Assembly: GCA_027484965.1 (NCBI GenBank)
Contig: JAIXRY010000006.1
Coordinates: forward strand, 130,101 to 194,100
Source of the DNA: a bacterium
Lineage (GTDB): Bacteria > Patescibacteriota > Minisyncoccia > Phycocordibacterales > UBA9973
Length of the DNA stretch: 64,000 nucleotides
Direction: 5' to 3'
The notes below the pieces were generated by a model. The model saw only the letters and a program-made list of their open reading frames with translations, ran no database searches and was not told where the DNA came from. This document shows positions 1-64,000 of this stretch, piece by piece; positions within the stretch are counted from its first letter, which is position 1, and the number at the start of each line of letters is the position of its first letter. Both the position numbers and the translations under genes were made by a program.

Positions 1-793
1 CTTCTTTTCTTGAAATACCTTCAAAAGAGAATAGTTTAGTAATTTTTGATTGTCTAGTCTCACCGTTTGGTTTTTTAACAAAAATAGTAGCACCATTCTT
101 AATCACACCTTGGTATACACGAGCAATAGCTAGACGTCCCAAAAAGTTATCATAAGCAAGATTGAAAGCTTGAGCACAACCAGTAAGATCAAGGTCGTGA
201 GCAGCAACAGGAACTTCTTCCAAAATCATTTCTAGAAGAGGTGTCAAATCTTTTCTTTCTTCTTCGAGAGTTTTCATTGCAACACCTTCACGTCCAATAG
301 CGTATATAGTCTTAAAATCGATTTGATGGTCATTTGCGCCAAGTTCTATGAAGAGCTCAAGAACTTCATCATGAACACGTCCTGGATTAGCTGCTGGCTT
401 ATCTACCTTGTTGATAACAACAATAGGTTGGAGACCTAGTTCGAGAGATTTTTTCAAAACAAAGCGAGTTTGTGGCATTGGACCTTCTTGAGCGTCAACA
501 AGCAAAAGCACAGCATCAATAGAACGAAGTACACGTTCAACTTCAGAACCAAAGTCCGCGTGACCTGGAGTATCCACAATATTAATTTTAGTACCTTTGT
601 AATTTACTGAAGTGTTTTTTGAATAAATAGTAATACCACGCTCTTTTTCAAGATCATTTGAGTCCATAGAAACACCTTCACCAACCATTCCACATTGACG
701 CATTAGAGCATCTGTTAGAGTTGTTTTTCCGTGGTCAACGTGAGCAATAATTGCAATATTTCTAATTTCTTTGTTTTGATTTTCATTTTCCAT
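1..793 (-). CDS. typA: GTP-binding protein TypA/BipA, N-terminal part (3' end lies beyond window start)
   Basis: Reverse-strand translation begins [26 protein letters not shown]...[13 protein letters not shown]...[17 protein letters not shown], near-identical in motif order to E. coli BipA G-domain. Confidence 0.88.
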
Positions 794-1050
794 AAAGTGA
801 TTAAAATTCTACCACAAAATCAATAATTGTTCAAATAGCGCTCGGAATTTATTTTTAGAAGACACGTATATTTTTGTGCTCAAAAATTACTATACTCGCT
901 CAAGCTCCGTAATGTCTTCCAAAAATAAATCACTCGCTTAGTGGTAAACGATAGAAAATACATTAGCTGGAAGGTCTTTTCCACAACATATCCTCTCTTA
1001 ATTGGTAAACGGCGCAAATAAAAAGCCATCCAAAATTGGACAGCTTTCAT

Positions 1051-1383
1051 TTAACCAGTTATACCTTTAACATCAGAATCAAAAGCTTCAATCAATTCTT
1101 GTAACTCTTTTTTATCTAAAATATCAGATGAAACAAATTTTTCAAAAAGTTCTTTTGATTTTATAACTGTTTTATTAATTTGTTCTTCAGTAATTTTCAT
1201 TACTTGGTCTCTAGTTGGTCCTGAAGAAATTTTCATTAGTATTTCTATTTTTACATCAACCAACTCAGACAATGTTAAGCAAAGTTGAGTTGCTAGTAAA
1301 TTAATAGTAAACTTAGGTCCAACTTCGGCATTTCTTTTGTAACTGTAACATTTATCTAGAAATGTATTTACTTTTGTTTTCAT
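1051..1383 (-). CDS. hypothetical protein (110 aa)
   Basis: ORF with ATG start; no recognisable motif. Confidence 0.4.
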   Translation of the reverse strand: MKTKVNTFLDKCYSYKRNAEVGPKFTINLLATQLCLTLSELVDVKIEILMKISSGPTRDQVMKITEEQINKTVIKSKELFEKFVSSDILDKKELQELIEAFDSDVKGITG

Positions 1384-1721
1384 TGTATTTTATTTAAATT
1401 TAAATAAATAATACACTTAATATAAGTATTGTCAAAATTAAAAAATAAAACCGCCAAAAGTTGGACGGTTTTCAAACAATAATTAGTTTGATTTGCTTAT
1501 GACTAAAAATTATATCTGATATAAAAAAGATGATTTTCATCAAGAAAGACATCTTCGTCTAATCGCGAATCAATCTTCTTGGGGAAAAATTGATTTTATC
1601 TTTTGTCCATTTTTTCTCAGAACCAATTCTTTTCTTTCTTTTTTTCTTATTCTCTTTGACATTTTGTACATTATTATTTAATTTAAACAATAAATTAAAT
1701 TTTGTATATTGTCAAATATTT

Positions 1722-1952
1722 TTATACTATATTTTCCCTTATAAATAAAAGTTTATTCCCTCTTTTTTGACCTGAAACAATTCTCACTTTATTTCGATCT
1801 AATTTGAAATAATCCGCCACAGCATAGCATACAGCATCATTTGCTAGATTTCTTTCTGTTGGAGCTTTTACCTTTATATGGAAAGAGTTATAACTGACTT
1901 CGGTTATTTCATTTTTCTTTTCATATGGAAAGACTTTAGCTTTTATATACAT
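1722..1952 (-). CDS. YggU/DUF167 family protein
   Basis: HIKVKAPTERNLANDAVCYAVADYFKLDRNKVRIVSGQKRGNKLLFI matches the UPF0235/YggU pattern (VKV.ApP.dGKAN.AL..fLA..l.v.k..V.lvsG..sR.K). Confidence 0.7.
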   Translation of the reverse strand: MYIKAKVFPYEKKNEITEVSYNSFHIKVKAPTERNLANDAVCYAVADYFKLDRNKVRIVSGQKRGNKLLFIRENIV

Positions 1953-1972
1953 GTATATTTATATCATACCAA

Positions 1973-2004
1973 AGAGTGGCGCCGTACGGCGCCACTCTTT
2001 TAAA
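1973..2004. terminator. GC-rich hairpin agagtggcgcc-gtac-ggcgccactct followed by T-run
   Basis: Perfect 11-bp stem, only GC-rich stretch in an AT-rich intergenic region. Confidence 0.6.
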
Positions 2005-2040
2005 ATTACTTATTTTTGTATTTAGTCTATATTCTATTTA

Positions 2041-2439
2041 CTAATCATTTTTAGCTAAATTGCTTTTTTGTTTTAATAAATATTCAACAGTCTCTCTTAA
2101 GTCATTAGTGCGAGTAATATAACTTAAATCTAATTCTCCATCTGTAACTTTTTTTATTACACTAATCAAATATTCAGGTTCGTAAGTATCTTTCTCAGTT
2201 ATAATTTCGCCATTATTTCTTATGAGGGTAAAAAGACTCTCAAAAGCATTATCTATATCTTTTTGATCTTCTATATTTAAATCATCAATTAAAGATTTAA
2301 AACTAGTAAATTCTTCTATCTTATTTTTAATACCAATATACTTGTGAGATTTTAAAACATCACTTTCTTCTTCTCCTTGTGGTTCTTGTTCTAATTTTAT
2401 ACCTCTATACTTAAAACTCTCACCAAAATTTTCATTCAT
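2041..2439 (-). CDS. hypothetical acidic protein (132 aa)
   Basis: ORF only. Confidence 0.4.
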   Translation of the reverse strand: MNENFGESFKYRGIKLEQEPQGEEESDVLKSHKYIGIKNKIEEFTSFKSLIDDLNIEDQKDIDNAFESLFTLIRNNGEIITEKDTYEPEYLISVIKKVTDGELDLSYITRTNDLRETVEYLLKQKSNLAKND

Positions 2440-2522
2440 AAAAAAACATTAGTAGTTTATAATAATCTATATTATACACATTAGGAATATAAATGTACAT
2501 ACAAAAAAGATACTTAATAACT

Positions 2523-2903
2523 CTATTTCTTAGACTTTTTTGGTGAGGCTACAACACCTTTCATTATATTCTTCACTTGTTGGGCTCCGCGTTTCCAAAG
2601 AGAACGAGTTTTGTCTTGGTTTGTGGTTATTTCTCTATAAAGTGAATCTTCTACTCCATCAATCGCAGAATACAAATCATCTCTTTCTACAACTGTATAA
2701 ATTTTTGAACCTTTATATTCTAGAGATACTTCTGCGCGGAATATATCACCACTTTTATGATGATCTGTAGTCTTTCCAATTTCAACATATACAGGAATTC
2801 CTTTTTGTATAATAAATTTTTCTATACTTGAAATTCTCTTTTGTACGTAGTCTCTGATTGGATCTGTGAGTTCGATACCTGTTGCCTTAATGATAATATT
2901 CAT
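2523..2903 (-). CDS. hpf: ribosome hibernation promoting factor / sigma-54 modulation protein family
   Basis: MNIIIKATGIELTDPIRDYVQKRI... typical HPF/RaiA N-terminus and size. Confidence 0.8.
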   Translation of the reverse strand: MNIIIKATGIELTDPIRDYVQKRISSIEKFIIQKGIPVYVEIGKTTDHHKSGDIFRAEVSLEYKGSKIYTVVERDDLYSAIDGVEDSLYREITTNQDKTRSLWKRGAQQVKNIMKGVVASPKKSKK

Positions 2904-2956
2904 ATTTGCTAAAGTAAAAATTATAAACGTTCCGACAAATACATTATATCAAACTA

Positions 2957-4360
2957 TTAAATAGTTTGAACAATCATTGTGTTCGTTGTACCAGGCACAC
3001 CAAATGGAGCTCCAAGAGTTATAACTATTTTTTCACCAGATTTTGCAATTTCCTCTTTTTTGATATAGTTTTTTACTGTTTTCATTGCATCGTCAACAGA
3101 TTTACCTATCTTTATAAATACAGGATAAACACCATAACAAAGAATTAATTGACGGGAAATATTTTCATTTTCTGTAAAAGCATATATAGGCTGTGTAGGA
3201 CGATGACGAGAAATAATACAAGCTGTACCCCCTGAAGCAGTAAGAACAGCAATAGCTTTTGCGTTTATATCTTCAGCATTATGTACAACAGAAGAACACA
3301 CAGAGTCAACAACATTATTTATGTGAACTTCAGCTCTTTTGTGAGTATCAAAAACACTTTCTGTATGGATAGCGACGCGAGACATAAGAGATACTGTTTC
3401 AATAGGATATTCACCTAAAGCTGTTTCTTCAGAAAGCATTACAGCATCAGTACCATCAAAAATAGCATTAGCAATATCAGAAACTTCTGCGCGAGTAGGT
3501 ACAGGACTATGTATCATAGATTCGAGCATTTGTGTTGCTGTAATAACGGGCTTACCCACATGATTACATTTACCAATAATCATTTTTTGAACATAAGGTA
3601 CTTGTTCTGGGCCAATTTCAATAGCTAAATCTCCACGAGCAACCATTATTCCATCAGAAACTTCAATAATTTCATCAATACAAGCAACAGCTTCTGGAGT
3701 CTCTATTTTTGCAATTATTTTTTGAGTTCCCTTTTTTGCATCAATGATTTTTCTCAAATCAAGAATGTCTTTCTTTGTGCGAACAAAAGACAGAGCGAGA
3801 AAATCTGCATTTTGAGATATAGCCCATTCTGCATCTTCTTTATCTTTTTTTGTTAGAGCACTGATTTTAAGATTTGCATTTGGAATATTTACTCCACGGC
3901 GAGATTTTGTTGTACCACCAACAATAACCTTTGTTATTATTTCTGTACCTTTTATATCTACAACTTCGAGCTTTTTCTTACCGTCGTCAAGCATTATTAT
4001 ACATCCAACTTTTATTTCTTTTTCAAGATTTTTGTAATTAATATAAACCTTATCTTTTGTTCCAATACATTTTTCTGTAGTTAGAATAAATTTCTGACCA
4101 ACAACAAGCTCGATTGTTTCAGTAGAAAAATCACCAATACGGATTTTTGGACCAGAAAGATCAACTAAAATCGCAAGAGTTTGTTTTGTTTTCTTTTCTA
4201 CAGACTTTTTTACATCCAACGTTTTTGAATGTGTCACGTGGTCACCATGACTCATATTCAAACGAAGGACATTTAAACCATTCAAAACAAGACTACTCAT
4301 TATTTCAACATTCTGAGTCGCAGGACCTATTGTTGCTACTATTTTTGTTTTTTTCATCAT
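2957..4360 (-). CDS. pyk: pyruvate kinase (full length, with B lid domain)
   Basis: MKKTKIVATIGPAT..., [44 protein letters not shown] motifs. Start moved to the MMKKTK Met because a TACAAT -10 box lies inside the longer ORF-track extension. Confidence 0.9.
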   Translation of the reverse strand: MMKKTKIVATIGPATQNVEIMSSLVLNGLNVLRLNMSHGDHVTHSKTLDVKKSVEKKTKQTLAILVDLSGPKIRIGDFSTETIELVVGQKFILTTEKCIGTKDKVYINYKNLEKEIKVGCIIMLDDGKKKLEVVDIKGTEIITKVIVGGTTKSRRGVNIPNANLKISALTKKDKEDAEWAISQNADFLALSFVRTKKDILDLRKIIDAKKGTQKIIAKIETPEAVACIDEIIEVSDGIMVARGDLAIEIGPEQVPYVQKMIIGKCNHVGKPVITATQMLESMIHSPVPTRAEVSDIANAIFDGTDAVMLSEETALGEYPIETVSLMSRVAIHTESVFDTHKRAEVHINNVVDSVCSSVVHNAEDINAKAIAVLTASGGTACIISRHRPTQPIYAFTENENISRQLILCYGVYPVFIKIGKSVDDAMKTVKNYIKKEEIAKSGEKIVITLGAPFGVPGTTNTMIVQTI

Positions 4361-4380
4361 AATAAATATATTGTAGCACA

Positions 4381-4410
4381 AAAAATAGCACTTTTTTAGT
4401 GCTATTTTTT
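4381..4410 (-). terminator. hairpin aaaaatagcac-tttttt-agtgctattttt, terminator of the NNNW-repeat gene
   Basis: Inverted repeat plus U-run on minus strand directly after stop at 4422. Confidence 0.55.
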
Positions 4411-4421
4411 GTGCTCATTTT

Positions 4422-4796
4422 TTACCAAGTACGATAATTTGTACCCCAAGGCATTACTCCTTGACCCCAAGGAGTTGGAGTATATAAGAATGGAGACGGT
4501 GTTCCATATCCATAAGGATTTACATAAGCAATAGGAGTATAAGAGTTCCAGTTATTATTCCAGTTGTTGTGCCAGTTGTTGTTCCAGTTGTTGTTCCAGT
4601 TGTTGTTCCAGTTGTTGTTCCAGTTGTTGTTATAATTTATAGGATAATAACCAGAATATGTTGTATCAGAATAACTAAAATTAAGGCCCACATTAAAAGA
4701 ACTACCTCCACCATAGTAATATTGCGCTTTTGCACTAGGTGCAAAAATACAAAGTGACATAACTATAAAAAGTGATCCAAAAATAAACTTTTTCAT
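4422..4796 (-). CDS. secreted low-complexity protein with (NNNW)x9 tandem repeat and G/Y/P-rich ends
   Basis: Signal peptide MKKFIFGSLFIVMSLCIFAPSAKA, then NNNWNNNWNNNW... encoded by a 12-nt DNA tandem repeat. Confidence 0.6.
   Translation of the reverse strand: MKKFIFGSLFIVMSLCIFAPSAKAQYYYGGGSSFNVGLNFSYSDTTYSGYYPINYNNNWNNNWNNNWNNNWNNNWHNNWNNNWNSYTPIAYVNPYGYGTPSPFLYTPTPWGQGVMPWGTNYRTW
4547..4632. repeat. tandem 12-nt repeat (ccagttgttgtt)x~7 inside CDS 4422..4796
   Basis: Directly visible perfect tandem copies at 4568-4630. Confidence 0.9.
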
Positions 4797-4907
4797 AATA
4801 TATATTATATCAAATAATAGATAAATTGTAAAGTAGTTAAGTGGTATTCCACTTTTAAGCCCTGATAACTGCAGATGTGAGCTTATTTTTCTGTTATACT
4901 GTATTTT

Positions 4908-5912
4908 ATGAAAACAATATTTTTTGAGACATCAAAAGAAGATCAAGAAAAGTATAGAAAATTATTGCCAGAAAATAATATTACATTTTACGAAGAAAAA
5001 ATTAGTATAGACAACATTTCCCTCGCAAAAGAAGCTGACATTATATCTATATTTATTAATTCCGAAATTAAAAAAGAGATTCTAGATGAACTGCCGAATT
5101 TGAAATATATTGTTAGTCGCTCTACAGGAGTAGATCATATAGATAAAAACTATTGCAAAGAAAAAAACGTTTTAATTTCAAATGTACCTACATACGGAAG
5201 TGTTACTGTTGCAGAATTTACATTTGGATTAATTCTAAGTCTTTCTAGAAATATTTTTAAAGCAACAGATCAAATAAAAGAAACAAATCATTTTAATATA
5301 TTTAATTTAAAAGGTTTTGACTTAAAAGGGAAAACTATAGGTGTGGTAGGTACTGGCCGTATAGGAAAAAATGTTATAAAAATTGCAAAAGGATTTGATA
5401 TGAATGTCATTGCATATGATTTATACAGAGATGAGAAGTGTGCAGAAGAAAACAATTTTCAATATACAACTCTTGAAGATATAGTTTCAAAATCTGACAT
5501 AATCACCCTACACGCTCCATACACAAAAGAAAATCACCACTTAATAAACAGTGCGGCGATTTCAAAAATGAAGAAAGGTGTTTACATAATAAACACAGCA
5601 CGTGGAGAACTTATAGACACAAGTGCTCTTCTTGAGGGTATTCAAAATGGCACAATAAAAGGAGCTGGTTTAGATGTGTTAGAAGGTGAAAGAATTCTTA
5701 AAGAAGAATTTGAAATTACAAAAAATGGAAATATACATACAGTAGACTATAAAACACTCCTAGAAGATCACATTCTTATTAATATTCCAGAAGTAATAAT
5801 TACGCCACATATCGCTTTTTATTCAGAAGAAGCCGAGAATGAAATAGTTCACACAACAGTAAAAAATATTACTAGTTTTAAAAATGGATCAACAGAAAAT
5901 CTTATAAAATAA
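4908..5912 (+). CDS. D-isomer-specific 2-hydroxyacid dehydrogenase (hydroxypyruvate/glycerate dehydrogenase-like)
   Basis: NAD-binding GVVGTGRIGKNVIKIAKGFDMNVIAYD, catalytic-domain layout of the D-2-HDH family. Confidence 0.8.
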   Translation: MKTIFFETSKEDQEKYRKLLPENNITFYEEKISIDNISLAKEADIISIFINSEIKKEILDELPNLKYIVSRSTGVDHIDKNYCKEKNVLISNVPTYGSVTVAEFTFGLILSLSRNIFKATDQIKETNHFNIFNLKGFDLKGKTIGVVGTGRIGKNVIKIAKGFDMNVIAYDLYRDEKCAEENNFQYTTLEDIVSKSDIITLHAPYTKENHHLINSAAISKMKKGVYIINTARGELIDTSALLEGIQNGTIKGAGLDVLEGERILKEEFEITKNGNIHTVDYKTLLEDHILINIPEVIITPHIAFYSEEAENEIVHTTVKNITSFKNGSTENLIK

Positions 5913-5922
5913 ATAAACTCTT

Positions 5923-7197
5923 ATGAATAATAAATGGATTAAGAATTACAATGATTTAGCAGTAACAGAAAATAGAAAAATTGCTCTATCAATTGCAGAA
6001 GCTGGATTGGATGCAATAAACACAGAAACTGTTATTAATCGTTCTATAAAAATAGAAAACAACACCTTACTTGTTAAAGATATTTCTTTTGACCTTTCTA
6101 ATTATAAAAAAATCAAGGTTGTTGGTTTTGGAAAATGTGCTTGTGAGGCAGTTATAGCACTAGAAGGAATATTAAAAGAAAAGATTGATGAGGGTGTTGT
6201 TGTGGGGTTAACAAAAAAAGTTTGCCCTAGAATAAGAACTTTTGCAGGTACTCACCCTAGACCTTCTGGAGCAAACGCAGAATCAGGAAAAGAAATTTTT
6301 GAATTAGTAAAAAGCGCCACAGAAGACGACCTTATTATTGTTATTGTTTCTGGAGGAGGTTCAGCTTTATTGTGCTACCCAGAAAGTGAGTGCGTTCAAG
6401 GAGAAAAATTATATGACGCATTCCTAAAAACAGGTAAGACGATAAATGAATTAAACGCAATAAGAAAACATATATCACTATTAAAAGGTGGCGGATTAGC
6501 AAAAGTTGCATATCCTGCAACAGTTATAGGACTTATATTTTCAGATGTGCCTGGAGACAATTTTGATGAAGTGGCTTCTGGTCCAACATACAAAGACATC
6601 TCAACAAAAGAAGATGTTGAAGAAATAATAAAAAAATATGAATTAGGAGAATTTGATTTACTAGAAACCCCAAAAGAAGATGTGTACTTTGAAAAAGTCA
6701 CAAACTTTGTTTTGGTCTCAAACAAAACAGCGCTGGAAGCAATGTCAAAAAAATCTTTAGAATTAGGGTTTCATTCTCACGTAATATCATCTGAACTATA
6801 TAGCAATGTTGATCATGCTTTAGATTTAATATTTACAAACAAAAAAGACAAGTCAGTAATACTTGCAGCTGGAGAACCAAAATTAACAATAACAAAAAGT
6901 GGAGGTAGTGGCGGAAGAAGTATGTTTATGGGTCTAAAATCAATATCTAAGATTGATAATGATTCTGTGTTTATTCCATTAGCGTCTGACGGTATGGACA
7001 ATTGCCCTGGCGCAGGTGTTGTTATAGATAAAAACACAAAAGAAAGAATTTTAAATAATGATATAGATATTCAAAAATATATAGATGATTTTGATGCTTA
7101 TAATGCATTCAAAACTATCGGAGACATAATAGATACAGGTCCAACAAATGCAAATGTTTCTGATTTAATGATTTTATTTACAAACAAACATGAATAA
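5923..7197 (+). CDS. glycerate kinase, MOFRL family (glycerate 2-kinase type)
   Basis: VSGGGSALL and C-terminal ASDGMDNCPGAGVV motifs typical of MOFRL/TtuD-type glycerate kinases. Confidence 0.7.
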   Translation: MNNKWIKNYNDLAVTENRKIALSIAEAGLDAINTETVINRSIKIENNTLLVKDISFDLSNYKKIKVVGFGKCACEAVIALEGILKEKIDEGVVVGLTKKVCPRIRTFAGTHPRPSGANAESGKEIFELVKSATEDDLIIVIVSGGGSALLCYPESECVQGEKLYDAFLKTGKTINELNAIRKHISLLKGGGLAKVAYPATVIGLIFSDVPGDNFDEVASGPTYKDISTKEDVEEIIKKYELGEFDLLETPKEDVYFEKVTNFVLVSNKTALEAMSKKSLELGFHSHVISSELYSNVDHALDLIFTNKKDKSVILAAGEPKLTITKSGGSGGRSMFMGLKSISKIDNDSVFIPLASDGMDNCPGAGVVIDKNTKERILNNDIDIQKYIDDFDAYNAFKTIGDIIDTGPTNANVSDLMILFTNKHE

Positions 7198-8407
7198 TTA
7201 TCCAATAACAAAAATAGTTTCAGAGGAAATTTTAGATTCTCGAAATAACCCCACAATCGAAGTCACTGTTTACACAGAAAATGCAAGTGATTCTTTTTCT
7301 GTTCCTTCTGGGGCGAGTACTGGAACACATGAGGCTTGCGAACTCCGAGATGAAGACAAAAAAGGTGTAAAGAATGCTATAAAAAATATTAATGAAATAA
7401 TATCACCCGCACTTATAGGACAAAATATTTGTGACCAAAAAAATATAGACAGATTGATGTGTGAATTAGACGGAACCACTCAAAAAACAAAGCTTGGAGG
7501 AAATGCAATTATTGGAGTTAGTATTGCATGTGCAAAAACAGCTGCAAAATCAAACAATCTTGAAGTTTATGAATATCTAAAAACTCTTTCTAATATTAAA
7601 GCATCTAGAACAAATCCCCTACTTTATATGAATCTTATAAATGGAGGTAAACATGCAAAAAATGATTTGGCATTTCAAGAGTATCATATTGTTCCATTTA
7701 CAGAAGATACGGAAGAAGCCGTAGAGATAGGTATAAAAATACAAGATTCTCTAGAAAAAATAATTGAAAATGAATTAGGTAAAGAAGAGCTTGCGCTTGG
7801 TGACGAGGGCGGATTTGCTCCTCATGTAGAGAACATCAAAAAACCTCTAACTTATTTTGCTCAAGCGATAAAAGAAAATAATTTAGAAGACAAAGTAAGA
7901 TTAGCGCTAGATGTTGCTGCCTCATCTTTTTATAACGAAGAACAATATTTTGTAGATGGAAAAAATATATCAAAAGAAGAACTTTTTGATATATATAAAA
8001 ACCTTATACAAGAATTTAATTTACTTTCAATAGAAGATCCTTTCAATGAAGAAGATTTTGAAGGTTTTAAAATGATTAAAAATGAAACTGGTATTTATAT
8101 ACTTGGAGACGATTTAACTGTTACAAATAAAGATTTATTACAAAAAGCAATCAGTAGTGACAGTATAAATGCAATGATAATAAAGCCAAATCAAATAGGC
8201 ACACTATCTGAAACACTAGAAACAATGAAACTTGCAAGAGACAACGATGTTGAATTGGTAATAAGTCACAGAAGTGGAGAAACGGACGATGACTTCATAG
8301 CTGATCTTGCTTATGCATTTGGATGTTTTGGAATAAAATCAGGATCACCAAAGAAAAGTGAGAGAATGATTAAATACCAAAGATTAATCAACATATCTCA
8401 AAAATAA
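7190..8407 (+). CDS. eno: enolase
   Basis: [38 protein letters not shown]..., SHRSGETDD motif; overlaps upstream gene by 8 nt (operon). Confidence 0.92.
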
Positions 8408-8408
8408 A

Positions 8409-9206
8409 ATGGAAAATTCAAGAACACAAATAATAGCAACTATTGGTCCAGTATCTAAAAATATATCTACATTAAAAGAAATGATTTCAAACAATATGGA
8501 TATAGCTAGACTAAATTTCTCTTGGGGTACACACAATGATCACAAAGAATCTATAAACAACATAAGAGAGGTTGAAAAAAGTCTAAGCAAGAAAATTCCT
8601 ATAATACAAGATCTTTCTGGACCAAGAATACAAGAAGAAAAAGAACATACTTACAAAAGAGATGTATTAGAAATAATAACTGAAAAAGATTTGTATGATT
8701 TAAAATTTGGAATAGAACAAAATATTGAGTATGTCGCAATGTCTTTCGTTGGGTGTAAAAACGACGTAGAAGAACTTAGAAATCATATAAAAAAATTTGA
8801 AGGAAATCAAAAAATTATTTCAAAAATAGAGAGGCAAGTAGCCTTTGATAACATTGATGAGATAATCGAAGTCTCTGATGGAATAATGATAGCTCGAGGA
8901 GATCTTGGGAATGAAGTACCTTTAGAACAAATACCTTTTATTGAAAAAAGTATTATAGAAAAATGCAATGAAGCTGGTAAACCTGTCATAGTAGCAACTC
9001 AAATGATGCTCTCAATGACTGAAAACACTCTCCCTACACGCGCAGAAGTAACAGACGTATCATTTGCTGTTATAGAAGGGACTGATGCTGTAATGCTATC
9101 TGAAGAGAGTGCTTCAGGAAAACACCCTGTCGAAGCAATAATAATGATGGAAAAAATACTGAAAGAATCAGAAAAACATACTGAAAGAAAAATAATAAAA
9201 CTATAG
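8409..9206 (+). CDS. pyruvate-kinase-like protein, A (TIM-barrel) domain only (265 aa), lacking B lid and C-terminal domains
   Basis: IIATIGPVS...[46 protein letters not shown] retained; only ~20 aa where the ~100-aa B domain should be, and protein ends right after the barrel. Confidence 0.7.
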
Positions 9207-9215
9207 TAGTCAAAA

Positions 9216-9258
9216 TAAAAATCCCCTCTTTTAAATAATAATTGAGGGGATTTTTTAT
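9216..9258. terminator. bidirectional rho-independent terminator (atcccctc...gaggggat + T-run)
   Basis: 8-bp GC-rich stem flanked by A-run and T-run, between convergent genes. Confidence 0.7.
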
Positions 9259-9264
9259 TACTAA

Positions 9265-9381
9265 CTATTTTGCTTTTTTTGCTGCTCTTTGGGCCAACAT
9301 TTCCTTTTTAATCGCAAGACGTTTTGCAGGCTTGTGAGTATTAGTCTTTTTTGGTCCAAGTGAATTTTTTCTTTTTCCCAT
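9265..9381 (-). CDS. small basic protein (38 aa; MGKRKNSLGPKKTNTHKPAKRLAIKKEMLAQRAAKKAK), possibly ribosome-associated
   Basis: Short ORF not in ORF track; very Lys/Arg-rich; followed by terminator. Confidence 0.3.
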   Translation of the reverse strand: MGKRKNSLGPKKTNTHKPAKRLAIKKEMLAQRAAKKAK

Positions 9382-9433
9382 AATATTTTTAGTATATCAC
9401 AAATACCGAGCAAAAGTCCAAATATAAAATATC

Positions 9434-9820
9434 TTATTTAACTATATTTAAATAATCTTTATTATTTAATCTATCAAAAGAAATGTATGAAGCCATAAGT
9501 ATTCCTATAAATACTATTGGCAGGATTACCATAATTCCAAAACCATAAACAACAATAATACTAACCAATGCTCCAATAAAATCTATCATGAATCCTGCAT
9601 ATGCCCATTCTTTTATACGGCGAGGAATTTTAGGAATTATTAACGCAAGACTTCCTAGCACTTTAAATACAGCAAGCATTGTTCCAAAATACACTGGATA
9701 CCCAAGACTTGTTATACCTTGTACAGCCATTTCACTTTGTGAAGTGAAAGCCACCATCACACCCTCAAACAGGAATATTATACCTGTAGTAATCCAAAAA
9801 AGTATTTTATATTTTTTCAT
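9434..9820 (-). CDS. DoxX-family small membrane protein
   Basis: 4 TM helices; start set at MKKYKIL because a TATAAT box and terminator hairpin occupy the longer extension. Confidence 0.55.
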   Translation of the reverse strand: MKKYKILFWITTGIIFLFEGVMVAFTSQSEMAVQGITSLGYPVYFGTMLAVFKVLGSLALIIPKIPRRIKEWAYAGFMIDFIGALVSIIVVYGFGIMVILPIVFIGILMASYISFDRLNNKDYLNIVK

Positions 9821-9848
9821 ATATGAATTATAGCAGCTTAATAAAAAC

Positions 9849-9878
9849 AAAAAAAATACCACATTGTGGTATTTTTTT
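9849..9878 (-). terminator. hairpin ataccacattgtggtat with flanking A/T runs
   Basis: Perfect 7-bp stem; downstream of gene 9893..10303. Confidence 0.5.
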
Positions 9879-9892
9879 ATGTTTAATATAAA

Positions 9893-10303
9893 TTAAATTA
9901 AATCCATATTAACACTTTCACCTGTTGCTGGAGCTTTACAAGATTTTCTTGCTGTTGAAAATTGTTGCCAAGCAGATTGTCTAGCTGTATTGTAAGTCTT
10001 TTTTGCAGAAATAGAAGAATTTCTAAAACTTTGTCCTGCATTTTTTATAGCAGAATTTCTTGCAATTCTATCAGTTAAAACAGAACCAGTAGCCAGATCA
10101 GAAGCTCTCTTTGTAAAAGCAGAACTCATAGAACTAGAGAAATTAGTGAAAGCAGTTTGGATTGCTGTCTCTCTTACTGCAATAGCAGAAGCAACACAAT
10201 TTGTATTATCTGTCTGACTTGTAGTGGTCACATCTTGAGCAAAAGAAATATTAACAAAAGCAAACAAGAATAGTACCGTCGAAGTAATTACATTTTTTAA
10301 CAT
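9893..10303 (-). CDS. secreted hypothetical protein (136 aa)
   Basis: Signal peptide MLKNVITSTVLFLFAFVNISFAQ; Ala/Ser/Thr-rich. Confidence 0.5.
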   Translation of the reverse strand: MLKNVITSTVLFLFAFVNISFAQDVTTTSQTDNTNCVASAIAVRETAIQTAFTNFSSSMSSAFTKRASDLATGSVLTDRIARNSAIKNAGQSFRNSSISAKKTYNTARQSAWQQFSTARKSCKAPATGESVNMDLI

Positions 10304-10392
10304 ATTTTAATATAAAATATTAACTTATAATTATTTAATTATAACACATTTTTGTATTAATATAATTAAAAATAATTTGGTAAAATAAAAAT

Positions 10393-10644
10393 ATGTTGAA
10401 ACAAAAAATCTCAACTGGCACAGTCCACAAAACACCAATAGATGTACAAGATACTCTTATTTCAAAGCCAAAGTTTTTAGAAATTTGGGAAGATATTACC
10501 CCACTTTCACGTAATGAATGGATATGCTGGATTGAATCCGCAAAGAAATTAGAGACGAGAGAACGTAGAATTAAAATAATGCTTGATAAATTCAACAAAG
10601 GCGAACGTCGCCCATGTTGCTGGGCTGGATGTTCTCACAGATAG
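10393..10644 (+). CDS. YdeI/OmpD-associated family protein
   Basis: SRNEWICWIESAKKLETRERRIKIMLDKF matches the OmdA/YdeI C-terminal pattern. Confidence 0.5.
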   Translation: MLKQKISTGTVHKTPIDVQDTLISKPKFLEIWEDITPLSRNEWICWIESAKKLETRERRIKIMLDKFNKGERRPCCWAGCSHR

Positions 10645-10687
10645 CAAAAAACAGATTCAATTGAATCTGTTTTTTATTTTATACTAA

Positions 10688-11200
10688 TTAAGAATTTTTT
10701 GAATCCAAATAGAACTTCCAAAGCTTTTTCATATCACTTCTGGATAGTATTTCTTCTATTTCGCTTTCATTCACCCATTCAAATCGAGCTATTGCGAGTT
10801 CTTCTTCTGATATAGTCTCCTGCTCCAAATCTTCTAATTGAGCAAATACAAGATGATAGTGCGCGAGTCTATTCACTTTTTTAACAACATGATAAAAGAG
10901 TCCATGAGATACACAATCCATTTCTTCAATGTGTTTTACATTTTTAAATCCTGTTTCTTCTAAAATCTCTTTTTGTACTGTTTCTTCTACAGAATCACCT
11001 GTTTCAATACCTCCTGTCAAAAATCCACACCAGCCATTACTCCATTTTGCAATTAGATAAGTATTTTCCGTTGAATGCTTGATGATTACAGCTATAGGAT
11101 CACGCTCAACAATACCTTCTTCTGGTCTAAAGTTATCTGACCCACCACTTTCATTTACATCAACATCTGAATACATTTTCAATATTTCATCTTTTGTCAT
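10688..11200 (-). CDS. NUDIX hydrolase
   Basis: Nudix box GGIETGDSVEETVQKEILEETGF. Confidence 0.8.
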   Translation of the reverse strand: MTKDEILKMYSDVDVNESGGSDNFRPEEGIVERDPIAVIIKHSTENTYLIAKWSNGWCGFLTGGIETGDSVEETVQKEILEETGFKNVKHIEEMDCVSHGLFYHVVKKVNRLAHYHLVFAQLEDLEQETISEEELAIARFEWVNESEIEEILSRSDMKKLWKFYLDSKNS

Positions 11201-11271
11201 ACAAAAATTATAACATAGGTCCCAAAATTATTTTTAATAAAAAAAAATCTACCATTTAGGTAGATTCAAGG

Positions 11272-11754
11272 CTATTCAACTTTTAAGACTTCTATTAAAT
11301 TATTTTCAAAATAAAATTTATCGCCTTCTTTCTTATTATGTAGCCCAAAGTAGGTCGCTGAGTTCTTTGATACTATAATTATTACATCATTCAGGAAATC
11401 AGGTTTTAACACAAGACCACCACCTTCTTCCAAAAAGAAGTAATGTTTAGTTGTTCCATTTTTAATAGTGACCAAGCTACCTGTCTCAATTACGTTTTTA
11501 CTCTTGAAATTTCCTTGGTCTTTAATTTTTTCTAAAACCCTTATATTGTGGGATATAACCCCAACTTTATGAGCTAAATAATCAGACTCAGTAATTTGTA
11601 TTTCATTTTCTTCTGGATTTTTAACAAGAAGGGACTCTGATAATCCTTCCTGTAACTGAAATTTATTTAAAATTTCAGTGGCGACTTTTCTTTTTTCATA
11701 CAAGTCTTTCAAAGCGAGCTCAAGAAGCTTTAATTTGATTTCTTTACTTTTCAT
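11272..11754 (-). CDS. GreA/GreB-family transcription elongation factor-like protein
   Basis: 160 aa, N-terminal coiled coil, C-terminal VIETGSLVTIKNGTT...GDKFYFENNLIEVLKV resembling the GreA FKBP-like domain. Confidence 0.55.
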   Translation of the reverse strand: MKSKEIKLKLLELALKDLYEKRKVATEILNKFQLQEGLSESLLVKNPEENEIQITESDYLAHKVGVISHNIRVLEKIKDQGNFKSKNVIETGSLVTIKNGTTKHYFFLEEGGGLVLKPDFLNDVIIIVSKNSATYFGLHNKKEGDKFYFENNLIEVLKVE

Positions 11755-11909
11755 GTTTTTAATATTTGTATAATTAATAACATATTAAACAAATAAAGTC
11801 AATAATACGTAATACAAAATAAGACCTTATGTATGTAAGTTTTATTCGGAATCAGGACTACTCTATTTGAATAAAATAAAAAAGGAGCCAAGATGACTCC
11901 TTCTAAAAA

Positions 11910-12815
11910 TTATAATTCATATCCGTAAATATGACTTGCAATTTTTTCAATAAAAAATGGTGACTTCAAGCTTTGTCTTCTATTCATTTCATCTGGACCA
12001 CTAATGAATTCCATAAGAGATTCTGTCTCAATTTCAGTTCTTTGAAATTCCAAACATTTTTGAAGAGAAACCTTCTCAGATTCTGAACCTTCCAAAGAAT
12101 TTTTAAGTACATAATATGCATCCTTAAAATTTGATGCGCTATTCGCTCTATCTAAAGCCAGAAGATTCATTTCCTCATTAAAAATATTATCCATTACTGG
12201 ATCAATATTATAAGGTTTATAAAAATTAAGCACAGAGTAATCTTCTAAAGTTTTTGCTAAATACGAAGCCTCATAAAAACGGGTAAGTTTTTCGGAAGGA
12301 GTAAATCTGTTTGGCATGTCCGGTGCATTTAAATACTTTTCAATAGCTTCATCAAAATTTGTTGGTTCTTTGTCGAAGTCTCTATTATAGATCTTCAACC
12401 ATTTATTCATAAAAGCAGAATAAAGAGCTTTTTCTTCATCTGTTAGATCTTCTTCATAGTCATTGAAAAAAATTACAGAAATCTCAGAATCAAGATCCAA
12501 AACTTCTTTCATAGTATCTAAGAGCTCAATAGCCTTATTACTTGGAATATACACTAACCCCAGATAATCAGGAGCTTTCTGTATTATCTTCATTGCACCC
12601 TCGAATGAAGATGTGAGCTCTACCCATTTTTTAAAACAGATAACTTGTTTCTCGGTCTTTGGCTGACATTCATCAAACATTTTTTCCGCATCTTCAGCAG
12701 TGGTTGCATCGCATACCCCGTCAAGAGGTATACCTAGTAGTGTTTTGATTTCAGGTATTGATATACCTAATTCTTTTGACATAAGTTTTATGTCTAGTTC
12801 TTTTTTTGTTTCCAT
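11910..12815 (-). CDS. hypothetical protein (301 aa)
   Basis: ORF only. Confidence 0.45.
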   Translation of the reverse strand: METKKELDIKLMSKELGISIPEIKTLLGIPLDGVCDATTAEDAEKMFDECQPKTEKQVICFKKWVELTSSFEGAMKIIQKAPDYLGLVYIPSNKAIELLDTMKEVLDLDSEISVIFFNDYEEDLTDEEKALYSAFMNKWLKIYNRDFDKEPTNFDEAIEKYLNAPDMPNRFTPSEKLTRFYEASYLAKTLEDYSVLNFYKPYNIDPVMDNIFNEEMNLLALDRANSASNFKDAYYVLKNSLEGSESEKVSLQKCLEFQRTEIETESLMEFISGPDEMNRRQSLKSPFFIEKIASHIYGYEL

Positions 12816-12902
12816 TTTTTAATGATTTAATTTAATACTATAAGTAAAATATATTTATGTCAATAATAAAAAGCCAATACAAAAGTATCAGCTTTTTTAA
12901 GT

Positions 12903-13673
12903 CTAAAACCAAAAACGCCAAGATGGATAATCTCCGTTTTCATCTAGTCTATAAAGACCTCCCCTAAACTTAATATCTTCTTTTTTTCTAGATATCATTT
13001 GATTCTGGAATTCATTAAAGTTTACAGGTATGTGTAGATATATTACAGCAAAAACATCAGTCCCATTTTTAACTCGTGAGAAATTTTTGATAATATCATT
13101 ATTATCTGACATTATACGATAACCATCTCCTTGTTTACTCTTCCACTTAGAGTGTGGCTGAAATACATTGTCAAAAAGTTGAAATATTACTTCATCCTTA
13201 ATTCCTGTTATCCCTTTTATTAAAGGCAAATTATAAACCTTGCCCACTGGGAATTGGATACTTATCGTAGGTGACATGAAGTGTTTATGAAGATAGCTAT
13301 ACAAACACTTTTTTACCAGCTTCACCTCTACATTATCTTTCCAAGGATAATTTCTCAATTCAAATTCAATCTCTTCCGCAAGAAAATTTATGTTTCGCTT
13401 TAAAGAATGATCATTTCTCTGATCTTTTGAATTGATTTGCAAAGCAGGATCCATTTCTAAAACAATTGGCTGCTGGAAAAGCCTTCTTGGTTTTAAAAAT
13501 ACGAGAGCAGGGTAACTTTCATCGAATTTAAACTGTCCCTCTGGCAATTTTTTCTTACTTAGTTCATCAAGAGCTAATAGCAACTCATCGTAATGAGGTA
13601 AATGTAGTTGTGTTTCCATGTATTTATTTTTAAAGTTTAATTTAATTCTATATATATCAAATATTATTGTCAA
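12903..13673 (-). CDS. hypothetical protein (256 aa)
   Basis: ORF only. Confidence 0.45.
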   Translation of the reverse strand: MTIIFDIYRIKLNFKNKYMETQLHLPHYDELLLALDELSKKKLPEGQFKFDESYPALVFLKPRRLFQQPIVLEMDPALQINSKDQRNDHSLKRNINFLAEEIEFELRNYPWKDNVEVKLVKKCLYSYLHKHFMSPTISIQFPVGKVYNLPLIKGITGIKDEVIFQLFDNVFQPHSKWKSKQGDGYRIMSDNNDIIKNFSRVKNGTDVFAVIYLHIPVNFNEFQNQMISRKKEDIKFRGGLYRLDENGDYPSWRFWF

Positions 13674-13773
13674 ACTATAATTTGAAAAATTAAACAGAGT
13701 GTATTAGAAAAATAAAAGGCTGAACTTTTTGTTCAGCTTTTTTAATATAATTTTAAAAATCATCTTCTTAACT

Positions 13774-14181
13774 CTACAGATTAACAACGATAATATCTTC
13801 ATAGGTTAAGATTTCTAGAGGGACGTCTACAGATAGATATTCAGATTTGAATCCAAATTTTTTGTGTAAAAGACTAACACTAAGCACTCCATCCCTGATT
13901 CCAGGACTAAGGCGATATTCAACTCCCATAGATCCCCACAATCGTGTTAATTTAGTGTCGAATCCACTACTGATCATATCGTGTATCCCTCCGTATACTT
14001 CATAGTGAAGTATCTCACGGGTTAAATTAACACCATTAGGTTCAATCTGAATCCTGACTGGTTGAGAAAATTTTTCTGATTTTTGAATCATCAGAATGGT
14101 TAGCTTTTTGGTAAAATCATTGGCATCGGGAGAATTTCGCACTGCGGCAAAAATTAGCTCCATTTGTTCGTCTGTAATCAT
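13774..14181 (-). CDS. hypothetical protein (135 aa)
   Basis: ORF only. Confidence 0.4.
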   Translation of the reverse strand: MITDEQMELIFAAVRNSPDANDFTKKLTILMIQKSEKFSQPVRIQIEPNGVNLTREILHYEVYGGIHDMISSGFDTKLTRLWGSMGVEYRLSPGIRDGVLSVSLLHKKFGFKSEYLSVDVPLEILTYEDIIVVNL

Positions 14182-14311
14182 ATTTTTAAGGGTTTATTTA
14201 CCTACATAATACCATACTTTTATTTATTTTTATACAAGAGAAAGATCACACATGGCGTCTGGATAATTTTTTTAGTACAATTATTATATTAAAAGTCATT
14301 AAAATAATATT

Positions 14312-14662
14312 ATGAATACACAAGAGATAGCAAATAGATTGGTAGAACTTTGTAGAGCAAATAATTTTGAAGGAGCATGGGATGAACTTTTTGCACCAAA
14401 TTGGGAGACTCACGAGCTTGCTGAATGGGGTGGAGCAATACGACACGGTAAAGAAGAAGCGAAAGCTTCGTCAGAAGAATGGCAGTCAGATATTCAAGAA
14501 ATGCATGAAATGACCATCAGTGACCCTATTGTTGCAGATGATAGTTTCGCTTGTGTTATGACTATGGATATTACTAGCAAGACTCGCGGACGAAACAAAG
14601 AATCAGAAATCTGTGTATACAAAGTTAAAGACGGCAAAATAATCATTGAAAGATTCTTTTAG
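14312..14662 (+). CDS. SnoaL-like/NTF2-fold small protein
   Basis: Size and pattern (RLVELCRANNFEGAWDELFAPNW...VKDGKIIIERFF) typical of the NTF2-like superfamily. Confidence 0.45.
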   Translation: MNTQEIANRLVELCRANNFEGAWDELFAPNWETHELAEWGGAIRHGKEEAKASSEEWQSDIQEMHEMTISDPIVADDSFACVMTMDITSKTRGRNKESEICVYKVKDGKIIIERFF

Positions 14663-14669
14663 AATACTG

Positions 14670-14699
14670 AAAAACTCCACATTTATGTGGAGTTTTTTT
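14670..14699 (+). terminator. rho-independent terminator aaaaactccacatttatgtggagttttttt
   Basis: 8-bp stem + 7-T run immediately after stop at 14662. Confidence 0.75.
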
Positions 14700-14884
14700 A
14701 GTATACATACATAATGAGGAGGGATGGCATTTATGAATAAAAACCAATTAAAACAAGAGTTTATATTATATTATGAATAAATATAGTTTAATGCTAGTAT
14801 TTATTCATAAACAGTTCTTTTGAATCTTATTTACTGGTCCCCTGAGAAGGCTATTTATCCTATTCAGGAAACCAGTAAATAAAT

Positions 14885-15319
14885 ATGAAGAAAATTCTAA
14901 TTCTAACCTCAAATGAGGTACTAGGCACTATCAATAATGACAAAAAATATTTGTCTCAAGATGCACACCTTCCAGATCTGTGGATAAATTACCCAGAACA
15001 ATGTTCAGGTCCTTGTGGTATGGTACAAACAATATCAGAAACAAATGGGGATCAATTCCATTGTGTTATATACGATAATAATGGTATCTCTATAATTCTT
15101 GGACAAATATTTGATAATGATGAGTGGAATCAAGAATCAATAGAAGTATGGCCTGATGCATTTACATTATTGATTAAAAAAGATGTGGCAGACAAGTTTG
15201 TCCCTATGGTAACAAAGTATGGAACAATAGAGGTAACTACTTTATTTTCAGATAAAACTTTAGGTAGACCTGATACAGAAGAAGAACTATCTTCAGGTGG
15301 ATCCTGTAATTTAAGGTAG
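14885..15319 (+). CDS. hypothetical protein (144 aa)
   Basis: ORF; preceded by leader hairpin. Confidence 0.45.
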   Translation: MKKILILTSNEVLGTINNDKKYLSQDAHLPDLWINYPEQCSGPCGMVQTISETNGDQFHCVIYDNNGISIILGQIFDNDEWNQESIEVWPDAFTLLIKKDVADKFVPMVTKYGTIEVTTLFSDKTLGRPDTEEELSSGGSCNLR

Positions 15320-15451
15320 AAGCAAGAATAGCTAGATTAAACTAGCTATTTTTTTATACCAGATTCGAACGCAGACTAGATTTGAGTTTAAATATTAGGA
15401 TTTTTGAGATGTAATAATAAAAGGCTGAATGCGTTTGCAGACAGCCTTTTT

Positions 15452-15760
15452 TCAATTTGTCACCCCCACTTTAACTCCCCCCATAACTAAATCTGTTCTT
15501 CCTATGTTTTCAAATATACCAGCAAGAATTAAATCTATATTCGATAAATATTCTGTACGTAATTTAAAACTTAATAAGTATTGATCTTCTTTTTGTTTTA
15601 TACAGGGGTCAATTTTAATACCTCTACATTGTAAAAAAATAACCTTCAGAGAGTCTATTATTCTTTCTTTTTCTATTTCAGATATAGAATCTTTTACAAT
15701 TTTAGTAATTGGAATCACTACCGAAACAGAGGTATCTAAGTTAATAATTGTCATTTCCAT
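15452..15760 (-). CDS. hypothetical protein (102 aa)
   Basis: ORF; first gene of the repeat-punctuated array. Confidence 0.4.
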   Translation of the reverse strand: MEMTIINLDTSVSVVIPITKIVKDSISEIEKERIIDSLKVIFLQCRGIKIDPCIKQKEDQYLLSFKLRTEYLSNIDLILAGIFENIGRTDLVMGGVKVGVTN

Positions 15761-15789
15761 AATTATTTATATGTTTTATATTTCCCCTC

Positions 15790-15885
15790 ATATTACATTT
15801 TTAAACTTGTAAAGTCAATATGTTCGAACTTCATATAAGGTAACAAAAAATCACTTTACTGATTAAGGTGATTTTTTTAAGACTC
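15790..15885. repeat. intergenic repeat family copy R1 (promoter extension + GTTCGAAC bracket + hairpin AATCACTTTA/TAAGGTGATT)
   Basis: Aligns with copies at 20121, 21629, 23597, 24234. Confidence 0.8.
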
Positions 15886-15916
15886 TTTAGATATCCCTAT
15901 TAGTCACACTTCAAGA

Positions 15917-16387
15917 CTAAGATAGCTTTTCTAAAATTGGAGTATCATCAGTATTAAGAGGTTCTAGATTTTTTTCTTTATGTATCTTTTGGATTAAATC
16001 AAACGCTTCATCTTCTGTTCCAGAAAAATTACTTATTGCTTCTTTAATATAATTAGTTCTGATATCAAATTCTTTTTCTATGTTTTGCAACACGTCAATC
16101 ATTGGTTTATGTTGTATGTTTGCTAATATAATATCTTTTAAGTCCAAACTCCAATTATCAAGATTTCTATGCCCCCAAGGAATTACTCGAAAATTTGTAA
16201 AAGTTTCATCAATTGGACCGTATTTATAAAGAGCTTTTCTGATAGAATCATTATTGTTTACAATTTCAGTAATTTCTTCCAAAAATTGTTTGTTTTTATT
16301 AACAAGATTATTTGAAATAGTAATAGCTTCTTCTCGAAGATTATTAATGTCTTCTTGTCTATTTTGATTAAAATCTATGTTTTCCAT
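15917..16387 (-). CDS. hypothetical protein (156 aa)
   Basis: ORF only. Confidence 0.4.
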   Translation of the reverse strand: MENIDFNQNRQEDINNLREEAITISNNLVNKNKQFLEEITEIVNNNDSIRKALYKYGPIDETFTNFRVIPWGHRNLDNWSLDLKDIILANIQHKPMIDVLQNIEKEFDIRTNYIKEAISNFSGTEDEAFDLIQKIHKEKNLEPLNTDDTPILEKLS

Positions 16388-16548
16388 ACTTTTAATTATA
16401 TCATTTTTATAAAAAATATAAACTCTACTGTGGTAACAAAAAACTTAAATATGTATAAATAAAGAGGTGATAATCGTTTTACATTTTTATACCTATAAAG
16501 TTAGTAGGACATTTAATCTATATAAATAATAGATAGATTAATAAACTT

Positions 16549-17595
16549 GTGTATAATATCCTTATGAATTATAAATTTTTTACAAATTCTGAAAAAACAT
16601 GGGAAGCCATGTTCAAGTCCATCTCTGGAGCACAAAAATCTATATACCTAGAGATGTATATTTTTCAGGGCAATATAGGTAAATACAATTTCTCAAAAAT
16701 CTTGGCGGAAAAATCAAGTGAAGGTCTACAAGTAAAATTAGTTCTGGACTCATTCGGTAGTCTTAGTCTAAATAATCTTGAAATCTCAGAAATGAAAAAA
16801 TCAGGGGTAGAAATATTGTTCACGAGTTATCTAATACATCGTACACATAGGAAAATACTGATTATAGACGAGAAATATGCATTTATGGGTGGGGTGAATA
16901 TTCATAAAAAATCACAATGGTGGAATGATTTGTCCGTCAGGATTCGTGGCAAATTGGTAAAAAATATAGTTGAATCGTTTATAAAATCATACATAAATGC
17001 TGGTGGAAATGACTCTGTATTGATTGAGAAAAAAAGAAAGAATGTTTTAGTAGAAGTGAATGCATGGATAATAGAACACTCCCCAATCAAAAAAATTTTT
17101 AATCTTAAAAAAATATATAAATACCACCTAGGAAAGACAGAGAAGCGTATAGTATTGGTGACCCCATATTTCATGCCGAGACGCTGGATGCAAGCACTCT
17201 TTCACAATGCTGTATTGCGCAATATTGCTGTAGATATATTAATACCTCGAGAAACTGATCATTTTATAATTGATAGGGTTAATTATTTTTACATGTACAA
17301 GATGTCCGAATTAGGTGTCAATTTTTATATGGAGAAAGATATGAATCATGCAAAACTTATGATACTAGATGAAGATGAGTGTATGGTGGGGTCACAGAAT
17401 CTAGATTTCCTTTCTTTTGATTACAATTCGGAAGTAGGAGTATTCTTTAAAGATCAAAAAGTAGCGTCGGTATTGATCGATATTACGGAAAAATGGAAAA
17501 AGGATTCTGTTCTGTTTGATCATAAAAAGCACAAGCCACAGTGGTTTGATTATATCCTTTCTCCATTTATTAAAGTATTCTTTAGAATTTTTTAA
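16549..17595 (+). CDS. phospholipase D-like / cardiolipin synthase-like protein with two HKD motifs
   Basis: HRKILIIDEKYAFMGGVNI and HAKLMILDEDECMVGSQNLD. Confidence 0.75.
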   Translation: MYNILMNYKFFTNSEKTWEAMFKSISGAQKSIYLEMYIFQGNIGKYNFSKILAEKSSEGLQVKLVLDSFGSLSLNNLEISEMKKSGVEILFTSYLIHRTHRKILIIDEKYAFMGGVNIHKKSQWWNDLSVRIRGKLVKNIVESFIKSYINAGGNDSVLIEKKRKNVLVEVNAWIIEHSPIKKIFNLKKIYKYHLGKTEKRIVLVTPYFMPRRWMQALFHNAVLRNIAVDILIPRETDHFIIDRVNYFYMYKMSELGVNFYMEKDMNHAKLMILDEDECMVGSQNLDFLSFDYNSEVGVFFKDQKVASVLIDITEKWKKDSVLFDHKKHKPQWFDYILSPFIKVFFRIF

Positions 17596-17688
17596 GAAAA
17601 TTAAAAATTGTATGTTAATAAAATAACCTTATTTATAAGGTTATTTTATTAACACGAATATGAGAGGATCTTCGATTGAGTATTTTTA

Positions 17689-18282
17689 TTATTTTAGATT
17701 TTTTCCTAGTTTATATACTTCATCTAGAAATTTTTTCCTTTTTTCATCAGTTGAAGATTGAATAGGTCCAAAATGAGAAATCTTAACTGGAGAAATACCA
17801 CAAAATTTCAAAGTTCTATCTTTAAGTTGATTTATACTAGGTGATCCAAAAAAATAATTGTAAATAAAATATGGAGTATCCATCGTAGTTATTATACGAG
17901 CAGTTCTTCCTTTTAAAAGTTTTTCAGGTATTGGAGAACCTTCTTTATATTTAAACGCAAAACCAGCAGAAAAGACCATATCGATAAAACATTTTAAAAT
18001 TGCAGGCATGCTTCCCCACCATACAGGATGAACAAAAATTATATGTTCAGCCCAAGCAATACTATCTCTCGCATCTTTTATTTCTTGCCCAACATCATTA
18101 CCACTATAGTGATCATATCGCAAATAATTTTCTATTGGCATATCAGTTACAACAATCTCTCTTACTTCTGCTCCACCTTCTATTGCACCTTTTTTATAAT
18201 TACTTGCAAGCGCACTACTAAAACTGTTCTTTTTAGGATGTCCATTTATAATTAATATTTTTTTCATAATATTATTATACAC
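17689..18282 (-). CDS. NAD(P)H-dependent FMN oxidoreductase (flavodoxin-like, KefG/YwrO-type)
   Basis: MKKILIINGHPKKNSFSSALA... flavodoxin_2 N-terminus. Confidence 0.65.
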   Translation of the reverse strand: MYNNIMKKILIINGHPKKNSFSSALASNYKKGAIEGGAEVREIVVTDMPIENYLRYDHYSGNDVGQEIKDARDSIAWAEHIIFVHPVWWGSMPAILKCFIDMVFSAGFAFKYKEGSPIPEKLLKGRTARIITTMDTPYFIYNYFFGSPSINQLKDRTLKFCGISPVKISHFGPIQSSTDEKRKKFLDEVYKLGKNLK

Positions 18283-18288
18283 TAAATA

Positions 18289-18345
18289 TATAGGTTCGAA
18301 CTCCTAGAAAGGTAACAAAATATTGCCTTTATTTACAAAGTGATT
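18289..18345. repeat. intergenic repeat family copy R2 (degenerate)
   Basis: ataGGTTCGAACtcctagaAAGGTAACAAAAtatt... shares 5' bracket and GGTAACAAAA core. Confidence 0.55.
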
Positions 18346-18855
18346 TTAATTTAAAACAGCCCTGCTGAATGGTACAGAGAAAGCTTTACACCATACCCAC
18401 ACTTCTTCTACACTTTTGGGGTCGACACCTTGAGGCAATTCATAATTTTGGGAACCAATATTACCTTTCAATTTACCAAGCTCACTCCCCTTCAAGTAAC
18501 TTCCATTTTTACCCAAACCTACATACAGATCAGGCCCATTATTTACATTAAAATCTTCCTCAAAACGAATATAATTCTTACCATTTATACTAACAATTCG
18601 TGCAGTGCCCGAGCCAGTATGCACCCTATCAAAACCAGTAAAATTTCCTTTTTTAATCTCTTCGAATTGATCAGACAGGCTTGATACAACAGCAGATTGT
18701 ACATCTTTATCAACTTGAATATCGGGGACTTGTGCAGCATTTTTAGTAACAGGCAAATCCTCAGAAACTTTTTTATTAATGAAAAATGGAGATATCAGCC
18801 AGTATCCAATTATCAAGACAACAAGGACGCAAATAAAAATTATATTTTTTTTCAT
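18346..18855 (-). CDS. membrane-anchored secreted protein, tentatively DM13-domain-like
   Basis: N-terminal TM; GSGTARIVSINGKNYIRFEEDFNVNNGPDLYVGL resembles DM13 signature (assignment from memory, tentative). Confidence 0.35.
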   Translation of the reverse strand: MKKNIIFICVLVVLIIGYWLISPFFINKKVSEDLPVTKNAAQVPDIQVDKDVQSAVVSSLSDQFEEIKKGNFTGFDRVHTGSGTARIVSINGKNYIRFEEDFNVNNGPDLYVGLGKNGSYLKGSELGKLKGNIGSQNYELPQGVDPKSVEEVWVWCKAFSVPFSRAVLN

Positions 18856-19043
18856 ATATTCTGATTATATCAAATTTAGAATTAAAATCGTTGCACAAAA
18901 GTAAAGCAGTTTACTTGCTCCCTCTAGCGAAAGTGTTCAGCCTGCCCACCTTTGGCAGGAACTCTAAATTGGGTTTCAAATGAGTATTGTTGAGGGAAAA
19001 TAAAAAGCCCTTCACATCATAATGATATGTGGGCTTTCAAAAA

Positions 19044-19646
19044 TCACTTACTCTTCATTACATTTGGAATTTGCGCCAAGAAATCTGGAACCCAAAAATC
19101 ATCAAACCAATACATTATGGCAAATAAAGATCTCTTGATTACATCTTTAGCAGATTCTTGGTCTAATACATTTTTATGATCTGCATCTTCTAAGATGGTA
19201 GCTAAAAGTTCGATTAAATATTGAACTGAATCTGTAAAAGTAGGGACAATACGTTGCCCCATATTTTTTACAGGCACATACGTTACCATTTCATCATCTA
19301 TAGGAATTTTAAATTCAGAAACTTGTTCTTTTGTAATCCCTACAGTGTTTGCAAGTGAAAGAATGTTAACAATCATCTTTAATGTAGCGGTTTTTTGAAT
19401 CAAAGCAAGACTTCCCAACTTTTCATCGGGTTGAGCTATCCATTGCATTTTACGAATACCACTCTTTTCAAAAGGGATATCGTCTTTAATTTTATTAACG
19501 GATTTTAAAATATGAAGCAGTCCGTGTTTTAATGCAAATATTATTTTCTGATCACCTTCTAATCTTCCTATAACAGGATAGTTTTCTTCATTAAAAACAT
19601 ACTTTGAGTTTACGTATTCAAAAGCATCTGTGAGATTTTTTATCAT
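19044..19646 (-). CDS. hypothetical protein (200 aa)
   Basis: ORF only. Confidence 0.4.
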   Translation of the reverse strand: MIKNLTDAFEYVNSKYVFNEENYPVIGRLEGDQKIIFALKHGLLHILKSVNKIKDDIPFEKSGIRKMQWIAQPDEKLGSLALIQKTATLKMIVNILSLANTVGITKEQVSEFKIPIDDEMVTYVPVKNMGQRIVPTFTDSVQYLIELLATILEDADHKNVLDQESAKDVIKRSLFAIMYWFDDFWVPDFLAQIPNVMKSK

Positions 19647-19710
19647 TTTATTTATTTTTAAATTTAGTTAAATACTACACTATTTAATCTAGGTGTCAAC
19701 TTAGATATTT

Positions 19711-19768
19711 AGGTTCGAACTTCATATAAGGTAACAAAAAATCACCCTATTCTGGAGTGATTTTATTA
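19711..19768. repeat. intergenic repeat family copy R3 (5' bracket + hairpin, lacks 3' module)
   Basis: aGGTTCGAACTTCATATAAGGTAACAAAAAATCACcctattctggaGTGATTTT. Confidence 0.75.
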
Positions 19769-19789
19769 AAATTACTTATGAATTTAAGA

Positions 19790-20089
19790 CTAGAGTCTAT
19801 AGTATCCTACAGGCTGTGAATTATCATCTGGCCAATTGACCCCATAACCACGCTCTTTCCACCACGCTTCTGCAATGGGTGTTATATATTTATCCCAACG
19901 GTTAATATGATTTTCTATTTGTTCTCTCTCGTGTGGGCGTAATACCTCCAAAACATCTCTAAACTCAGGTGGACTATTGTCATTTGTCCATTCTATTTTT
20001 AGTTTACCGATATGTGTTTCAAATTCTTTACATAATGATTTAAAAGTTTCTAAATCAGGTTGTTCATTTTCGATATTATTTGTTTCCAT
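19790..20089 (-). CDS. hypothetical protein (99 aa)
   Basis: ORF only. Confidence 0.4.
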   Translation of the reverse strand: METNNIENEQPDLETFKSLCKEFETHIGKLKIEWTNDNSPPEFRDVLEVLRPHEREQIENHINRWDKYITPIAEAWWKERGYGVNWPDDNSQPVGYYRL

Positions 20090-20120
20090 TTTTTAATTAT
20101 TTAATTGTTTAACATTTTTC

Positions 20121-20200
20121 TTTACATTACATTTTTCAACTTGTAAAGTCAATAGGTTCGGACTTCATATAAGGTAGCAAAAAATCACTTATACATTTAA
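20121..20200. repeat. intergenic repeat family copy R4 (promoter extension + 5' half)
   Basis: Near-identical to R1 over acatttttMaacttgtaaagtcaataGGTTCGRACTTCATATAAGGTARCAAAAAATCAC. Confidence 0.8.
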
Positions 20201-20281
20201 GATATCTACATACATTGACAAATCAAATATTATATGATAATATTTTTTTAAATAAACATTCACAATTTAAAAAATCAACTA

Positions 20282-20893
20282 ATGAAAAATTCAACAAAAA
20301 ACAAAGATTCAAAACACGGAATTACTTACGAGCAATTAATGGAATCTAATTTCCTCAAACACCCAACGCACAACGAAGTCGTTCACGCCATTTTCAACCC
20401 AATTATCATTGCCATAATTATTTTAGTAACAACTACAACCTATGTAAAAATTACTGATGGTGACTGGATTTTCAGTCTAATGGTTGGATTCATTACAAGC
20501 ATTTTAATGTCGATTAAACTCGCCATGGCAACAATGATAATTCCTGCTGGACACGGTGTTGGAATTGTTAAAAAAGGCAAACTTTCAGTGCTTGGATTAC
20601 CAAATTCGGCTGTAATAATGTTTAGTATTATTCTTTTATTAATATTAGCACTCAACTACATTACCATTACGTACAATTATTCTTTTGAAACATTTACAAG
20701 AATAAGGATGTTTAGCTTATCTATGTTGTTCGGTTTTATTTTATCAATTTGTTCATGGAGATTTCATACTTACTACAATACATGGTATGGAAGCGAGTAT
20801 GACGCTAGACTGGAATTCAAGAATAAAGGCTATGATGACGAATTGATTGAAAATAAAATTACGAAATTAAAGAAGCAAGGAATCTTGTTTTAA
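20282..20893 (+). CDS. integral membrane protein (203 aa)
   Basis: Multiple hydrophobic helices. Confidence 0.45.
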   Translation: MKNSTKNKDSKHGITYEQLMESNFLKHPTHNEVVHAIFNPIIIAIIILVTTTTYVKITDGDWIFSLMVGFITSILMSIKLAMATMIIPAGHGVGIVKKGKLSVLGLPNSAVIMFSIILLLILALNYITITYNYSFETFTRIRMFSLSMLFGFILSICSWRFHTYYNTWYGSEYDARLEFKNKGYDDELIENKITKLKKQGILF

Positions 20894-20954
20894 CGGAATT
20901 AATCAAGGTTAAGTATTGAGGTACTTTTTATCAAGTGCCTCATTTTTTATTTTA

Positions 20955-21040
20955 GATTCGAACTTGATATAAGGTATCAAAAAATCACCTTACAAATTAA
21001 GGTGATTTTTCTGTTTCTGAACGCGAGAGGATGATCCTGA
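20955..21040. repeat. intergenic repeat family copy R5 (variant 3' module)
   Basis: GATTCGAACTTGATATAAGGTATCAAAAAATCACCTTAcaaaTTAAGGTGATTTTT... Confidence 0.75.
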
Positions 21041-21102
21041 TTTTTTAGACTATAATCAGTCTATTAAATTGCAGTCCCCTTGTGGAGTTTTGTTGAGTAT
21101 AA

Positions 21103-21600
21103 TTATAAGCTATTCAGAAATAATGCAGCCTGTTTTGGTGATTTAAGTCTTATTATTTTATTGTCATACACACCCTCATTTAATAATTTATTCAAAGAAT
21201 AAGATTCACCTTTTGTATAAACAAGTTTTAGAAATTTAAAACTAAATTTTTCAGGACTACCAACAAGTTCTGGTCTTGGTAATTTTCTGTGTTTCCACCA
21301 TCTTTTTATATATCTTATAGCAGAAATAAAACCAGGATAGTCTAAATAAATTAAAGTATCAGCCTCATCAAAAAGTTTTTTCCTAGCATTTTTTGTAATA
21401 TAACCTTCTAATATATATTCATCTCCTGTACTTATTTTTTCGATACTTTTTTGAATCTCTTCATCACCAACATATTTCCAACCAGGTTTCCACATAATTG
21501 AATCAATTAAAGTTAAAGGAATATTTAGTTTTATAGATAACTTTCTAGCAAATGTTGATTTACCTGAAGCGCTTACACCTAGTACTACGATTTTTTTCAT
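21103..21600 (-). CDS. P-loop nucleoside/nucleotide kinase-like protein (adenylate-kinase/topology-modulation FlaR-like)
   Basis: Walker A VVLGVSASGKSTFARKL at N-terminus; 165 aa. Confidence 0.55.
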   Translation of the reverse strand: MKKIVVLGVSASGKSTFARKLSIKLNIPLTLIDSIMWKPGWKYVGDEEIQKSIEKISTGDEYILEGYITKNARKKLFDEADTLIYLDYPGFISAIRYIKRWWKHRKLPRPELVGSPEKFSFKFLKLVYTKGESYSLNKLLNEGVYDNKIIRLKSPKQAALFLNSL

Positions 21601-21628
21601 ATTTTATATTATATATTAAATCTATTTA

Positions 21629-21715
21629 GGTTCGAACTTTATATAAGGTAACAAAAAATCACCTTAGAGATTAAGGTGATTTTGAGGGCTCCGAATGTGG
21701 GAGGAAGTTCGGACG
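21629..21715. repeat. intergenic repeat family copy R6 (full length)
   Basis: GGTTCGAACTTTATATAAGGTAACAAAAAATCACCTTAgagaTTAAGGTGATTTTgagGGCTCCGAAtgtgggaggaagTTCGGAcg. Confidence 0.85.
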
Positions 21716-21719
21716 TCAA

Positions 21720-22277
21720 TTATACAAGAAAAACTTTATATTCATATTCCTTAAGATACACACTTTCTAGATCTAACCCAACGTCTTTGAATACATTTTT
21801 ATATTCTTCTTTATAATGAGGAATAGTCTTAATAGGTAGTATACCTAATCCTTCAAATACATCATTAGCACTGGGGCTAAAAAAATACTTTGCCAATACA
21901 TTCATACCTGCTGATTCACCAGCAACTATCTTACCTGTAAGTAAATCCTTAAACGAAGGAAGTCTTTTTAGTATCTCTAGTATTTTTAGTGTTGTACCAC
22001 CTTGAAAATATATAATGTCTGTAGATTTTATTTGCTCAATAAAAGATCCTTCATTTGCAACCTTAAACTCAAGTTTCTTTTGTCCTCTGTTTTGATTAAA
22101 CTCATTTGTAACTCTTATTGTAGTCGGGACTATTCGTTCAGTATCTTTTGCAAACGGAACGATAAGTATATTAACTTTTTCAGGAGTATCTTTTAAAATT
22201 TCTTTATAAAAATCTGAAAGGTCTTCGTCTTCATTTTTAGGAGTAAATCCTCCATGTAGTATGAATTTTGTTTTCAT
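21720..22277 (-). CDS. peptidase S51 (dipeptidase E/cyanophycinase-like) family protein
   Basis: GGTTLKIL...AGESAGMNVL nucleophile-elbow motif GxSAG. Confidence 0.55.
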   Translation of the reverse strand: MKTKFILHGGFTPKNEDEDLSDFYKEILKDTPEKVNILIVPFAKDTERIVPTTIRVTNEFNQNRGQKKLEFKVANEGSFIEQIKSTDIIYFQGGTTLKILEILKRLPSFKDLLTGKIVAGESAGMNVLAKYFFSPSANDVFEGLGILPIKTIPHYKEEYKNVFKDVGLDLESVYLKEYEYKVFLV

Positions 22278-22295
22278 AGTGTTGATTATATCAAA

Positions 22296-22380
22296 GGTTT
22301 GAACTTCGTATAAGGCATCAAAAAATCACCTTACAGATTAAAGTGATTTTGAGGTCTCCGAACCTGGGATAAGGTTCAAA
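22296..22380. repeat. intergenic repeat family copy R7 (full length, diverged)
   Basis: GGTTTGAACTTCGTATAAGGCATCAAAAAATCACCTTAcagaTTAAAGTGATTTTgagGTCTCCGAACctgggataagGTTCAAAA. Confidence 0.8.
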
Positions 22381-22449
22381 AATAAATTTAGAGAAATAGA
22401 AAAAGCCCTGTTAGGGGCTTTTAAAAAATTAAAGGAGGACTTAATACTA

Positions 22450-22824
22450 CTAGAATCCTTGGTAAGGAATGCGCACAAAGATTGAGCAAGGTTTGTCCAT
22501 TTTTTTTGTTATTGGTATCCGTGATGATGGTCGCTGCTTTGCATACTTTTCTGCTCTAATCATAAATGCCCTGATTCCTTTTTCGTTCTGCACAAAAAAA
22601 AGATTGTTCCCTAAATTCAGAAAAGAAGTAAGTCCTACGTGTCCTTGTTTCTTGAATGCTTTTAGTGTCTCTTTGGGATTTAAAAGTGTGATTTCTCTGA
22701 AGCCCTTTTTCTGAGCATAAGTAAGTATCTCTTTAGGTGTTGTACCAGACTTCGCGGTAAGTAGTTGAAATGATTCCTTAGAGAGAGTAGTAAAGTTTTG
22801 ATGGATTTTTATTTTAGTTGCCAT
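22450..22824 (-). CDS. hypothetical protein (124 aa)
   Basis: ORF only. Confidence 0.4.
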   Translation of the reverse strand: MATKIKIHQNFTTLSKESFQLLTAKSGTTPKEILTYAQKKGFREITLLNPKETLKAFKKQGHVGLTSFLNLGNNLFFVQNEKGIRAFMIRAEKYAKQRPSSRIPITKKMDKPCSIFVRIPYQGF

Positions 22825-22943
22825 GTTATTTATTTAATTGGTTTTCGTAAAAGCCAAAAGCTCCTCTGAAAACCAATCAAATACAATTTAAAAGAACCGT
22901 ATTAAGTGAATAATACAGTTCTTTTAAATTTTGTCAATATATA

Positions 22944-22976
22944 CCCCGAATGTAAGGTGAAGTTCGAATGAGTGTC
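22944..22976. repeat. intergenic repeat family copy R8 (3' module only)
   Basis: CCCCGAATGTaaggtgaaGTTCGAATG matches the CTCCGAAtgtggga..GTTCGRA module. Confidence 0.6.
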
Positions 22977-22988
22977 AAAGAAAATAAA

Positions 22989-23579
22989 CTATAAATTATT
23001 AGCACCTTCTTTCCCTTCAAAAACTATTTCATCAAGGTTTTTTCTTTGACTCGGCTTTTCTCTTTCTTGAAGCTTCTCTGGTAAGTCCTCTATTTTTCCT
23101 GGTTTACCTATTGCGATCATAAGTTCAACCTGATAATCATTTTGAATTTGTAATTCTTTTCTTATTATTTCTTCATTGTATCCACCCATACCATGGACAA
23201 CTAATCCCATGTTAGCACCTTGCAATGCTAAGTTTTCCCATGCTGACCCTGTATCGAGAGAGTGTTTAATGTTAACAGTTCCATCACTTGAAGTTTTCTT
23301 TGAAAGTCCAATTGAAAGAACTCCTGCATTTTTACACCATGTTTGATTACTTTCTAATAAGAATGAAAGGAATAAATCAAAATCAGATGTTCCTTTAATT
23401 GCATAGAGAAATCTCCACGGTTGTTCATTACGAGAAGATGGAGCCCATCTAGCGGCTTCAAACATAGTCATGAGTTCTTCTGTTGAAACACTTTCACCAG
23501 ACATTGCGCGTGGAGAGTAGCGATTTAGAAAAATATCATTGATATCATAGTTAGTCGTTCTATTGTTTATAGTTTTCAT
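22989..23579 (-). CDS. nitroreductase family protein
   Basis: NRYSPRAMSGESVSTEELMTMFEAARWAPSSRNEQPWRF. Confidence 0.75.
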   Translation of the reverse strand: MKTINNRTTNYDINDIFLNRYSPRAMSGESVSTEELMTMFEAARWAPSSRNEQPWRFLYAIKGTSDFDLFLSFLLESNQTWCKNAGVLSIGLSKKTSSDGTVNIKHSLDTGSAWENLALQGANMGLVVHGMGGYNEEIIRKELQIQNDYQVELMIAIGKPGKIEDLPEKLQEREKPSQRKNLDEIVFEGKEGANNL

Positions 23580-23596
23580 ATTAAAATTCTACCATA

Positions 23597-23684
23597 GTTT
23601 CGAACTTGATATAAGGTAACAAAAAATCACCTTATAGGTTAAGGTGATTTTCAGAGCTCCGAATGTGGGACGATGTTCGGAGGG
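23597..23684. repeat. intergenic repeat family copy R9 (full length)
   Basis: GTTTCGAACTTGATATAAGGTAACAAAAAATCACCTTAtaggTTAAGGTGATTTTcagaGCTCCGAAtgtgggacgatgTTCGGAGgg. Confidence 0.85.
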
Positions 23685-23739
23685 AAATAATAAAAGGCTG
23701 AACCATATTGGTCAGCCTTTTAGTTTTAATTTGAAAAAA

Positions 23740-24171
23740 TTATTTTTCATAGAGATAAATTTTATCTGAATGACATACAGTTAAAAATTTTATTTCACTT
23801 GTCATCTTTATTTGAATTTCTTCTCTTGTTATTCCTAATAAATAAGCAGAGTTAGTATTATCTCCTTTTTCAATGTTGTAACTTGAATTCAGTAACACTG
23901 ACATTTCAAGCAATATCAATTCCTCATCAACTTTATTTATATGAAAATATATTCTCGTATCTAACCAGTCTTGTATTAGATATCTCTGACTATCCTTAAG
24001 TTTAGAAGTGGAGTAATCATCTCCATCATACTTTAATTTATATTTTATCTTTCCCTTAAAGTTATCCGATTTTAGTTTTCCCATAGGACTATCTCCAAAC
24101 TTTTTAAAAAGCTCAAGACAAAAAGAAGATAATTTATCAATTTGATCTGCGTTTAAAAATTCTCTTTCCAT
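23740..24171 (-). CDS. hypothetical protein (143 aa)
   Basis: ORF only; own TTGACA-N15/17-TATAAT promoter between gene start and repeat R10. Confidence 0.4.
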   Translation of the reverse strand: MEREFLNADQIDKLSSFCLELFKKFGDSPMGKLKSDNFKGKIKYKLKYDGDDYSTSKLKDSQRYLIQDWLDTRIYFHINKVDEELILLEMSVLLNSSYNIEKGDNTNSAYLLGITREEIQIKMTSEIKFLTVCHSDKIYLYEK

Positions 24172-24233
24172 TTTTTGTATTTGTTTTTCTTTATATTATA
24201 ACAAATATATCTTTTTGTCAATAGGTTCTTATG

Positions 24234-24317
24234 GGTTCGAACTTGATATAAGGTAGCAAAAAATCACCTTACAGATTAAGGTGATTTTTCTGGCTCCGAA
24301 CTTGGGACGATGTTCGA
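24234..24317. repeat. intergenic repeat family copy R10 (full length)
   Basis: GGTTCGAACTTGATATAAGGTAGCAAAAAATCACCTTAcagaTTAAGGTGATTTTTctgGCTCCGAACttgggacgatGTTCGAAtg. Confidence 0.85.
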
Positions 24318-24372
24318 ATGAATATAAAATAAAAAGCCACCAAAAATGGTGGCTTTAAAAGATAAATTCTCT

Positions 24373-24903
24373 TTAACATTCAAACATCTTCATCCATACC
24401 TTACGAAGCAAACAGGCATCGCCAAGAGCATTATGTAGCTCAAACTCAGATAGATCTACCCCTATTTCTTTGTAGAATATGTCGGCCCCTTCAGTATCTG
24501 GAAGAAACAAATATGGATTACGCCCCATACCAAAAAGAATAGATGAGAAATCAACAGTCATCCAGTTAAAGGGGAGTTCATCTTCGGCGAACAATTTATC
24601 CGAATAGATTTTGTCGTAATTATCAACAAATGCTACAGCGAATGGTTTAACAGATCCAATAAATCCTTTTATTATTTTTACAGCTTCTACTCTTGACACT
24701 TTTGGTTCCTTGAGTTTAGGAATGATATGTTGCCTAGTCCAATCATCCACTGGGCCGTCATATTCGAGTTCAAGATAGAGGGATTCGCCACTGACTTTAA
24801 TAGCTCCAAACGAAAGAATTTCGCCTAAGTATGGGTTAAGGCTTGAAAATTCAGTGTCAAAAAACAATAAATTGTCTGACACAAAGCTTTTTAACTTTTG
24901 CAT
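24373..24903 (-). CDS. DEDDh 3'-5' exonuclease (DnaQ/RNase T-like)
   Basis: Exo I-like FFDTEFSSLNPYLGEILSFGA and Exo III-like HNALGDACLLRKVW. Confidence 0.5.
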   Translation of the reverse strand: MQKLKSFVSDNLLFFDTEFSSLNPYLGEILSFGAIKVSGESLYLELEYDGPVDDWTRQHIIPKLKEPKVSRVEAVKIIKGFIGSVKPFAVAFVDNYDKIYSDKLFAEDELPFNWMTVDFSSILFGMGRNPYLFLPDTEGADIFYKEIGVDLSEFELHNALGDACLLRKVWMKMFEC

Positions 24904-24952
24904 TATTTAATTTTTTTTTAAAATTCAATATATAATACTACAAAAAATAAAT

Positions 24953-25894
24953 TTAGTCAATATAGGATATTTTACTAGTATCTATAACAAAATCAGTGTA
25001 TTTTTTTGGGGTTGAAACTGACAATGATTCGGCCAGAAGATGAAATTGTTTGTTTTTTTCCTCAGTATTGAGTCGGTGTATAACTTCTGACAATAAATAC
25101 GAAATATTTTCTTCATATGAACCTAGATCTTTAATTTGTAGTTCATGTGTAGATTGGATAGATAAACCAGACTGGTTTGCATAAAAGGCAACAAACTCTT
25201 CAAATAGTCCTGTCTGATTTAAATAAGTGAAATATTTTAGTGGATCTGACTTTAAACCCTTAAAGATATTTCCTAAAAATAGTTCAACAAAAATCCCTTC
25301 TTTTTGAGCGTTGATAAGATTGAACGTATCCTGAACATGAGATTTATTCTTATGAATGGCAGCTAGAGTACTTTCTTCAATATCAAAGTTTAGCTGGCAA
25401 GCGAACTTCAGAGCTCTAAACATTATGTGAGGTTCTTCTTTGAACTGTGTATTAGGTTCCTTAACGGTCTTTATCAGTTTTTTATCTAAATCGCTTAGAC
25501 CGTTATAAGTATCCAAAATTTTCTCTTTCTTTAAATCGAAGAATACAGCGTTAATAGTAAAGTCGGGAACATTATCATTTAGTGTTGGTACGAGACTCAG
25601 ATCAATCTCAGCATCAGTGATGCTACCCTGTGGTAAAAATCTGTAGACAGTTAAATTCAAATGTTCAATTTGTGTTTTTCCTTCAAGATCAAAGTCTTTA
25701 AACAGCTCTTCAATTTTATATTCTCGCTCATCTCGTGACTTGTTGTACACAATTCGTGCATCAATCTCTTTCCATTCACGGTCAAGATATATATCACGAA
25801 TAGCACCACCAAAAACATAGATATCTATATCTGGCTCTTGTGTAAGTTTTTCTAAAAACGATAGGTTATACTTTTCTTTAAATTTCTCTAACAT
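24953..25894 (-). CDS. nucleotidyltransferase of the CCA-adding/poly(A) polymerase head-domain family (313 aa, shorter than CCA enzymes)
   Basis: IYVFGGAIRDIYLDREWKEIDARIV resembles the GGaVRD...D.D head motif. Confidence 0.45.
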   Translation of the reverse strand: MLEKFKEKYNLSFLEKLTQEPDIDIYVFGGAIRDIYLDREWKEIDARIVYNKSRDEREYKIEELFKDFDLEGKTQIEHLNLTVYRFLPQGSITDAEIDLSLVPTLNDNVPDFTINAVFFDLKKEKILDTYNGLSDLDKKLIKTVKEPNTQFKEEPHIMFRALKFACQLNFDIEESTLAAIHKNKSHVQDTFNLINAQKEGIFVELFLGNIFKGLKSDPLKYFTYLNQTGLFEEFVAFYANQSGLSIQSTHELQIKDLGSYEENISYLLSEVIHRLNTEEKNKQFHLLAESLSVSTPKKYTDFVIDTSKISYID

Positions 25895-25913
25895 TAAGAC
25901 TATTATATCCCAG

Positions 25914-26000
25914 GTTTGAATTTATACTAAGGTATAAAAAATATACCTTAGTATGTAAGACTTTTCTATGATGCTCCGAATGTGGGAGGATGTTCGAAAA
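25914..26000. repeat. intergenic repeat family copy R11 (full length, alternative central hairpin)
   Basis: GGTTTGAATTTATACTAAGGTATAaaaaaTATACCTTAGTatgtaagacttttctatgatGCTCCGAAtgtgggaggatgTTCGAAaag. Confidence 0.75.
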
Positions 26001-26133
26001 GTAATTATTAAAGAATAATAGTCAAAATAAATAAATGCCATTTTAATACAAAACCCAAATATCTAAATATAATGTATATTTTTATATATCTAAAGCAATC
26101 AATTCAAACCTCAGCTTATGTTATAATTATCTA

Positions 26134-26835
26134 ATGACAGCGATAAATATTTATTGTGACGAGAGTAATCATCTTGAAAGTGACAAAAAACCTATGGTCT
26201 TAGGGGCTCTTTATTGCCCTCGAGAAAAAACTAAAATCGTAAATAAAAGAATAAGAGAGATAAAAAAAGAACATGGATTGTCAGAGGATTTTGAAATTAA
26301 ATGGGCAAAAGTTAGTAGTAAAAGGATACCTTTTTATATAGATATTATAAGTTACTTTTTTGATCTCGATTATTTAGGAATAAGAGCTATAGTTGCCGAT
26401 AAAAGCAATCTTAATCACGCTAAATATAATCAAACTCACGATGAGTGGTATTACAAGATATATTATCAACTTTTAACAAAGATTATTCGCTCAGAATCAA
26501 CCTATAAAATTTGTTTAGACAAAAAAGATACTTTAGGGAAAGCTCGTATAGATAAATTAAGAGAATATTTATGTAATACAGAATTTGACTATAAAAAAGA
26601 TATTATTAAAGAAATTAGAGAAGTTCACTCTAGTCAAGTTCAAATGATACAAGTAATTGATCTCATAATAGGAGCTATACAATTTAACTTATGCAACAAG
26701 GGCGAGATTAAAGAAAGTAAGGCAAAAAGACAGATTGTCGAACATCTAAAAAAGAAAAGCGGTCGAACTCTTAGAGTAAATACTCTACCTTCCGAGTTTA
26801 AATTAAATTTATTTTTTTGGAATGCTCATGAATAA
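26134..26835 (+). CDS. DUF3800-family protein
   Basis: N-terminal INIYCDESNH resembles the YIDESG signature of DUF3800. Confidence 0.45.
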   Translation: MTAINIYCDESNHLESDKKPMVLGALYCPREKTKIVNKRIREIKKEHGLSEDFEIKWAKVSSKRIPFYIDIISYFFDLDYLGIRAIVADKSNLNHAKYNQTHDEWYYKIYYQLLTKIIRSESTYKICLDKKDTLGKARIDKLREYLCNTEFDYKKDIIKEIREVHSSQVQMIQVIDLIIGAIQFNLCNKGEIKESKAKRQIVEHLKKKSGRTLRVNTLPSEFKLNLFFWNAHE

Positions 26836-26845
26836 TTAGAATTTT

Positions 26846-27325
26846 ATGAATAATAACCCATCCTGGTTACCCACTTTGTTCACTCTATCTAGTTGTAGTG
26901 GTGATATAATATACTACACTGATAAACTTTATGAGATATTTCTTAATGATTTAGTGAACGGAAACCTGACTTTATCAAATAAAAAAATAATAATATCTTC
27001 AAAATTAGAAAATGATGGTCGCCATGAACGTTTTTGGCATACAATAACAGATCCACACAATCCTTCAATTTCTGATATTAAATTAGAAAGAGCAGAAAAG
27101 CTTCCATGGATTAAACCTATCATAATAAATGTTCCTAAGACTGAAATTCTTATTTATGAGAGAACTAAGAATAATGAGAAACGTCTTTATTTATTGCTCC
27201 CTAATAGTAATTATATTGTAGTTCTTTCAGTTAAAAAACAATCTTATTACTATGTTACAGCATTTCATATTGATTATTCATACAAAATAGCGGAGTATAA
27301 AAAGGAATACGAAAAATATAAGTAG
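26846..27325 (+). CDS. hypothetical protein (159 aa), likely co-transcribed with the DUF3800 gene
   Basis: 10-nt gap from upstream gene. Confidence 0.4.
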   Translation: MNNNPSWLPTLFTLSSCSGDIIYYTDKLYEIFLNDLVNGNLTLSNKKIIISSKLENDGRHERFWHTITDPHNPSISDIKLERAEKLPWIKPIIINVPKTEILIYERTKNNEKRLYLLLPNSNYIVVLSVKKQSYYYVTAFHIDYSYKIAEYKKEYEKYK

Positions 27326-27476
27326 AAACAAAAACAGCCCCGTGAAGGGCGAGTTTTCGGGCTCCTTCTACTAGAAGTAGATGAGATATTTACATTATAC
27401 CTAATTTTACATCTTTTTCAATAGTATCTGTGGAAAACCTTCTTGGATAAATTAAAATATTTTTAGACTCAAAAAA

Positions 27477-27869
27477 TTAATTATTTTTAAGTAATTTATC
27501 TATTTTATCCCAATCTTCTTCTTGTATATATATTTTTTTTACTTTTTCAAGTATAAATTCCTCATTTTTAATAAAATCATCTACGTATTTATAGTCTTTA
27601 ATGTAATTAACATCTTCTTCTTTTTCTTTATCAAAATGACAATCCAATAAAGAATTAATCAATCTCCCTAGTTTCCTTTTTTCTGCTTTTGTTGAATCTG
27701 ATGTATATGATGGGAGGTTTGACTCCTCAAGAACAGAGATAAACTCAGAAAACTTATGAACTCTTTTCCAAAGTCTTTTAATTTGAGCTTTTGGGGAATA
27801 GTAGTAATTATCTAAAATTAACCAAGTCATTAAAGAAACTACGATAACTAAAAATATTATTCTAATCAT
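27477..27869 (-). CDS. hypothetical protein with N-terminal TM helix (130 aa)
   Basis: ORF only. Confidence 0.4.
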   Translation of the reverse strand: MIRIIFLVIVVSLMTWLILDNYYYSPKAQIKRLWKRVHKFSEFISVLEESNLPSYTSDSTKAEKRKLGRLINSLLDCHFDKEKEEDVNYIKDYKYVDDFIKNEEFILEKVKKIYIQEEDWDKIDKLLKNN

Positions 27870-27873
27870 AAAT

Positions 27874-28040
27874 TATCTATTTTTATAATGATAATGATAC
27901 TGTCCAGTCTTTAATCCCCACTTAGCACAATTTGTACGACATGTATGACCACCTCTTTTATCTGTTCTTCCAGGATGAGCAAAAGATACACTTGGTGCAA
28001 TTAAGGCTACAGCTATTAAAATAAGTGTTATTTTTTTCAT
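27874..28040 (-). CDS. small secreted YHYH-motif protein (55 aa)
   Basis: Not in ORF track; MKKITLILIAVALIAPSVSFAHPGRTDKRGGHTCRTNCAKWGLKTGQYHYHYKNR: signal peptide plus HPGRTD...GGH and YHYH motifs. Confidence 0.5.
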
Positions 28041-28041
28041 A

Positions 28042-28266
28042 TTAATCAAATAATCCTTTTTCTTTTAAGCATTCTGAATAACTTTTACCAATAGAACCAT
28101 CCTTATTTTCGTAAATCATTTTATCCCAATTTATTTTTCGAGTACTAGATATTTTATGGCAATTTTTTTTAATTTGCATAGGTCTTAATTCATACCAATA
28201 AAAAGCACCTGAAATTAAGATAAAGATGATTATAATTATTCCTTTGAATTCTTTTATTTTTTTCAT
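28042..28266 (-). CDS. small membrane protein (74 aa)
   Basis: ORF with one TM. Confidence 0.35.
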   Translation of the reverse strand: MKKIKEFKGIIIIIFILISGAFYWYELRPMQIKKNCHKISSTRKINWDKMIYENKDGSIGKSYSECLKEKGLFD

Positions 28267-28282
28267 TATTTAATAGTTTAAA

Positions 28283-29011
28283 TTATTGTACAGATTTTTT
28301 ACTTCCAAAAGCTATGTACAAAACAACTTTATAGTAAAAAATTAAGATAAATATAAAAGAAATTATTATCACTATAAATGGTAATAAAATATTTATAGTG
28401 GTATTTAAAATAGATATTTTATATATATTCAAATCTTTTACTTCACTATTATAAAATAAAATATTTTCTGTTTTTATTATTTTATCAGAATTAATTACAG
28501 GAGTGCTGGATTTATTCCAATCATAATCACTGATAGAATGTTTTTTATCAACAATGTTTAAAACACTTAATTTAACACATTTAGCCTTGTGTTGGTAAAG
28601 ACCTTCCTTAAATTCTTTAATACCAACAGAAGTATCTCCAAAAACATAAGAATTAATATTAAGATCTTGTTCAATTTTTTCTATATTTTTAGAAATATCG
28701 CTAGAACAATAGTAATCTAAAGCTGAAATTGACCCCTGATCTGATATGTAGCCAATTTTATTGTTATATATAATTTCTTTATCTTCTGTATTTACAAGAT
28801 ATTTTATGTGTTTATATGTTTCAGCAACTCTTTCAGACAGTATATCTGTTTCTTTATATTTAATTATTTTATCATTACCATACAAATCTAAAGCTGTAAG
28901 AGTGGTTGTAATAATAAATAACAACACAAACAAAACAGAGAGTAGCCGGTGCCACCATTTTTTGTTTAAATCTAAGTCATTTCTTAATAGTTTTGTAAGA
29001 TGTTTTTTCAT
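28283..29011 (-). CDS. membrane protein (242 aa; N- and C-terminal TM helices)
   Basis: ORF; overlaps helicase gene end by 4 nt. Confidence 0.4.
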   Translation of the reverse strand: MKKHLTKLLRNDLDLNKKWWHRLLSVLFVLLFIITTTLTALDLYGNDKIIKYKETDILSERVAETYKHIKYLVNTEDKEIIYNNKIGYISDQGSISALDYYCSSDISKNIEKIEQDLNINSYVFGDTSVGIKEFKEGLYQHKAKCVKLSVLNIVDKKHSISDYDWNKSSTPVINSDKIIKTENILFYNSEVKDLNIYKISILNTTINILLPFIVIIISFIFILIFYYKVVLYIAFGSKKSVQ

Positions 29012-32000
29012 AAATTATTTTTAATATTATTTACTATAAGTTCTTTGTTATCATCACTCTCTATCCACTCTGAGTATCCAATTCTAAAGAATGACCAACC
29101 AGCACTTTCAAGTACTCGCTGTCTTTGTATATCACTTTCAACATAAATACCATAAGCTTCATCTATATGATCTTTAAAGTGAGTTGGGCCATCACATTCA
29201 ATAGCTAGTTGTTTACCAGTGCTTAAGTTTGTTGCAACAAAATCAATCTTGAAACCACAACTCTCTACTTGATTTTGGATAGTATACCCCTTACCCAGTT
29301 TTTTCTTTAATAGATGATAGAATTCTTCTTCAAAATAACTATCAAACTTCTTAAGTATAAGTTTTGAGGCTGATACCTCTCCGTTATCTCTAACATACTC
29401 TAGGTATTTTTTTATCCAAATGCCAGAAGGTACTTTTTCTACAGGTAAACTCAAAATACAATGTACTTGTAGCTTCGCACGAGAGAATGCAACATTTACT
29501 CTACCAGCATTTATATCAGCTTGTATATCACCAGTTTCGCCAGTGAGAGGGCGATACTGCCTTTTTTGAGAAGGATCTCTTATAACAAAAGAATATATAA
29601 TAATATCTTTCTCGTCTCCTTGTATACCTTCGATGACTGAAATTTTTAACCTATCCCCCTCTTTTATTCTGTTGTCTTCAAAGACTTTTCTAATCAGCTC
29701 TGCTTGATCGTTAAAGAATGTAAGAACACCAAAAGTCTTACCTTCGTACTTTGGATCATTAACCATTTCTTGATATAGACTTAAAGCTTTAAGAGCTTCA
29801 GCGTAGTTAGTATTATCACTTATTTCTCCTACACCAGTATTTTCAATATTATGAATAACCATTATGCGGTTAGTATCTTGATATGTTAAATATTTATTAT
29901 TTAAAGCTATCAAACGCTTACCTTTAGGCTCGTAAAAATATTTATTACTAAATCCTATAAGTTCCATTGGGGAACGATAATGATATTGAAGTATTTTTGG
30001 TATACCAAATCTAGTTTTTGCAATATCTAGAACAGATTGCACAGCTGTGCCTGTAGGTTTTATCTGTAGACTTTCTGGTACTTTGTAACGACTAGCAAGT
30101 TGATCAAATGCTTGATTTGATTTAAACATAACAGTACTATCTCTCATTTGTTCTGGATCTCCAACAAATATAGCTTTTTTTGCTCTGTACATTGAAGGTA
30201 TTGTATAAGCAATATTACACTGAGACGCCTCGTCAAAGACTACGTAATCAAACAAGTTAGCCACTAGGGGTATGAGACGACTAGCGTCGTCTAGATCCAT
30301 AATCCAAATAGGCACTATGTTTAATATAGTTTCAAAGTTTGAGGGATCGTTTTTTAATTTATCAAAAGTTTTAAAAGCTTTCTTTGATTTTTTAAATGCT
30401 TTTTGTAGCTCTTGAAGTTTTCTCCATATTTTTACCTGTGAGGCATTTTTATTTATATTGTCTTCAATAATTGCAGATAAGTATTGAGAAATGATTTCTT
30501 TTCTACTAATTTGATTCTTATCAGTTACTTCTTTTTTTAGTTTAGATATTTCATTAATTAGATTGTTTTGATTGTGATTTAAAGTAATTCTTTCTGATAG
30601 TTTCTCTAATAATTCTGAAACTGTAAGGGACTTATCTTTCAAAAAACTAAATAGATTAGAAATTTCATCTTTTGAGAGTTCTAGATTTGTCTCTATTTCT
30701 ACGAGCGACTTCTCTAATTTCTCGTTTTCAATAATTAGTTCCCAATATGTACAAAAACCTAGAAGTTCCTCTAGTTCTTTTATTGCATTATGTCTAGAAA
30801 TATCTTTTGATAAAACACTGTTTATTTCATCATATATCTCTTTAGGTAATCGACTTAAGTGTTCTTTAAGTCGTAACTTTCTACTAAAATTATTTATGTA
30901 TCTTCCTAGATTAAAAGATCTATCAAAACCTGTTTTTTTAACATCAACAATAACTGTTTTAATCAAATCTGAAAAAGTATAATCTGAAAAAATTTCTTTT
31001 TCTAATGAATATCTTTTTGAAATACTTTCTAAGTCTTTTAAGAATTTATTATTTTGAGATATTTTTTCTTCTGTTTTTAAATACAATCTATATAAATCAT
31101 CAGTAAAATTAGTTAATATAGTCTGCTCACTTATATCTGGAAGTCCTTCTAAAAAAATATACTCTTTTTTCTTTTCTTCAATTTCGTACACACTTCGTTG
31201 TAAAGAAATAACTTTATCTCTTTTAGTAAGACTATTATTAATATTTTGAGTGAAGTCATCTAAGTTTACACTATCTTTTGAAATACCTTTATAAGCACCA
31301 TATGTATCTAGTGAAGATAATTGAGAAGATATTGTGTCTGCCTCCTCATCATTTACTTGCTCAAACTTCACACTAGGAATATATCCGAACAATAGAGGTA
31401 CCTCAAGTGTCTTAAGTTTATCTTTTACAACACGCAAAGCTTGAGGTTTTTGACTTACGAAGAGTACTTTATTTTTATTAACAGCTAAGTGTGAGATTAT
31501 GTTAGAAATAGTCTCTGATTTACCTGTACCTGGAGGCCCTTGTATAATAGAGGCTTTATTGCCTAAAAGAGTGGTGGTGGCCCGTTGAAATTTGTCGTAT
31601 GGAAATGGAAAGTATAGAGCTTTTTCTTCACAAACATCAGAGTTTACATTCAAACCTTCTTCTGAAAACCAACCCGATAACGATGTATCCTCTAAAAGTT
31701 CTTCCTTTTCTCTTGATAGTTTTGTAAGATCTTCAACAAGAAAGAAGTTTGCTCGTGGAGCAAGTGTTAGTCTTAAATCTTCAAGATTAAACGATTCTTC
31801 ATTAAATGTCGCATCTGTCAGTCTTAGTTTTGCTTTAAGCATGTGCCACAAATCTAAAAATATTTGTTCAGAAGAAATAGGTATAGAAAATCCACCATCA
31901 CTTTCTAGTTTTACATAATCATTTAAAAACTCGTAAACCAAATCTTCTTTTTTGTAAGTTCTAAATATTTCATAAAGAGGAGGTAAATTGAGACGAACTT

Positions 32001-32577
32001 CAAAATCAACAGGTACTACAGAGTATATGTCTATATTGTTTTTATCCTTTTCTTTCTCAACTCTAACCGGCAGTGAAAATAAATAAAATTGTTTTGATAC
32101 TAATTTTACTACTTCTTTTTCCTCAGTATTTTGTTTAATTTCTATATCTTCTTCCGTTTCAACTACTGCTTCTTCTAATACCTCAAAATCAAAACGACCA
32201 AAACGTAGTATGGTCTCTTTAGTGAAAGTATCATTTTTAGCTTTGCTATACACTTCATCTATTTGTAAAGCAAGATTTTTTTCTAATTTGTATTGATCAG
32301 CTATTTCCTCAGTAACATCTTTAGGGTCTGTGTTGTAATAGCAGTCGAGATTAACAATTTCTTTTAAGTTACCATCTATATCTCCATTAATAAGACTAGG
32401 TAAAGAGAAGTATTTTTGTGGTAATTTAACATCAATTGCAGTACCTCTATTAAAACCAGTTGGTTTTGTAAGACTAAGATATCCTAGACAATATTTAATA
32501 TACGAATTAAGTGAGAAGTTCATAATGATAATTATAGCAAAAAAAACCCTAAAGATGGAGTAGAAAGAACGACTCAC
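29008..32577 (-). CDS. superfamily-1 (Upf1/DNA2-like) helicase with long coiled-coil insertion, fused to C-terminal DUF559 endonuclease-like domain
   Basis: Walker A IIQGPPGTGKSETISN, Walker B VVFDEASQ ~430 aa later, motif YRSPMELIGFSN (AAA_12), C-terminal GFKIDFVATN...AIECDGPTHF...ESAGWSFFRIGYSEW (DUF559/Vsr-like fold). Confidence 0.75.
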   Translation of the reverse strand: MSRSFYSIFRVFFAIIIIMNFSLNSYIKYCLGYLSLTKPTGFNRGTAIDVKLPQKYFSLPSLINGDIDGNLKEIVNLDCYYNTDPKDVTEEIADQYKLEKNLALQIDEVYSKAKNDTFTKETILRFGRFDFEVLEEAVVETEEDIEIKQNTEEKEVVKLVSKQFYLFSLPVRVEKEKDKNNIDIYSVVPVDFEVRLNLPPLYEIFRTYKKEDLVYEFLNDYVKLESDGGFSIPISSEQIFLDLWHMLKAKLRLTDATFNEESFNLEDLRLTLAPRANFFLVEDLTKLSREKEELLEDTSLSGWFSEEGLNVNSDVCEEKALYFPFPYDKFQRATTTLLGNKASIIQGPPGTGKSETISNIISHLAVNKNKVLFVSQKPQALRVVKDKLKTLEVPLLFGYIPSVKFEQVNDEEADTISSQLSSLDTYGAYKGISKDSVNLDDFTQNINNSLTKRDKVISLQRSVYEIEEKKKEYIFLEGLPDISEQTILTNFTDDLYRLYLKTEEKISQNNKFLKDLESISKRYSLEKEIFSDYTFSDLIKTVIVDVKKTGFDRSFNLGRYINNFSRKLRLKEHLSRLPKEIYDEINSVLSKDISRHNAIKELEELLGFCTYWELIIENEKLEKSLVEIETNLELSKDEISNLFSFLKDKSLTVSELLEKLSERITLNHNQNNLINEISKLKKEVTDKNQISRKEIISQYLSAIIEDNINKNASQVKIWRKLQELQKAFKKSKKAFKTFDKLKNDPSNFETILNIVPIWIMDLDDASRLIPLVANLFDYVVFDEASQCNIAYTIPSMYRAKKAIFVGDPEQMRDSTVMFKSNQAFDQLASRYKVPESLQIKPTGTAVQSVLDIAKTRFGIPKILQYHYRSPMELIGFSNKYFYEPKGKRLIALNNKYLTYQDTNRIMVIHNIENTGVGEISDNTNYAEALKALSLYQEMVNDPKYEGKTFGVLTFFNDQAELIRKVFEDNRIKEGDRLKISVIEGIQGDEKDIIIYSFVIRDPSQKRQYRPLTGETGDIQADINAGRVNVAFSRAKLQVHCILSLPVEKVPSGIWIKKYLEYVRDNGEVSASKLILKKFDSYFEEEFYHLLKKKLGKGYTIQNQVESCGFKIDFVATNLSTGKQLAIECDGPTHFKDHIDEAYGIYVESDIQRQRVLESAGWSFFRIGYSEWIESDDNKELIVNNIKNNL

Positions 32578-32590
32578 AAGACACTATTCT

Positions 32591-33112
32591 TTAGTATTTA
32601 AAAGCGGTACTTTTTTCAATTTTACTTAAATCAGATATATTTAAAATTTCATTTTTTGATTGTTTTTCTTTTAGATATTTACAGATAACTTCATCATCTT
32701 CTATCAAAACAATAAACTGTGGTAAAAAAGATTCTGAAAGAATTTTGTAAGCGCTTTTGCTCGGACAATGATTCATAACGAGACCTATATATCCTAACCA
32801 ATCAGGAAACTTAGTAACCACTTGAATATCTGTCAGCTTTGCTTCTACCACAATAGAGACTAATTTAATTTGATTTTCTTCACTTGTGTTTCTAAGGAAG
32901 TTACTATAATCATTCATTTCCTTTAGAGATGAGTTATTTTCTTTACCATTAGGCCAAAAAGAAGTATGGTCTGGATGCACACCTTGAATTAGTTTAGAAA
33001 AAGAAACTTTAAAAGCGTTGTGTCCACAAGTTGTACAATTTATATTCCAGCACCAATTATTTTGTGAGGCTATTTCACATAGGGCTACAAATGAGTTTCT
33101 TTGTTTTTTCAT
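32591..33112 (-). CDS. Cys-rich small protein (WCWNINCTTCGH), partner of the helicase-nuclease
   Basis: 13-nt gap to helicase gene. Confidence 0.45.
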   Translation of the reverse strand: MKKQRNSFVALCEIASQNNWCWNINCTTCGHNAFKVSFSKLIQGVHPDHTSFWPNGKENNSSLKEMNDYSNFLRNTSEENQIKLVSIVVEAKLTDIQVVTKFPDWLGYIGLVMNHCPSKSAYKILSESFLPQFIVLIEDDEVICKYLKEKQSKNEILNISDLSKIEKSTAFKY

Positions 33113-33147
33113 TATTGTTTATTTTTATTAATTTTCTATTATAAATT

Positions 33148-33180
33148 TTTAAGCTTTTCAACGCTTTGTAACGCTTTGTA
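33148..33180. promoter_or_regulatory. direct repeats (aacgctttgt)x3 plus nearby palindrome tagtagtttttactact in the helicase operon upstream region
   Basis: Seen directly; operator/iteron-like. Confidence 0.35.
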
Positions 33181-33318
33181 ACGCTTTTGAACCAAACTTT
33201 TTTCACTACTTTTTAGTAGTTTTTACTACTTTCTAATCACATTTTTTAATGTTAATTACTGTTAATTAATGTTTTCTATTGTTTTTGAAACAAGTATTTT
33301 GCAATATAAATTAATTTA

Positions 33319-33921
33319 TTAGACAACTTGTAAAAGTGTAGAGAATACGAAATGCATTCTATGGTTTTGAAACATGAAATTTGGATACATAAGCAACTCA
33401 AGAGCCATAATATATTCTTTGTTATAACCTATAAGATCGGCTATTTTATCTAAAAAACGTGCACCAACCGCATTGTTACCAATATTCAAAGGTTTGAACA
33501 TTAAACTATATATAGGATATGAGAGATAATCTTCGTATAGTTCATCAAATAACTCTTCTGCATTTAGAGAATATTTTTCTGTTGCATAAGATAATATATT
33601 TGATTTTAAGAATATATATTGTTCGTTTGTTAGATATTTATCTATTACAACACTTCTAAGTCTCTCTAAAATACATAAATTGGATACAAAAGTATATAAC
33701 TCAACTTTATTCCTTAATTCCCTATTATCTTCTTTAACATAGTGATAGAAAAGCTGATTTGTAAAGTCTAAAGACATACACGAAAGAATACCTGAAATAA
33801 TATTACTCTTTTCAATTAGAGCAGATTCAGAATTGTTTGAACCTTTAAGCTTTGAAATACCCTCTTCTATGTAGTACATTCTAAAACTATCTTTAATAGA
33901 CATTGATTTTTCTTTAGACAT
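33319..33921 (-). CDS. hypothetical protein (200 aa), third gene of a three-gene operon
   Basis: 4-nt gap to upstream gene. Confidence 0.45.
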   Translation of the reverse strand: MSKEKSMSIKDSFRMYYIEEGISKLKGSNNSESALIEKSNIISGILSCMSLDFTNQLFYHYVKEDNRELRNKVELYTFVSNLCILERLRSVVIDKYLTNEQYIFLKSNILSYATEKYSLNAEELFDELYEDYLSYPIYSLMFKPLNIGNNAVGARFLDKIADLIGYNKEYIMALELLMYPNFMFQNHRMHFVFSTLLQVV

Positions 33922-33924
33922 ATA

Positions 33925-34536
33925 TTATTTCTTACCTGAAGATTTAATTTCATGAAAACGATCTATTATCATATATCCAAGTGCAACCAATCTATCAGAA
34001 GGTTTAATCCATAGTTGTTTTTGAAATTTATCAGAATTGAAACTAAAAGTATTTAAAGAATTTTCTAAAATAGATAATTTATTATCTATCACCTCTTTTT
34101 TATATGTATAGTAATTTATAGACTCTCGCAGACCATCCATCAACATAATTCTATAGTCTTGGTCTTTACAGTGTTTTGTTATGTTTGGGAATTTTTCAGG
34201 ATTCAATTCATCAAGATATGTAAAGATATAATTCTCTTCTTCCTGTATATTTTTATATTCTTCATCTCTTTCACCATTTACATATCCTTCATCGTAAATA
34301 TGCTTTACACTTTCTTTTAGAGAAGAAACTATAGACTTGGTTATAATAAAAAATATAAGGAATATTGAAGCTAGAGATATAGAGCCAAATATCAATATAT
34401 TTTTAATACTAGTAAAATCAGAAGAGTTTATAACTAGAAAAGATATAGCGAGACAAGGTATTATCAGAAATAAAAATACAAATGATAGTATGTTTAATTT
34501 CTTTATTGTTCTATCTACTCCTCTTAAAATATACAT
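33925..34536 (-). CDS. membrane protein (203 aa, two N-terminal TM helices)
   Basis: ORF. Confidence 0.45.
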   Translation of the reverse strand: MYILRGVDRTIKKLNILSFVFLFLIIPCLAISFLVINSSDFTSIKNILIFGSISLASIFLIFFIITKSIVSSLKESVKHIYDEGYVNGERDEEYKNIQEEENYIFTYLDELNPEKFPNITKHCKDQDYRIMLMDGLRESINYYTYKKEVIDNKLSILENSLNTFSFNSDKFQKQLWIKPSDRLVALGYMIIDRFHEIKSSGKK

Positions 34537-34567
34537 ATTTGTATTCTTAGCTAATGTTATTAATTAT

Positions 34568-35173
34568 TTATGTAAAATTACCAGCAAGTTTTACTTTTTT
34601 AATTTTCTCAATATGATCAAATGGTCTAACAAACTTAGAACGATCTACAACAATTTCTTCATATTTTTTTGCAATTCTAACACCTAGAGTACCCCCTATT
34701 TGATCTTCAATTGGTTTTGATAGTCCGAAAGGAAAATCTGAGTCAAAAGAATTTACACCGTATCCAATCAAAGACCTACTAAAAATCTCATGGAAATCAC
34801 TGAAAACATATCCTTCAGGAATATTTATTGATCTACGAGGATGGTACATGTCTAAATAAAGAATGTCCCACACATTTCCTCCACAGGAAACGACTTCGTA
34901 TATATCTATATTTCCATCAGATCCAAGTCTGTGAAATATAAGCCCACCTTCATCAGTACGCAGTCTATTTAGATATTTAATTTCACCAATTGGCCCATTA
35001 ACGGGTACAGGATTTGTAGCAACTTTTCCAAATTCCCCTTTTGCGTTTGGTAGAACATTACAATCTAGACCATTAATAGATTCTTTACTTAGAAAATCTG
35101 GAAATCTTTCTAGATCTTTGATTTGATCTTCAATAGATTCGTCTTTAAATTTTTTCTTAAAAAAATTAAACAT
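34568..35173 (-). CDS. hypothetical protein (201 aa), first gene of the three-gene operon
   Basis: ORF. Confidence 0.45.
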   Translation of the reverse strand: MFNFFKKKFKDESIEDQIKDLERFPDFLSKESINGLDCNVLPNAKGEFGKVATNPVPVNGPIGEIKYLNRLRTDEGGLIFHRLGSDGNIDIYEVVSCGGNVWDILYLDMYHPRRSINIPEGYVFSDFHEIFSRSLIGYGVNSFDSDFPFGLSKPIEDQIGGTLGVRIAKKYEEIVVDRSKFVRPFDHIEKIKKVKLAGNFT

Positions 35174-35414
35174 ATTTTATAGTTTATTTAACAATTAAAA
35201 ATCACAATCTTGTTCCCATCGGCAAGAAGCACTGTTATCATGTTGCGGTAATGAATCTCTAAAACTTTGTGAAAATATAGATAAAAATAAAAATATAATA
35301 TTTACAAAAACTATTACAAACATAACAACATTATCGAATGATATAGATTTTAATAATTTATTATTTTTCATAAAAGTTTAAAGAATTAGCTAATAACCCT
35401 GCAATAGTGTTCCA

Positions 35415-35600
35415 AACAAAAATCCCATCACAAGGGTGATAGCTTTCGCTATCCATGCAAGTTTCCTTGCACGGCCGATCAGAGCAAGCCCTTTATGATG
35501 GGGTTTTTGCTCTGATCGGACTTTCGACCATATCCTATATATAAATATAGGGGTTAGGTCTCGTATTAAGTTGTAGTGTAATTATATATTATTTCTTATA
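35415..35600 (+). ncRNA. candidate structured 5' leader/cis-regulatory RNA, copy A
   Basis: ~75-80% identical to the reverse complement of 43030..43255; perfect 13-bp stem ccgatcagagcaa/ttgctctgatcgg and stem gatagc/gctatc whose counterparts in copy B carry fully compensatory changes; ends ~12 nt before ATG 35612. Confidence 0.55.
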
Positions 35601-35611
35601 TAATTTAAAAT

Positions 35612-36421
35612 ATGAAGAAAGCTACACCAAAGAATAGTAATATTCAATCAAATAAAACAAAAGAGTACAGAAAACTAAAACTTAAAGATTTTAACAAAAG
35701 CGAATTAGAGAAAACTTTATTGTTACTAAAACAATTAAAAAGACCTGGTATTGGTCATTACAAAATAAAAGAGAATGAGATACAAGGATTAACTAATGCA
35801 GATATTACATGGATTCTTAATGTAATAAATCCTATATATTCTGACCGTATAGATTCTATAGATATAACTGAATATGAAAAATATGCAGAAGGAGTAGAGG
35901 TGATTAAAACAAAAGATAAAATTACAATTAAAACTCCTGCTAATTTAATAGCAAATCCTGTATTTTTCTTCAGTGGTTTAGAGGATGGTGGTGGTAGATA
36001 TCTAGAAAGAACTTTTATGGTTGGGCCCCTACTTGATTCAGCTTTAGGTGATATTGAAAAATTATTAAAAAAATCAAAATATTATTTAACCATAAAAGAT
36101 GATATTTTTTATTATAACAACTCGCCTTTGAAAATTAGTAATCAAACTATTTTATATAGAGTTATAAAATGCGTATATGATTATTTTGAAGGTAAAAATG
36201 GTGAAATTCAATTTAAAGATCTACATAAAGAATTGAAGAAAATTAAAGGATTTAGTAGAAAAACAAAACCAGAATTATCTTTACTAATAAGACAAAATCT
36301 TACAAGTAAAAGTTCTGGTATTGGTAAGAAGATAGGATTAAGAAAAAGTGATGTAAATAATTTATTTAAAACAGAAGATTCAAAGAAATTAATATTTAAA
36401 AATGAAAAAGTAAACGATTAA
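35612..36421 (+). CDS. hypothetical protein (269 aa)
   Basis: ORF directly downstream of leader copy A. Confidence 0.5.
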   Translation: MKKATPKNSNIQSNKTKEYRKLKLKDFNKSELEKTLLLLKQLKRPGIGHYKIKENEIQGLTNADITWILNVINPIYSDRIDSIDITEYEKYAEGVEVIKTKDKITIKTPANLIANPVFFFSGLEDGGGRYLERTFMVGPLLDSALGDIEKLLKKSKYYLTIKDDIFYYNNSPLKISNQTILYRVIKCVYDYFEGKNGEIQFKDLHKELKKIKGFSRKTKPELSLLIRQNLTSKSSGIGKKIGLRKSDVNNLFKTEDSKKLIFKNEKVND

Positions 36422-36444
36422 GTGAAAAATTAAGATTTTTATAC

Positions 36445-36479
36445 AAAAAATAACCTTATTTTATAAAGGTTATTTTTTA
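36445..36479 (+). terminator. hairpin aaaataacctta-ttttat-aaaggttatttt with T-run
   Basis: Perfect inverted repeat after stop 36421. Confidence 0.6.
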
Positions 36480-36707
36480 TTGTCTCAAAAACTTATACAT
36501 TCGTTTACATTTAATCAGTTGAGTAACAATGGAGTTGTGCAACTATCAGACAAAGCAATTAAAGATCTACGAAATGAACTCATAAACAAATATGGGAGCG
36601 ATTTTAATTTGTCTGATCAGGAGCTAAATGAAATAGGATTATTACTTCTCACTTGTCTAGCTGAGAGTTTAAAACTTGAAGTTAGCAAGAAGAATAAATT
36701 CCTATAG
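36480..36707 (+). CDS. doubtful small ORF (TTG start flush against terminator)
   Basis: No ATG, no RBS space. Confidence 0.2.
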   Translation: MSQKLIHSFTFNQLSNNGVVQLSDKAIKDLRNELINKYGSDFNLSDQELNEIGLLLLTCLAESLKLEVSKKNKFL

Positions 36708-36709
36708 GA

Positions 36710-37075
36710 ATAGATACTGAGAGGATTAGGTAGGCGAACTCTATAAGCCCCCTCTTGGACGCCATTAAATTATAGAGACTTCATAGTCTAGATGCCTAGA
36801 GACAGCATTCTCTAGCCTCGGGAATAAGGAGACAAGCGGGACAAACAGGAACATTGTAAAACTATAATCCTGCCCGACACCATATAACTACGCACGTGAG
36901 GTAATGGTTAAAGCACGGTAAGAGTGACTTTTATGTAGGGAAAATATAGTTTCTGCGTTTGAAGCAAGAGTAAAAAGAATTGCTGAGCAGTTAGGTATAA
37001 AAGTTTTATTTCATAGGCTTTTAGTCTTTCTTTTTCCTCAAAAATAAGTTAGGAGGTATTCCGGTTAAAAATTTT
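36710..37075. ncRNA. GC-elevated ~360-nt non-coding stretch with nested palindromes, candidate structured RNA
   Basis: tctagatgcctaga, ctagaga...tctctag, no ORF, GC clearly above flanks. Confidence 0.3.
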
Positions 37076-37104
37076 ATTATAAGTTAACTTTAAAATTACA
37101 AATT

Positions 37105-37350
37105 ATGAAAAGTATAGAAAAGAGATTTAAGAAAATAGAAAAAAATAATAAGTTTTTAGGATCTTGTGTGGTTTTAGCAAAAGCCGTAGAAGGACAAAAT
37201 TTTGAACAAAGTGCAATAACAAGAGCTTTCGGTAAATTAGTACCAAAAGATGAATATTTAAGAAAAGAAAGAAGAGGTATAATAAAGTTCTTGACCAATC
37301 TTTCAACCCCCCTTGAGGACGACACGATAATGAAGAAAAATGACCTATAA
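37105..37350 (+). CDS. hypothetical small protein (81 aa)
   Basis: ORF with ATG. Confidence 0.35.
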   Translation: MKSIEKRFKKIEKNNKFLGSCVVLAKAVEGQNFEQSAITRAFGKLVPKDEYLRKERRGIIKFLTNLSTPLEDDTIMKKNDL

Positions 37351-37446
37351 GGAGTGTTAAATAGCAAATTTGACACGACGTACCAGTGACACAAAAAAAA
37401 TTCTTAGAAATGAAAAAATCTTGTAAATATGATAAAGTATAAGAGC

Positions 37447-37542
37447 TACACCAAAGGAAATATAAAAATGCATATCTAGATATTGTTTTAATGCATTTTT
37501 GTATATAAAAACGAGGTAATGACTTTCCTTTGGTGTAGCAAC
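37447..37542. promoter_or_regulatory. perfect 16-bp inverted repeat gctacaccaaaggaaa...tttcctttggtgtagc (plus gaggtaa/ttacctc) immediately upstream of serine recombinase gene
   Basis: Seen directly; candidate recombination/att site or operator. Confidence 0.4.
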
Positions 37543-37576
37543 TAAAAGCAACGTCGTTACCTCATTTTTATTTATT

Positions 37577-39370
37577 ATGGACAAAAACAATTTTGACGCA
37601 GAAAAATTAAATTATATTATCTACTGTCGTAAATCAAGTGATACAGAGGATAAACAAGTTCAATCACTTGAGACTCAACATAGAGAATTAACAGATTATG
37701 CATTACGCAATAATCTTAATGTTGTAAAAATTATTCAAGAAAGTAAAAGTGCTTTCACTGTTGGTAGACAAGGTTTTGAAGAAATGCTTAAACTTATAAA
37801 GAGTAAAAAAGCAAATGCAATTTTAGTTGTTCGAGCAAATCGTATTTCAAGAAATGTTATGGATTCTGCATATATTATTTCTCTTATGGATGAGAAAATG
37901 TTGATGTATGTTAGAACTCCTTCATCTTCATGTTATACCTGTTTCGGTAACGATAGATTTATGCTTGGTCTAGAATTTATTATTTCCAAGAAAGATAGTG
38001 ATGATAAAGGTGAAGCTGTAAAAGAAGGACAAAAAACAAAAGCGTTAAAAGGAACCCCTCACGGATTAGCTTCTTTAGGCTTTCTTAATGATCGATCAGA
38101 AGAAAAAGGAAATAGAAAATGGTTAGTAGATCCAGAGAGACTATGGAAAATAGAGAAGCTTTTAAAAATGTTCCTGACTGGTACATACTCTGCTGGTAAA
38201 CTACATAGATACGCGATAAATGAGCTCAAATTAACCACTGTTAGTAGAAAAAGAAGTGGTGGTGCTCTAATAGTAAGTTCCCGTATTTATGAAATTTTAA
38301 AAGATCCTATCTATGCAGGATTCTTTGTTTATGGAGAAAAAAGATACGAATTAGATAAAAATTTACCTAGACTTATAACAGAATCTGAACACAATAAAAT
38401 TAAACAATTACTCTCTAGAAATAACATTCCTAAATCACAACACCATGAAGCTACATATTCTGGATTTATACAGTCTGCTGAAGGAAACTTTATGGGGCCT
38501 GATACTAAGTTTCAAGTAATATGTGATTGTAAGAAAAAGTTTGCATACAGAAATAAAAATCACTGTCCTCAATGTGGAATTAACATTGATCAAATGGAGA
38601 GTCCTAAATACTTGGATTACACTCACTACTACAATGTTAAGAGAAAGAAGGCTTCTCTACCATATAAGTCTATTTCAGAAAAAGATATTCTAAAAGAAAT
38701 GGTTGAATATATTGACCAAAATTTACAGTTTTCCAACGATCTCTTGGAGTGGTCTAAAAAAAATATACACGAAATGAAAGACAAAGAAGTGAGCGAAAAA
38801 GTTTTAATATCAAAAGACAGAGAGAACAGAAAAGAAGAATATGAATTAAAGAAATCTAAATTGAGAGGGTTACTTCGTGATGATAAAATTATAGAAGACG
38901 ATTATAAAATTGATCTAGCACTATTGAATAAAGAATATGCTGATATAAACATAGATGCGCAGAGTGTCGATTGGTATCAAGAGATGATGGATATCACTGA
39001 TTTAACTCAAGGTGTTATAGAAGTATTACAAAACGGCTCCTTTCAAGCAAAAAGAGATATACTTTCAAAGCTTGGTTCGAACCTAGTATGGAACGACGAA
39101 AAACTTAGTATTTACAACAGAAAATCAATAGAAGTACTTGTGAAAGGGATAAAAGGTATTAAGTCAGAATTTCCAAAGTTCGAACCTAAATTAAGCTTTG
39201 CAGAACAAGGCTTAAATGAAAAAACTAGCGAGTTTTCGCCAGTTTTTTCTACAATGCTCCATCTAGTGGACAAGTTCAGAACTGCTAATTGGACTGGTAT
39301 TAAAAGTGATTTACAGTTTAGTGGTGTTTTAGAGCTGTTAACTTCAGAATCAATAGATTGCTTACTTTAG
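37577..39370 (+). CDS. large serine recombinase (resolvase catalytic domain + recombinase domain + zinc ribbon)
   Basis: YIIYCRKSSDTEDKQVQSLETQ catalytic-Ser motif; CDCKKKF...HCPQCG zinc ribbon; 597 aa. Confidence 0.8.
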   Translation: MDKNNFDAEKLNYIIYCRKSSDTEDKQVQSLETQHRELTDYALRNNLNVVKIIQESKSAFTVGRQGFEEMLKLIKSKKANAILVVRANRISRNVMDSAYIISLMDEKMLMYVRTPSSSCYTCFGNDRFMLGLEFIISKKDSDDKGEAVKEGQKTKALKGTPHGLASLGFLNDRSEEKGNRKWLVDPERLWKIEKLLKMFLTGTYSAGKLHRYAINELKLTTVSRKRSGGALIVSSRIYEILKDPIYAGFFVYGEKRYELDKNLPRLITESEHNKIKQLLSRNNIPKSQHHEATYSGFIQSAEGNFMGPDTKFQVICDCKKKFAYRNKNHCPQCGINIDQMESPKYLDYTHYYNVKRKKASLPYKSISEKDILKEMVEYIDQNLQFSNDLLEWSKKNIHEMKDKEVSEKVLISKDRENRKEEYELKKSKLRGLLRDDKIIEDDYKIDLALLNKEYADINIDAQSVDWYQEMMDITDLTQGVIEVLQNGSFQAKRDILSKLGSNLVWNDEKLSIYNRKSIEVLVKGIKGIKSEFPKFEPKLSFAEQGLNEKTSEFSPVFSTMLHLVDKFRTANWTGIKSDLQFSGVLELLTSESIDCLL

Positions 39371-40015
39371 CAAGCAATTTTTATAACGACATTTATGAGT
39401 AATCATTAAACCACTATCTTCAATCTTTCTAGCACCTAGAGCTTCTGCTTTAAAAATATTTTCGGTTATACCACCAGAAAAATGCATACCTACTCCATCA
39501 ATACTTAATATAGCTTTCAGTGTCCAGAACAACTTTGCTGTTTTTAGACGAACCCTATTACATATACAAGGATTCAGTATATAAGCATAACTAAATTGCT
39601 GTGTGGGATACCAATCTCCCAATTGTGAATTATAATTTGTTTCGTGATGAGCAACCACTTTGTTTCTATGCAATATAATTATTTCTGCATCTTTTCTTAG
39701 TTTATCAAGTTGTAATTCCATCTTCCTTCTTTTTTCCTTGTCTTTAATTTTTACTATAAGAGAGTGTAATGTATTTCCATTACGGTCTTTATCTAGTATG
39801 TGATAGAAGGTTATAAGAGTGTCTCTTGAAAACCTATCAATTTGCTCTATATAAAATCTTTCCGATATGTCTCGTATCTTAGTGTTTTTTCTAATAAAAA
39901 CTATATGCTCTATGTTATCTTCAATTCTATTCAGACATTGAAAAATATGATCAGTGATTTGACGTAAAACTATTGGACTATTTTGTCCTTCTTTGGTAGG
40001 AGTTATTAAGGGCAT
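39362..40015 (-). CDS. HEPN-like (Abi_2/AbiD-F-type) protein, putative
   Basis: RNKVVAHH fits the HEPN Rx4-6H motif; operon-terminal gene. Confidence 0.35.
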   Translation of the reverse strand: MPLITPTKEGQNSPIVLRQITDHIFQCLNRIEDNIEHIVFIRKNTKIRDISERFYIEQIDRFSRDTLITFYHILDKDRNGNTLHSLIVKIKDKEKRRKMELQLDKLRKDAEIIILHRNKVVAHHETNYNSQLGDWYPTQQFSYAYILNPCICNRVRLKTAKLFWTLKAILSIDGVGMHFSGGITENIFKAEALGARKIEDSGLMITHKCRYKNCLLK

Positions 40016-40809
40016 AGTTTTATCAGTTCATTTATGTACTTAGAGAAACTTTTATAAAAATTGTCTGCAGAAGTATAGTATTTCTCAAAATACTCTTTCG
40101 TATCAGAAGAAGGGATATTATCAACAAAGTTCAAATTGCGATAGTTCATTCTTAAACGCATTAAGTGGAAGAAATCAAAAATTGAAACACTAATTTTTTT
40201 CTTAAAACCATCAATTCTAATTTTGTCCTTATGTCTTTTGCCTGACAGACCATTTACTATTTTGTAGTTATCAATTTTACCATTAGCAACCTTTTTCATA
40301 ATGAGCTGGTAAACAATATCATCTGACGCACCTCTTCTAAGGTGTTCCCCTGATTGAGAGGTAAAAGCTAAAATCTTTTCATCAAAGACAGAGTTCAGTA
40401 AGGGTTTATTAAATTGCAGATCTGAACCGCCAAGCATTTTAGTAAAAATATCAATACAGTCGTGATGTCCAGCCGTAAGGGAGGATAATTTTCCTGTTAT
40501 GAGACAATCTGTTATACAGAGCAGATGATATAGGAGATAGTAGGTTTTTATCGGTAACCACAGCACTGACGCAGAGGAGTAATCCTTATCAAAAGATACA
40601 ATTTGATACTCTTGGTCAATTGATGCTTTCGTTAGTTTTACAAGCTGTATTTTATCTTTGAGCTTCACAACGTCAGCTGAAGAGAGTTTTGGGGTAATAG
40701 TAGAAATGATTTTCAGATTATCAGAAAGTTCCGCAATAAGGGTTGCGTATTTTAGGTGTGTTTCAAAATCTAATCGGTCACTCGGTGTACGGCGAAATAG
40801 GAAATCCAT
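40006..40809 (-). CDS. hypothetical protein (267 aa)
   Basis: Overlaps downstream gene by 10 nt. Confidence 0.45.
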   Translation of the reverse strand: MDFLFRRTPSDRLDFETHLKYATLIAELSDNLKIISTITPKLSSADVVKLKDKIQLVKLTKASIDQEYQIVSFDKDYSSASVLWLPIKTYYLLYHLLCITDCLITGKLSSLTAGHHDCIDIFTKMLGGSDLQFNKPLLNSVFDEKILAFTSQSGEHLRRGASDDIVYQLIMKKVANGKIDNYKIVNGLSGKRHKDKIRIDGFKKKISVSIFDFFHLMRLRMNYRNLNFVDNIPSSDTKEYFEKYYTSADNFYKSFSKYINELIKLCP

Positions 40810-40906
40810 AACTTAAATTATATTCCAATATAAAGCAAAGTAAAGAAAAACAATAGTTTTGATAACAGTACGAGGGAGTTTTGTCATCATTACGTGTACT
40901 TAAACA

Positions 40907-41353
40907 CTAAAATGATAGCTTATGTAATATTTTAGTCCAAAGACTGACAGATAACTCATTTTTTCTAGAATAAATCTCAAGAAAAATAGAATGAATGTAC
41001 TCCTTACGGTAAATAGATTCTTTATCCCATTCTATTGAATCTAGGTATTTTTTTATAAATACTTCAACGGTATCTGTTTTATTTTTATCTAACGCATCAA
41101 ATATATGGAAAACAACCTCTTGAATATATTCTGTAAATGAGCCAGTATACCAAGCATCTGGTAAATATCTACCACAATTTAACTTGTTTATTCTAAGACT
41201 TATAATCAACTCATCAATAAAACCAAGATACTCTTGTGATATATTGTCAGATATTTTTTTACAATTAGGACAAGGTATATCTACCTTATATGGAACATAT
41301 AAGGCATTACAGTTTGGGCAATTATATTCTTTTAATCTGATATGGTGTGACAT
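40907..41353 (-). CDS. zinc-ribbon protein (CPNC...CPNC)
   Basis: Two CxxC pairs in first 32 aa. Confidence 0.45.
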   Translation of the reverse strand: MSHHIRLKEYNCPNCNALYVPYKVDIPCPNCKKISDNISQEYLGFIDELIISLRINKLNCGRYLPDAWYTGSFTEYIQEVVFHIFDALDKNKTDTVEVFIKKYLDSIEWDKESIYRKEYIHSIFLEIYSRKNELSVSLWTKILHKLSF

Positions 41354-41569
41354 TATTCCATTATACTAAGCAAATTATTCTAAAGATAATTATATGTTAA
41401 TTTTATTACCTTTTAACATATTTATCTAATTCACTTTTAATTATATTTCTTAAAAATCCTTTTAAATAATTAAGTCTTCTGACAATAATTTCATCAGAAG
41501 ATATATTGTCTTTCATTAAAACACGATACTCTTTTATAGTCATAATATTATTCCCAATTGAGTTATTCT

Positions 41570-43009
41570 TTAATATCTATCATTTTGATCTTTAATATAT
41601 TTTTTTTGTTTTATGTATTCGATCAAAAGATCACAGAATAAAGATTCCTCATTGCCTTCTGCTACAGTAATAAAATCTGAACCTGTTATATCTTGACTTA
41701 TTGCATATTTATTCCAAGTTATAATAGGATTTGATTCACTAGGCATTTGTACACCAAAAGACTTTAGCATTGTAACTATATATTTACCATAAGGCATTCG
41801 TTTGCCTGTTTTTAATTTAGATTTTTTTATAATTTCTAATTTTTCTAAAAAAACATTAGTATTTGAAAAACTGTGTATAGCTATTTTTATCGCAATGTTA
41901 AATATTTTTTGAAAATTATCAGCAAAATGATCTTCATAATAACTACCTTTTTTTAATTCAGTTAATTGATACCTAGTTGCTTTTAATAATGATCTTAAAT
42001 TTACGATCTCATAGTTAACTGATTGTGAAAATATATACCAAAGAAAAAGCTTGATGTATCCACTATCTGCAATTGCTGGGGATAAATTAGGCTCCTCATT
42101 TTTTATATTCCTAGATATCTCTTCAACCATACTTAATACTGCTTTTTTATTGTCAAAATAAAATGGACTTATAGTAAAAAATTTATCCATATAACCCGAG
42201 AAATCAGTATTGGATCCGTATCTATGATGAAAAAAATGTTTTAAATTTGTATAATCTCCAACTATAATTATTAAATCAAAGCCGAATTTGTTTTCGTGTT
42301 CTTTTTCAAAATAAGAAGATAATATATTTAATATTCTAAATACGTGTTCTGGGTCTAATCTATCTAAATCATCTAAAATTAAGATACTTTTTTTATCTTG
42401 TTTTTCTAGTTTAATTTTTTCCCGTAATAAATGACTAAAAAAATCCGTCTCAGAGATATTTTTCTTTTTTACCTCTTTAATATATTCTTCAACTAAAGCT
42501 TTTTCTCCACCGATATAATCTTCCTTAAACTTTTGAAATTTTTTATCTAATTCAAGTAAATCTTTTAAAGATTTGCCTAATTTTCCAACAAAACCAGATA
42601 TTGGATTTGGAATCATACCAGAAAAAGATTCGCCTAAAGATAGTGATTGTTGAAGTGCAGAATTTAATGAAATATTATCTTTAGCCCAAGAATAAAAAAG
42701 GAGGGATGATTCTTCAATTCCATTGACTTCATTCGTTGTAAAAATATTATTATTCTTTTTCATAAGTTCAACAAGAATATCGTATTTAATCAATTCCAAA
42801 ATATCTTCATTACTACTAATCTGATAGTTGATTGGGTACAAGTGAAAAACTTCATAATTATTTTTTTTCAATTCAAAAAATTCATTTAAAAAATATGTTT
42901 TACCCACACCAAATTGACCAGAAAAAAATATTCTGGAATTTTCTTCCATATTTAAAAAGGATTCAAAATCACCCAATACACTATCAATCGGTATCTTAAT
43001 ATTTGACAT
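41570..43009 (-). CDS. KAP-family P-loop NTPase
   Basis: Walker A SGQFGVGKTYFLNEF and hallmark Walker B ILILDDLDRLDPEHVF. Confidence 0.7.
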   Translation of the reverse strand: MSNIKIPIDSVLGDFESFLNMEENSRIFFSGQFGVGKTYFLNEFFELKKNNYEVFHLYPINYQISSNEDILELIKYDILVELMKKNNNIFTTNEVNGIEESSLLFYSWAKDNISLNSALQQSLSLGESFSGMIPNPISGFVGKLGKSLKDLLELDKKFQKFKEDYIGGEKALVEEYIKEVKKKNISETDFFSHLLREKIKLEKQDKKSILILDDLDRLDPEHVFRILNILSSYFEKEHENKFGFDLIIIVGDYTNLKHFFHHRYGSNTDFSGYMDKFFTISPFYFDNKKAVLSMVEEISRNIKNEEPNLSPAIADSGYIKLFLWYIFSQSVNYEIVNLRSLLKATRYQLTELKKGSYYEDHFADNFQKIFNIAIKIAIHSFSNTNVFLEKLEIIKKSKLKTGKRMPYGKYIVTMLKSFGVQMPSESNPIITWNKYAISQDITGSDFITVAEGNEESLFCDLLIEYIKQKKYIKDQNDRY

Positions 43010-43029
43010 AATTACAATAATATCATTTT

Positions 43030-43255
43030 AAAAAACTTAAGTTAAGAACAATTTATGATATAATGATTACACAACTCAATAAGAGACCTACCCCTTAGAG
43101 AATCTCTAAGGCACGGTCGCAAGATAGTCCAACCAAGACAAAAACCCCATCATATAGGGCTGTCTTGGTTGGCTACATCGGGAAACTGGTGTAAAGAGCG
43201 CAAGCTCTTACCCTTGTGGTGGGATTTTTGTCGCCCAAATACACAAAGGATTATA
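43030..43255 (-). ncRNA. candidate structured 5' leader/cis-regulatory RNA, copy B (inverted relative to copy A)
   Basis: Stem ccaaccaagaca/tgtcttggttgg with conserved loop gccctatatgatggggttt; ends ~20 nt before start 43009. Confidence 0.55.
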
Positions 43256-43273
43256 ACCCAACCAAGCAATCCT

Positions 43274-44377
43274 ATGAAAAATAAAATTAACATTGTTTTT
43301 GTATTTTTACTCCTAATAATTTTAATACCTCAAGTAACATATGCTTCGTGGTGGAATCCATTAACGTGGAAAATATTTAAAAAAACACCACAACAGCAAT
43401 CTATTCAAATCACTACTCCTAATTCTTCTACAAAAGATGATGAATTAACTACAGAAAATTCAGAATGGAGCTTTTCTAAAAATACTAATAAATCAAAATC
43501 TATTGAATTTTTAGAAACATTAAAAAAAGAAAAAAATACCAGTGACGTAAAAAGTAAAAAAGACACTTTTACTCAAAGCGATATAGATCAGTATAAATCA
43601 AAGGCAACTGAAATAATCGAACTCATTCAAAAAGATAAAACGGATTTTGAAAATCTTAAAAAGATAATGGTGGAGCATAAGCAAAAAACCACTGATACAG
43701 CTAATGACCTTTTTAAGAAGTATAGTGATCTCTATGATTCTGCTTCGTTATCAAGAAGCAATACAGATAAAGACTATTTAATGGCTGGTAAAAAATATGT
43801 TTCATCTAGTCTTGACGAGGTGCTTAAGAAAATTGAAAAATATAATTCTCTGATTGATTTTTATACTTTCAATTCTGTTCAAAATAAAGATGTCAGTGAA
43901 GTTATTGAATCTAATATAAATATACTTAAAAAATGTACAGGAATGTCTCTTGAGCAGTGGTCAAAAGATTCCGATTGCACTATGCAGTCTTTAGAGTTTG
44001 CTACAGAAGATCACACCTCCAATCAGAAGACACTGAGCGATGCACAAAAATCACTTAAAGAAATTGATACTCTTTCGCTTAATCTCATTAAGAGCAAACT
44101 AGATTCCATTGATGACGACTTAACTTCAAGAAAAGAGAGTTTATCTTTGTCAGACCAAATACAAGCACGAGGCAGTAACTTTACTATTCCACCATATCAA
44201 GCTCCTGTTACAGCACCAAAATTAACCTGCACAACAACAGCTACTGGGGGTATTTTTAATAAAGAATATAAAACAACTTGTTTACCAGAGACACCTAGAA
44301 CACCAGAACAAATATGTGCTAGTAAAAAAGCACACGCTGCTGCAATAGGATCATACACTAAGGTGATTTGTGATTAA
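43274..44377 (+). CDS. secreted hypothetical protein
   Basis: Start moved to MKNKINIVFVFLLLIILIPQVTYA (signal peptide) because upstream extension overlaps the conserved leader element. Confidence 0.5.
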   Translation: MKNKINIVFVFLLLIILIPQVTYASWWNPLTWKIFKKTPQQQSIQITTPNSSTKDDELTTENSEWSFSKNTNKSKSIEFLETLKKEKNTSDVKSKKDTFTQSDIDQYKSKATEIIELIQKDKTDFENLKKIMVEHKQKTTDTANDLFKKYSDLYDSASLSRSNTDKDYLMAGKKYVSSSLDEVLKKIEKYNSLIDFYTFNSVQNKDVSEVIESNINILKKCTGMSLEQWSKDSDCTMQSLEFATEDHTSNQKTLSDAQKSLKEIDTLSLNLIKSKLDSIDDDLTSRKESLSLSDQIQARGSNFTIPPYQAPVTAPKLTCTTTATGGIFNKEYKTTCLPETPRTPEQICASKKAHAAAIGSYTKVICD

Positions 44378-44384
44378 GTAAATT

Positions 44385-44672
44385 ATGTATATGAAAACGC
44401 AGAAAGAAAAAATTAAGAATATATTCAAATTTCTGTTTTATTTTCTAATTTTTCCAGTAATACCTATTGGTTTAATGTATCTAATTAGATCTAATATTGG
44501 ATGGTATTCAAATGATGGAGAATATAATTTATTAAACGACAAAATAATATTGGCTGGATATTTTCTGTTTGTATGGCTGTCTTGGTTTTATTGGGAGGAA
44601 AGAAAAAAAGTAAAAATATTAAAGAATGTATTAGAAATACATAACATAAATTACAGTATGTTTATTGATTAA
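44385..44672 (+). CDS. small membrane protein (95 aa)
   Basis: ORF. Confidence 0.4.
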   Translation: MYMKTQKEKIKNIFKFLFYFLIFPVIPIGLMYLIRSNIGWYSNDGEYNLLNDKIILAGYFLFVWLSWFYWEERKKVKILKNVLEIHNINYSMFID

Positions 44673-44677
44673 ATATT

Positions 44678-44869
44678 ATGAAATACGAACCAATAAAAAT
44701 ACTAGATACTGAGATAAACAAGGAACACTTCCCAATACTTTATGATTGGGCTTTAAAAGATAAGGAGGGTTTAGAACAAAGAATTCTATCTGACCTACAA
44801 CCAAATGAGAAACCCATAACTCTTTTGGTAATGCTTGAGATGGACTTAGAAGAACAACAATTAAAATAA
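44678..44869 (+). CDS. hypothetical small protein (63 aa)
   Basis: ORF. Confidence 0.3.
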   Translation: MKYEPIKILDTEINKEHFPILYDWALKDKEGLEQRILSDLQPNEKPITLLVMLEMDLEEQQLK

Positions 44870-44870
44870 T

Positions 44871-45188
44871 ATGGCTTCAGTATCTAAATTAAAATGTAAT
44901 AATAGCGAATGCTCGTTCCAGACAGTAAGGGAGAGTAACTTTCCTATTTGGAAGTCAGATAGTCCTAAGGTAATGCGTAAATTGCCTGTTGGAATAAGAT
45001 TTAAAGCGTTTGTGGCTGGATATATAACAAGACAGTATTGCGTTGAGTGTAAAGCATTACAGCCCTTTTTAAAGGGTTCTGATATGTGTTTAATGTGCAA
45101 GAAAGAAGGGCTTTTTCTACAGGAAGGAAGCACTTGCCCATCTTGTAATACTGGAGTAATTGAATCAATGAATGATTTGTGGTTCTAA
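44871..45188 (+). CDS. Cys-rich zinc-ribbon-like protein (105 aa)
   Basis: CNNSEC, CVEC, CLMC, CPSC pairs. Confidence 0.4.
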   Translation: MASVSKLKCNNSECSFQTVRESNFPIWKSDSPKVMRKLPVGIRFKAFVAGYITRQYCVECKALQPFLKGSDMCLMCKKEGLFLQEGSTCPSCNTGVIESMNDLWF

Positions 45189-45253
45189 TTTGGTGAATCT
45201 AACTATAAAAGCTTAATTTATATAGCTTTATTGAAATATGTCAGTTAATAAAT

Positions 45254-45327
45254 AAGGTTGGAAAATGGTGGATATACAGATAATTTTATGGGGGCAAAAG
45301 GGTGGTATTGAGGTTGGTAAAAGGTGG
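45254..45327. promoter_or_regulatory. two direct repeats AGGTTGGwAAAAkGGTGG (iteron/operator-like)
   Basis: 45254-45271 and 45310-45327. Confidence 0.35.
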
Positions 45328-45408
45328 CACTAATTGTAATATTGAACCTGCTTTATTTGTGGTCCCCTAAACATTGATATGTAATGTAAACTACTATAAA
45401 GTGTAGTT

Positions 45409-46482
45409 ATGGACGCCAAGAAACTTATCTCAAAAATAGAAGTGGTTTATGATTTACTCCAAAAACTACCACTGGATCTAGATTTTTATGAAAAATATCA
45501 CGAGTATAAACTTCTTGCTATTGAAATTGAAAATCTAACTAAAATTGATAAAAAGACTTCTACAGACGGTAAAGATAACTCATTTGAGTCTTTTATGGTT
45601 AATAGCCTGTACGGATATGTGCATTTTAAGTTATTTCCCTTACTTAATTTTATCGAAGAAAAAAAGGATATACTCTTTATAGAATTTCCTGATGAGAACC
45701 TATTTAAGGAAATAAAATATAATTTTCTAAAATTAGGGAAAATGGAAGGTGATGAAAGGTATGGCTACTGGCTTGCAAAAACAGAGAATAATTTCAACGA
45801 TTTTTTGGATAGTATCAAGACAACAAAAAAAGGTAATGATTTTTTTATTAAGACAAATATAATGAATGCTATCCAAGAAATAGATACTTTATATAAACAC
45901 AGAGAGAAAGATAAGAAGATCAAAAAATCATATATAGAAAGAATTGATGATAATGATACCTATGGATTAGTTAAGCAAATTAAAGAATTAGAACCAGATA
46001 AAAAACCTAAGTTTACGATTTCTCTAAGGAACAAGGGAGAGACTGATTATATTGGTCTTTATGATAGAAATAACCTCACAAAAGAAGAGATTCTAGAACC
46101 AGTATTATTGTTTCAGGGTCTCGTAAGTACTAACTTTAAAAACGGAGAACAAATTTTTGACGAAGAAAATATTATTTATTTTAATAATGAAACTTCAAAA
46201 ATTATATGCAATGGAAAAGAAATTAAAATAATGAAAGGTAAAGATATTTATTACACAATTAAGTATTTATTTGAACGAGAAGACATCTATGAGGAATGTT
46301 TTTACGATGAAATTAGAGACAATTCTAAATTAGATAGCAATAAAAAAAGAACAGATAAAAATATGTACGATGCTTTAATTCAATTTAATGGAAGACTTAT
46401 AGATAAAGGTATTGATGATATATTCATTATCAATTTTCGCTCAATAACCATAAGAAATAAATATAAAATAGTTACACTATAA
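45409..46482 (+). CDS. hypothetical protein (357 aa)
   Basis: ORF. Confidence 0.45.
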   Translation: MDAKKLISKIEVVYDLLQKLPLDLDFYEKYHEYKLLAIEIENLTKIDKKTSTDGKDNSFESFMVNSLYGYVHFKLFPLLNFIEEKKDILFIEFPDENLFKEIKYNFLKLGKMEGDERYGYWLAKTENNFNDFLDSIKTTKKGNDFFIKTNIMNAIQEIDTLYKHREKDKKIKKSYIERIDDNDTYGLVKQIKELEPDKKPKFTISLRNKGETDYIGLYDRNNLTKEEILEPVLLFQGLVSTNFKNGEQIFDEENIIYFNNETSKIICNGKEIKIMKGKDIYYTIKYLFEREDIYEECFYDEIRDNSKLDSNKKRTDKNMYDALIQFNGRLIDKGIDDIFIINFRSITIRNKYKIVTL

Positions 46483-46706
46483 AACACTATAAGTAAAACA
46501 AAGTAAACAATAAATTATCCTGAAGTTAATCCTTCGGGATTTTTTATGCAGGAAATTGTCTCACTACAAGAAACTAAAAAGAGTTTCAAAATAGACGAAC
46601 TACCTCTTGAAGACAAGCAAAGGCTGGTCGGTGCTTTTGTATGGCTCATAGAGGAAGACAAGAAACAAAATCCTGCACTTTATAAGAAAATTAAAACAGT
46701 AAAAAA

Positions 46707-46982
46707 ATGAAAAAATATTTAAAATTTATTGAAGAAAATAGTATTGAAGATAATGAAATACTACTCTACCCCATAACATCAGAAGACGTGAACTTGCAGA
46801 CAAAAAAAATATTAGATGAAAAATATCTATTTAGAATCTACATAGCATTGTCTTCTATGGAAGAGTTTAGAGAAAGAATAAATAACATTATTGATGAAGC
46901 TATCAAAATTGCCCTAAATGACAAAGAGCCTCATTGGGTAGAGATTGATGATGTATATAAGAATTATCAAATCGATGATTGA
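46707..46982 (+). CDS. hypothetical protein (91 aa)
   Basis: ORF. Confidence 0.35.
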   Translation: MKKYLKFIEENSIEDNEILLYPITSEDVNLQTKKILDEKYLFRIYIALSSMEEFRERINNIIDEAIKIALNDKEPHWVEIDDVYKNYQIDD

Positions 46983-48093
46983 TACAATATGTCTTTTAAT
47001 ACCCAAAGGTTATATGACTTACCTTTCAGAAATTGCTAGCTGGGAAATGTATTCCAAAACAGATCAGTATGAAAAATATGTTCGTAATCCAAGTAAGGCA
47101 CAAAAAGAAACTGGAAAATACTTTCCACGACTTACTGGATACAAACGCAAGTTCTCACAAGAAGCGAATGTGCGAATGGAGTTTTCAGTACCTAAACTTC
47201 TTTACCTCAACAATCTAGAAGAAATGGAAGATAAAGACTTTCCAGAAGTAATTGAAGCCCTGCAGGACCGACTAAAAACTATGGGTGTAATAGTTACAAA
47301 ATTAGTACTTGAAAATGCTTCTGTAAGCTCGATCCACTTCTCAAAGAACATAGTGCTTCAGGACGGCTATACAGCAAATCATTTGATTTCAGAAATGAAT
47401 AAGGTGGACTTAAGAAAGAGTTTTGATTTTGCTAAGACCAGATTTATGAATGACGGACAGAGTTTATACGCTCATACTACCTCACATCAAATGGTTATCT
47501 ATGACAAAGTATCTGATTTGAATAAGGATAAGAAACGAGCGATAGACAAGGATCAAACACTATATCAAAGAAGTTTATTTGCAGAACTAATAAAGGAAGA
47601 TGAGCAGCAAGAAATAATACGCTTTGAAATACGCTTGAGCCAAAAGCAGAAAATGAACAAGGTATTAGAGGGTTTTGGGTATCAGAAAAATCCAACTTTC
47701 AGACAAGTATTCAATACTGAAATGAGTAAAAAGGTAGTAACTGATTACTGGAAAAAACTTATCAAAGAACGTAATCTTGGACTATTTTCTTTGTCAGTAA
47801 GTATTAAAGATATATTACAAACTTTGTTTCTAGCTAATAAAAAACTCAAACCGAAGCAAGCGATATACCTACTTGGATTGTTTATGCTTGCAAAAGATGA
47901 GAATGGAATGAGACAACTAAGAACTATTGTTTCAAAGCGATCCCACGATAGGACTTGGTATAGGATTGTTAAAGATATGCAGGAAGCTAGCGAGCTTATA
48001 ACCAAGAATAAGCTACGAGATTGGGTTACGCAGATAGATAAAGCGTTAGAAGATTATAAACCATATAAAATTAAAAACTATGAAAAACAATAA
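46945..48093 (+). CDS. hypothetical protein (possibly mobile-element replication/recombination function); likely true start at 47014 (MTYLSEIAS, AAAGG RBS)
   Basis: ORF; context in mobile-element remnant. Confidence 0.45.
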   Translation: MMMYIRIIKSMIDTICLLIPKGYMTYLSEIASWEMYSKTDQYEKYVRNPSKAQKETGKYFPRLTGYKRKFSQEANVRMEFSVPKLLYLNNLEEMEDKDFPEVIEALQDRLKTMGVIVTKLVLENASVSSIHFSKNIVLQDGYTANHLISEMNKVDLRKSFDFAKTRFMNDGQSLYAHTTSHQMVIYDKVSDLNKDKKRAIDKDQTLYQRSLFAELIKEDEQQEIIRFEIRLSQKQKMNKVLEGFGYQKNPTFRQVFNTEMSKKVVTDYWKKLIKERNLGLFSLSVSIKDILQTLFLANKKLKPKQAIYLLGLFMLAKDENGMRQLRTIVSKRSHDRTWYRIVKDMQEASELITKNKLRDWVTQIDKALEDYKPYKIKNYEKQ

Positions 48094-48604
48094 ACAAAAA
48101 TTAAGTGCAACAAAACAGTTTCAAAAAGGTATAAATATAGCTATGGCAAAATACTACAATCAAGCCATTTCAGATAATGTAAAGCGTGCTTTTGAACAAA
48201 AAAGAAGGAACGGAGAATGGATAGGTATTGCACCTATTGGATACCTAAATACTTCTATAAATAAAAAAACACAAACACAGAAAACAATAATTATTGATAA
48301 AAAGAGAGGTCCTATAATACAAAAAATGTTTGAATTATTGGCTAGCGGTAAAGAAACAATTAAAACAATAAAAGAGGAAGCATCAAGAATGGGATTAAAG
48401 GGTCGTAATGGTTCAAAATTATCAATGGCTTGTGTTAATAATATTCTCAAAGATTCTTTTTATTGTGGTATAGCTGTATCAAAAAAATATGGTTCTTATA
48501 AACACAAGTATCCAAACCTCATTAGTAAAGAGCTTTTTGATAGATGTCAGTCTGTTCTATCTAAAACAATTCTCTACTCAAGACAAAGTTGCTATGTAAA
48601 GTAG
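48080..48604 (+). pseudogene. serine recombinase fragment (recombinase domain only, no catalytic N-terminal domain)
   Basis: AKYYNQAISDNVKRAFEQKRRNGEWIG...ILKDSFYCGIAVSKKYGSYKHKYPNLISKELFDRCQ is a diverged copy of residues ~125-260 of the recombinase at 50443..52026. Confidence 0.6.
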
Positions 48605-48641
48605 AGTAAAGTATAATTATTAAGTAAACAAAGATAAAATT

Positions 48642-48818
48642 ATGAAAGATAAAACATTTTATAAAGCAGAAGACCTTGCAAAATTATTAGAGGTAAACAT
48701 TATGACTATTTACCGCTACATTGATGCTAAGAAAATTAAGGCATACAAAATTGGTCGCCAATATAGAATTGATAAAAGTGAGTTTGATGCTTTTCTTGAG
48801 AAAGTAAGAACTAAATAA
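48642..48818 (+). CDS. excisionase-family helix-turn-helix DNA-binding protein (58 aa)
   Basis: Not in ORF track; LAKLLEVNIMTIYRYIDAKKIKAYKIGRQYRI pattern of HTH_17/Xis-like proteins. Confidence 0.55.
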   Translation: MKDKTFYKAEDLAKLLEVNIMTIYRYIDAKKIKAYKIGRQYRIDKSEFDAFLEKVRTK

Positions 48819-48819
48819 T

Positions 48820-49803
48820 ATGAAAGATAAAAAACAAAAAAAGTATACATTGGTTTCTTTATTTGCTGGATGTGGCGGATTGGATTTAGGTTTTACTGGC
48901 GGATTTGAAGTGTTAGGTAAAAAATATACAAAGAGAAATTTTGATTTAATATGGGCTAATGATTTTGAAAAAAATGCTTGTTTAACTTTCTCAAAATATT
49001 TTGATAAAGAAATTGTTTGTGCCGATATAGTAGAGGTTTTGAAAGGAAATTACCCAGATTTATTTTCGTCTCGTATGCCTAAAAAAGCTGACGTTGTTAT
49101 AGGTGGATTTCCTTGCCAAGATTTCAGTTTAGCTGGTAAGAGAAGAGGTTTTAATTCAAAAAGAGGAAATCTATATCAAAGTATGGTTGAAACTGTTAAA
49201 AGATTAGAACCAGCCCTATTTATCGCTGAAAATGTTAAGGGGCTTTTGAGTATGAATGGTGGAGATGCAATTGAAACAATTAAAAAAGATTTTGCCGAGC
49301 TTGGTTACAATGTCGAATATAAACTTTTTCACGTAGCGGATTACGGAGTACCTCAAAATAGAGAGCGAGTTATTATTGTTGGTACAAGTAAAAAGAAGAA
49401 AATGCCACCATTTGTTTTTCCAAAACCAACACATACTAAAGATAAATGGGTTTCAGTCGGAGAAGCTATTAAAGACTTAGAAAAAATTGAAGAAAATAAT
49501 TTCCCTAACCATAGTTGGTCAAGAGCGAAAATGTTTGAAGGTACTCAAGGAAACTCAATAATTAAAAAAGATAAAATAGCTCCGACAATGAGAGCTGAAC
49601 ATCACGGGAACATAGAGTGGCATTGGAATAAAAAGAGAAGATTATCCGCAAGAGAAGCAGCAAGAATACAAACATTTCCAGATAACTTTATCTTTTATCC
49701 TTCTACCTCAAGTGCTTATAAGCAAATTGGTAATGCAGTCCCTCCTGTTTTTGGTTGGCATATAGCTAAAGCAGTTGAAAATTATTTAACTAAGAATATA
49801 TAA
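48820..49803 (+). CDS. DNA (cytosine-5)-methyltransferase
   Basis: LFAGCGGLDLGF (motif I), GGFPCQDFSLAGKR (IV), ENVKGL (VI), QNRERV (VIII), YKQIGNAV (X). Confidence 0.9.
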   Translation: MKDKKQKKYTLVSLFAGCGGLDLGFTGGFEVLGKKYTKRNFDLIWANDFEKNACLTFSKYFDKEIVCADIVEVLKGNYPDLFSSRMPKKADVVIGGFPCQDFSLAGKRRGFNSKRGNLYQSMVETVKRLEPALFIAENVKGLLSMNGGDAIETIKKDFAELGYNVEYKLFHVADYGVPQNRERVIIVGTSKKKKMPPFVFPKPTHTKDKWVSVGEAIKDLEKIEENNFPNHSWSRAKMFEGTQGNSIIKKDKIAPTMRAEHHGNIEWHWNKKRRLSAREAARIQTFPDNFIFYPSTSSAYKQIGNAVPPVFGWHIAKAVENYLTKNI

Positions 49804-49807
49804 ATTT

Positions 49808-50440
49808 ATGAGTGCTGATTTAACTACACTTTTTACAGACAGTAAAACAATAAAGAAAATACAAGAAAAATTACCTGATCTTTTTCAGCTTGCTGAACTA
49901 GATAATTCAAGAGACGGGAAACTTGGTATGGAAATTGGCTCAGCAAGGGAACGTATAATTATCGCTCTTTTAATATATAAGTTTGGTGAATTAAATGTTA
50001 AAACTAATATAGCTATTACATTTGCTGAGACTGATGCTATTGTTTTTGAAAAACCTGTATCAATAAAAACTATAACTGGAAAGAAAATTAACGGAGTAAA
50101 ACTTATTTGGACTGTAGATGCTCAAAAAGCTTTATCATTCAGTCAAAATTATATACCGAGTTGTGATATTTTATTAGTACAAATAAATTGGAATAGTAAA
50201 GGATTTTTTTACTTATTTCCTAAAAAAGCACAAGAGGATGTATTAACTAAAATTAGTAGATCTGAATACATTAAACTTCCAAAAGCAGGAACTAACCCCC
50301 GAGGTGTTGAATTGTCTGGTAAAGCAATTGAAGAACTATCTAAACATCCTCAAACTATGAAAATTGAGATTGATTGGAAAAGAAGTGATATTAAACATAA
50401 TCCATATGAAAGATGGGTTGAACATTGGCTTGAAGAATAA
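49808..50440 (+). CDS. putative cognate type II restriction endonuclease
   Basis: Immediately downstream of the C5-MTase in the same orientation; no recognisable family motif. Confidence 0.4.
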   Translation: MSADLTTLFTDSKTIKKIQEKLPDLFQLAELDNSRDGKLGMEIGSARERIIIALLIYKFGELNVKTNIAITFAETDAIVFEKPVSIKTITGKKINGVKLIWTVDAQKALSFSQNYIPSCDILLVQINWNSKGFFYLFPKKAQEDVLTKISRSEYIKLPKAGTNPRGVELSGKAIEELSKHPQTMKIEIDWKRSDIKHNPYERWVEHWLEE

Positions 50441-50442
50441 TT

Positions 50443-52026
50443 ATGAAAGCAATAAATATATCAAGAGTATCAACAGAGGAACAAAAAGATAATTCGCCAC
50501 TCGCTCAAGAGAACAGGTTAATTAACTATTGCAAAAGCAAATCTTTTGAGATAATAAAAAATTATAACTTCCAAGAAAGTGCTTACAAGGAAAAGAGAGA
50601 TGAGTTCGATGTTATAGTTGAACATATCCAAGAAGTAGCTAAAAAAGAAAAAATAGCTGTATGTTTTGATAAAGTAGACCGTCTTTCACGAAGTGTGTTT
50701 GATAAAAGAGTTGGAATGCTTTACGAAATGGCTTTAGCAGACAAAATAGAACTTCACTTTGTTTCAGACGGACAGATTATCAATAATCAAATGTCTGCTG
50801 TTGAAAAATTCCAATTTGGTATGAGTCTAGGATTAGCTAAATACTACTCTGACGCTATTGGTGATAATGTAAAAAGAGCATTTGAACAGAAACGAAGGAA
50901 CGGCGAGTGGACAGGAGCGGTCCGTTTAGGTTATTTGAATGTGCAACTAGACGCAGAAAAAAGATTACGTAAGGATATTATTATCGATCCAGAACGAGGA
51001 CATTTGATACAAAAAATGTTTGAGTTGTACGCAACGGGTCAATATTCACTTGAAACTATAAGAAACAAGATGACCGAGCTTGGATTACAAACCCTCAAAG
51101 GAAATAGTTTATCAAAAAGCGGAGTTGAAAATATCCTAAAGGATAGCTTTTACTGTGGAATAGCAATTACAAAAAAGTATGGTTCTTATGCTCATAAATA
51201 CCCTAGATTGATTACAAGAGAACTCTTTGATAAGTGCCAACAGATACGCAATAAACGCAATAATCATAAATCAAAAGCACTCACAAAAAAACAGTATATT
51301 TTTGGTGATGGTTTCTTAAAATGCCATAATTGTGGTTGTTCAATTACCGCAGAAAATCATAAGGGTATAAATTACTATTCTTGTACTAATGCTAAAGGCA
51401 TTTGTAAAAGAGTATATATCACAGAAAAGGACCTTTTGAAGCACATATACGAGGTTTTAGAGCGATTTGAGGGTATTACAGAAGAGGCACAGAATCAACT
51501 CGTATCAGAACTAAGAAAGAACACAGAAAGTGAGGTTGTATTCCATAAAGCACAAATAAGTCGCATACAGACCGATTACAACAATTTGAAAGCAAAACAG
51601 GACAGATTACTTGATGCTTATATTGACCAGAGTATTACTAAGGACATCTATGACAAAAAGCATCAAGAGTATCAAGACCAAATACAAGTACTTGAAATTG
51701 AAATGTCTGAACACTCAAAAGCAGATTACGATTACCAAACTACTGTTGCTACAGTGCTTTCTGTAGCACGCAGAGCAAAAACAATATTTGATAATAGTTC
51801 TGAACCTGCTAGAAAAAGACAGTTTTTGAATTACATACTTCAGAACCCGACTGTAAACGAAAAGAAGCTATATTTTACAATAGCTTCTCCGTTTAATTTG
51901 GTACTAGAATTAGCTAGTACCCCTAACTGGCTCGCTTTGACAGACGATTTCCGAACAATAGATTGGGCAAAAGAATATCCATATCCAACAATAAGTTTGG
52001 GTGAAATTAAAGCTCTGGTTTGTTAA
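50443..52026 (+). CDS. large serine recombinase
   Basis: MKAINISRVSTEEQ catalytic motif, recombinase domain, CHNCGC...C zinc ribbon; 527 aa. Confidence 0.8.
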   Translation: MKAINISRVSTEEQKDNSPLAQENRLINYCKSKSFEIIKNYNFQESAYKEKRDEFDVIVEHIQEVAKKEKIAVCFDKVDRLSRSVFDKRVGMLYEMALADKIELHFVSDGQIINNQMSAVEKFQFGMSLGLAKYYSDAIGDNVKRAFEQKRRNGEWTGAVRLGYLNVQLDAEKRLRKDIIIDPERGHLIQKMFELYATGQYSLETIRNKMTELGLQTLKGNSLSKSGVENILKDSFYCGIAITKKYGSYAHKYPRLITRELFDKCQQIRNKRNNHKSKALTKKQYIFGDGFLKCHNCGCSITAENHKGINYYSCTNAKGICKRVYITEKDLLKHIYEVLERFEGITEEAQNQLVSELRKNTESEVVFHKAQISRIQTDYNNLKAKQDRLLDAYIDQSITKDIYDKKHQEYQDQIQVLEIEMSEHSKADYDYQTTVATVLSVARRAKTIFDNSSEPARKRQFLNYILQNPTVNEKKLYFTIASPFNLVLELASTPNWLALTDDFRTIDWAKEYPYPTISLGEIKALVC

Positions 52027-52050
52027 ACCAGCTTTTACTTTTTTTATACT

Positions 52051-52542
52051 ATGACAAAAAATACTAAAACAAACCCACACGGAGCAAACGCTACATTGCT
52101 TGATCCACGTCAGCAATACTGTTGGGATTATTATATAGATATACGCTCAGATACCTTCTCAAACGCCTTACAATCGGCAATAAAGGCTGGTTACAGTGCA
52201 AACTCAGCTACTCACATAACAAGCCAGAAGTGGTTTGTAGAAAAGGTGCGAAAATTAGGGTTTTTAAGCAAAGCTGAACAGATAATAGAAGATATTCTAG
52301 ATATGCCGGTTATGACTGCTGAGTGGCAAGGTACAGGCAAAGAGAGACGACAATACGTTGTTACTGACGCCTCACTGATAAAGATTAAACAAGATACTGC
52401 GAAGTTTATCTGCGAGCGTCTTGGTAAGAATGAAGGATACACTACCAAGCAAGAACTATATCATTCCGGTAAACTGGATTTAGTTACTGGAAATAAAGCG
52501 TTAGATGATTTGTTTGAGGAAGAAGAAATTACCAATCTCTAG
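52051..52542 (+). CDS. phage terminase small subunit-like protein
   Basis: LLDPRQQYCWDYYIDIRSDTFSNALQSAIKAGYSANSA matches the Terminase_2 HTH pattern (L.p.q..Fc..Y....n.t.Aa..AGYS). Confidence 0.55.
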   Translation: MTKNTKTNPHGANATLLDPRQQYCWDYYIDIRSDTFSNALQSAIKAGYSANSATHITSQKWFVEKVRKLGFLSKAEQIIEDILDMPVMTAEWQGTGKERRQYVVTDASLIKIKQDTAKFICERLGKNEGYTTKQELYHSGKLDLVTGNKALDDLFEEEEITNL

Positions 52543-54598
52543 CAGGAGGATTTCTAAATAGATTTATTGCCTCTTTGTCCTTTTCGTTCATAAGAGCAAT
52601 CTCTTCGTCGGTAATGTCTTTTACAAGAGCCTCAATTTCTTCTATTGGATACAAGGGCTCAATACCTTTTTTGTCTAATCTATTATAGTTACCATTTGTA
52701 GACATCACTCGCCCCACAAACCCTTTTAATAAGCTTAGAAGACCCTCTCTGGTGCTAATAAGATTTTTTATATATTCTTTTACTTTATCTTCTCCCTCCC
52801 ATTCTTTCCAGCGATATAATGCGAACACAAGAGATTTTTCCTCGTGGAGTTTATTATCACTAGCAAGCTTGTTGATATCTGCCAATGATATTACTTTGAG
52901 TTTTTCTGCCTCCTCAGCTGTGATCAATGGTTCTTCTGTACGCTGTTGATTATTTTGTTGGTCTATAAGCATTGCTACAAATCTAGTAGAAGGGTAAAAG
53001 GTTTTACTCGTCTTTACTAATTCTTCAAGAATAGCAAAACGTTGCTCTTTAACTAGGTGTTTTATTGCGTGGTAAGTAATGCGTGAAGACTGGGTTTCTA
53101 TGTCATCAAAATCAAACATTGCACTTCGTTCATCTCCAATATCTTTTTCTAAATCCCATAGTGTAGAGATAACAACCTTCATTTTTGTTTCGTCCAATGT
53201 ATCTACTCTATCAAGGATTTTAACGAGCATAGGACGTAGACGTTTATCTTTCGCTAGTTCAAGTATCTTTTCTGAAAAAACTGCCTTATCTCCAAAGCTT
53301 TCTGCGAGAGCATTGCCTTCTACTTCTGATATAGCACCTTCTGGGATACCTAGCTGGAAATAAAAACCAAAGCGTTCAGCTACACACATACGTCGCTCAC
53401 GTTTCCATATCTGATCCCAATCACTGCCATAGTGTGCATTATCAAGATTAGGAAAGAGTACCTCGCAAATACCTTGCATTGGTTTCCTTAAGTCTACAGG
53501 CAATGCGTCTATGAGCTCTTTAAGTTTGGCTTGTAGATTTTTCTTATTGTTCTCTCCATAATCGGTAAGGCCGTGTGATCCTAGAAACAAATTAGGGTTT
53601 GCAGAAATACCAGAGTATAGCGTAGGTGCAAATACTCGTACGGCCTCAATCGCCATAAAATCAATCTGGTTTACATCTTCTTTCTCTACGATTGACCAGT
53701 TAAGGCGAAGAGAACTTATATAACGCTTTATATCTCTAACAGTTTTGAATGGCTTTTGAAAACCCTTATATTGCAAATCGCCCCATCTCTTCTCATCATT
53801 TCCTTCAAGCTTTACCTCTGTGTATACGCCTTTTATGGTCTCATCTAAATCAGCAAAAAGTATTTTTTGTAGTCCTTGTTCATCTGGCATTGGAAGAGTA
53901 AAAGATACTTGTATTATCTTTTTAAGATACTCCTCGCCAGAGCCTTCAGTGTTTAATTTTTCAGCAACTTTCTCTCTGTCATAACAAAGCACAAACACAG
54001 TATTTGGAAAGTTAGCTGTCATTTTAACTAGTTTCATTACAAGTCTAGTTTCTTCTGTATCAAGACGGTCTATATCGTCTATAACGATAACAACTTTCTT
54101 ACCGAGATGTTTGAATAAATCATCTACGTCTCTTCGCTCTTCTTCAAGAGTTTTTTCTCCTCCTTTTAACTTAAATAAATCATTTGCCTTTAGATTTACT
54201 AAACCTCCAAGAACTGTAATCTCTGGGCTAAAAGCAAGCTCACTTTTCTTTGTAAGCTTAGAGACAATTGACCTTACTTTTTTTACCTTATCTTTATCTT
54301 CAATAAATGGTGCTATTTTGGCAAGAAGTGTAGAAAAGAAATCTGTTATAAGTTCATTTTGTCCAGAAAAGTTCCAAGGGTTAAAGTTTATAAAAATCAG
54401 ATTGGGATCATCTTTTATTTCTTTAAGTGCAAGATTTATAAATGATGTTTTACCAGAACCCCAGACACCCTCAATACCGATAACAAAACTTTCTTTACCT
54501 TGAAAAGTGGCAATGAGCTCAGCTACTTTTTTAGCGAGTGGAGCTCTACGAAGTTTATCGTCGTCCTTATCTTCAATTGGGTAATCTGGCATTATCAT
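52529..54598 (-). CDS. KAP-family P-loop NTPase
   Basis: IGIEGVWGSGKTSFINL Walker A and VVIVIDDIDRLDTEE Walker B hallmark. Confidence 0.75.
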   Translation of the reverse strand: MIMPDYPIEDKDDDKLRRAPLAKKVAELIATFQGKESFVIGIEGVWGSGKTSFINLALKEIKDDPNLIFINFNPWNFSGQNELITDFFSTLLAKIAPFIEDKDKVKKVRSIVSKLTKKSELAFSPEITVLGGLVNLKANDLFKLKGGEKTLEEERRDVDDLFKHLGKKVVIVIDDIDRLDTEETRLVMKLVKMTANFPNTVFVLCYDREKVAEKLNTEGSGEEYLKKIIQVSFTLPMPDEQGLQKILFADLDETIKGVYTEVKLEGNDEKRWGDLQYKGFQKPFKTVRDIKRYISSLRLNWSIVEKEDVNQIDFMAIEAVRVFAPTLYSGISANPNLFLGSHGLTDYGENNKKNLQAKLKELIDALPVDLRKPMQGICEVLFPNLDNAHYGSDWDQIWKRERRMCVAERFGFYFQLGIPEGAISEVEGNALAESFGDKAVFSEKILELAKDKRLRPMLVKILDRVDTLDETKMKVVISTLWDLEKDIGDERSAMFDFDDIETQSSRITYHAIKHLVKEQRFAILEELVKTSKTFYPSTRFVAMLIDQQNNQQRTEEPLITAEEAEKLKVISLADINKLASDNKLHEEKSLVFALYRWKEWEGEDKVKEYIKNLISTREGLLSLLKGFVGRVMSTNGNYNRLDKKGIEPLYPIEEIEALVKDITDEEIALMNEKDKEAINLFRNPPARDW

Positions 54599-54606
54599 AA
54601 TGGGTA

Positions 54607-55752
54607 TTATTTTTCTTGTTCTTCAAACTCATCATATGAGCCGATTTTAGCAAAATCAATTTTGTATTTGCCGTCTGGAAGTTTATAAATAACAACAGCG
54701 TCAAGACCTATGTCTTCTAGTTTTTTATAAGTAACAACTTCTCCTTGTGGAATAGATAAGATATCTCTCAATATCCATTTACCGAGTTCTTTATTTGATT
54801 TAGACATAAGGGCTTTACCACCAGCTTGGCAGATTTTGGCACTCATAGTTTGTTTATTTGGTAACATAAGTTCAAAAGGAGTTTCTCTGTCTGGAAAGAA
54901 GTCTGGAAACTTTCTATGTATCCACGCTGGAACAGGTATATATGCCTCATCTAAATCTCTTTTTCTTCCTGCGGCGTTCCATTGATTAAGTCCACTACCT
55001 ACACCAACTTCTTTTTCTTCTCCAGATCTAGTTGAATACAGTGGTAAAAATACGTGGGGGTACTCAGTTTCAATTGGAGAAAACGCAAGATCTGCGATAG
55101 CAGGTAATTCTATAGACGTCAGTCCAGCTAAAACATCAAAAGGGTCTTCAAGTATTTTTATTGAAACTTCTGTAACTGTATCTTTTATGATAAATCTCTT
55201 AAACAGAGTGTTCTTTGAAAAATTAAAAGAATACTCCTCGTGCTTATCTTTGAAAGAAACTGAGGTCTTACTTTCGTCTAGTATTTTAATACTCGCTGTA
55301 TCAATAAGACGCATTGGTGTTTCTAGCACGTGCATTTTTCCTTTAGTTCTTGTAACACAGTGATACATCATCTGTTCAAGGGCGTAGATCTTCATTGTAG
55401 TTTCAATTCTCTCATTTCTTAAACGAGCAATTTCCTGTACAAGCCCTTTCATATCAAAGTCCTTAAAAGAAGAGCTTTTTGCATTAAACTCAGCAACTTT
55501 TTCCATTGTATTACCACGTTTTTCGCCAAAAGTTTTTATTCCAAAACCAATACCGTTTAATGAGGCGTCTGCAGATGTACAGTCTCTTGAGAGATTGTCA
55601 GCATTGAAACTTTTACAGAACAGATTTTCAGCTACTCTATAATCAAGATATGGTTCATCACTCTCAGAATATAGACGAGAAAGAGAGCCCATAATGGCTA
55701 ACATTTTTTTGTAGTATTCTTTATTCTCTTTACTTTGGCTATCTATAAACAT
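54607..55752 (-). CDS. putative type II restriction endonuclease (partner of HhaI-like MTase)
   Basis: Sits between MTase and KAP NTPase with 6- and 8-nt gaps; no recognisable motif. Confidence 0.4.
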   Translation of the reverse strand: MFIDSQSKENKEYYKKMLAIMGSLSRLYSESDEPYLDYRVAENLFCKSFNADNLSRDCTSADASLNGIGFGIKTFGEKRGNTMEKVAEFNAKSSSFKDFDMKGLVQEIARLRNERIETTMKIYALEQMMYHCVTRTKGKMHVLETPMRLIDTASIKILDESKTSVSFKDKHEEYSFNFSKNTLFKRFIIKDTVTEVSIKILEDPFDVLAGLTSIELPAIADLAFSPIETEYPHVFLPLYSTRSGEEKEVGVGSGLNQWNAAGRKRDLDEAYIPVPAWIHRKFPDFFPDRETPFELMLPNKQTMSAKICQAGGKALMSKSNKELGKWILRDILSIPQGEVVTYKKLEDIGLDAVVIYKLPDGKYKIDFAKIGSYDEFEEQEK

Positions 55753-55758
55753 ATAGAT

Positions 55759-56712
55759 TTAATTCATTGCCTTTACAATGTTCTTAGCTACTTTTTCAAT
55801 CACAGTAACAGTAACAGAGTTGCCGGCTTGTTTGTATAATTTACTATCAGATAGATTTTTTGGGATTTTGTATTTTTTAGGAAAGCCTTGAGCGTTCAAA
55901 CACTCTTTTGGTGTTAGTTTTCTAATACCTTTTTTATCTAAAATAAGAGGCACATTATGTCCACCAGTACCCATATTTGCAGTTAATGTTGGAACAACAC
56001 CTCTTTTATTCTCACGAACATATTGTCTACGCCACTGATAAACTGTATCTTTTTTTGTAATACTTTCCTTTAGTTTAGGGTAGAGAGCAGAGTTTTTATA
56101 GTAGTATTTTTCCGGCACATCAGTCTCTAAAATATCAGCAATGGTAACATTTAATTTTGTCGGTTTTGGAAACTCAAAATTATCTATAAACTTTTTATTC
56201 TTGAAACCAACGATATAAATACGCTCACGATTTTGTGGCACATTACCATAGTCAGCACTATTCATAACTTGAGATTTTATATGATAACCAAGAGCAGTTA
56301 GGGCGTCCTCAATAACCTTAAAAGTTTTCCCTCCGTCGTGGTTTTTTAAGTTTTTTACATTCTCCAAAAGAAAACCCATAGGTTTTTTTTCTTTAAGTAT
56401 TTTTACTATATTCAAAAACTGGTTTCCTCTCTCAGTGTCTTCAAATCCTTTTCTGTATCCGGCTATAGAAAAAGGCTGACAAGGAAATCCTGCCAAAAGA
56501 AAATCAAAATTAGGTAGACTTGAAGGTTTTATAGCACCAATATCTCCAACAGTTAGAGGTACAGTATTAAAATTAAGATCAAAAGTTATCTTACAAGCAG
56601 GCTCAATATCGTTTGAAAAAACAGTCTGAAAACCAGCGTTTTCAAATCCAAGTCTTATTCCTCCTATGCCAGCATAAAGATCTAATGTCTTTAGGTGTAC
56701 CTTATTCTTCAT
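55759..56712 (-). CDS. DNA (cytosine-5)-methyltransferase, M.HhaI-like
   Basis: LDLYAGIGGIRLGF, LLAGFPCQPFSIAGYRKGFEDTERGNQF (close to M.HhaI FPCQAFSISGKQKGFEDSRG), ENVKNL, QNRERI, YKQAGNSV. Confidence 0.9.
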   Translation of the reverse strand: MKNKVHLKTLDLYAGIGGIRLGFENAGFQTVFSNDIEPACKITFDLNFNTVPLTVGDIGAIKPSSLPNFDFLLAGFPCQPFSIAGYRKGFEDTERGNQFLNIVKILKEKKPMGFLLENVKNLKNHDGGKTFKVIEDALTALGYHIKSQVMNSADYGNVPQNRERIYIVGFKNKKFIDNFEFPKPTKLNVTIADILETDVPEKYYYKNSALYPKLKESITKKDTVYQWRRQYVRENKRGVVPTLTANMGTGGHNVPLILDKKGIRKLTPKECLNAQGFPKKYKIPKNLSDSKLYKQAGNSVTVTVIEKVAKNIVKAMN

Positions 56713-56791
56713 AAGAGTTATTATATCAAAAAAATACTCTAAAAACTACGCTGTTCTGCACATACAAGAGTATGCGATAGAGTGTCAAATA

Positions 56792-57163
56792 CTAGTCAAT
56801 TATGTTTTTGCTCATCATCTCAGACAAAGCCTTAAGTTTTTGATAGAAAGGGCTCAAATATCGTTCGTATCTTTCTTTATCAAACTTACTGCACATATCA
56901 TCTAAGGCACTGTCTAATTTTGGTTTCATTTGCTTGAGTACCCAAGAGGCATATTCTTCTTTTCCTTTTTCAATGTTGCTAAAGCGTGCTCTCACTAATA
57001 AATCATAGATAACAATACCAGATATAACAGCAAACGGTGTAAGGGCTATAGTCTTAAAACTCCACTGATCAGCCGGTGGTAAATGGGTAAAAAAGTATTG
57101 TAAAAAAATAAAAGACGCTACAACAAGTATTAAATTATATTTTCTATAAAAACTATTTTGCAT
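56792..57163 (-). CDS. small membrane protein (123 aa)
   Basis: Two TM segments. Confidence 0.4.
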   Translation of the reverse strand: MQNSFYRKYNLILVVASFIFLQYFFTHLPPADQWSFKTIALTPFAVISGIVIYDLLVRARFSNIEKGKEEYASWVLKQMKPKLDSALDDMCSKFDKERYERYLSPFYQKLKALSEMMSKNIID

Positions 57164-57210
57164 AGAGATTTTGGTTAATAATAAAACCTCTATGTGTGGT
57201 TAAAAACTAA

Positions 57211-57345
57211 ATAAGCACCACTGAGAGAGGTGCTGACAAACCAATAGCCCTAGAGCTGTTGATTATGTTTCCTCAAACAATGGTGCTTATTTAGCACGTA
57301 ATCAACAGTAAAAGACGTCGGTCTTTTAGGGTGCGATATTGGTTT
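57211..57345. other. interleaved perfect inverted repeats (aaataagcaccac/tggtgcttattt; gacaaaccaata/tattggtttgtc; ctgttgatta/taatcaacag) in pseudoknot-like order
   Basis: Seen directly; order A1-B1-C1-A2-C2-B2. Confidence 0.5.
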
Positions 57346-57879
57346 GTCAGCGAAGTCATTATAGCAAAATTGACCCATAATTGAAATAGTAAGTGCGAGA
57401 AAAATTGACACAGATATTTATTATTGTTGTATTTATATTTTATTAAAAAATACTTTCCTTAATAATTCTTTTATATAAGCATAACTACTTTGCACTTCAC
57501 TAATGCATAAATACTATGTACTCTTATCCTTCAAAATACTCAATTTTATGTTGATACGTATAGGTATTACGTGATATACTGTACCTGTACAGAGATGTAC
57601 TGGGATCGTTATTAACCGGATTGAAGAGATGTGTTTTAACAAACAAAGCTCTTTTCAAAAAATCTTCAATCAAAGATAACCCAGTAAGTAGGCTGAAATA
57701 TGACCCTACTGACTAGATGTAATTACAACCACATACCTTGTATGTTTAAGTAAGTACATAAACAAATAAATTGCTCAACCGGATACCGGACGAGCCTGTG
57801 GCGTAGATTTTTCTACTGCTCACAGACCACCTTTCAGGTGTAATTTATTTTTTATGATTTACTCAAGCATATAAAAACT

Positions 57880-57908
57880 AAAGCGACCTGAAATGGTCGC
57901 TTTTTTGT
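57880..57908 (+). terminator. rho-independent terminator aagcgacc-tgaaa-tggtcgctttttt
   Basis: 7-bp GC-rich stem + T-run in a long non-coding region. Confidence 0.7.
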
Positions 57909-57970
57909 TTGTTCTGAAATGTCTATTTAATAAAGAGATATTTCAGAGCTAAGAAATTGGCTCTGAACTT

Positions 57971-58213
57971 ATGATAGACATTAACCGTTCAAAATTATCT
58001 GACCAAGATATCACAGACCTTTCAGGTCTCTTTGATATGTTTGCAATGTTTGATTTTGAAGATACTCAAAAAGTATCACGTCTCTCACAGGAAATTGGTA
58101 AAGACTTCTCTTCGGTTAAGGGGAAGTCTTTACCAGCGTCTTGTGATCAAGACAAAACAAACGAATTAGAAAATCCTTCTTCTAAGGGCACAGAAGTAAA
58201 ACGGCTCTTATAA
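57971..58213 (+). CDS. hypothetical acidic protein (80 aa)
   Basis: ORF. Confidence 0.35.
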   Translation: MIDINRSKLSDQDITDLSGLFDMFAMFDFEDTQKVSRLSQEIGKDFSSVKGKSLPASCDQDKTNELENPSSKGTEVKRLL

Positions 58214-58545
58214 AATCTTTGAAATTGGCTCATATTCAAAGGCAAAACAAGGATACTTCAGGTGCAAATGTGAAAGCTGGGAAAATGGTTGTCCAGACTT
58301 ACCACCCAGCCGTCTGATTTGTACCGGATGTATTCAGATAAAAACTAAAGATATAAAAAGAAAAGTGAACTGCCGAGTTTTTATAAAACTAGCTTTTCTT
58401 AAGGGGGTCATTAGTTGGTTATCATATTCTAATTCCATACAAGAGCACCAAATTAGTCATTTGTTACTCTTACCAACATTCACTTATAGATATTTATCAT
58501 AAGGGGAAGTCTGGATTATTATCAAAAAATGTTAGAATAGTATTT

Positions 58546-60117
58546 ATGAAAGGCTCAAACATAAACAATTGTGTTTTATATTGCCGAGTATCTTCAAAAG
58601 AACAAGAAGAAACTGGGTACTCTCTTCCTTCACAGGAAAAGCTCTTAAAAGAATATGCAGAACGTAGAAATAATTTTACTGTTGTAAAAGTTTTCTCTGT
58701 TGCTGAAAGTGCTAGTGGCTCAAAGCAAAGAAAAGTGTTTGCTGAAATGATGTCATTTATATCAAAGCACGATATAAAAAATCTAGTAGTAGAAAAAGTT
58801 GATCGCCTTACTCGCAACCTAAAAGAGGCTGTATTTGCTAATGATTGGTTAGATGAAGACAAGGAAAGAAAAATACATTTCGTAAAACAAAACCTAGTAT
58901 TACACGTAGGTGCTAAGTCAGACGAAAAGTTTCGCTGGGATATTGAAATTGTTTTAGCTAAGAAGTTTATATCAAACCTCTCAGAAGAAGTACGAAAGGG
59001 TCAAGCTGAAAAATTAGCTCAAGGTTGGCTACCTACAACACCTCCAATTGGATACAAAACTATTGGAGAAAAAGGGCACAAGATACACGTAATAGATACT
59101 AATTTCTCTGGTTTTATTAAGAAGGCTTTTGAAATGTATGCTAGTGGTAATTATTCAATGGAGGCACTGAGACAACAACTCTACAAAGAGGGCTTTAGAA
59201 CTCGTAATGGTAATAAACCAGCAAAAAGTGCAATTGAAAATCTACTTAACGAAGTATTTTATTATGGTGCTATGAAATGGAACGGAGTACTTTATAAGGA
59301 CGGCAAACAAGAGCCAATAATTACAAAAGAATTATTTGATAAAGCTCAAGAGGTACGCCAGAGACATCTAGCACCAACTTACAGCCGGCATAACTTCCAA
59401 TTTAAGAAACTAATGAAGTGTGGCGAATGTAATGGCACAATCACAGCTGAAGTACAGAAAGGCATAGTGTACTACCATTGTAGCCACTATAACGATTGCA
59501 CTCAAAAACCATATACACCAGAGAAAGAGATTGAAGAACAACTCTTTGGAGTATTCAAGTTTTTTGAGAACATAACACCAGAAGAGGCTGAGGCTATTAA
59601 GGAGAAAATTAAAGCAAACCACGCTCAAGAAATTACTTACAAGGAAAATACTCTTAAATCTCTCAACGCTCGCTATTTACAGCTACAGAGCCGATTAGAC
59701 ATACTCTATAACGACAGATTAGATCAGAAGATTACTACAGATAGCTGGGAGAAGAAACAGAGCGAAATAAATAAAGAACAGGAAAATATCCTTGAACAAA
59801 TTGAGAGAATTAAAAATGTTGAGACGAAGTACTTTGAGATATGGTTGAACATCTTAGACCTTGCACACAGAGCAAAAGAAATATATGAAAAAAGAAGTCC
59901 GGAAGAACGCCGAACACTTTTATCTCATATTTTTCTGAACTTAACTTTAACTGACAAAAAAGTCATACCTACATTGAAGAAACCAGTTGAAGTGCTTGCT
60001 CAACGTGTCCAAGAGAAAATAGACGCTCAAAAGATTTTCGAACAGAAGAAAACCGTTGCTATAAAACGACAAAAGAGCTCTTACGAGCCCCTTTGTCCTT
60101 CTTTGCTCCCCCGGTAG
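58546..60117 (+). CDS. large serine recombinase (integrase) overlapping the 3' end of tRNA-Asn
   Basis: VLYCRVSSKEQEETGYSLPSQ catalytic motif; recombinase domain; CGECNG...C zinc ribbon; last 12 nt overlap tRNA. Confidence 0.8.
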   Translation: MKGSNINNCVLYCRVSSKEQEETGYSLPSQEKLLKEYAERRNNFTVVKVFSVAESASGSKQRKVFAEMMSFISKHDIKNLVVEKVDRLTRNLKEAVFANDWLDEDKERKIHFVKQNLVLHVGAKSDEKFRWDIEIVLAKKFISNLSEEVRKGQAEKLAQGWLPTTPPIGYKTIGEKGHKIHVIDTNFSGFIKKAFEMYASGNYSMEALRQQLYKEGFRTRNGNKPAKSAIENLLNEVFYYGAMKWNGVLYKDGKQEPIITKELFDKAQEVRQRHLAPTYSRHNFQFKKLMKCGECNGTITAEVQKGIVYYHCSHYNDCTQKPYTPEKEIEEQLFGVFKFFENITPEEAEAIKEKIKANHAQEITYKENTLKSLNARYLQLQSRLDILYNDRLDQKITTDSWEKKQSEINKEQENILEQIERIKNVETKYFEIWLNILDLAHRAKEIYEKRSPEERRTLLSHIFLNLTLTDKKVIPTLKKPVEVLAQRVQEKIDAQKIFEQKKTVAIKRQKSSYEPLCPSLLPR

Positions 60118-60177
60118 GGATCGAACCTACGACCAATCGATTAACAGTCGATTGCTCTACCGCTGAGCTACAGGGGA
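60106..60177 (-). tRNA. tRNA-Asn (anticodon GUU)
   Basis: Sense strand UCCCCUGUAGCUCAGCGGUAGAGCAAUCGACUGUUAAUCGAUUGGUCGUAGGUUCGAUCCCUACCGGGGGAG: cloverleaf with U1-A72 as in E. coli tRNA-Asn, anticodon loop CUGUUAA, T-loop UUCGAUC. Confidence 0.88.
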
Positions 60178-60497
60178 ATGTTTTATTCCCCACTATAATT
60201 TATAGGGGCAATCAACTGTAAAAGTCGATCTCCTTACAGGAGCTGTACACCTTTTGGATATTAGTAAAATATCTCAAAAGGTCTTGCGAAATGGATTTAC
60301 CATTTCTCACTCCACCGCTAAACTATAAAGGGGGATGAATTTGCCTTATATAGGATAACCGAAGCTAAACTACATAAGACTTATCCAATTAGTTCTTAAT
60401 TAAAAGAACTCCGTCTATTATACCAATTTATTTTTTCTCTGCAACTAAATTTAATTTTAAAATATGATTTTTAATATTTGACTTTTAATATTAAATA

Positions 60498-61004
60498 TTG
60501 TATTATGTATACAAACATATAGAAAAAATGAGAACATTTGAAAAAGTATTTACCACAGAAAAAAAGTTATGGATTCCTGAAAATACAGAGAAATTTATAA
60601 GAGAATCTGAAACAAAGTTTGAAAGCATCGAATCATACTTAAAAATGAGACCCAGGGTTTTATTACCTCTAGAAACAGAGAAATCTGTTGTAGTATGCAA
60701 AATAAACAAGCAAATAAATTTTAATGATTCCGTTGAATTTATTGAATCAGAGAAAGGTATTTTCCCTAATGCAGAAGGTCTTACTATTGCAAAATTTTTA
60801 CTAAGAGGAAAGGTTCCTGAAAATAAAGCTGTTTATGGTTTTGATAAAAAAGAAAATCTTTGGGACCCTTGGCAAGAAGAGAGTTTATTTATTCCTTTTA
60901 TAAGCAACAAAAAAACCAATTTTTATTTCGGATTATCTTCTTTTTCTAAAACATCATTTTCTGCAAAAACAGAAGGATCTTATCTTATTTATTTTTCGAA
61001 TTAA
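60498..61004 (+). CDS. hypothetical protein (168 aa)
   Basis: ORF. Confidence 0.4.
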   Translation: MYYVYKHIEKMRTFEKVFTTEKKLWIPENTEKFIRESETKFESIESYLKMRPRVLLPLETEKSVVVCKINKQINFNDSVEFIESEKGIFPNAEGLTIAKFLLRGKVPENKAVYGFDKKENLWDPWQEESLFIPFISNKKTNFYFGLSSFSKTSFSAKTEGSYLIYFSN

Positions 61005-61051
61005 AAACAAAGGTTGTCATATATAGTATGACAACCTTTTATTATTTTTGA

Positions 61052-61474
61052 TTATTTCTTCACTTCCAATTTTTTGAAACAATCTTCACATCTACATCCG
61101 TGAGGAGCGATGAATTCTTCAAAATACTCCTTCCCATAGTCATAAAAAAACTCTTCCTCTTCTTTGATGTTCTTGATAGCTTTTACAAATACGCGCGCAG
61201 AGATTATTTCTACTTCACAGTTTGGATAACATGCATGATTAATATATCTTGCAGTATTATTGTGGTCTTTACCATCAATAGTGATTTTATTATTAACTTC
61301 AAAAAGATATTTTGTTGTATTATCTTCAACTTCAGCATTAGGACGACGTTCGCCGGTATATTCAATAATCCAAGTTCCCTTCTTTATTGGTTCTGTTGCG
61401 AATAGTCCGAGACCTGATTTTGAACGCTTCACTTTGTATGCTGTTTTTGGTAATACTGTTGGGATTTTTGCCAT
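61052..61474 (-). CDS. SET-domain protein (putative protein-lysine methyltransferase)
   Basis: GLGLFATEPIKKGTWIIEYTGE, ARYINHACYPNC, FFYDYG; post-SET Cys cluster CRCEDC. Confidence 0.75.
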   Translation of the reverse strand: MAKIPTVLPKTAYKVKRSKSGLGLFATEPIKKGTWIIEYTGERRPNAEVEDNTTKYLFEVNNKITIDGKDHNNTARYINHACYPNCEVEIISARVFVKAIKNIKEEEEFFYDYGKEYFEEFIAPHGCRCEDCFKKLEVKK

Positions 61475-61539
61475 AGGTACAGATTATATCACAAAATATA
61501 TTCGATAATAAATTGATTAAAATGTGATACTATATTCTT

Positions 61540-62220
61540 ATGAAAATTCACCGCTTCATTACCAAAAACTATAAAAAAGAAGGAAATATTATATTTATCT
61601 TGGATGAAAATATTATTCATCAAATAAAACAAGTTCTTAAAATAATTCCGGGAGAACAAATAAAGCTTATAGACTCAGAAGCTCTTACAGAAACTCTTAT
61701 CCTTATTAAACAAATAGACAAGAAAGAAATACGCGGAGATATTATTTCTACAGAAAAGATAGAGGGAGAATTTGGAGGGACTCTTGCTTGTGCAATATTA
61801 AAAGGTGACCATTTTGATCTGGTAGTAGAAAAATCAACAGAGCTTGGAATACAGAAAATCATACCCTTGATCACAGATAGAGTTATAAAGAAATCTATAA
61901 ATAAAGAAAGACTCCAAAAAATAGCCACAGAAGCAAGTGAACAATCAGGAAGAATAAGTGTCCCAGAAATTACAGAACCACAAAAACTAAAAGATTTTCT
62001 TGAAGAAAATAAAGGTAAGAAAATTTATTTTGCTCATATAAGTGAAAAAGAGCAAACAAATCTAGATAAAGAAAGTATTGTCTGTGTGGGACCTGAAGGA
62101 GGATGGACCGATGGCGAAATATCTTTATTTGAAGAACATAATGGAATCCCCTTATCTCTTGGAAAAAATGTCCTAAGAGCTGAAACAGCAGCCATTGTAG
62201 CTAGCTTTAAAATGCAATAA
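61540..62220 (+). CDS. rsmE: 16S rRNA (uracil1498-N3)-methyltransferase
   Basis: MKIHRFI N-terminus; VEKSTELGIQKIIPLITDR and CVGPEGGWTDGE motifs. Confidence 0.8.
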   Translation: MKIHRFITKNYKKEGNIIFILDENIIHQIKQVLKIIPGEQIKLIDSEALTETLILIKQIDKKEIRGDIISTEKIEGEFGGTLACAILKGDHFDLVVEKSTELGIQKIIPLITDRVIKKSINKERLQKIATEASEQSGRISVPEITEPQKLKDFLEENKGKKIYFAHISEKEQTNLDKESIVCVGPEGGWTDGEISLFEEHNGIPLSLGKNVLRAETAAIVASFKMQ

Positions 62221-62225
62221 CAAAT

Positions 62226-62987
62226 ATGAATATAGCACACTCAATCATTCTCGGCATAGTAGAAGGCTTTACAGAATTCCTTCCTATTTCATCTACTGGA
62301 CACCTAATCATTGCAAGTAAAATACTCGGCATAGCAGATAGTAACTTCTTATCAAGTTTTGAAATAATAATTCAACTCGGAGCAATACTTGCTGTTATAA
62401 CACTATTTTTCAAAGAACTTTGGGGTAAATGGGATATTATTAAAAAAGTCTTTATAGCATTCATTCCCACTATAGTAATAGGACTCACAGCATATAGTTT
62501 TGTCAAAAAATATTTAATAGGAAATATTACTCTTGTTCTCTGGTCACTTCTTATTGGCGGAATTATCATTGTACTTTTTGAAAAATATTTTAAAAGTGAT
62601 GATAATACAAAAAATATAAATTTTAAAAATGCATTTTGGCTTGGAGTATTCCAAACACTCGCATTCATTCCTGGAGTATCACGTTCTGGAGCAACTATTA
62701 TTGGTGGAATAGCGTTGGGCTTAGAAAAAAAAGCTGTAGTGCTGTTTAGTTTCTTCTTGGCTATCCCTACAATGTTCGCTGCGAGCGCTCTTGATATATA
62801 TAAAAGCAATTTTAGTTTTACAAATAAGGAAGTATTAATTATAAGTATAGGATTCATAACAGCATACATTACAGCCATAATTGCAATGAAAAGCTTTCTA
62901 AAATTTATACAAAATAATTCATTTACATCGTTTGGTATCTATAGAATTATTATAGGGATTATCGGACTTATGATTTTATATTTCTAA
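62226..62987 (+). CDS. uppP: undecaprenyl-diphosphatase
   Basis: ILGIVEGFTEFLPISSTGHLI and GVSRSGATIIGG motifs. Confidence 0.88.
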   Translation: MNIAHSIILGIVEGFTEFLPISSTGHLIIASKILGIADSNFLSSFEIIIQLGAILAVITLFFKELWGKWDIIKKVFIAFIPTIVIGLTAYSFVKKYLIGNITLVLWSLLIGGIIIVLFEKYFKSDDNTKNINFKNAFWLGVFQTLAFIPGVSRSGATIIGGIALGLEKKAVVLFSFFLAIPTMFAASALDIYKSNFSFTNKEVLIISIGFITAYITAIIAMKSFLKFIQNNSFTSFGIYRIIIGIIGLMILYF

Positions 62988-63002
62988 ACAAAGATTCGCA
63001 AA

Positions 63003-63036
63003 TAAAAAGCCTGAGTTATTACTCAGGCTTTTTCTT
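63003..63036. terminator. bidirectional terminator aaaagcctgagt-tatt-actcaggcttttt
   Basis: 10-bp stem between convergent genes. Confidence 0.7.
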
Positions 63037-63526
63037 AAAAATGTTCATCAGGAACTTTTCTGTAAGAAATTTTTGGGCCACTTTTCTCTTTTTCTGGAAG
63101 AGTTTCTAAAACTCCCCAATTAAAGACAATGAGCCCAACGTTCTTTGGAGGATTGTTTACATCCTTTGGTGGAGTTACAGGCTTGTAACCTTTTTTAGTT
63201 ACCTCTACCCAAGCAGCCTCTACCCAATGAGCTTTTTTAACTTTAAAAAATTCGGCATTAGACTGACCAGAGGAATTTGATCCTCCTACTGGCAATCTTA
63301 CAAACAAGTTGTAAATGCGAGCAGTGTCACCATTCTCCTTCACTTCAAAGAATGAAGGAAGTATTGGGTACATTGGACGTTTCAATGTATTATCAATATC
63401 GACAGCTTCAATAGATAATTCCATAATTCCGCGAATACGGTCATCTTTTGGACGAGGACGTTCTTGACCAAACACTACCGAACATGTCGATAATAGTAAG
63501 GCTAAAATAATTAACTTGGTTTTCAT
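63035..63526 (-). CDS. secreted hypothetical protein (163 aa)
   Basis: Signal peptide MKTKLIILALLLSTCSVVFGQ. Confidence 0.5.
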   Translation of the reverse strand: MKTKLIILALLLSTCSVVFGQERPRPKDDRIRGIMELSIEAVDIDNTLKRPMYPILPSFFEVKENGDTARIYNLFVRLPVGGSNSSGQSNAEFFKVKKAHWVEAAWVEVTKKGYKPVTPPKDVNNPPKNVGLIVFNWGVLETLPEKEKSGPKISYRKVPDEHF

Positions 63527-63725
63527 TTTTTTATTTTTGTTTGTACGTTTTTTGTTATTATATAAATAAAGTTCATATTTGTCAATAACGCTCGGACATA
63601 TCTCCTAAAAAACACAAAAATATTCTGCTGAATATTTTCTCCTTCCGCCACCAGTCGCGGCTTTAGAGGTCTTTCAGGATATATATCCTCGCTTAGTAAT
63701 TAATACAAAAAAATACCACAAAAAC

Positions 63726-63758
63726 AAAAAGAGTAGCTCTTATGCTACTCTTTTTGTT
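63726..63758 (-). terminator. hairpin agagtagc-tcttat-gctactct + U-run
   Basis: Follows rseP stop on minus strand. Confidence 0.65.
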
Positions 63759-63774
63759 GATACATAATATAAAT

Positions 63775-64000
63775 TTAGAACAAATGGAGTATATCTCTCA
63801 CAGTTACAAAAACCATAAGTAATATAAGAATAAGGAATCCTGACCCATTAATAATCCCAAGAACTTTAGTAGGAATTTTCTTTCGTGTTATAGCCTCCCC
63901 TAAAACCATAACCAACCTACCACCATCTAAAGCTGGAAAAGGAATCAAGTTCATAACAGCAAGATTTATAGATATGAGAGCTGCAAAAGATATAATATAC
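63775..64000 (-). CDS. rseP: RIP metalloprotease RseP/site-2 protease, C-terminal part (5' end beyond window)
   Basis: ...INLAVMNLIPFPALDGGRLVMVLGEAITRKKIP... (NLLPIPALDGG signature). Confidence 0.75.
   Translation of the reverse strand, partial: YIISFAALISINLAVMNLIPFPALDGGRLVMVLGEAITRKKIPTKVLGIINGSGFLILILLMVFVTVRDILHLF

What the first reader, a model, noticed from the sequence alone, without database searches (positions are those of the whole stretch)
4908..9206. Operon encoding a complete glycerate-to-pyruvate ATP-yielding route plus a barrel-only pyruvate-kinase paralog
- Gene order: 2-hydroxyacid dehydrogenase, MOFRL glycerate (2-)kinase, enolase, PK-like. Enolase overlaps the kinase by 8 nt, and PK-like follows 1 nt after.
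- This is a self-contained hydroxypyruvate/glycerate -> 2-PG -> PEP -> pyruvate module.
- The operon PK is only 265 aa. It keeps the catalytic A-domain motifs but has no B lid and no C-terminal allosteric domain.
- A canonical 466-aa pyk sits 4.5 kb upstream on the other strand.
- A minimal PK barrel is unusual and may be a PEP-utilising enzyme with altered specificity or regulation.
Basis: partly seen in the sequence, partly recalled or inferred. Interest (0 to 1): 0.5.

Follow-up and report, generated by a model that had tools for sequence, protein, structure and literature searches.

The report
Lid-less minimal pyruvate kinase cassette
A candidate-phyla-radiation bacterium carries, next to enolase, a conserved 265-residue pyruvate kinase that keeps every catalytic residue but has lost both its lid and its regulatory domain, a stripped-down form of a textbook enzyme that I found described in no paper.

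Summary
Four tightly packed plus-strand genes (4908-9206) encode a D-lactate-dehydrogenase-like 2-hydroxyacid dehydrogenase, a DUF4147/MOFRL glycerate kinase, enolase and a 265-aa pyruvate kinase (PK) consisting of the A-domain barrel only. A strong hairpin terminator follows.

The mini-PK is not a one-off truncation. The top 120 database clusters are all 258-273 aa, from Paceibacterota/Minisyncoccota genomes. All PEP, Mg2+ and K+ residues are invariant. The B lid is replaced by a ~14-residue loop with its own conserved motif (GPR-x6-H). The otherwise universal nucleotide-site Arg (PKM2 R120) is never Arg, and the canonical His78 is Trp.

Enolase is adjacent or fused in 24 of 26 species-level loci. 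Fusions join the mini-PK to enolase (both orders), dPGM (both orders), glycerate kinase, and glycerate kinase plus enolase.

Glycerate to pyruvate is ATP-neutral, not ATP-yielding. The dehydrogenase is D-LDH-type and most likely acts after the PK.

Best reading: a constitutive, unregulated PK hard-wired to a 2-phosphoglycerate-to-pyruvate(-to-lactate) cassette. Activity is untested. I rate it a new variant of a known kind, of moderate-to-good interest.

The parts
4908..5912 (+). D-isomer 2-hydroxyacid dehydrogenase, D-lactate-dehydrogenase type (334 aa)
   Evidence: Pfam 2-Hacid_dh_C 1e-57 and 2-Hacid_dh 7e-28. Best solved relatives are all D-LDH or D-LDH-like, led by 3KB6 at 238 bits over the full length. 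Arg/Glu/His catalytic motifs and the D-LDH-type VPxYG and PHIAF motifs are present. No NCBIfam equivalog cut-off is reached.
5923..7197 (+). DUF4147 + MOFRL (class II) glycerate kinase, probably glycerate 2-kinase (424 aa)
   Evidence: Pfam DUF4147 1e-59 and MOFRL 1e-19. NCBIfam glycerate 2-kinase models score 192-194 bits, below their cut-offs. Solved relatives are PH0495 (1X3L, 189 bits) and the T. maritima putative glycerate kinase (2B8N, 152 bits). Homologues are fused to enolase in P0237 and P0259.
7190..8407 (+). Enolase (405 aa); its start overlaps the kinase stop by 8 nt
   Evidence: TIGR01060 scores 440 bits against a cut-off of 300. Pfam Enolase_N and Enolase_C both hit.
8409..9206 (+). 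Mini pyruvate kinase: A-domain (beta/alpha)8 barrel only, 265 aa
   Evidence: PF00224 scores 278 bits in two stretches, with no PK_C. TIGR01064 scores 339.5 bits against a cut-off of 306.4. AlphaFold2 gives pLDDT 93 and pTM 0.90. Foldseek TM to PK A domains is 0.87-0.93. The 120 top homologue clusters are all 258-273 aa.
8625..8666 (+). Residues 73-86: short loop replacing the ~100-residue B (lid) domain, carrying the family motif GPR-x6-H (R73, Q75, H80)
   Evidence: Alignment to PKM2: query G71-P72 matches G116-P117, and query L87 matches L218 (B domain = residues 116-217 per PMC11973853). R73 is Arg in 24/24 and H80 is His in 23/24 B-less PKs. The canonical Arg column is Arg in 40/40 full-length PKs and 0/24 B-less PKs. 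Residues 74-81 have pLDDT below 50 and are modelled as a beta-hairpin.
9217..9255 (.). Hairpin flanked by an A tract and a U tract; probable bidirectional intrinsic terminator closing the cassette
   Evidence: RNA fold -19.6 kcal/mol, z = -4.54, 0 of 200 shuffles as stable. The pattern scan missed it because its apical region does not fit the scan's simple stem-loop pattern (loop of 3-8 nt).
2957..4381 (-). Canonical full-length pyruvate kinase (A+B+C domains), context gene
   Evidence: PF00224 389 bits in one stretch plus PF02887 116 bits. It is 52% identical to the mini-PK over the C-terminal half of the barrel and 37% over the N-terminal part.

Best explanation
The 265-aa protein belongs to a conserved clade of minimal pyruvate kinases in Paceibacterota/Minisyncoccota (candidate phyla radiation). 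These consist only of the catalytic A-domain barrel.

It most likely still transfers the phosphoryl group of PEP to a nucleoside diphosphate, giving pyruvate and NTP. It would use the unchanged PEP/Mg2+/K+ site and a rebuilt nucleotide site: Trp39 in place of the canonical His, and Arg73 and His80 on a short flexible loop in place of the lid-borne Arg and Lys. Having no C domain, it cannot be switched by the usual sugar-phosphate or AMP effectors, so it would run constitutively.

It is translationally coupled, and in some lineages fused, to enolase and to whichever enzyme makes 2-phosphoglycerate (glycerate 2-kinase here, dPGM elsewhere). In this window the cassette would convert glycerate to 2-PG, PEP and pyruvate with no net ATP, because the ADP made by the glycerate kinase is re-phosphorylated by the mini-PK. 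The D-LDH-type dehydrogenase would then reduce pyruvate to D-lactate, re-oxidising NADH. The regulated full-length PK would be kept for ordinary glycolytic flux.

Shown here: gene content, gene order and its conservation, the domain losses, residue conservation, the fusions and the fold. Inferred: enzyme activity, the nucleotide as acceptor, lack of regulation, the direction and substrate of the dehydrogenase, and co-transcription.
For: - Family membership: above Pfam and TIGR01064 curated cut-offs.
- Fold: confident barrel model superposing on PK A domains at TM 0.87-0.93 and rmsd 1-2 A for the best matches.
- Catalytic residues: R34, N36, D68, K139, E141, D165, S231 and E233 (PKM2 R73, N75, D113, K270, E272, D296, S362, E364) are identical in 24/24 B-less and 40/40 canonical PKs; T197 (PKM2 T328) is Thr in 24/24 and 39/40.
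- The replacement loop is under selection: R73 24/24, H80 23/24, with fixed GPR-x6-H spacing.
- Breadth: 120 of the top 120 homologue clusters are 258-273 aa at 59-89% identity.
- Linkage to enolase: the enolase stop lies within -7 to +5 nt of the mini-PK start in 19 of 26 loci and the two are fused in 3.
- Fusions confirmed by Pfam: ENO-miniPK (at least 7 clusters at 51-100% identity), miniPK-ENO, miniPK-dPGM, dPGM-miniPK, GK-miniPK, GK-ENO-miniPK and GK-ENO.
- L029 encodes enolase, miniPK-dPGM and a D-LDH-type dehydrogenase with no glycerate kinase, i.e. a 3-PG-to-D-lactate operon.
- Dehydrogenase typing.
[quoted passage not shown] 2020, cited in PMC10176505; the paper was not readable here). 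Lactate dehydrogenase is described as common in CPR genomes (PMC5220378).
Against: - No biochemical data exist for any member.
- The Arg that is invariant in canonical PKs (PKM2 R120; 40/40) is absent from every B-less member, and the B-domain Lys is deleted. ADP binding, and exclusion of water from the phosphoryl-transfer site, may therefore be impaired.
- The replacement loop is modelled at pLDDT below 50.
- The genome also keeps a full-length PK 4 kb away, as do L005 and L009. The mini-PK is thus not needed as the only PK and could do something else.
- Monophyly of the B-less clade has only 31/100 NJ bootstrap support.
- The GK-containing fusions with the mini-PK are single observations on short contigs.
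Confidence: 0.6

Rival explanations
1. Changed chemistry. Without the lid and the nucleotide-site Arg, the barrel no longer uses ADP efficiently. It would act as a PEP phosphatase or hydrolase, an oxaloacetate decarboxylase (a known side activity of PK), or a phosphotransferase to a different acceptor.
For: The canonical Arg is lost in 24/24 members, the B-domain Lys is deleted, and the nucleotide-site His is replaced by Trp in 22/24. A full-length PK coexists in the window, L005 and L009, so a second enzyme with the same activity is not obviously needed.
Against: The K+ site residues (N36, S38, D68) are retained; to my knowledge K+ also contacts the transferred phosphate in PK. The proton-relay residues T197, S231 and E233 are also retained. 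New invariant basic residues, R73 and H80, sit exactly where the lid emerged. A PEP phosphatase fused to glycerate kinase and enolase would waste one ATP per glycerate. The GK-miniPK fusion without enolase joins two enzymes whose only shared metabolite is ATP/ADP.
Confidence: 0.17
2. Obligate complex. The mini-PK is active only when docked to enolase and/or glycerate kinase. The partner closes the open active site in place of the lid and hands over PEP or ADP directly, forming a metabolon with a captive nucleotide.
For: Near-universal adjacency and translational coupling to enolase. Repeated independent fusions in both domain orders and to three different partners.
Against: Fusions occur in both orders and to structurally unrelated partners, which argues for co-localisation rather than one defined lid-like interface. 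The AlphaFold2 model of the ENO-miniPK fusion has pTM 0.66 with a low-confidence linker, so no confident fixed interface is predicted; this is weak evidence because only 7 fused sequences were in the alignment. L003 has the mini-PK without an adjacent enolase.
Confidence: 0.15
3. The dehydrogenase is a hydroxypyruvate reductase that feeds glycerate to the kinase, so the cassette runs hydroxypyruvate to glycerate, 2-PG, PEP and pyruvate. This concerns the role of gene 1 only and is compatible with an active mini-PK.
For: The dehydrogenase gene is directly upstream of the glycerate kinase in 14 of 26 loci. In L003 and L022 a glyoxylate/hydroxypyruvate-reductase-type dehydrogenase sits next to the mini-PK. 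2-Hydroxyacid dehydrogenases are often promiscuous (general knowledge).
Against: The window enzyme is closest to D-LDHs (238 bits against 133-162 for glycerate/glyoxylate reductases). It carries the D-LDH-type VPxYG/PHIAF motifs and not the TPGTS/PHIAS motifs of the reductase type. The same D-LDH-type orthologue accompanies ENO plus mini-PK in L029 and L030, where no glycerate kinase is present.
Confidence: 0.3
4. Pseudo-enzyme or regulatory subunit. The barrel is catalytically dead and modulates the full-length PK or enolase.
For: Large domain loss, and coexistence with a full-length PK.
Against: Every catalytic and metal-binding residue is invariant across 24 divergent representatives and 62 close homologues. 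That is not expected for a dead enzyme. By contrast, the second barrel of P0313 is also B-less but has degraded motifs.
Confidence: 0.03

Closest known systems
Canonical bacterial pyruvate kinase (e.g. E. coli PykF, Geobacillus stearothermophilus PK, the window's own 2957-4381 gene)
   Same: Same A-domain barrel, at 45-55% identity over the barrel. All PEP, Mg2+, K+ and proton-relay residues are the same. It passes the TIGR01064 cut-off.
   Different: No B lid: about 100 residues are replaced by about 14. No C-terminal allosteric or tetramerisation domain. The universal nucleotide-site Arg is Gln, the canonical His78 is Trp, and there is a new GPR-x6-H motif.
Engineered lid-deleted E. coli pyruvate kinase (Sugrue et al. 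2020, Eur Biophys J 49:761; known here only from its title as cited in PMC10176505 and PMC9252168)
   Same: A PK without its B domain. [quoted passage not shown]
   Different: That protein is a laboratory construct that retains the C domain. The present family is natural, widespread, also lacks the C domain, and has evolved compensating conserved residues in the replacement loop.
C-domain-less PKs (A+B only, about 340-355 aa; NCBIfam NF005234/PRK06739)
   Same: Natural PKs that have dropped the allosteric C domain. PMC10176505 notes that some isozymes lack the C domain.
   Different: They keep the B lid and the canonical Arg. In my tree they are scattered, i.e. polyphyletic, whereas the B-less forms group together. 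The window protein scores 219.5 bits against a cut-off of 564 for NF005234.
Glycerate 2-kinase to enolase to pyruvate kinase branch of the non-phosphorylative Entner-Doudoroff pathway and of glycerate/serine catabolism (MOFRL kinases of Thermoproteus, Picrophilus, Thermotoga TM1585; from my own knowledge)
   Same: Same three reactions in the same order, using the same MOFRL-type kinase family.
   Different: Here the three genes are packed into one cassette with a D-LDH-type dehydrogenase, use a minimal PK, and in some lineages are fused into one polypeptide.

Membership tests
Pyruvate kinase (EC 2.7.1.40; Pfam PF00224, TIGR01064) | A-domain (beta/alpha)8 barrel scoring above curated family thresholds | tested here: met
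   PF00224 scores 277.9 bits (cut-off 30). TIGR01064 scores 339.5 bits (cut-off 306.4). Foldseek TM to PK A domains is 0.87-0.93.
Pyruvate kinase (EC 2.7.1.40; Pfam PF00224, TIGR01064) | PEP, Mg2+ and K+ binding residues and proton-relay residues (PKM2 R73, N75, S77, D113, K270, E272, D296, T328, S362, E364) | tested here: met
   All are present in the window protein (alignment with construct offset). All are invariant in 62 homologues. Across the 24 B-less representatives they are 24/24, except S38 at 21/24.
Pyruvate kinase (EC 2.7.1.40; Pfam PF00224, TIGR01064) | B (lid) domain inserted in the barrel (PKM2 116-217) that closes over the active site | tested here: not met
   The Pfam match is split, with profile positions of roughly 70-170 missing. 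A 14-residue loop takes their place. The model shows only a short hairpin there.
Pyruvate kinase (EC 2.7.1.40; Pfam PF00224, TIGR01064) | Invariant nucleotide-site Arg of the GP(K/E)IR motif (PKM2 R120) | tested here: not met
   Arg in 40/40 full-length and A+B PKs, 0/24 in B-less PKs; Gln75 in the window protein.
Pyruvate kinase (EC 2.7.1.40; Pfam PF00224, TIGR01064) | C-terminal alpha/beta domain (PF02887) carrying allosteric sites and the tetramer interface | tested here: not met
   No PF02887 hit. The protein ends about 10 residues after the last barrel helix.
Pyruvate kinase (EC 2.7.1.40; Pfam PF00224, TIGR01064) | Catalysis of PEP + ADP to pyruvate + ATP | not testable with these tools
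   Needs an enzyme assay.
Class II (DUF4147 + MOFRL) glycerate 2-kinase | DUF4147 + MOFRL two-domain architecture and similarity to solved or characterised members | tested here: met
   Pfam 1e-59 and 1e-19. 1X3L scores 189 bits and 2B8N scores 152 bits.
Class II (DUF4147 + MOFRL) glycerate 2-kinase | Score above the NCBIfam glycerate 2-kinase equivalog cut-offs | tested here: not met
   194 bits against 550 and 192 bits against 670. These are lineage-specific archaeal models.
Class II (DUF4147 + MOFRL) glycerate 2-kinase | Product is 2-phosphoglycerate | not testable with these tools
   Indirect support only: homologues are fused directly to enolase, whose substrate is 2-PG (P0237, P0259).
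D-lactate dehydrogenase subfamily of D-2-hydroxyacid dehydrogenases | Closest similarity to characterised D-LDHs rather than to glyoxylate/hydroxypyruvate reductases, SerA or PdxB | tested here: met
   The top nine solved relatives are D-LDH or D-LDH-like, at 177-238 bits. Glycerate/glyoxylate reductases score 133-162 bits.
D-lactate dehydrogenase subfamily of D-2-hydroxyacid dehydrogenases | Catalytic Arg/Glu/His plus the substrate-pocket Tyr (VPxYG/S) and Phe (PHxAF); residue roles recalled from L. bulgaricus D-LDH, not from a paper read here | tested here: met
   NVPTYGS, INTARGE, DVLEGE and TPHIAFYS are present. The reductase-type neighbours of L003 and L022 have TPGTS and PHIAS instead.
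D-lactate dehydrogenase subfamily of D-2-hydroxyacid dehydrogenases | NCBIfam D-LDH model cut-offs, and actual substrate preference | tested here: inconclusive
   Best NCBIfam scores are 198-221 bits, below the cut-offs of 356-540. Substrate preference needs an assay.
Enolase (phosphopyruvate hydratase) | Score above the TIGR01060 equivalog cut-off, with both domains present | tested here: met
   440 bits against a cut-off of 300. Enolase_N and Enolase_C both hit.

The most novel reading that the evidence does not exclude
Glycerate kinase, enolase and the lid-less PK form a self-contained machine, sometimes as a single 1092-residue polypeptide, that holds and recycles its own adenine nucleotide. 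The ADP released by the kinase is re-charged by the PK from the PEP that the same carbon skeleton becomes. The assembly would then behave as a net glycerate dehydratase (glycerate to pyruvate + H2O) that uses ATP as a catalytic cofactor. The lid and the allosteric domain became dispensable because partner docking and the GPR-x6-H loop took over active-site closure and nucleotide handling.
Probability: 0.2. Interest if true: 0.75.

Novelty: new variant of a known kind. Interest (0 to 1): 0.58.

Why it matters
Pyruvate kinase is a textbook three-domain, allosterically controlled enzyme, and lid closure is regarded as part of its mechanism. A natural, strongly conserved 265-residue form with neither lid nor regulatory domain would set the minimal catalytic unit of the family. 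Its GPR-x6-H motif and His-to-Trp change would also show how a nucleotide site can be rebuilt.

It matters for metabolic reconstruction too. It suggests how genome-reduced CPR bacteria wire lower glycolysis: a constitutive, substrate-driven module kept alongside, or possibly instead of, the regulated enzyme. Annotation pipelines currently label these proteins simply 'pyruvate kinase', which hides the difference. If the mini-PK is not an ATP-forming kinase, published energy budgets for many Paceibacterota genomes would need revision.

The set of fusions (kinase, enolase, PK, mutase) is also a ready-made natural example of enzyme fusion along a pathway.

Tried and rejected
1. **B lid supplied in trans by a neighbouring small gene.** No such conserved ORF exists. 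The extra 143-aa ORF in L001 has no Pfam hit and is absent from the window. The 1-3 kb inserts between kinase and enolase in L006, L007, L010 and L013 hold an unrelated minus-strand ORF that looks like a dihydroorotate dehydrogenase by eye; it was not scanned against Pfam.
2. **Truncation by assembly or frameshift.** Rejected: 120 independent clusters share the same length and the same deletion boundaries.
3. **Recent duplicate of the resident pyk.** Rejected: the mini-PK does not group with the CPR full-length PK clade.
4. **Genome-wide co-occurrence of mini-PK and full-length PK**, attempted by matching contig-length fingerprints between hit lists. There were no overlaps, so this is uninformative.
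5. **Promoter scan.** 25 sites found against 25.6 expected, uninformative in 30% GC DNA.
6. **P0313 and P0247** looked like mini-PK tandems. They are eukaryote-like double PKs outside this clade; one has a degraded second barrel and the other is fused to adenylate kinase.
7. **Enolase as a fixed lid.** The AlphaFold2 model of the fusion gave pTM 0.66, so no confident interface is predicted. No coordinates are available to inspect.
8. **AFDB Foldseek search.** The library was unavailable.
9. **Literature.** Nine searches found no description of a natural B-less PK or of these fusions. Sugrue et al. 2020 and Schormann et al. 2019 were not held.

Full report
**1. The observation**

The window is about 30% GC. 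On the plus strand it contains four closely packed ORFs:
- 4908-5912, 334 aa
- 5923-7197, 424 aa
- 7190-8407, 405 aa
- 8409-9206, 265 aa

The spacers are 10 nt, an 8-nt overlap, and 1 nt. None of the junctions has an evident Shine-Dalgarno sequence. The genes are linked by stop/start proximity.

Pfam and NCBIfam assign them as follows:
- a D-isomer 2-hydroxyacid dehydrogenase
- a DUF4147 + MOFRL kinase
- enolase (TIGR01060, 440 bits against a cut-off of 300)
- a pyruvate kinase (PK) barrel

The 265-aa PK matches the PK barrel model in two pieces. Residues 87-244 cover profile positions 171-328, and an N-terminal stretch runs up to about residue 75. There is no PK_C domain. A normal PK with barrel, B domain and PK_C lies at 2957-4381 on the other strand.

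No plus-strand terminator-like site occurs inside the block. A hairpin at 9217-9255 (-19.6 kcal/mol, z = -4.5), flanked by an A tract and a U tract, follows the last stop codon. Co-transcription is inferred from this layout and has not been shown.

**2. The short PK is a family, not an accident**

- The 120 best clusters at 90% identity are all 258-273 aa long and 59-89% identical to the window protein. Where they carry a name it is 'pyruvate kinase', from Paceibacterota, Parcubacteria or Patescibacteria.
- A scan of one genome per species found 26 loci with it. They are labelled Paceibacterota, Nomurabacteria, Moraniibacteriota, Yanofskybacteria, Adlerbacteria, Minisyncoccia, or (by automated pipelines) 'uncultured Candidatus Saccharibacteria'. 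The remaining hits of that scan were ordinary Campylobacter PKs picked up by the search patterns.
- An exhaustive HMMER search of 1.84 billion representatives found about ten stand-alone clusters at 50% identity with a contiguous, B-less match, plus several fusion proteins. After those come only normal PKs matched in two stretches.
- PKs of 340-355 aa that keep the B domain but lack the C domain also exist. They are scattered across the tree.

**3. What is kept and what is changed**

HMMER alignments to solved PKs allow a residue map onto human PKM2. The 7L21 construct carries a 19-residue tag, and the resulting numbers reproduce the active-site residues listed in PMC11973853.

| Window protein | PKM2 |
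|---|---|
| R34 | R73 |
| N36 | N75 |
| S38 | S77 |
| W39 | H78 |
| D68 | D113 |
| G71-P72 | G116-P117 |
| L87 | L218 |
| K139 | K270 |
| E141 | E272 |
| D165 | D296 |
| T197 | T328 |
| S231 | S362 |
| E233 | E364 |

PMC11973853 defines the B domain as residues 116-217. That stretch is exactly what is missing, replaced by residues 73-86.

Conservation of the catalytic residues:
- In 62 close homologues all of them are invariant.
- In a broader comparison of 24 B-less representatives against 40 full-length or A+B PKs, R34, N36, D68, K139, E141, D165, S231 and E233 are identical in every sequence of both groups. T197 is Thr in 24/24 and 39/40.

The differences are concentrated at the nucleotide side of the site:
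- The Arg of the canonical GP(K/E)IR motif is Arg in 40/40 canonical PKs and in 0/24 B-less PKs (Gln in 19).
- The residue two positions earlier is Arg in 24/24 B-less PKs, against K/E/R/D in canonical ones.
- A His exactly six residues after that Arg is present in 23/24.
- The canonical His78 is Trp in 22/24.

The rest of the loop is variable in sequence and length.

Assignment of R120, K207 and N75-H78 to ATP binding is from my memory of the PKM2 annotation. PMC11973853 lists Asn75, His78, Asp113, Thr114, Arg120 and Thr328 as active-site residues.

**4. Fold**

AlphaFold2 with a 62-sequence alignment gives a confident (beta/alpha)8 barrel, with mean pLDDT 93 and pTM 0.90. Only residues 74-81 fall below pLDDT 50, and they are drawn as a short beta-hairpin.

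Foldseek against the PDB returns only PKs at the top, with TM (normalised to the query) of 0.87-0.93 and rmsd of 1-2 A for the best matches. Every target chain has at least 394 residues, so no barrel-only PK has been solved.

**5. Genomic context elsewhere**

I searched the window's proteins against ORFs of the 26 species-level loci.
- The order dehydrogenase, MOFRL kinase, enolase, mini-PK recurs in 14 of them. Several others are on contigs too short to judge.
- Enolase ends within -7 to +5 nt of the mini-PK start in 19 loci, is fused to it in 3, lies directly downstream in 1, and lies 139 nt upstream in 1.
- In L006, L007, L010 and L013 a minus-strand ORF that looks like a dihydroorotate dehydrogenase (judged by eye from its motifs, not scanned) is inserted between kinase and enolase.

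The invariant core is therefore enolase plus mini-PK.

A full-length PK lies within 10 kb in the window, in L005 and in L009. In L009 it directly follows the mini-PK. How often the two forms coexist genome-wide could not be determined.

**6. Fusions**

Pfam confirms the following architectures:

| Architecture | Examples |
|---|---|
| enolase-miniPK | L014, L016; at least seven clusters, P0121-P0126 and P0151, at 51-100% identity to each other |
| miniPK-enolase | L024, P0244 |
| miniPK-dPGM (His_Phos_1, with an RHxESEWN motif) | L029, P0242 |
| dPGM-miniPK | P0246 |
| glycerate kinase-miniPK | P0249 |
| glycerate kinase-enolase-miniPK | P0259, 1092 aa |
| glycerate kinase-enolase | P0237 |

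- All of the mini-PK moieties keep the W / GPR / H signature.
- In L085, a 50% GC contig, the dehydrogenase gene overlaps the start of the triple-fusion ORF by 4 nt. This reproduces the window's gene order in a very different lineage.
- The two kinase-containing mini-PK fusions (P0249 and P0259) are single observations on short contigs and need confirmation.
- The enolase fusions are too diverse to be artefacts.
- The kinase-miniPK fusion is notable because the two enzymes share no carbon intermediate, only ATP/ADP.

**7. Single origin?**

A neighbour-joining tree on 263 barrel columns groups all 24 B-less sequences together. They fall outside the clade of CPR full-length PKs that contains the window's own pyk. 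Bootstrap support for the B-less group is only 31/100.

The shared deletion boundaries and derived residues are better evidence for one origin than the tree is. An independent B loss exists in P0313, an unrelated eukaryote-like tandem PK. There the second barrel has lost catalytic motifs, the opposite pattern to the one seen in this family.

**8. The other genes and the pathway**

*Kinase.* It has the DUF4147 + MOFRL architecture of class II glycerate kinases and resembles PH0495 and the T. maritima putative glycerate kinase TM1585. It is below the cut-offs of the two archaeal equivalog models. Its fusion to enolase in other lineages supports 2-phosphoglycerate as the product.

*Dehydrogenase.* Three lines of evidence bear on its role:
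- Its nine best solved relatives are D-LDHs or D-LDH-like enzymes (3KB6, 238 bits, full length). Glycerate dehydrogenases and glyoxylate reductases score 133-162 bits.
- It carries VPxYG and PHIAF motifs, like the dehydrogenases of L005, L011, L023, L027, L085, L029 and L030.
- L029 and L030 contain enolase, mini-PK (fused to dPGM in L029) and this D-LDH type, but no glycerate kinase. A dehydrogenase that travels with the PK when the glycerate kinase is absent is more simply a pyruvate reductase than a hydroxypyruvate reductase.

Against this, L003 and L022 have a glyoxylate/hydroxypyruvate-reductase-type enzyme (2DBQ, 249 bits; TPGTS/PHIAS motifs) next to the mini-PK. Lactate dehydrogenase is described as common in CPR genomes (PMC5220378).

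*Stoichiometry.* Glycerate + ATP gives 2-PG + ADP. 2-PG gives PEP. PEP + ADP gives pyruvate + ATP. The glycerate branch is ATP-neutral, not ATP-yielding. With the D-LDH step the net reaction is glycerate + NADH giving D-lactate + NAD+ + H2O. In the dPGM-linked lineages the same PK step does yield net ATP from 3-PG.

**9. Mechanism proposed**

The most economical reading is an active but unregulated PK.
- The chemistry at PEP is untouched.
- The lid-borne contacts to the nucleotide are replaced by a short mobile loop carrying an invariant Arg and His.
- A Trp sits at a position listed among the PKM2 active-site residues (His78; PMC11973853), which I recall, without having read it here, as part of the nucleotide site.
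- The absence of the C domain removes effector control.

An inference follows. When carbon enters below the upper-glycolytic activators, an effector-dependent PK would be poorly activated. A constitutive PK that is co-translated with enolase and the 2-PG-forming enzyme solves that problem and regenerates the ATP the glycerate kinase has just spent.

The literature gives a precedent for activity without the lid, though only by title (Sugrue et al. 2020, cited in PMC10176505). PMC10176505 describes the B domain as a flexible lid over the catalytic site and notes that some isozymes lack the C domain. I found no paper describing a natural PK lacking the B domain, nor these fusions. The library does not cover most subscription journals.

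**10. Rivals**

- *Changed chemistry* (PEP hydrolysis or another acceptor) remains possible, because the universal Arg and the B-domain Lys are gone and a full-length PK coexists.
- *Obligate partner-dependent enzyme* fits the fusions. It is not supported by the fusion model (pTM 0.66, low-confidence linker), nor by the variety of partners and domain orders.
- *Pseudo-enzyme* is very unlikely given the invariant catalytic residues.

**11. Verdict**

It needs correction on the energy balance, on the role of the dehydrogenase, and on how common and old the short PK is.

Relative to known systems, this is a new variant of a known kind: a PK family member that fails three of the family's structural hallmarks (lid, nucleotide-site Arg, C domain) while keeping the catalytic core.

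Interest is moderate to good. Nothing here overturns biochemistry. But a natural minimal PK with a rebuilt nucleotide site, widespread in a major uncultivated radiation and repeatedly fused to its pathway neighbours, is directly testable and would interest enzymologists and CPR metabolism researchers.

Noticed in passing
window 4422-4796 (-): A 124-aa ORF with a signal-peptide-like N-terminus and an (NNNW)n repeat, encoded by a 12-bp tandem repeat at 4545-4631 (7.2 copies, 93% matches). It has no Pfam hit. It lies between the full-length pyk and the cassette.
   Followed up: partly
window 9268-9381 (-): A 38-aa, very basic ORF (MGKRKNSLGPKKTNTHKPAKRLAIKKEMLAQRAAKKAK) converges on the same hairpin (9217-9255) that ends the mini-PK gene, so the hairpin probably terminates transcription in both directions.
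   Followed up: no
window 2523-2903 (-); L001 8842-9228: An ORF directly downstream of the full-length pyk in the window looks like a ribosome-hibernation factor (S30AE/HPF) by eye; it was not scanned against Pfam. In L001 a gene with a precomputed Ribosomal_S30AE Pfam hit directly follows the mini-PK. This may be a recurrent PK-HPF neighbourhood.
   Followed up: no
window ~16500-52000: A cluster of mobile-element and defence-type genes: a PLD-like protein, a 1189-aa helicase with an MTES_1575 restriction-endonuclease domain, a KAP-family NTPase, a C5 cytosine methylase, and two large serine recombinases (37577-39370, 50443-52026). GC rises to 0.34-0.38 at 52-60 kb.
   Followed up: partly
P0313 (691 aa) and P0247 (1051 aa), from the representative search: Eukaryote-like tandem PKs. 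P0313 has a normal A+B barrel followed by a second, B-less barrel with degraded catalytic motifs (ERGC in place of ARGD), an independent lid loss that looks like a pseudo-domain. P0247 is a PK-PK-adenylate kinase fusion.
   Followed up: partly
L009 9998-13864: Here the mini-PK is immediately followed by a full-length PK (476 aa, PK + PK_C) and then a more divergent enolase. Both PK forms sit side by side in one gene string.
   Followed up: partly
L006, L007, L010, L013 (between the MOFRL kinase and enolase genes): A ~375-aa minus-strand ORF that looks like a dihydroorotate dehydrogenase (by eye, not scanned) is inserted between kinase and enolase in four genomes. It splits the cassette into dehydrogenase-kinase and enolase-miniPK halves.
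   Followed up: partly
L001 6293-6724: A 143-aa ORF with no Pfam hit lies between the kinase and enolase genes in a Nomurabacteria genome. It is absent from the window.
   Followed up: partly
representative search hits P0254, P0292, P0316, P0324, P0362 and similar: PKs of 340-355 aa that keep A+B but lack the C domain are fairly common. They are scattered across the NJ tree, suggesting repeated independent loss of the allosteric domain.
   Followed up: partly

What the first reader, a model, noticed from the sequence alone, without database searches (positions are those of the whole stretch)
15780..26010. Repeat-punctuated array of 15 small unrelated genes separated by a composite terminator+promoter element
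Seen in sequence:
- 11 copies (6 full, 5 partial) of an ~85-125-nt element occupy almost every intergenic gap between 15 short, mostly minus-strand genes.
- Full copies read GGTTCGAAC-TTnATATAAGGTARC-[hairpin AAAAAATCACCTTA/TAAGGTGATTTT with flanking A/T runs, so a bidirectional terminator]-GCTCCGAA tgtgggaNgatg TTCGGAG. The 5' TTCGAAC is the exact inverse of the 3' GTTCGAA.
- The second hairpin CTCCGAA/TTCGGAG is perfect in R9.
- R11 keeps the architecture with a different central hairpin (CTAAGGTATA/TATACCTTAG).
- Copies R1, R4 and R10 are directly followed in gene direction by a near-consensus promoter: TTGACT-17-TAATAT (R1, R4) or TTGACA-15-TATAAT (R10).

Inference:
- Each unit terminates one gene and launches the next.
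- The genes are functionally unrelated, resembling integron cassette cargo: NAD(P)H oxidoreductase, PLD, DM13-like, P-loop kinase, peptidase S51, nitroreductase, DEDDh exonuclease, nucleotidyltransferase.
- The repeats lack the canonical RYYYAAC/GTTRRRY attC cores, and no intI is in the window.
- This is therefore either a new MITE/REP-like insulator family or a non-integron cassette-accretion system, perhaps linked to the serine recombinases downstream.
Basis: partly seen in the sequence, partly recalled or inferred. Interest (0 to 1): 0.8.

Follow-up and report, generated by a model that had tools for sequence, protein, structure and literature searches.

The report
Integron-like gene-cassette array in Paceibacterota
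A candidate-phyla-radiation bacterium (Paceibacterota) keeps about 15 small unrelated genes in a row, each followed by the same ~100-base hairpin-forming repeat. Related genomes carry the same repeat at the same chromosomal spot but almost entirely different genes, so this looks like an integron-style gene-swapping platform with unusual sites and no integrase in sight.

Summary
A modular ~100-nt repeat occurs 11 times, plus 3 decayed remnants. All copies lie between 15.36 and 26.01 kb, all in one orientation, each 3' of a small gene.

In gene direction it reads: 5' module nnCGAAC-N11-TTCGGAGC, a variable hairpin that shows compensatory changes, then 3' module TTTTTTGnTACCTTATATnAAGTTCGAACC. 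Many copies are followed by a good -35/-10 match.

The same elements punctuate arrays in five other Paceibacterota loci. One of these loci is syntenic with the window: pyruvate kinase, DoxX and NUDIX are 83-86% identical. It shares only one cassette with the window, and the homology stops exactly after the GTTCGAAC box.

I found no tyrosine recombinase in the window or beside any array. The serine recombinases do not co-occur with arrays. The sites keep the AAC...GTT triplets, the inverted ends and the variable centre of attC, but they fail the canonical RYYYAAC/GTTRRRY consensus and the R-L box spacing. They are not dif-like and match nothing in Rfam.

Best reading (confidence about 0.5): a cassette array with non-canonical attC-like sites, served by an unlinked and unidentified recombinase. 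The main rival is standardised terminator/promoter modules shuffled by homologous recombination.

The parts
15362..26012 (-). Whole repeat-punctuated cassette array: about 15 genes and 14 element copies or remnants, with genes transcribed toward the pyruvate kinase side
25906..26012 (-). R11, the head element. It has a perfect 5' module TTCGAACATCCTCCCACATTCGGAGC, a different hairpin (CTAAGGTATA/TATACCTTAG) and a degenerate end box ATTCAAAC. No gene lies upstream; the DUF3800 gene diverges from it
24227..24335 (-). R10, a full element, followed by TTGACA-17-TAATAT (24221-24193)
23589..23697 (-). R9, a full element, preceded by the cassette's own terminator GGCTGA..TCAGCCTTTTATTATT
22825..22988 (-). 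R8: a solo 5' module (22944-22977) fused to TTGACA-16-TATTAT and a ~110-nt two-hairpin leader. The same leader precedes unrelated genes in L003, L005 and L007
22289..22394 (-). R7, a full element. Box A TTTGAAC and box C GTTCAAAC change together, the only compensatory change seen between the two end boxes
21625..21728 (-). R6, a full element. The outer 10-bp stem (box A with box C) is predicted in the single-strand fold
20949..21052 (-). R5, a full element with a degenerate 5' module. The same degenerate copy follows the orthologous kinase cassette in L031
20151..20192 (-). R4: half hairpin plus 3' module, followed by TTGACT-17-TAATGT and a 5'UTR shared with R1
   Evidence: (family D6)
19709..19764 (-). 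R3: hairpin plus 3' module, followed by TTGACA-16-TAGTAT
18290..18348 (-). R2: diverged hairpin plus 3' module
17620..17677 (-). Decayed 5' module plus hairpin, between the flavodoxin-like gene and the convergent PLD gene
16417..16443 (-). Decayed 3' module (TTTTTTGTTACCacagtaGAGTTtata)
   Evidence: read from the sequence
15818..15920 (-). R1: hairpin plus 3' module with no recognisable 5' module, followed by TTGACT-17-TAATAT
15362..15445 (-). Tail remnant: the GGCTG..CAGCCTTTTATTATT terminator plus a lone GTTCGAATC box
24953..25894 (-). Cassette gene, PolyA_pol-type nucleotidyltransferase (313 aa). It shares one cassette with 24373-24903, an RNase_T-like exonuclease (weak Pfam hit)
22989..23579 (-). 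Cassette gene, nitroreductase (196 aa)
21720..22277 (-). Cassette gene, peptidase S51-like (185 aa)
21103..21600 (-). Cassette gene, P-loop kinase (165 aa). It is the only cassette shared with the syntenic array in L031 (94% aa identity)
17689..18282 (-). Cassette gene, flavodoxin-like NAD(P)H oxidoreductase. Its neighbours are DM13 (18346-18855) and PLD (16549-17595, + strand)
8409..11216 (.). Conserved anchor of the locus (pyruvate kinase barrel, DoxX, NUDIX), 83-86% identical to L031

Best explanation
This is a chromosomal gene-cassette array of a Paceibacterota (CPR) bacterium, and it works like an integron array.

Proposed cassette. Each cassette is a small self-contained expression unit: often its own promoter, one ORF (rarely two), and often its own terminator. 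It ends in a ~100-nt recombination element.

The element has three parts:
(i) a fixed-geometry 5' module that reads as a 10-6-10 imperfect palindrome, ATTCGAACAT-CCTCCC-ACATTCGGAG;
(ii) a variable stem-loop that also looks like a two-way terminator;
(iii) a 3' module ending in GTTCGAAC, the inverse of the first box.

Proposed mechanism. The element travels with the ORF upstream of it. The cassette boundary lies at the final GTTCGAAC box, as at R' of attC. A recombinase encoded elsewhere is inferred to excise and insert cassettes at these boxes. Site decay then leaves solo halves.

Shown: the repeats, their modularity, clustering and single orientation; conservation across six loci; hairpin covariation; the same locus with different cargo in a related genome; and the position of one homology breakpoint.

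Inferred: that a site-specific recombinase acts on the boxes, which strand or form is used, and which enzyme does it.
For: 1. All 14 module hits lie within 10.2 kb of the 64-kb window, in one orientation, each 3' of a gene.
2. The same modules punctuate small-gene arrays in five other loci, always co-oriented and confined to spans of 10 kb or less: L031/L003, L005, L007, L015 and L018. L005 and L007 share a flank and may be strain variants of one locus. Six other Paceibacteria-type loci have none.
3. The window and L031 are syntenic: PK, DoxX and NUDIX are 83-86% identical in nucleotides. Their arrays share only the kinase cassette (88% nt, 94% aa), and it has different neighbours on both sides.
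4. In alignment A3 the shared block includes the cassette's downstream element, with the same degenerate 5' module in both genomes. Similarity ends directly after GTTCGAAyCTAA.
5. L005 and L007 share a flank and one cassette at 94-96% but differ in the other cassettes.
6. The central hairpin keeps pairing through different sequences: 4 pairs carry compensatory changes and 90% of cells are paired. The end boxes are 77% paired with one compensatory change.
7. Thirty copies of the 5' module keep an ungapped CGAAC-N11-TTCGGAGC geometry across genomes whose cassette ORFs are unrelated.
8. The 5' module also occurs where no downstream promoter can use it, between convergent genes (window 17620-17677; L015 6832-6867).
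Against: - No tyrosine recombinase in about 60 window ORFs, nor in the gene lists around the arrays in L005, L015, L018 and L031.
- No excision product, circular junction or empty site was seen. The Logan contigs of the same strain are 100% identical to the window.
- The geometry is not that of attC. The stretch between the R-like and L-like pairings would be 14/9 nt instead of 5-6 nt.
- Covariation outside the central hairpin rests on single events.
- Solo halves are common.
- A promoter plus 5'UTR after box C (family D6) is shared by unrelated ORFs right up to the ATG. So is a promoter plus structured leader after solo 5' modules. A single fixed crossover point does not predict this.
- In L005, the DUF1428 cassette that is shared with L007 has no element after its stop codon.
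Confidence: 0.5

Rival explanations
1. Standardised regulatory/insulator modules with no dedicated recombinase. The repeats would be terminator, spacer and promoter/leader 'parts'. They spread and homogenise by homologous recombination and gene conversion inside a hypervariable locus. Their shared sequence would serve as portable homology for RecA-mediated cassette exchange, for example after DNA uptake.
For: - The hairpin sits between an A run and a T run, and the best promoter matches follow many copies.
- Whole intergenic blocks are shared by unrelated ORFs up to the ATG (family D6).
- Modules occur in several mosaic combinations.
- There is no recombinase near any array.
- Many copies share identical runs of 30 nt or more.
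Against: - The most conserved part, the 5' module, is neither a terminator nor a promoter. It often lies after a complete terminator, and it also occurs between convergent genes.
- Genes elsewhere in the window use promoters and terminators without these modules.
- The strict single orientation and the sharp homology end at box C are not expected from scattered homologous crossovers.
Confidence: 0.25
2. A genuine but divergent integron remnant (CALIN). The elements would be true attC sites, folded from one strand and recombined by an IntI encoded elsewhere in the genome or since lost.
For: - The array logic fits: the site lies 3' of each ORF, copies are co-oriented, and the conserved AAC...GTT triplets sit at inverted ends around a variable central structure.
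- Cury et al. 2016 (PMC4889954) report that the AAC/GTT triplets are the best conserved attC positions. They also report that half of CALINs lie in genomes without IntI.
Against: - RYYYAAC/GTTRRRY is not met at positions 1 and 4 (TTCGAAC/GTTCGAA).
- No L box lies at the canonical 5-6-nt spacing.
- Six of six arrays lack intI within the sequence seen.
- Many cassettes carry their own promoter.
- No Rfam model matches at E <= 5. The Transposase-resistance (class 1 attC) and DUF1874 motifs of Weinberg et al. would be expected among those models, but I did not confirm that Rfam holds them.
- My full-text searches found no report of integrons in Patescibacteria/CPR.
Confidence: 0.15
3. A MITE or REP-like selfish repeat that prefers to insert downstream of genes. 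The clustering would reflect only a permissive region.
For: The element is about 100 nt, bounded by 7-14-bp terminal inverted repeats (TAGnnTTCGAAC...GTTCGAACCTA), with an internal hairpin.
Against: - No target-site duplication. Flanks differ on the two sides in all full copies.
- Zero copies in about 90 kb of non-array sequence, against about 47 module hits (E < 0.01) in about 45 kb of arrays.
- All copies are co-oriented with the genes.
- No transposase with matching ends was seen.
- Halves occur independently of each other.
Confidence: 0.07

Closest known systems
Integron cassette arrays / CALIN (clusters of attC sites lacking an integrase; Cury et al. 2016, PMC4889954)
   Same: A co-oriented array of small unrelated genes, each followed by an imperfect-palindrome site. 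The site has conserved AAC...GTT ends and a variable centre. It travels with the upstream ORF. Cargo differs between close relatives. No integrase lies nearby, as in CALINs.
   Different: The boxes are TTCGAAC/GTTCGAA rather than RYYYAAC/GTTRRRY. There is an extra conserved box (TTCGGAGC) and a fixed 26-nt 5' module. No canonical L box or short unpaired spacer is present. Most cassettes have their own promoter and terminator. The host is a CPR bacterium, and no IntI was found in any of six loci.
Acinetobacter pdif modules (Xer-dependent modules bounded by dif-like sites; from my own knowledge)
   Same: Small discrete gene modules in tandem, bounded by short recombination sites, with no dedicated recombinase gene nearby. 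The 5' module has the arm-spacer-arm layout (10-6-10) typical of tyrosine-recombinase core sites.
   Different: Neither module has the conserved XerD arm TTATGT(T/A)AA or the dif consensus (checked by eye against the consensus as I recall it). The sites are all in one orientation rather than alternating. The array is chromosomal, not on a plasmid.
DUF1874 motif (Weinberg et al. 2017, PMC5737381)
   Same: A conserved structured motif found in consecutive intergenic regions. Its authors suspected an unusual attC-like single-stranded DNA site, and it also had no integrase at the array end.
   Different: No Rfam family, which I would expect to include this one, matches the window's elements at E <= 5. 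The sequence and structure are different.
REP/BIME elements and MITEs such as Neisseria Correia elements (from my own knowledge)
   Same: Short intergenic palindromic repeats that can carry terminator and promoter activity.
   Different: Those elements are dispersed genome-wide, in both orientations, and (for MITEs) flanked by target duplications. These copies are confined to one array, in one orientation, without duplications.

Membership tests
Integron (complete) | intI (a tyrosine recombinase with the IntI-specific insertion) adjacent to the first cassette and attI | tested here: not met
   No PF00589 hit in about 60 window ORFs. The gene that diverges from the head of the array is DUF3800. 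No integrase appears in the gene lists of L005, L015, L018 or L031. A six-frame search for pseudogenes was not done.
attC site / CALIN | Inverted R''/R' boxes with the conserved triplets AAC ... GTT | tested here: met
   Box A is nnCGAAC (GAAC nearly invariant in 30 copies). Box C is GTTCGAAC. The two are complementary over 7 nt, with 77% of cells paired.
attC site / CALIN | Full consensus RYYYAAC / GTTRRRY | tested here: not met
   TTCGAAC fails at positions 1 and 4, and GTTCGAA fails at positions 4 and 7 (sequences).
attC site / CALIN | An L''/L' box 5-6 nt inside the R box, with extrahelical bases | tested here: not met
   The only candidate is GGAGC pairing with GYT-A-CC (85% paired, one bulged base, one compensatory change). 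It lies 14 and 9 nt from the R-like boxes, not 5-6 nt.
attC site / CALIN | Variable terminal structure between conserved ends | tested here: met
   At least seven different hairpin sequences occur between the same flanks, with compensatory changes.
attC site / CALIN | The site lies 3' of each ORF, arrays are co-oriented, and cargo varies between relatives | tested here: met
attC site / CALIN | Scores above threshold with the IntegronFinder attC covariance model | not testable with these tools
   That model is not available here. As the nearest proxy, no Rfam model scored at E <= 5.
MITE | Terminal inverted repeats plus target-site duplication, with dispersed copies | tested here: not met
   Terminal inverted repeats are present. 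There are no duplications in the flanks, and the copies are clustered rather than dispersed.
REP/BIME | Many copies dispersed through the genome, with an associated RAYT transposase | tested here: inconclusive
   No copies in 53 kb of the window outside the array, and no Y1 transposase in the window. The whole genome was not available.
Xer/dif-type modules (IMEX, pdif) | A 28-bp 11-6-11 site with a conserved XerD arm (TTATGTnAA) | tested here: not met
   The 3' module read as GGTTCGAACTT-GATATA-AGGTAACAAAA lacks the XerD arm, and so does the 5' module. I compared them by eye with the consensus as I recall it.
Large-serine-recombinase accretion (SCC-like) | A serine recombinase co-occurs with the arrays | tested here: not met
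   The window's three complete large serine recombinase genes start 11.5 kb or more from the array, and a fragment lies at 46945-48604. There are none in the L005, L015, L018 or L031 loci. L028 has such a recombinase but no modules.

The most novel reading that the evidence does not exclude
A cassette-exchange platform specific to CPR bacteria that is not an integron.
- The fixed 26-nt 5' module (a 10-6-10 palindrome with an asymmetric CCTCCC core) would be a double-stranded core site for an unlinked, non-IntI recombinase. Alternatively, it would be portable homology for uptake-driven exchange.
- It would plug ORFs into standard promoter/leader and terminator modules at a fixed chromosomal hotspot.
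- The site may derive from the 3' end of tRNA-Asn. In L018 the array starts 20 nt after that tRNA, and the module aligns to that tRNA's 3' end (p about 0.005 by shuffling). It does not align to the window's own tRNA-Asn.
Probability: 0.3. Interest if true: 0.85.

Novelty: new variant of a known kind. Interest (0 to 1): 0.68.

Why it matters
CPR/Patescibacteria have tiny genomes and few recognised mobile elements. How they gain and lose accessory genes is largely unknown.

This locus offers a concrete, sequence-defined system. It is a fixed hotspot next to pyruvate kinase, where genomes that are about 85% identical carry almost entirely different small genes between conserved sites.

If the sites are recombined site-specifically, integron-style gene capture would extend to a new phylum and a new kind of site, and it would point to an unidentified recombinase. 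If instead no dedicated enzyme is involved, it would be a clear natural example of standardised expression modules acting as homology arms for gene exchange.

Either outcome can be tested with long-read population data.

Tried and rejected
- tRNA-fragment origin in the window. I searched for repeats of the tRNA-Asn 3' end and found none. The 5' module aligns only marginally to L018's tRNA-Asn and not to the window's own.
- Serine recombinase link. A 16-nt exact match to the end of the element lies inside the recombinase ORF at 39176-39191. L028's recombinase has two similar motifs. However, they are in different reading frames and in a different order, and these recombinases do not co-occur with arrays. 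I left this as an oddity.
- Known RNA families. The Rfam gathering and E <= 5 scans gave nothing on the elements.
- dif/Xer likeness. Rejected by comparison with the consensus.
- Viral collections. One chance hit in a coding region, otherwise none.
- Genome and metagenome pattern scans. These returned only 2 + 2 real loci. They require exact matches, so they understate the distribution. L001, L002 and L004 were chance hits.
- Strain variation. The Logan contigs of the same strain are 100% identical and simply break inside the repeats.
- Distant homologues of the kinase cassette sit in ordinary housekeeping contexts without modules.
- The outer-stem and local-hairpin foldings of the 5' module could not be told apart by covariation.

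Full report

Yes. The repeat finder reports a 102-nt family with six copies, plus shorter families with nine copies, between 15.8 and 26.0 kb. Searches for the core motifs find 7, 4 and 9 copies in that interval, against 0-0.8 expected by chance.

A profile built from the full copies finds 12 hits in the 64-kb window. All are on the minus strand and all lie between 15.8 and 26.0 kb. Separate profiles for the two halves give 5 + 9 hits with the same restriction.

The elements lie 3' of small genes that are mostly on the minus strand. I add three decayed remnants at 17620-17677, 16417-16443 and 15362-15445.

Pfam confirms that the gene functions are unrelated: PLD, flavodoxin-like oxidoreductase, DM13, P-loop kinase (sub-threshold hits), peptidase S51, nitroreductase, a weak RNase_T-like hit, and a PolyA_pol-type nucleotidyltransferase.

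**2. Anatomy**

Read in gene direction (minus strand), a full copy has three parts.
- A 5' module, (C)ATTCGAAC-ATCnTCCCACA-TTCGGAGC.
- About 3 nt, then a stem-loop. The commonest is AAAAATCACCTTA / TAAGGTGATTTTT, sitting between an A run and a T run.
- A 3' module, TTG-nTACCTTATATnAA-GTTCGAAC-C.

The first and last boxes are exact inverses of each other (TTCGAAC and GTTCGAA).

Single-strand folding always gives the central hairpin (z-scores -2.3 to -5.7). In R6 it also gives a 10-bp outer stem between the end boxes. In R9 it gives a perfect local hairpin, CTCCGAA/TTCGGAG.

The element is modular.
- Hairpin plus 3' module occurs alone (R1-R4).
- The 5' module occurs alone (R8, and the 17.6-kb remnant).
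- Two kinds of promoter block recur after the element. One is TTGACTTTACAAGTT..AAAATGTAATGT plus a 5'UTR. The other is TTGACA-16-TATTAT plus a ~110-nt two-hairpin leader (family D6).
- Many cassettes also have their own terminator before the element. One recurring type is GGCTGnnCA..TGnnCAGCCTTTTATTATT.

**3. Organism and relatives**

A scan of GTDB species genomes with a 19-base pattern (20 positions, one N) gave two real hits, both Candidatus Paceibacterota MAGs (L003, L005). Three other hits were chance matches. A metagenome scan added L007, from the same sample as L005.

I then walked outward from a DUF1428 cassette that these arrays share. This gave two further arrays.
- L015, from GCA_031413715.1.
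- L018-L020. These carry only 5' modules, and the array begins 20 nt after a tRNA-Asn gene.

In every case the modules are co-oriented with the genes and confined to a span of 10 kb or less. Six other Paceibacteria-type loci of 15-20 kb have none.

Across 30 copies the 5' module keeps an ungapped CGAAC-N11-TTCGGAGC geometry. It can be read as a 10-6-10 imperfect palindrome with an asymmetric CCTCCC centre. That layout is typical of core sites for tyrosine recombinases. This is a resemblance only, not a test.

**4. Evidence that genes turn over as cassettes**

Extending L003 to L031 shows that its array sits at the same chromosomal place as the window's. Pyruvate kinase, DoxX and an OmdA/NUDIX segment are 86, 84 and 83% identical in nucleotides to window 8875-11216. 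In both genomes the array genes are transcribed toward pyruvate kinase.

Of about 15 genes in the window's array and about 18 in L031's, only one is shared. It is the P-loop kinase cassette (window 20952-21691 = L031 3751-3016; 88% nt, 94% aa), and it has different neighbours on both sides.

In the pairwise alignment, similarity runs from the hairpin of the upstream element through the promoter, the ORF and the cassette's own downstream element. That downstream element has the same degenerate 5' module in both genomes. Similarity ends immediately after GTTCGAAyCTAA. So the element belongs to the ORF upstream of it, and a boundary lies at the last box, as at R' of attC.

L005 and L007 likewise share a flank and one cassette at 94-96%, but they differ in the other cassettes and in the presence of a TerC gene.

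**5. What it is not**

- There is no tyrosine recombinase among about 60 window ORFs. A PHROG scan of the unannotated ORFs gave none either.
- The gene diverging from the head of the array, where intI would sit, is DUF3800.
- None of the other array loci has a recombinase in its gene list.
- The window's large serine recombinase genes (37577-39370, 50443-52026, 58546-60117, plus a fragment at 46945-48604) start 11.5 kb or more from the array. They belong to an island-rich stretch that ends at tRNA-Asn.
- Serine recombinases do not accompany the other arrays. L028, which has one beside small genes, has no modules.
- Rfam has no match to the elements at the gathering threshold or at E <= 5.
- The sites lack the conserved XerD arm of dif. 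This rests on my comparison with the consensus as I recall it.
- They have no target-site duplications and are not dispersed, which argues against MITE or REP models.

**6. Comparison with attC**

Features in common:
- position 3' of each ORF;
- co-orientation of all copies;
- inverted end boxes with the AAC...GTT triplets, which Cury et al. describe as the best conserved attC positions (PMC4889954);
- a variable central structure that covaries;
- absence of an integrase, as in CALINs.

Features that differ:
- the boxes do not fit RYYYAAC/GTTRRRY;
- the only candidate inner pairing is GGAGC with GYT-A-CC (85% paired, one bulge, one compensatory change), and it lies 14 and 9 nt from the outer boxes instead of 5-6 nt;
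- the outer pairing has only one compensatory change against three uncompensated ones;
- a competing local hairpin within the 5' module fits equally well.

I therefore do not file these sites as attC. I could not run the IntegronFinder model.

**7. Complications**

- Blocks downstream of box C (promoter plus 5'UTR) are shared by unrelated ORFs right up to the ATG. So are blocks downstream of solo 5' modules (promoter plus leader). See family D6.
- The DUF1428 ORF shared by L005 and L007 has unrelated sequence immediately outside its start and stop codons.
- This mosaic of 'standard parts' is more easily produced by homologous exchange among repeats than by a single fixed crossover point. It keeps the insulator/homology-arm rival alive.
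- No excision product or polymorphism was seen in the same-strain contigs. They are 100% identical and merely break inside the repeats.

**8. Verdict**

The cassette-array reading is supported by comparative evidence. The MITE reading and the serine-recombinase link are not supported.

The most likely mechanism (confidence about 0.5) is site-specific cassette recombination at non-canonical, attC-like elements by an unlinked enzyme. The main rival (about 0.25) is exchange of standardised terminator/promoter modules without a dedicated recombinase. A true but divergent CALIN is about 0.15.

My full-text searches found no report of integrons or cassette arrays in Patescibacteria/CPR. The DUF1874 motif of Weinberg et al. 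is a conceptual precedent for an 'attC-like motif in consecutive intergenic regions with no integrase'.

I rate this a new variant of a known kind, with interest 0.68.

Noticed in passing
window 35438-35560 (-) and 43085-43209 (+): Two LOOT RNA motifs (RF03000; 91 and 76 bits) lie in inverted orientation, each upstream of an unannotated ORF. The first precedes a run of three ~200-aa ORFs (33319-35173). The second precedes a 402-aa ORF. Together they bracket a 7.5-kb stretch holding a large serine recombinase, a weak (sub-threshold) HEPN/AbiU2-like gene and a KAP NTPase.
   Followed up: no
window 39074-39084 and 39176-39191 (+); L028 2427-2444 and 2519-2536: The 3' coding part of large serine recombinase ORF 37577-39370 contains GGTTCGAACC and, 102 nt later, a 16-nt exact match to the end of repeats R3/R6 (AAGTTCGAACCTAAAT). 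A 31%-identical recombinase in L028 also has two AAGTTCGAACC motifs 92 nt apart. The motifs are in different reading frames and in a different order. The meaning is unknown.
   Followed up: partly
window 22825-22945 (-); L003 478-605 and 4610-4725; L005 4302-4423; L007 6338-6462: A conserved promoter plus two-hairpin 5' leader (TTGACA..TATTAT..GAACTGTATTATTCAnTnAATACAGTTC..TTGATTGGTTTTC..GAAAACCAATTAAA) precedes five unrelated small genes in four genomes. The hairpins show some compensatory changes. It may be an undescribed cis-regulatory leader.
   Followed up: partly
L018 9690-9824 (-): The array in this more distant genome begins 20 nt downstream of tRNA-Asn. The 5' module aligns to that tRNA's 3' end (T-loop to acceptor) better than 99.4% of shuffles, but it does not align to the window's own tRNA-Asn.
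   Followed up: partly
window 58546-60177: The 3' end of a large serine recombinase ORF (58546-60117, +) overlaps tRNA-Asn (60105-60177, -). In L028 a related recombinase gene ends at what looks by eye like a tRNA-Ser gene (not checked with a tRNA finder). These elements appear to target tRNA 3' ends.
   Followed up: no
L028 3911-4115 and 8113-8317: 205-nt inverted repeats, 99% complementary, flank a 4-kb block of small genes (glyoxalases, DUF1428) next to a serine recombinase. A second 120-nt perfect inverted repeat brackets most of the recombinase gene. This could be an invertible segment or an assembly artefact.
   Followed up: no
window 26134-26835 (+), with 26093-26101: The DUF3800 gene diverges from the head of the array, in the position intI holds in an integron. 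The 120-nt gap contains GGTTTGAAT, the inverse of R11's end box. DUF3800 genes are known to associate with diverse structured RNAs (PMC5737381). No other array has a DUF3800 gene.
   Followed up: partly
L005 6592-7512 versus L007 4803-4827: The TerC gene is present in one of two otherwise 87-96% identical contigs from the same metagenome. In the other it is replaced, exactly from start to stop codon, by a terminator hairpin.
   Followed up: partly
window 2957-4381 (-) and 8409-9206 (+): There are two pyruvate kinase genes: a full-length one (474 aa) and a barrel-only copy of 265 aa. The short copy is the conserved anchor next to the array in both the window and L031.
   Followed up: no
window 15300-26200, upstream of the start codons: No Shine-Dalgarno-like sequence precedes the start codons. 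Spacers are A/T-rich and often under 30 nt from the -10 box. The only GGAGG-like strings are on the antisense strand of the 5' modules.
   Followed up: no

What the first reader, a model, noticed from the sequence alone, without database searches (positions are those of the whole stretch)
29008..33310. Nhi-like single-protein helicase-nuclease (SF1 Upf1-like helicase + C-terminal DUF559) with a Cys-rich partner gene and repeat-bearing upstream region
- The 1189-aa protein has Walker A GPPGTGKSE, an unusually long (~430-aa) coiled-coil insertion before Walker B DEASQ, and a C-terminal DUF559/Vsr-like endonuclease-fold domain.
- An upstream 173-aa Cys-cluster protein is separated by 13 nt.
- The promoter region contains (aacgctttgt)x3 direct repeats and a palindrome.
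- Helicase-nuclease fusions of this kind act as stand-alone anti-phage proteins (nuclease-helicase immunity).
- Here the nuclease is C-terminal and there is a 330-aa N-terminal domain of unknown function.
Basis: partly seen in the sequence, partly recalled or inferred. Interest (0 to 1): 0.6.

Follow-up and report, generated by a model that had tools for sequence, protein, structure and literature searches.

The report
Compact Hhe-like helicase–nuclease defence gene
This is an intact 1171-residue helicase fused to a DNA-cutting domain, from a Patescibacteria (CPR) genome. It is a small, divergent relative of the known anti-phage proteins Hhe and ProA, sits in a mobile defence island, and works as a stand-alone gene rather than with the Cys-rich neighbour.

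Summary
The ORF, its motifs, the Cys-rich neighbour and the upstream repeats are all present, with corrections. The true start is most likely the ATG at 32523, giving 1171 aa and a 67-nt gap to the neighbour rather than 13 nt. The repeat has 2.8 copies and lies upstream of the neighbour gene.

The protein has a family-specific N-terminal domain, which is probably a very divergent DUF4011. It then has an SF1B Upf1-like helicase split by an all-helical ~330-aa insertion, and a C-terminal MTES_1575/Vsr-like nuclease. This is the Hhe/ProA/PDC-S37 architecture in compact form. It scores far below the curated cut-offs for those families and gave no Nhi hit.

In 55 orthologous loci, all in CPR MAGs or metagenome contigs, the Cys-rich gene is never adjacent. 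Among the close relatives compared, nucleotide homology stops at the gene's own borders. Close relatives share a TGnTATAAT box just before the ATG.

Neighbours are variable and typical of islands: serine recombinases in 16 loci, Gabija, Old, type III and type I R-M, Shedu, and many PD-(D/E)xK nucleases. The window carries PDC-M04.

Best reading: a stand-alone, horizontally shuffled anti-phage helicase–nuclease. This is a new variant of a known kind and is untested experimentally.

The parts
29008..32523 (-). Helicase–nuclease CDS, 1171 aa from the ATG at 32523. The mechanical ORF extends to a GTG at 32577.
   Evidence: (P0001 is 100% identical and 1171 aa).
31624..32523 (-). N-terminal domain (aa 1 to ~300). 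It is family-specific, and its core (aa ~76-190) is probably a very divergent DUF4011.
31513..31539 (-). Walker A motif GPPGTGKSE (aa 329-337).
   Evidence: G329-S336 is invariant in 47 orthologues and E337 is nearly invariant.
30319..31323 (-). All-helical insertion within RecA1 (aa ~401-735). It is the most variable part of the protein.
   Evidence: The AlphaFold2 model shows helices 421-460, 475-502, 577-614 and 635-666, among others. Identity between clades is 24-27% here, against 59-69% in the helicase core.
30220..30234 (-). Walker B / motif II DEASQ (aa 764-768).
   Evidence: D764, E765, S767 and Q768 are invariant and A766 is nearly invariant.
29461..30000 (-). RecA2 / AAA_12 region (aa 842-1021) carrying motifs IV-VI (YHYRS, IQGDEKD, GRVNVAFSRA).
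   Evidence: Pfam AAA_12 2.9e-20. PDB sequence and fold matches are to IGHMBP2, Sen1/SETX, Upf1, Aquarius and Dna2.
29044..29349 (-). C-terminal MTES_1575/DUF559/Vsr-like PD-(D/E)xK nuclease (aa ~1059-1160). D1094, E1109, D1111 are invariant and H1115 is invariant in 47 orthologues, nearly so in a wider set.
32531..32547 (-). T-run plus an extended -10-like box (TTTTTTTTGCTATAAT) ending 7 nt before the ATG. This is the gene's own putative promoter and implies a leaderless or near-leaderless mRNA.
   Evidence: The box is conserved upstream of clade-A orthologues L060, L059, L001, L051 and L053, although their flanks are unrelated. Nucleotide homology between loci begins about 20 nt before the ATG.
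32591..33112 (-). 173-aa Cys-cluster protein. It is a neighbour, not a conserved partner.
   Evidence: There is no homologue in any other orthologous helicase locus. Its own family (about 100 clusters; those with a source name are CPR, apart from one labelled Bacilli) lies next to R-M systems in L062, L063 and L146.
33160..33187 (.). Tandem repeat AACGCTTTGT, 2.8 copies, 100% match, upstream of the 173-aa gene.
   Evidence: It is not found upstream of homologues of the 173-aa gene.
33205..33230 (.). AGTAGT-AAAA-ACTACT-AAAA-AGTAGT, an inverted repeat with 6-bp arms.
   Evidence: Read directly. It is too short for the repeat finder.
33246..33273 (.). Second period-10 tandem repeat, TTAATGTTAA, 2.8 copies, 88% match.
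28283..29011 (-). 242-aa predicted membrane protein (about 2 TM segments). Its ATG overlaps the helicase stop codon (ATGA). It is specific to this locus.
   Evidence: No family hits.
26134..27325 (+). Complete PADLOC candidate defence system PDC-M04 (M04A/DUF3800 + M04B), 1.7 kb from the helicase.
   Evidence: M04A 1.4e-77. M04B 1e-34. DUF3800.
37577..39370 (+). Large serine recombinase, divergent from the helicase and 5 kb upstream of it.
   Evidence: Pfam Resolvase + Recombinase. Homologues lie near the helicase in 16 of 55 orthologous loci.

Best explanation
The gene encodes a stand-alone anti-phage (anti-invader) helicase–nuclease. It is a compact, CPR-associated branch of the superfamily built as DUF4011 + SF1B helicase + Vsr-like nuclease, which contains Hhe and ProA.

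Shown here:
- The protein is intact. Nearly all helicase motif residues and the nuclease catalytic residues are invariant across the family.
- It has its own promoter-like box.
- Among close relatives it is exchanged as a unit the size of the gene.
- It sits among recombinases and recognised defence systems.

Inferred mechanism:
- The protein is made from a leaderless or short-leader transcript.
- The N-terminal DUF4011-like domain and the fast-evolving helical insertion probably keep the enzyme inactive or confer target recognition.
- On infection, the Upf1/Dna2-like motor loads on single-stranded nucleic acid, most likely phage replication or recombination intermediates, and translocates 5'->3'.
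- The C-terminal PD-(D/E)xK domain then cuts.
- The outcome is destruction of the invader or abortive infection.

The Cys-rich neighbour and the upstream repeats are not part of the unit.
For: - Domain architecture and intact motifs.
- The best library matches are defence families: PDC-S37 3.6e-65, Hhe, MkoA/C; ProA 2.3e-63 and Hhe 2.6e-40. A true ProA (L039, 2088 bits) has the same collinear layout.
- The N-terminal domain aligns to the DUF4011 core with HHalign Prob 63-75%, P 2.5e-5, while 21 controls gave P >= 0.2.
- Distribution is patchy: only 61 clusters at 50% identity in 1.84 billion proteins.
- There is no conserved synteny in 55 loci.
- Nucleotide homology to 75-86% identical copies starts about 20 nt before the ATG and ends at the stop codon.
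- A TGnTATAAT box is conserved.
- Neighbours include complete Gabija (GajA 4.6e-211, GajB 6.4e-118), Old (1.5e-46) and type III R-M; Shedu SduA_C, HsdM and NucS-like; serine recombinase in 16 of 55 loci and tyrosine integrases; and PDC-M04 in the window.
- E. coli Hhe is a single helicase–nuclease gene. Its apparent triggers are phage DNA-metabolism genes, and it becomes toxic when a phage gene is co-expressed (bioRxiv 10.1101/2024.10.10.617714).
Against: - No member of this clade has been tested.
- Scores are far below the curated cut-offs (214 vs 1500 bits for ProA, 138 vs 2000 for Hhe). Matches cover only the Walker A region and the C-terminal half.
- A DUF4011 gene is a core gene in every P. 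aeruginosa isolate (PMC10250203), so the superfamily is not exclusively defensive.
- One orthologue (L055) lies among housekeeping genes, with RecA/RecX and a RecD-like helicase within 6 kb.
- In ~1-Mb CPR genomes, proximity to anything is weak evidence.
- Very high conservation (66-80% identity between CPR classes) could also reflect a cellular role.
- The substrate (DNA or RNA) is unknown. The nuclease domain also matches RAP in 24 of 25 members.
Confidence: 0.6

Rival explanations
1. It is an accessory genome-maintenance enzyme. In this reading it acts as a Dna2/AddAB-like end-resection or replication-fork-processing helicase–nuclease, sometimes working with a Cas4/RecB-like nuclease encoded just downstream.
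For: - The SF1B core resembles Dna2 and IGHMBP2.
- A co-oriented PD-(D/E)xK gene lies within about 50 nt downstream: DUF2779 x5 and PDDEXK_1 x3 among 35 loci with at least 1.6 kb of downstream sequence, plus DUF2130 x3 (clan membership of DUF2130 is from memory, not checked).
- L087 has XseA downstream.
- L055 lies near RecA, RecX and a RecD-like helicase.
- The DUF4011 gene is core in P. aeruginosa.
- Purifying selection is strong on all catalytic motifs.
Against: - The family is rare, with 61 clusters at 50% identity.
- It has no fixed location.
- It travels as a gene-sized block.
- The downstream nuclease varies in family. Its phylogeny disagrees with that of the helicase: the DUF2779 of L053 is 63% identical to that of L002, but their helicases belong to different clades.
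- The window copy has no such nuclease within 64 kb.
Confidence: 0.15
2. It is a backbone or maintenance gene of integrative elements driven by a serine recombinase. It would serve the element (replication, exclusion of competing elements, stabilisation) rather than the host.
For: - A large serine recombinase lies within 10 kb in 16 of 55 loci. In at least 8 of these it is divergent and 2.5-7.5 kb upstream, with variable cargo in between: window, L003, L004, L008, L053, L058, L061, L087.
- Tyrosine integrases lie immediately upstream in L001 and L059.
Against: - The recombinases are only 22-36% identical where the helicases are 47-87% identical, for example in L061. They are therefore not co-inherited.
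- Well-flanked loci L051, L055 and L057 have no serine recombinase within 10 kb.
- Homology stops at the gene borders.
- There are no orthologues in IMG/VR.
Confidence: 0.12
3. It is a two-gene system with the upstream 173-aa Cys-rich protein. The tandem repeats would act as its operator.
For: The two genes are on the same strand and 67 nt apart. The repeats are non-random and lie upstream of the pair.
Against: - None of the 54 other orthologous loci has the Cys-rich gene, including loci whose helicases are 90% and 87% identical.
- The Cys-rich family occurs without the helicase next to R-M genes.
- The helicase has its own conserved promoter box.
- The repeats are absent upstream of homologues of the Cys-rich gene.
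Confidence: 0.03

Closest known systems
ProA (NCBIfam NF058533, 'anti-phage protein ProA'); example L039 from Alkalihalobacillus pseudalcaliphilus, 1950 aa
   Same: The layout is collinear: DUF4011(-like) domain, Walker A, long insertion, Walker B, AAA_12, MTES_1575 nuclease. ProA is the best NCBIfam hit (2.3e-63).
   Different: The window protein scores 214 bits against a cut-off of 1500. It is 1171 aa rather than ~1900. It lacks the ~380-aa N-terminal extension and the C-terminal DUF3320. Its insertion is about half as long. The N-terminal domain is not recognised by the Pfam DUF4011 model. I could not trace the paper that describes ProA.
Hhe (Gao et al. 2020 single-gene system; NCBIfam NF042953, PADLOC PDLC02194)
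   Same: It is a single-protein helicase plus Vsr-like endonuclease defence gene of the DUF4011 type. Hits are 8.4e-33 in PADLOC and 2.6e-40 in NCBIfam. The literature describes one gene with helicase and nuclease domains, whose triggers are phage DNA-metabolism genes.
   Different: The window protein scores 138 bits against a cut-off of 2000. Only residues ~750-1177 align. It is about 600-700 aa shorter.
PDC-S37 (PADLOC candidate single-gene system, PDLC05009)
   Same: It is the best PADLOC hit, 3.6e-65.
   Different: The best stretch covers only query residues 559-1177 and profile positions 737-1329 of 1550. The N-terminal half is unmatched. PDC-S37 is itself only a candidate; no paper in the searched library mentions it.
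Nhi (nuclease-helicase immunity, staphylococci)
   Same: The concept is the same: one polypeptide combining an SF1 Upf1-like helicase with a nuclease, acting alone against phage. This comparison rests on my own knowledge of Bari et al. 2022, not on a test here.
   Different: The domain order is reversed, with the nuclease C-terminal here. The nuclease family is different. No Nhi-named model appears among the PADLOC hits at E <= 0.01.
Core DUF4011 gene of Pseudomonas aeruginosa (right flank of defence hotspot cDHS1)
   Same: It belongs to the same superfamily of large DUF4011 helicases (PMC10250203).
   Different: That gene is present in every isolate at a fixed position. The CPR family is rare, mobile and never in a fixed position.
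Eukaryotic and archaeal SF1B helicases (Upf1, IGHMBP2, Sen1/SETX, Aquarius, Dna2)
   Same: The RecA1/RecA2 core and motifs match. These are the only solved structures that match.
   Different: Matches are confined to the helicase core at 11-19% identity. They do not share the N-terminal domain, the helical insertion or the Vsr-like nuclease.

Membership tests
SF1B Upf1-like helicases (Pfam AAA_11/AAA_12) | Walker A, motif II DExx, and motifs III-VI in the RecA1/RecA2 order. Pfam AAA_11 and AAA_12 above the gathering score. | tested here: met
   AAA_11 scores 72.3 bits and AAA_12 73.1 bits, against cut-offs of 27. Nearly all motif residues are invariant in 47 orthologues. PDB matches are to Upf1, IGHMBP2 and Sen1.
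MTES_1575 / DUF559 (Vsr-like PD-(D/E)xK nuclease) | Pfam model above the gathering score and catalytic acidic residues present. | tested here: met
   MTES_1575 scores 60.3 bits (cut-off 38.2) and DUF559 23.2 bits (cut-off 20.6). D1094, E1109 and D1111 are invariant; H1115 is invariant in 47 orthologues and nearly so in a wider set. Enzyme activity was not tested.
Hhe (NCBIfam NF042953 equivalog) | Whole-protein score of at least 2000 bits. | tested here: not met
   137.8 bits, covering only residues 750-1176.
ProA (NCBIfam NF058533 equivalog) | Whole-protein score of at least 1500 bits. | tested here: not met
   214.3 bits. The positive control L039 scores 2088 bits.
PDC-S37 (PADLOC) | HMM hit covering most of both the profile and the protein. 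| tested here: not met
   E is 3.6e-65, but the best stretch covers about 38% of the profile (positions 737-1329 of 1550) and about 52% of the protein. PADLOC's own coverage thresholds were not applied.
DUF4011-helicase-nuclease superfamily (Hhe/ProA-like architecture) | A DUF4011 domain N-terminal to the Walker A motif. | tested here: inconclusive
   The Pfam DUF4011 model is not among the 25 most-matched families for 25 family members at E <= 5. Profile-profile comparison gives Prob 63% (P 6.9e-5) and 75% (P 2.5e-5) over 89-122 columns. The match covers the conserved 'LxFG...PLFSxPVxI...Y.i...D..v.vN' core, at the expected position before the Walker A motif. Reversed and column-shuffled controls gave P >= 0.2.
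DUF4011-helicase-nuclease superfamily (Hhe/ProA-like architecture) | A long insertion between Walker A and Walker B, followed by AAA_12 and an MTES_1575 nuclease. | tested here: met
   The Walker A to Walker B gap is 429 aa here. DUF4011 proteins L014, L032 and L039 have even longer gaps and the same domain order.
Nhi | N-terminal nuclease followed by a C-terminal helicase, with a match to an Nhi model. | tested here: not met
   The nuclease is C-terminal. No Nhi-named family appears among the PADLOC hits. I did not verify that the library contains an Nhi model. The Nhi domain order is from memory.
Anti-phage defence gene (functional class) | Patchy distribution and location in variable islands with other defence genes and recombinases. 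| tested here: met
Anti-phage defence gene (functional class) | Protection against phage when expressed. | not testable with these tools
   This needs a plaque or liquid infection assay.

The most novel reading that the evidence does not exclude
The gene may be a self-contained cassette (promoter plus ORF) that spreads between CPR lineages by a dedicated mechanism. Candidate mechanisms are capture as a site-specific recombination cassette next to a tyrosine recombinase (as hinted in L059 and L001), or nuclease-assisted homing. Its CPR-specific N-terminal domain and fast-evolving helical insertion would then form a new kind of infection sensor.
Probability: 0.07. Interest if true: 0.75.

Novelty: new variant of a known kind. 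Interest (0 to 1): 0.38.

Why it matters
Few defence systems have been characterised in Patescibacteria. These organisms have tiny genomes but a high density of defence genes (PMC12259885 and PMC12366544).

This family is a minimal version of the poorly understood Hhe/ProA helicase–nucleases, about 1170 aa instead of 1800-1900. It keeps all catalytic motifs and concentrates its variability in one helical insertion. That makes it a convenient scaffold for working out how this whole class senses infection.

It also shows that standard annotation cut-offs miss it. The finding is not surprising in kind: helicase–nuclease fusions in defence islands are common.

Tried and rejected
1. Cys-rich protein as a conserved partner. 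Rejected: it is absent from all 54 other loci.
2. Phased A-tract (curved DNA) explanation for the three period-10 arrays upstream of the 173-aa gene. Rejected: period-10 power was 0.1, it was reached by 1785 of 2000 shuffles, and 86% of all 100-nt windows scored at least as high.
3. Direct repeats or target-site duplications flanking the gene as a general mobility signature. In 38 loci only L083 exceeded its shuffled maximum (by 2 of 18 positions). The L059 repeat did not exceed its maximum in an 18-nt window.
4. A dif/Xer-like motif shared by L001 and L059. It is absent from the window and from other loci.
5. Pfam DUF4011 detection on individual members: DUF4011 not among the 25 most-matched families listed.
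7. Phage origin. There are no orthologues in IMG/VR, only one 26%-identical relative. One PHROG of unknown function matches the helicase core.
8. A DUF2779 partner elsewhere in the window: none.
9. Literature on ProA and PDC-S37: nothing found.
10. Sigma-70 consensus scan of the region: not enriched over shuffles (42 sites against 45.9 expected).

Full report
**What is in the sequence**

The minus strand carries an uninterrupted ORF at 29008..32577, giving 1189 aa from a GTG. The database copy of this exact protein (P0001) is 1171 aa. All 47 aligned orthologues begin at the equivalent of the internal ATG at 32523, reading MxFSLNSYIKYC. I therefore take 29008..32523 as the gene.

In 1171-aa numbering:
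- Walker A GPPGTGKSE is at residues 329-337.
- Motifs III-VI (VGDxEQ, YHYRS, IQGDEKD, GRVNVAFSRA) are all present. Nearly all of their residues are invariant in 47 orthologues.

Pfam finds AAA_19/AAA_11 split around the insertion, then AAA_12, then a C-terminal MTES_1575 (1.9e-16), DUF559 (6.6e-5) and RAP (1.3e-5) domain. The putative catalytic residues D1094, E1109 and D1111 are invariant. H1115 is invariant in the 47-orthologue alignment and nearly invariant in a wider 25-sequence set.

The 173-aa ORF at 32591..33112 is real and carries an invariant C-x4-C-x2-C cluster. With the corrected start it lies 67 nt from the helicase, not 13.

The intergenic region upstream of that small gene holds three elements:
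- a perfect period-10 repeat AACGCTTTGT at 33160-33187, 2.8 copies;
- a second period-10 array at 33246-33273;
- AGTAGT-AAAA-ACTACT-AAAA-AGTAGT at 33205-33230.

**Organism and family**

The named orthologues come from Patescibacteria (CPR) MAGs: Paceibacterota, Staskawicz-, Morani-, Magasanik-, Buchanan- and Levybacteria. A few bins carry other, possibly mis-assigned, labels.

The 120 best hits are all about 1130-1280 aa, match 95-99% of the query and are 45-100% identical. There are two main clades. The window belongs to clade A (67-100% identity). Clade B members are 66-80% identical to each other across different CPR classes.

Conservation is uneven. The helicase core and nuclease are 57-69% identical between clades, the N-terminal domain 38-44%, and the insertion only 24-27%.

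**Domains of unknown function**

AlphaFold2 with a 47-sequence alignment gave mean pLDDT 72.7. It predicts:
- an alpha/beta N-terminal domain: a long helix 75-97, then long beta-hairpins 102-116, 141-159 and 165-171;
- RecA1;
- an all-helical insertion at residues 421-736, with helices up to 40 residues;
- the rest of RecA1, then RecA2;
- a compact alpha/beta nuclease domain.

Sequence and fold searches of the PDB return only Upf1-like SF1B helicases: IGHMBP2, Sen1/SETX, Upf1, Aquarius and Dna2.

Profile-profile comparison does align residues ~76-190 with the DUF4011 core of true DUF4011 proteins:
- Prob 63%, P 6.9e-5, against 10 sequences;
- Prob 75%, P 2.5e-5, against 31 sequences;
- one reversed and 20 column-shuffled controls all gave P >= 0.2.

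The aligned motifs match ('LyLAlGfLeW ... APLiLiPV.i.R ... y.i ... Edi..N' against 'i.L.FGff ... pLFsIPV.I.k ... Y.i ... D..i.vn'). The position before Walker A is also the same. I regard a very divergent DUF4011 as probable but not proven.

**Relation to known systems**

PADLOC gives PDC-S37 (3.6e-65), Hhe (8.4e-33), MkoA/MkoC (~1e-21) and mad8. No Nhi model is among the hits. NCBIfam gives anti-phage ProA at 214 bits (cut-off 1500) and Hhe at 138 bits (cut-off 2000). In both libraries the best-matched stretches lie in the C-terminal half.

As a control, a distant relative fetched from Alkalihalobacillus (L039, 1950 aa) scores 2088 bits as ProA. Its layout is DUF4011, then Walker A, a very long insertion, AAA_12, MTES_1575 and DUF3320.

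The window protein therefore shares the collinear architecture of Hhe and ProA. It is 600-800 residues shorter and is not a member of either equivalog family.

'Nhi-like' is only an analogy. The domain order is reversed and there is no model hit.

According to the literature held here, Hhe is one gene with helicase and nuclease domains. Its apparent triggers are several T7 DNA-metabolism genes, and it is toxic with one Bas63 gene. Its mechanism is unknown.

**Genomic context: the decisive test**

I collected 55 orthologous loci from GTDB genomes, metagenome contigs and exact-protein look-ups.

*1. The Cys-rich gene is next to the helicase only in the window.* It is absent even from loci whose helicases are 90% (L060) and 87% (L061) identical. 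Its own family has about 100 clusters. Those that carry a source name are from CPR, apart from one labelled Bacilli. It is found instead beside R-M genes:
- L062: C5 methylase, R.HinP1I, Vsr;
- L063: an Eco57I-type enzyme and HNH;
- L146: type I R-M.

*2. The gene moves as a gene-sized unit.* Nucleotide homology between the window and five loci holding 75-86% identical copies starts about 20 nt before the ATG and ends at the stop codon. That short upstream stretch holds a conserved T-run plus TGnTATAAT box 6-18 nt before the ATG. This suggests the gene brings its own promoter and a leaderless or near-leaderless mRNA.

*3. No neighbour family is conserved*.

*4. The neighbours that recur are island-type genes:*
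- Large serine recombinases occur in 16 loci. They are often divergent and 2.5-7.5 kb upstream, as in the window (37577-39370).
- Tyrosine integrases occur in L001, L057 and L059.
- XRE-type HTH genes lie directly upstream in L067 and L074.
- Co-oriented nuclease genes lie directly downstream: DUF2779 x5, PDDEXK_1 x3, DUF2130 x3, plus NucS-like, Shedu SduA_C and MBL/beta-CASP.

*5. Recognised defence systems are adjacent:*
- a complete Gabija next to the 87%-identical orthologue (GajA 4.6e-211, GajB 6.4e-118);
- Old (1.5e-46);
- type III R-M (Mod 8e-159, Res 2.6e-90);
- HsdM.

In the window itself, a complete PDC-M04 candidate system lies 1.7 kb away (M04A 1.4e-77, M04B 1e-34). The next 25 kb hold two serine recombinases, two KAP NTPases, a C5 methylase and an NgoFVII-like restriction enzyme.

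One locus (L055) is surrounded by housekeeping genes, including RecA/RecX. No orthologue was found in IMG/VR.

**Interpretation**

It is not met. The data fit a horizontally shuffled, single-gene defence module.

My best explanation (confidence 0.6) is a stand-alone anti-phage helicase–nuclease of the Hhe/ProA kind. The following steps are inferred, not shown:
- The DUF4011-like domain and the rapidly diverging helical insertion act as regulatory or sensing modules.
- The SF1B motor moves 5'->3' on single-stranded nucleic acid produced during infection.
- The Vsr-like domain cuts.

Rivals:
- An accessory repair or resection enzyme that sometimes teams up with a Cas4-like nuclease (0.15). This is supported by the recurrent downstream PD-(D/E)xK genes and by the core status of a DUF4011 gene in P. 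aeruginosa. It is weakened by rarity, mobility and discordant partner phylogeny.
- A backbone gene of serine-recombinase elements (0.12). This is weakened because the recombinases are only 22-36% identical where the helicases are 47-87% identical.

**The upstream repeats**

The repeats are real and unlikely to arise by chance. They are specific to this locus and belong to the 173-aa gene's upstream region. A phased A-tract (curved DNA) explanation failed. They may be an operator or a slippage product. I cannot say which.

**Novelty and score**

This is a new, compact, CPR-associated variant of a known kind of defence protein. Curated family cut-offs miss it, and its N-terminal domain is barely recognisable. 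It is not a new category.

It is moderately interesting as a minimal model for the mechanistically unsolved Hhe/ProA class, and as one of the few candidate defence families centred on Patescibacteria. Interest is 0.38.

Noticed in passing
window 26134-27325 (+): A complete PADLOC candidate two-gene system, PDC-M04, lies 1.7 kb downstream of the helicase. It consists of M04A (a DUF3800 protein, 1.4e-77) and M04B (1e-34).
   Followed up: partly
window 32591-33112 (-); L062 6001-6579; L063 6001-6528; L146 3389-3913: The 173-aa Cys-cluster protein belongs to a family of about 100 clusters; the named members are from CPR, apart from one labelled Bacilli. Invariant features are C21, C26, C29 and a KFPDWLGYIG motif, and it has no Pfam domain. 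It recurs next to R-M systems (type I, type II and Eco57I-like), so it may be an island gene in its own right. It would be worth comparing with the Patescibacteria-specific defence proteins LdgA and DdgA of PMC12366544, whose sequences I could not obtain.
   Followed up: partly
L002 13527-15074; L051 13537-15126; L053 13521-15011; L074 4806-6299; L086 2174-3664; L058 13887-14729; L080 5658-6797; L085 3215-4114; L003 12077-13336; L008 13496-14653; L066 4412-5698: A co-oriented nuclease-type gene (DUF2779, PDDEXK_1/Cas4-like or DUF2130) follows the helicase–nuclease within about 50 nt in 11 orthologous loci. The DUF2779 and helicase phylogenies disagree. This could be an optional partner, or a shared insertion hotspot.
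   Followed up: partly
L059 9938-9965 and 13544-13570; L001 12866-12895: In L059 the helicase cassette is bracketed by two ~30-nt imperfect direct repeats (TTAATGTTGCATAATTGTAATTACA and TTAAGTGTCATAACTATAATTACA). The first overlaps the 3' end of a truncated tyrosine-integrase gene that follows what looks like a tRNA gene (read by eye, no tRNA scan). L001 has the intact 298-aa integrase directly upstream and the same motif downstream. This hints at site-specific cassette capture. It was not seen in the window or in other loci.
   Followed up: partly
window 48820-55752: A second island segment holds a C5 cytosine methylase (48820-49803), a second large serine recombinase (50443-52026), a 689-aa KAP NTPase (52529-54598) and an NgoFVII-like restriction enzyme (54607-55752). 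Another KAP NTPase lies at 41570-43009, with a weak PDC-S20 hit.
   Followed up: no
window 28283-29011 (-): The start codon of a 242-aa protein with two predicted TM segments overlaps the helicase stop codon (ATGA), which suggests translational coupling. It matches no family and has no homologue at other helicase loci.
   Followed up: partly
window 31592-31918 (+): A 108-aa antisense ORF inside the helicase gene appears 'conserved' in other loci. That is only because it lies within the conserved helicase coding sequence, so it is not a gene.
   Followed up: yes
L058 825-2501 (-): A full-length serine recombinase homologue (29% identity over 577 aa to the window's) lies in a stretch where the source annotation calls no gene.
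   Followed up: no
window 33319-35173 (-) and 27477-28266 (-): A run of small co-oriented ORFs (201, 203, 200, 74 and 130 aa), several looking hydrophobic or membrane-like by eye, surrounds the helicase. They have no significant hits in Pfam, NCBIfam or PADLOC (PHROGs was run on four of the five), and no homologues at orthologous loci.
   Followed up: partly
window 16549-17595 (+): A PLD-like (PLDc_2) protein of 348 aa lies outside the low-GC island. It was not examined further.
   Followed up: no
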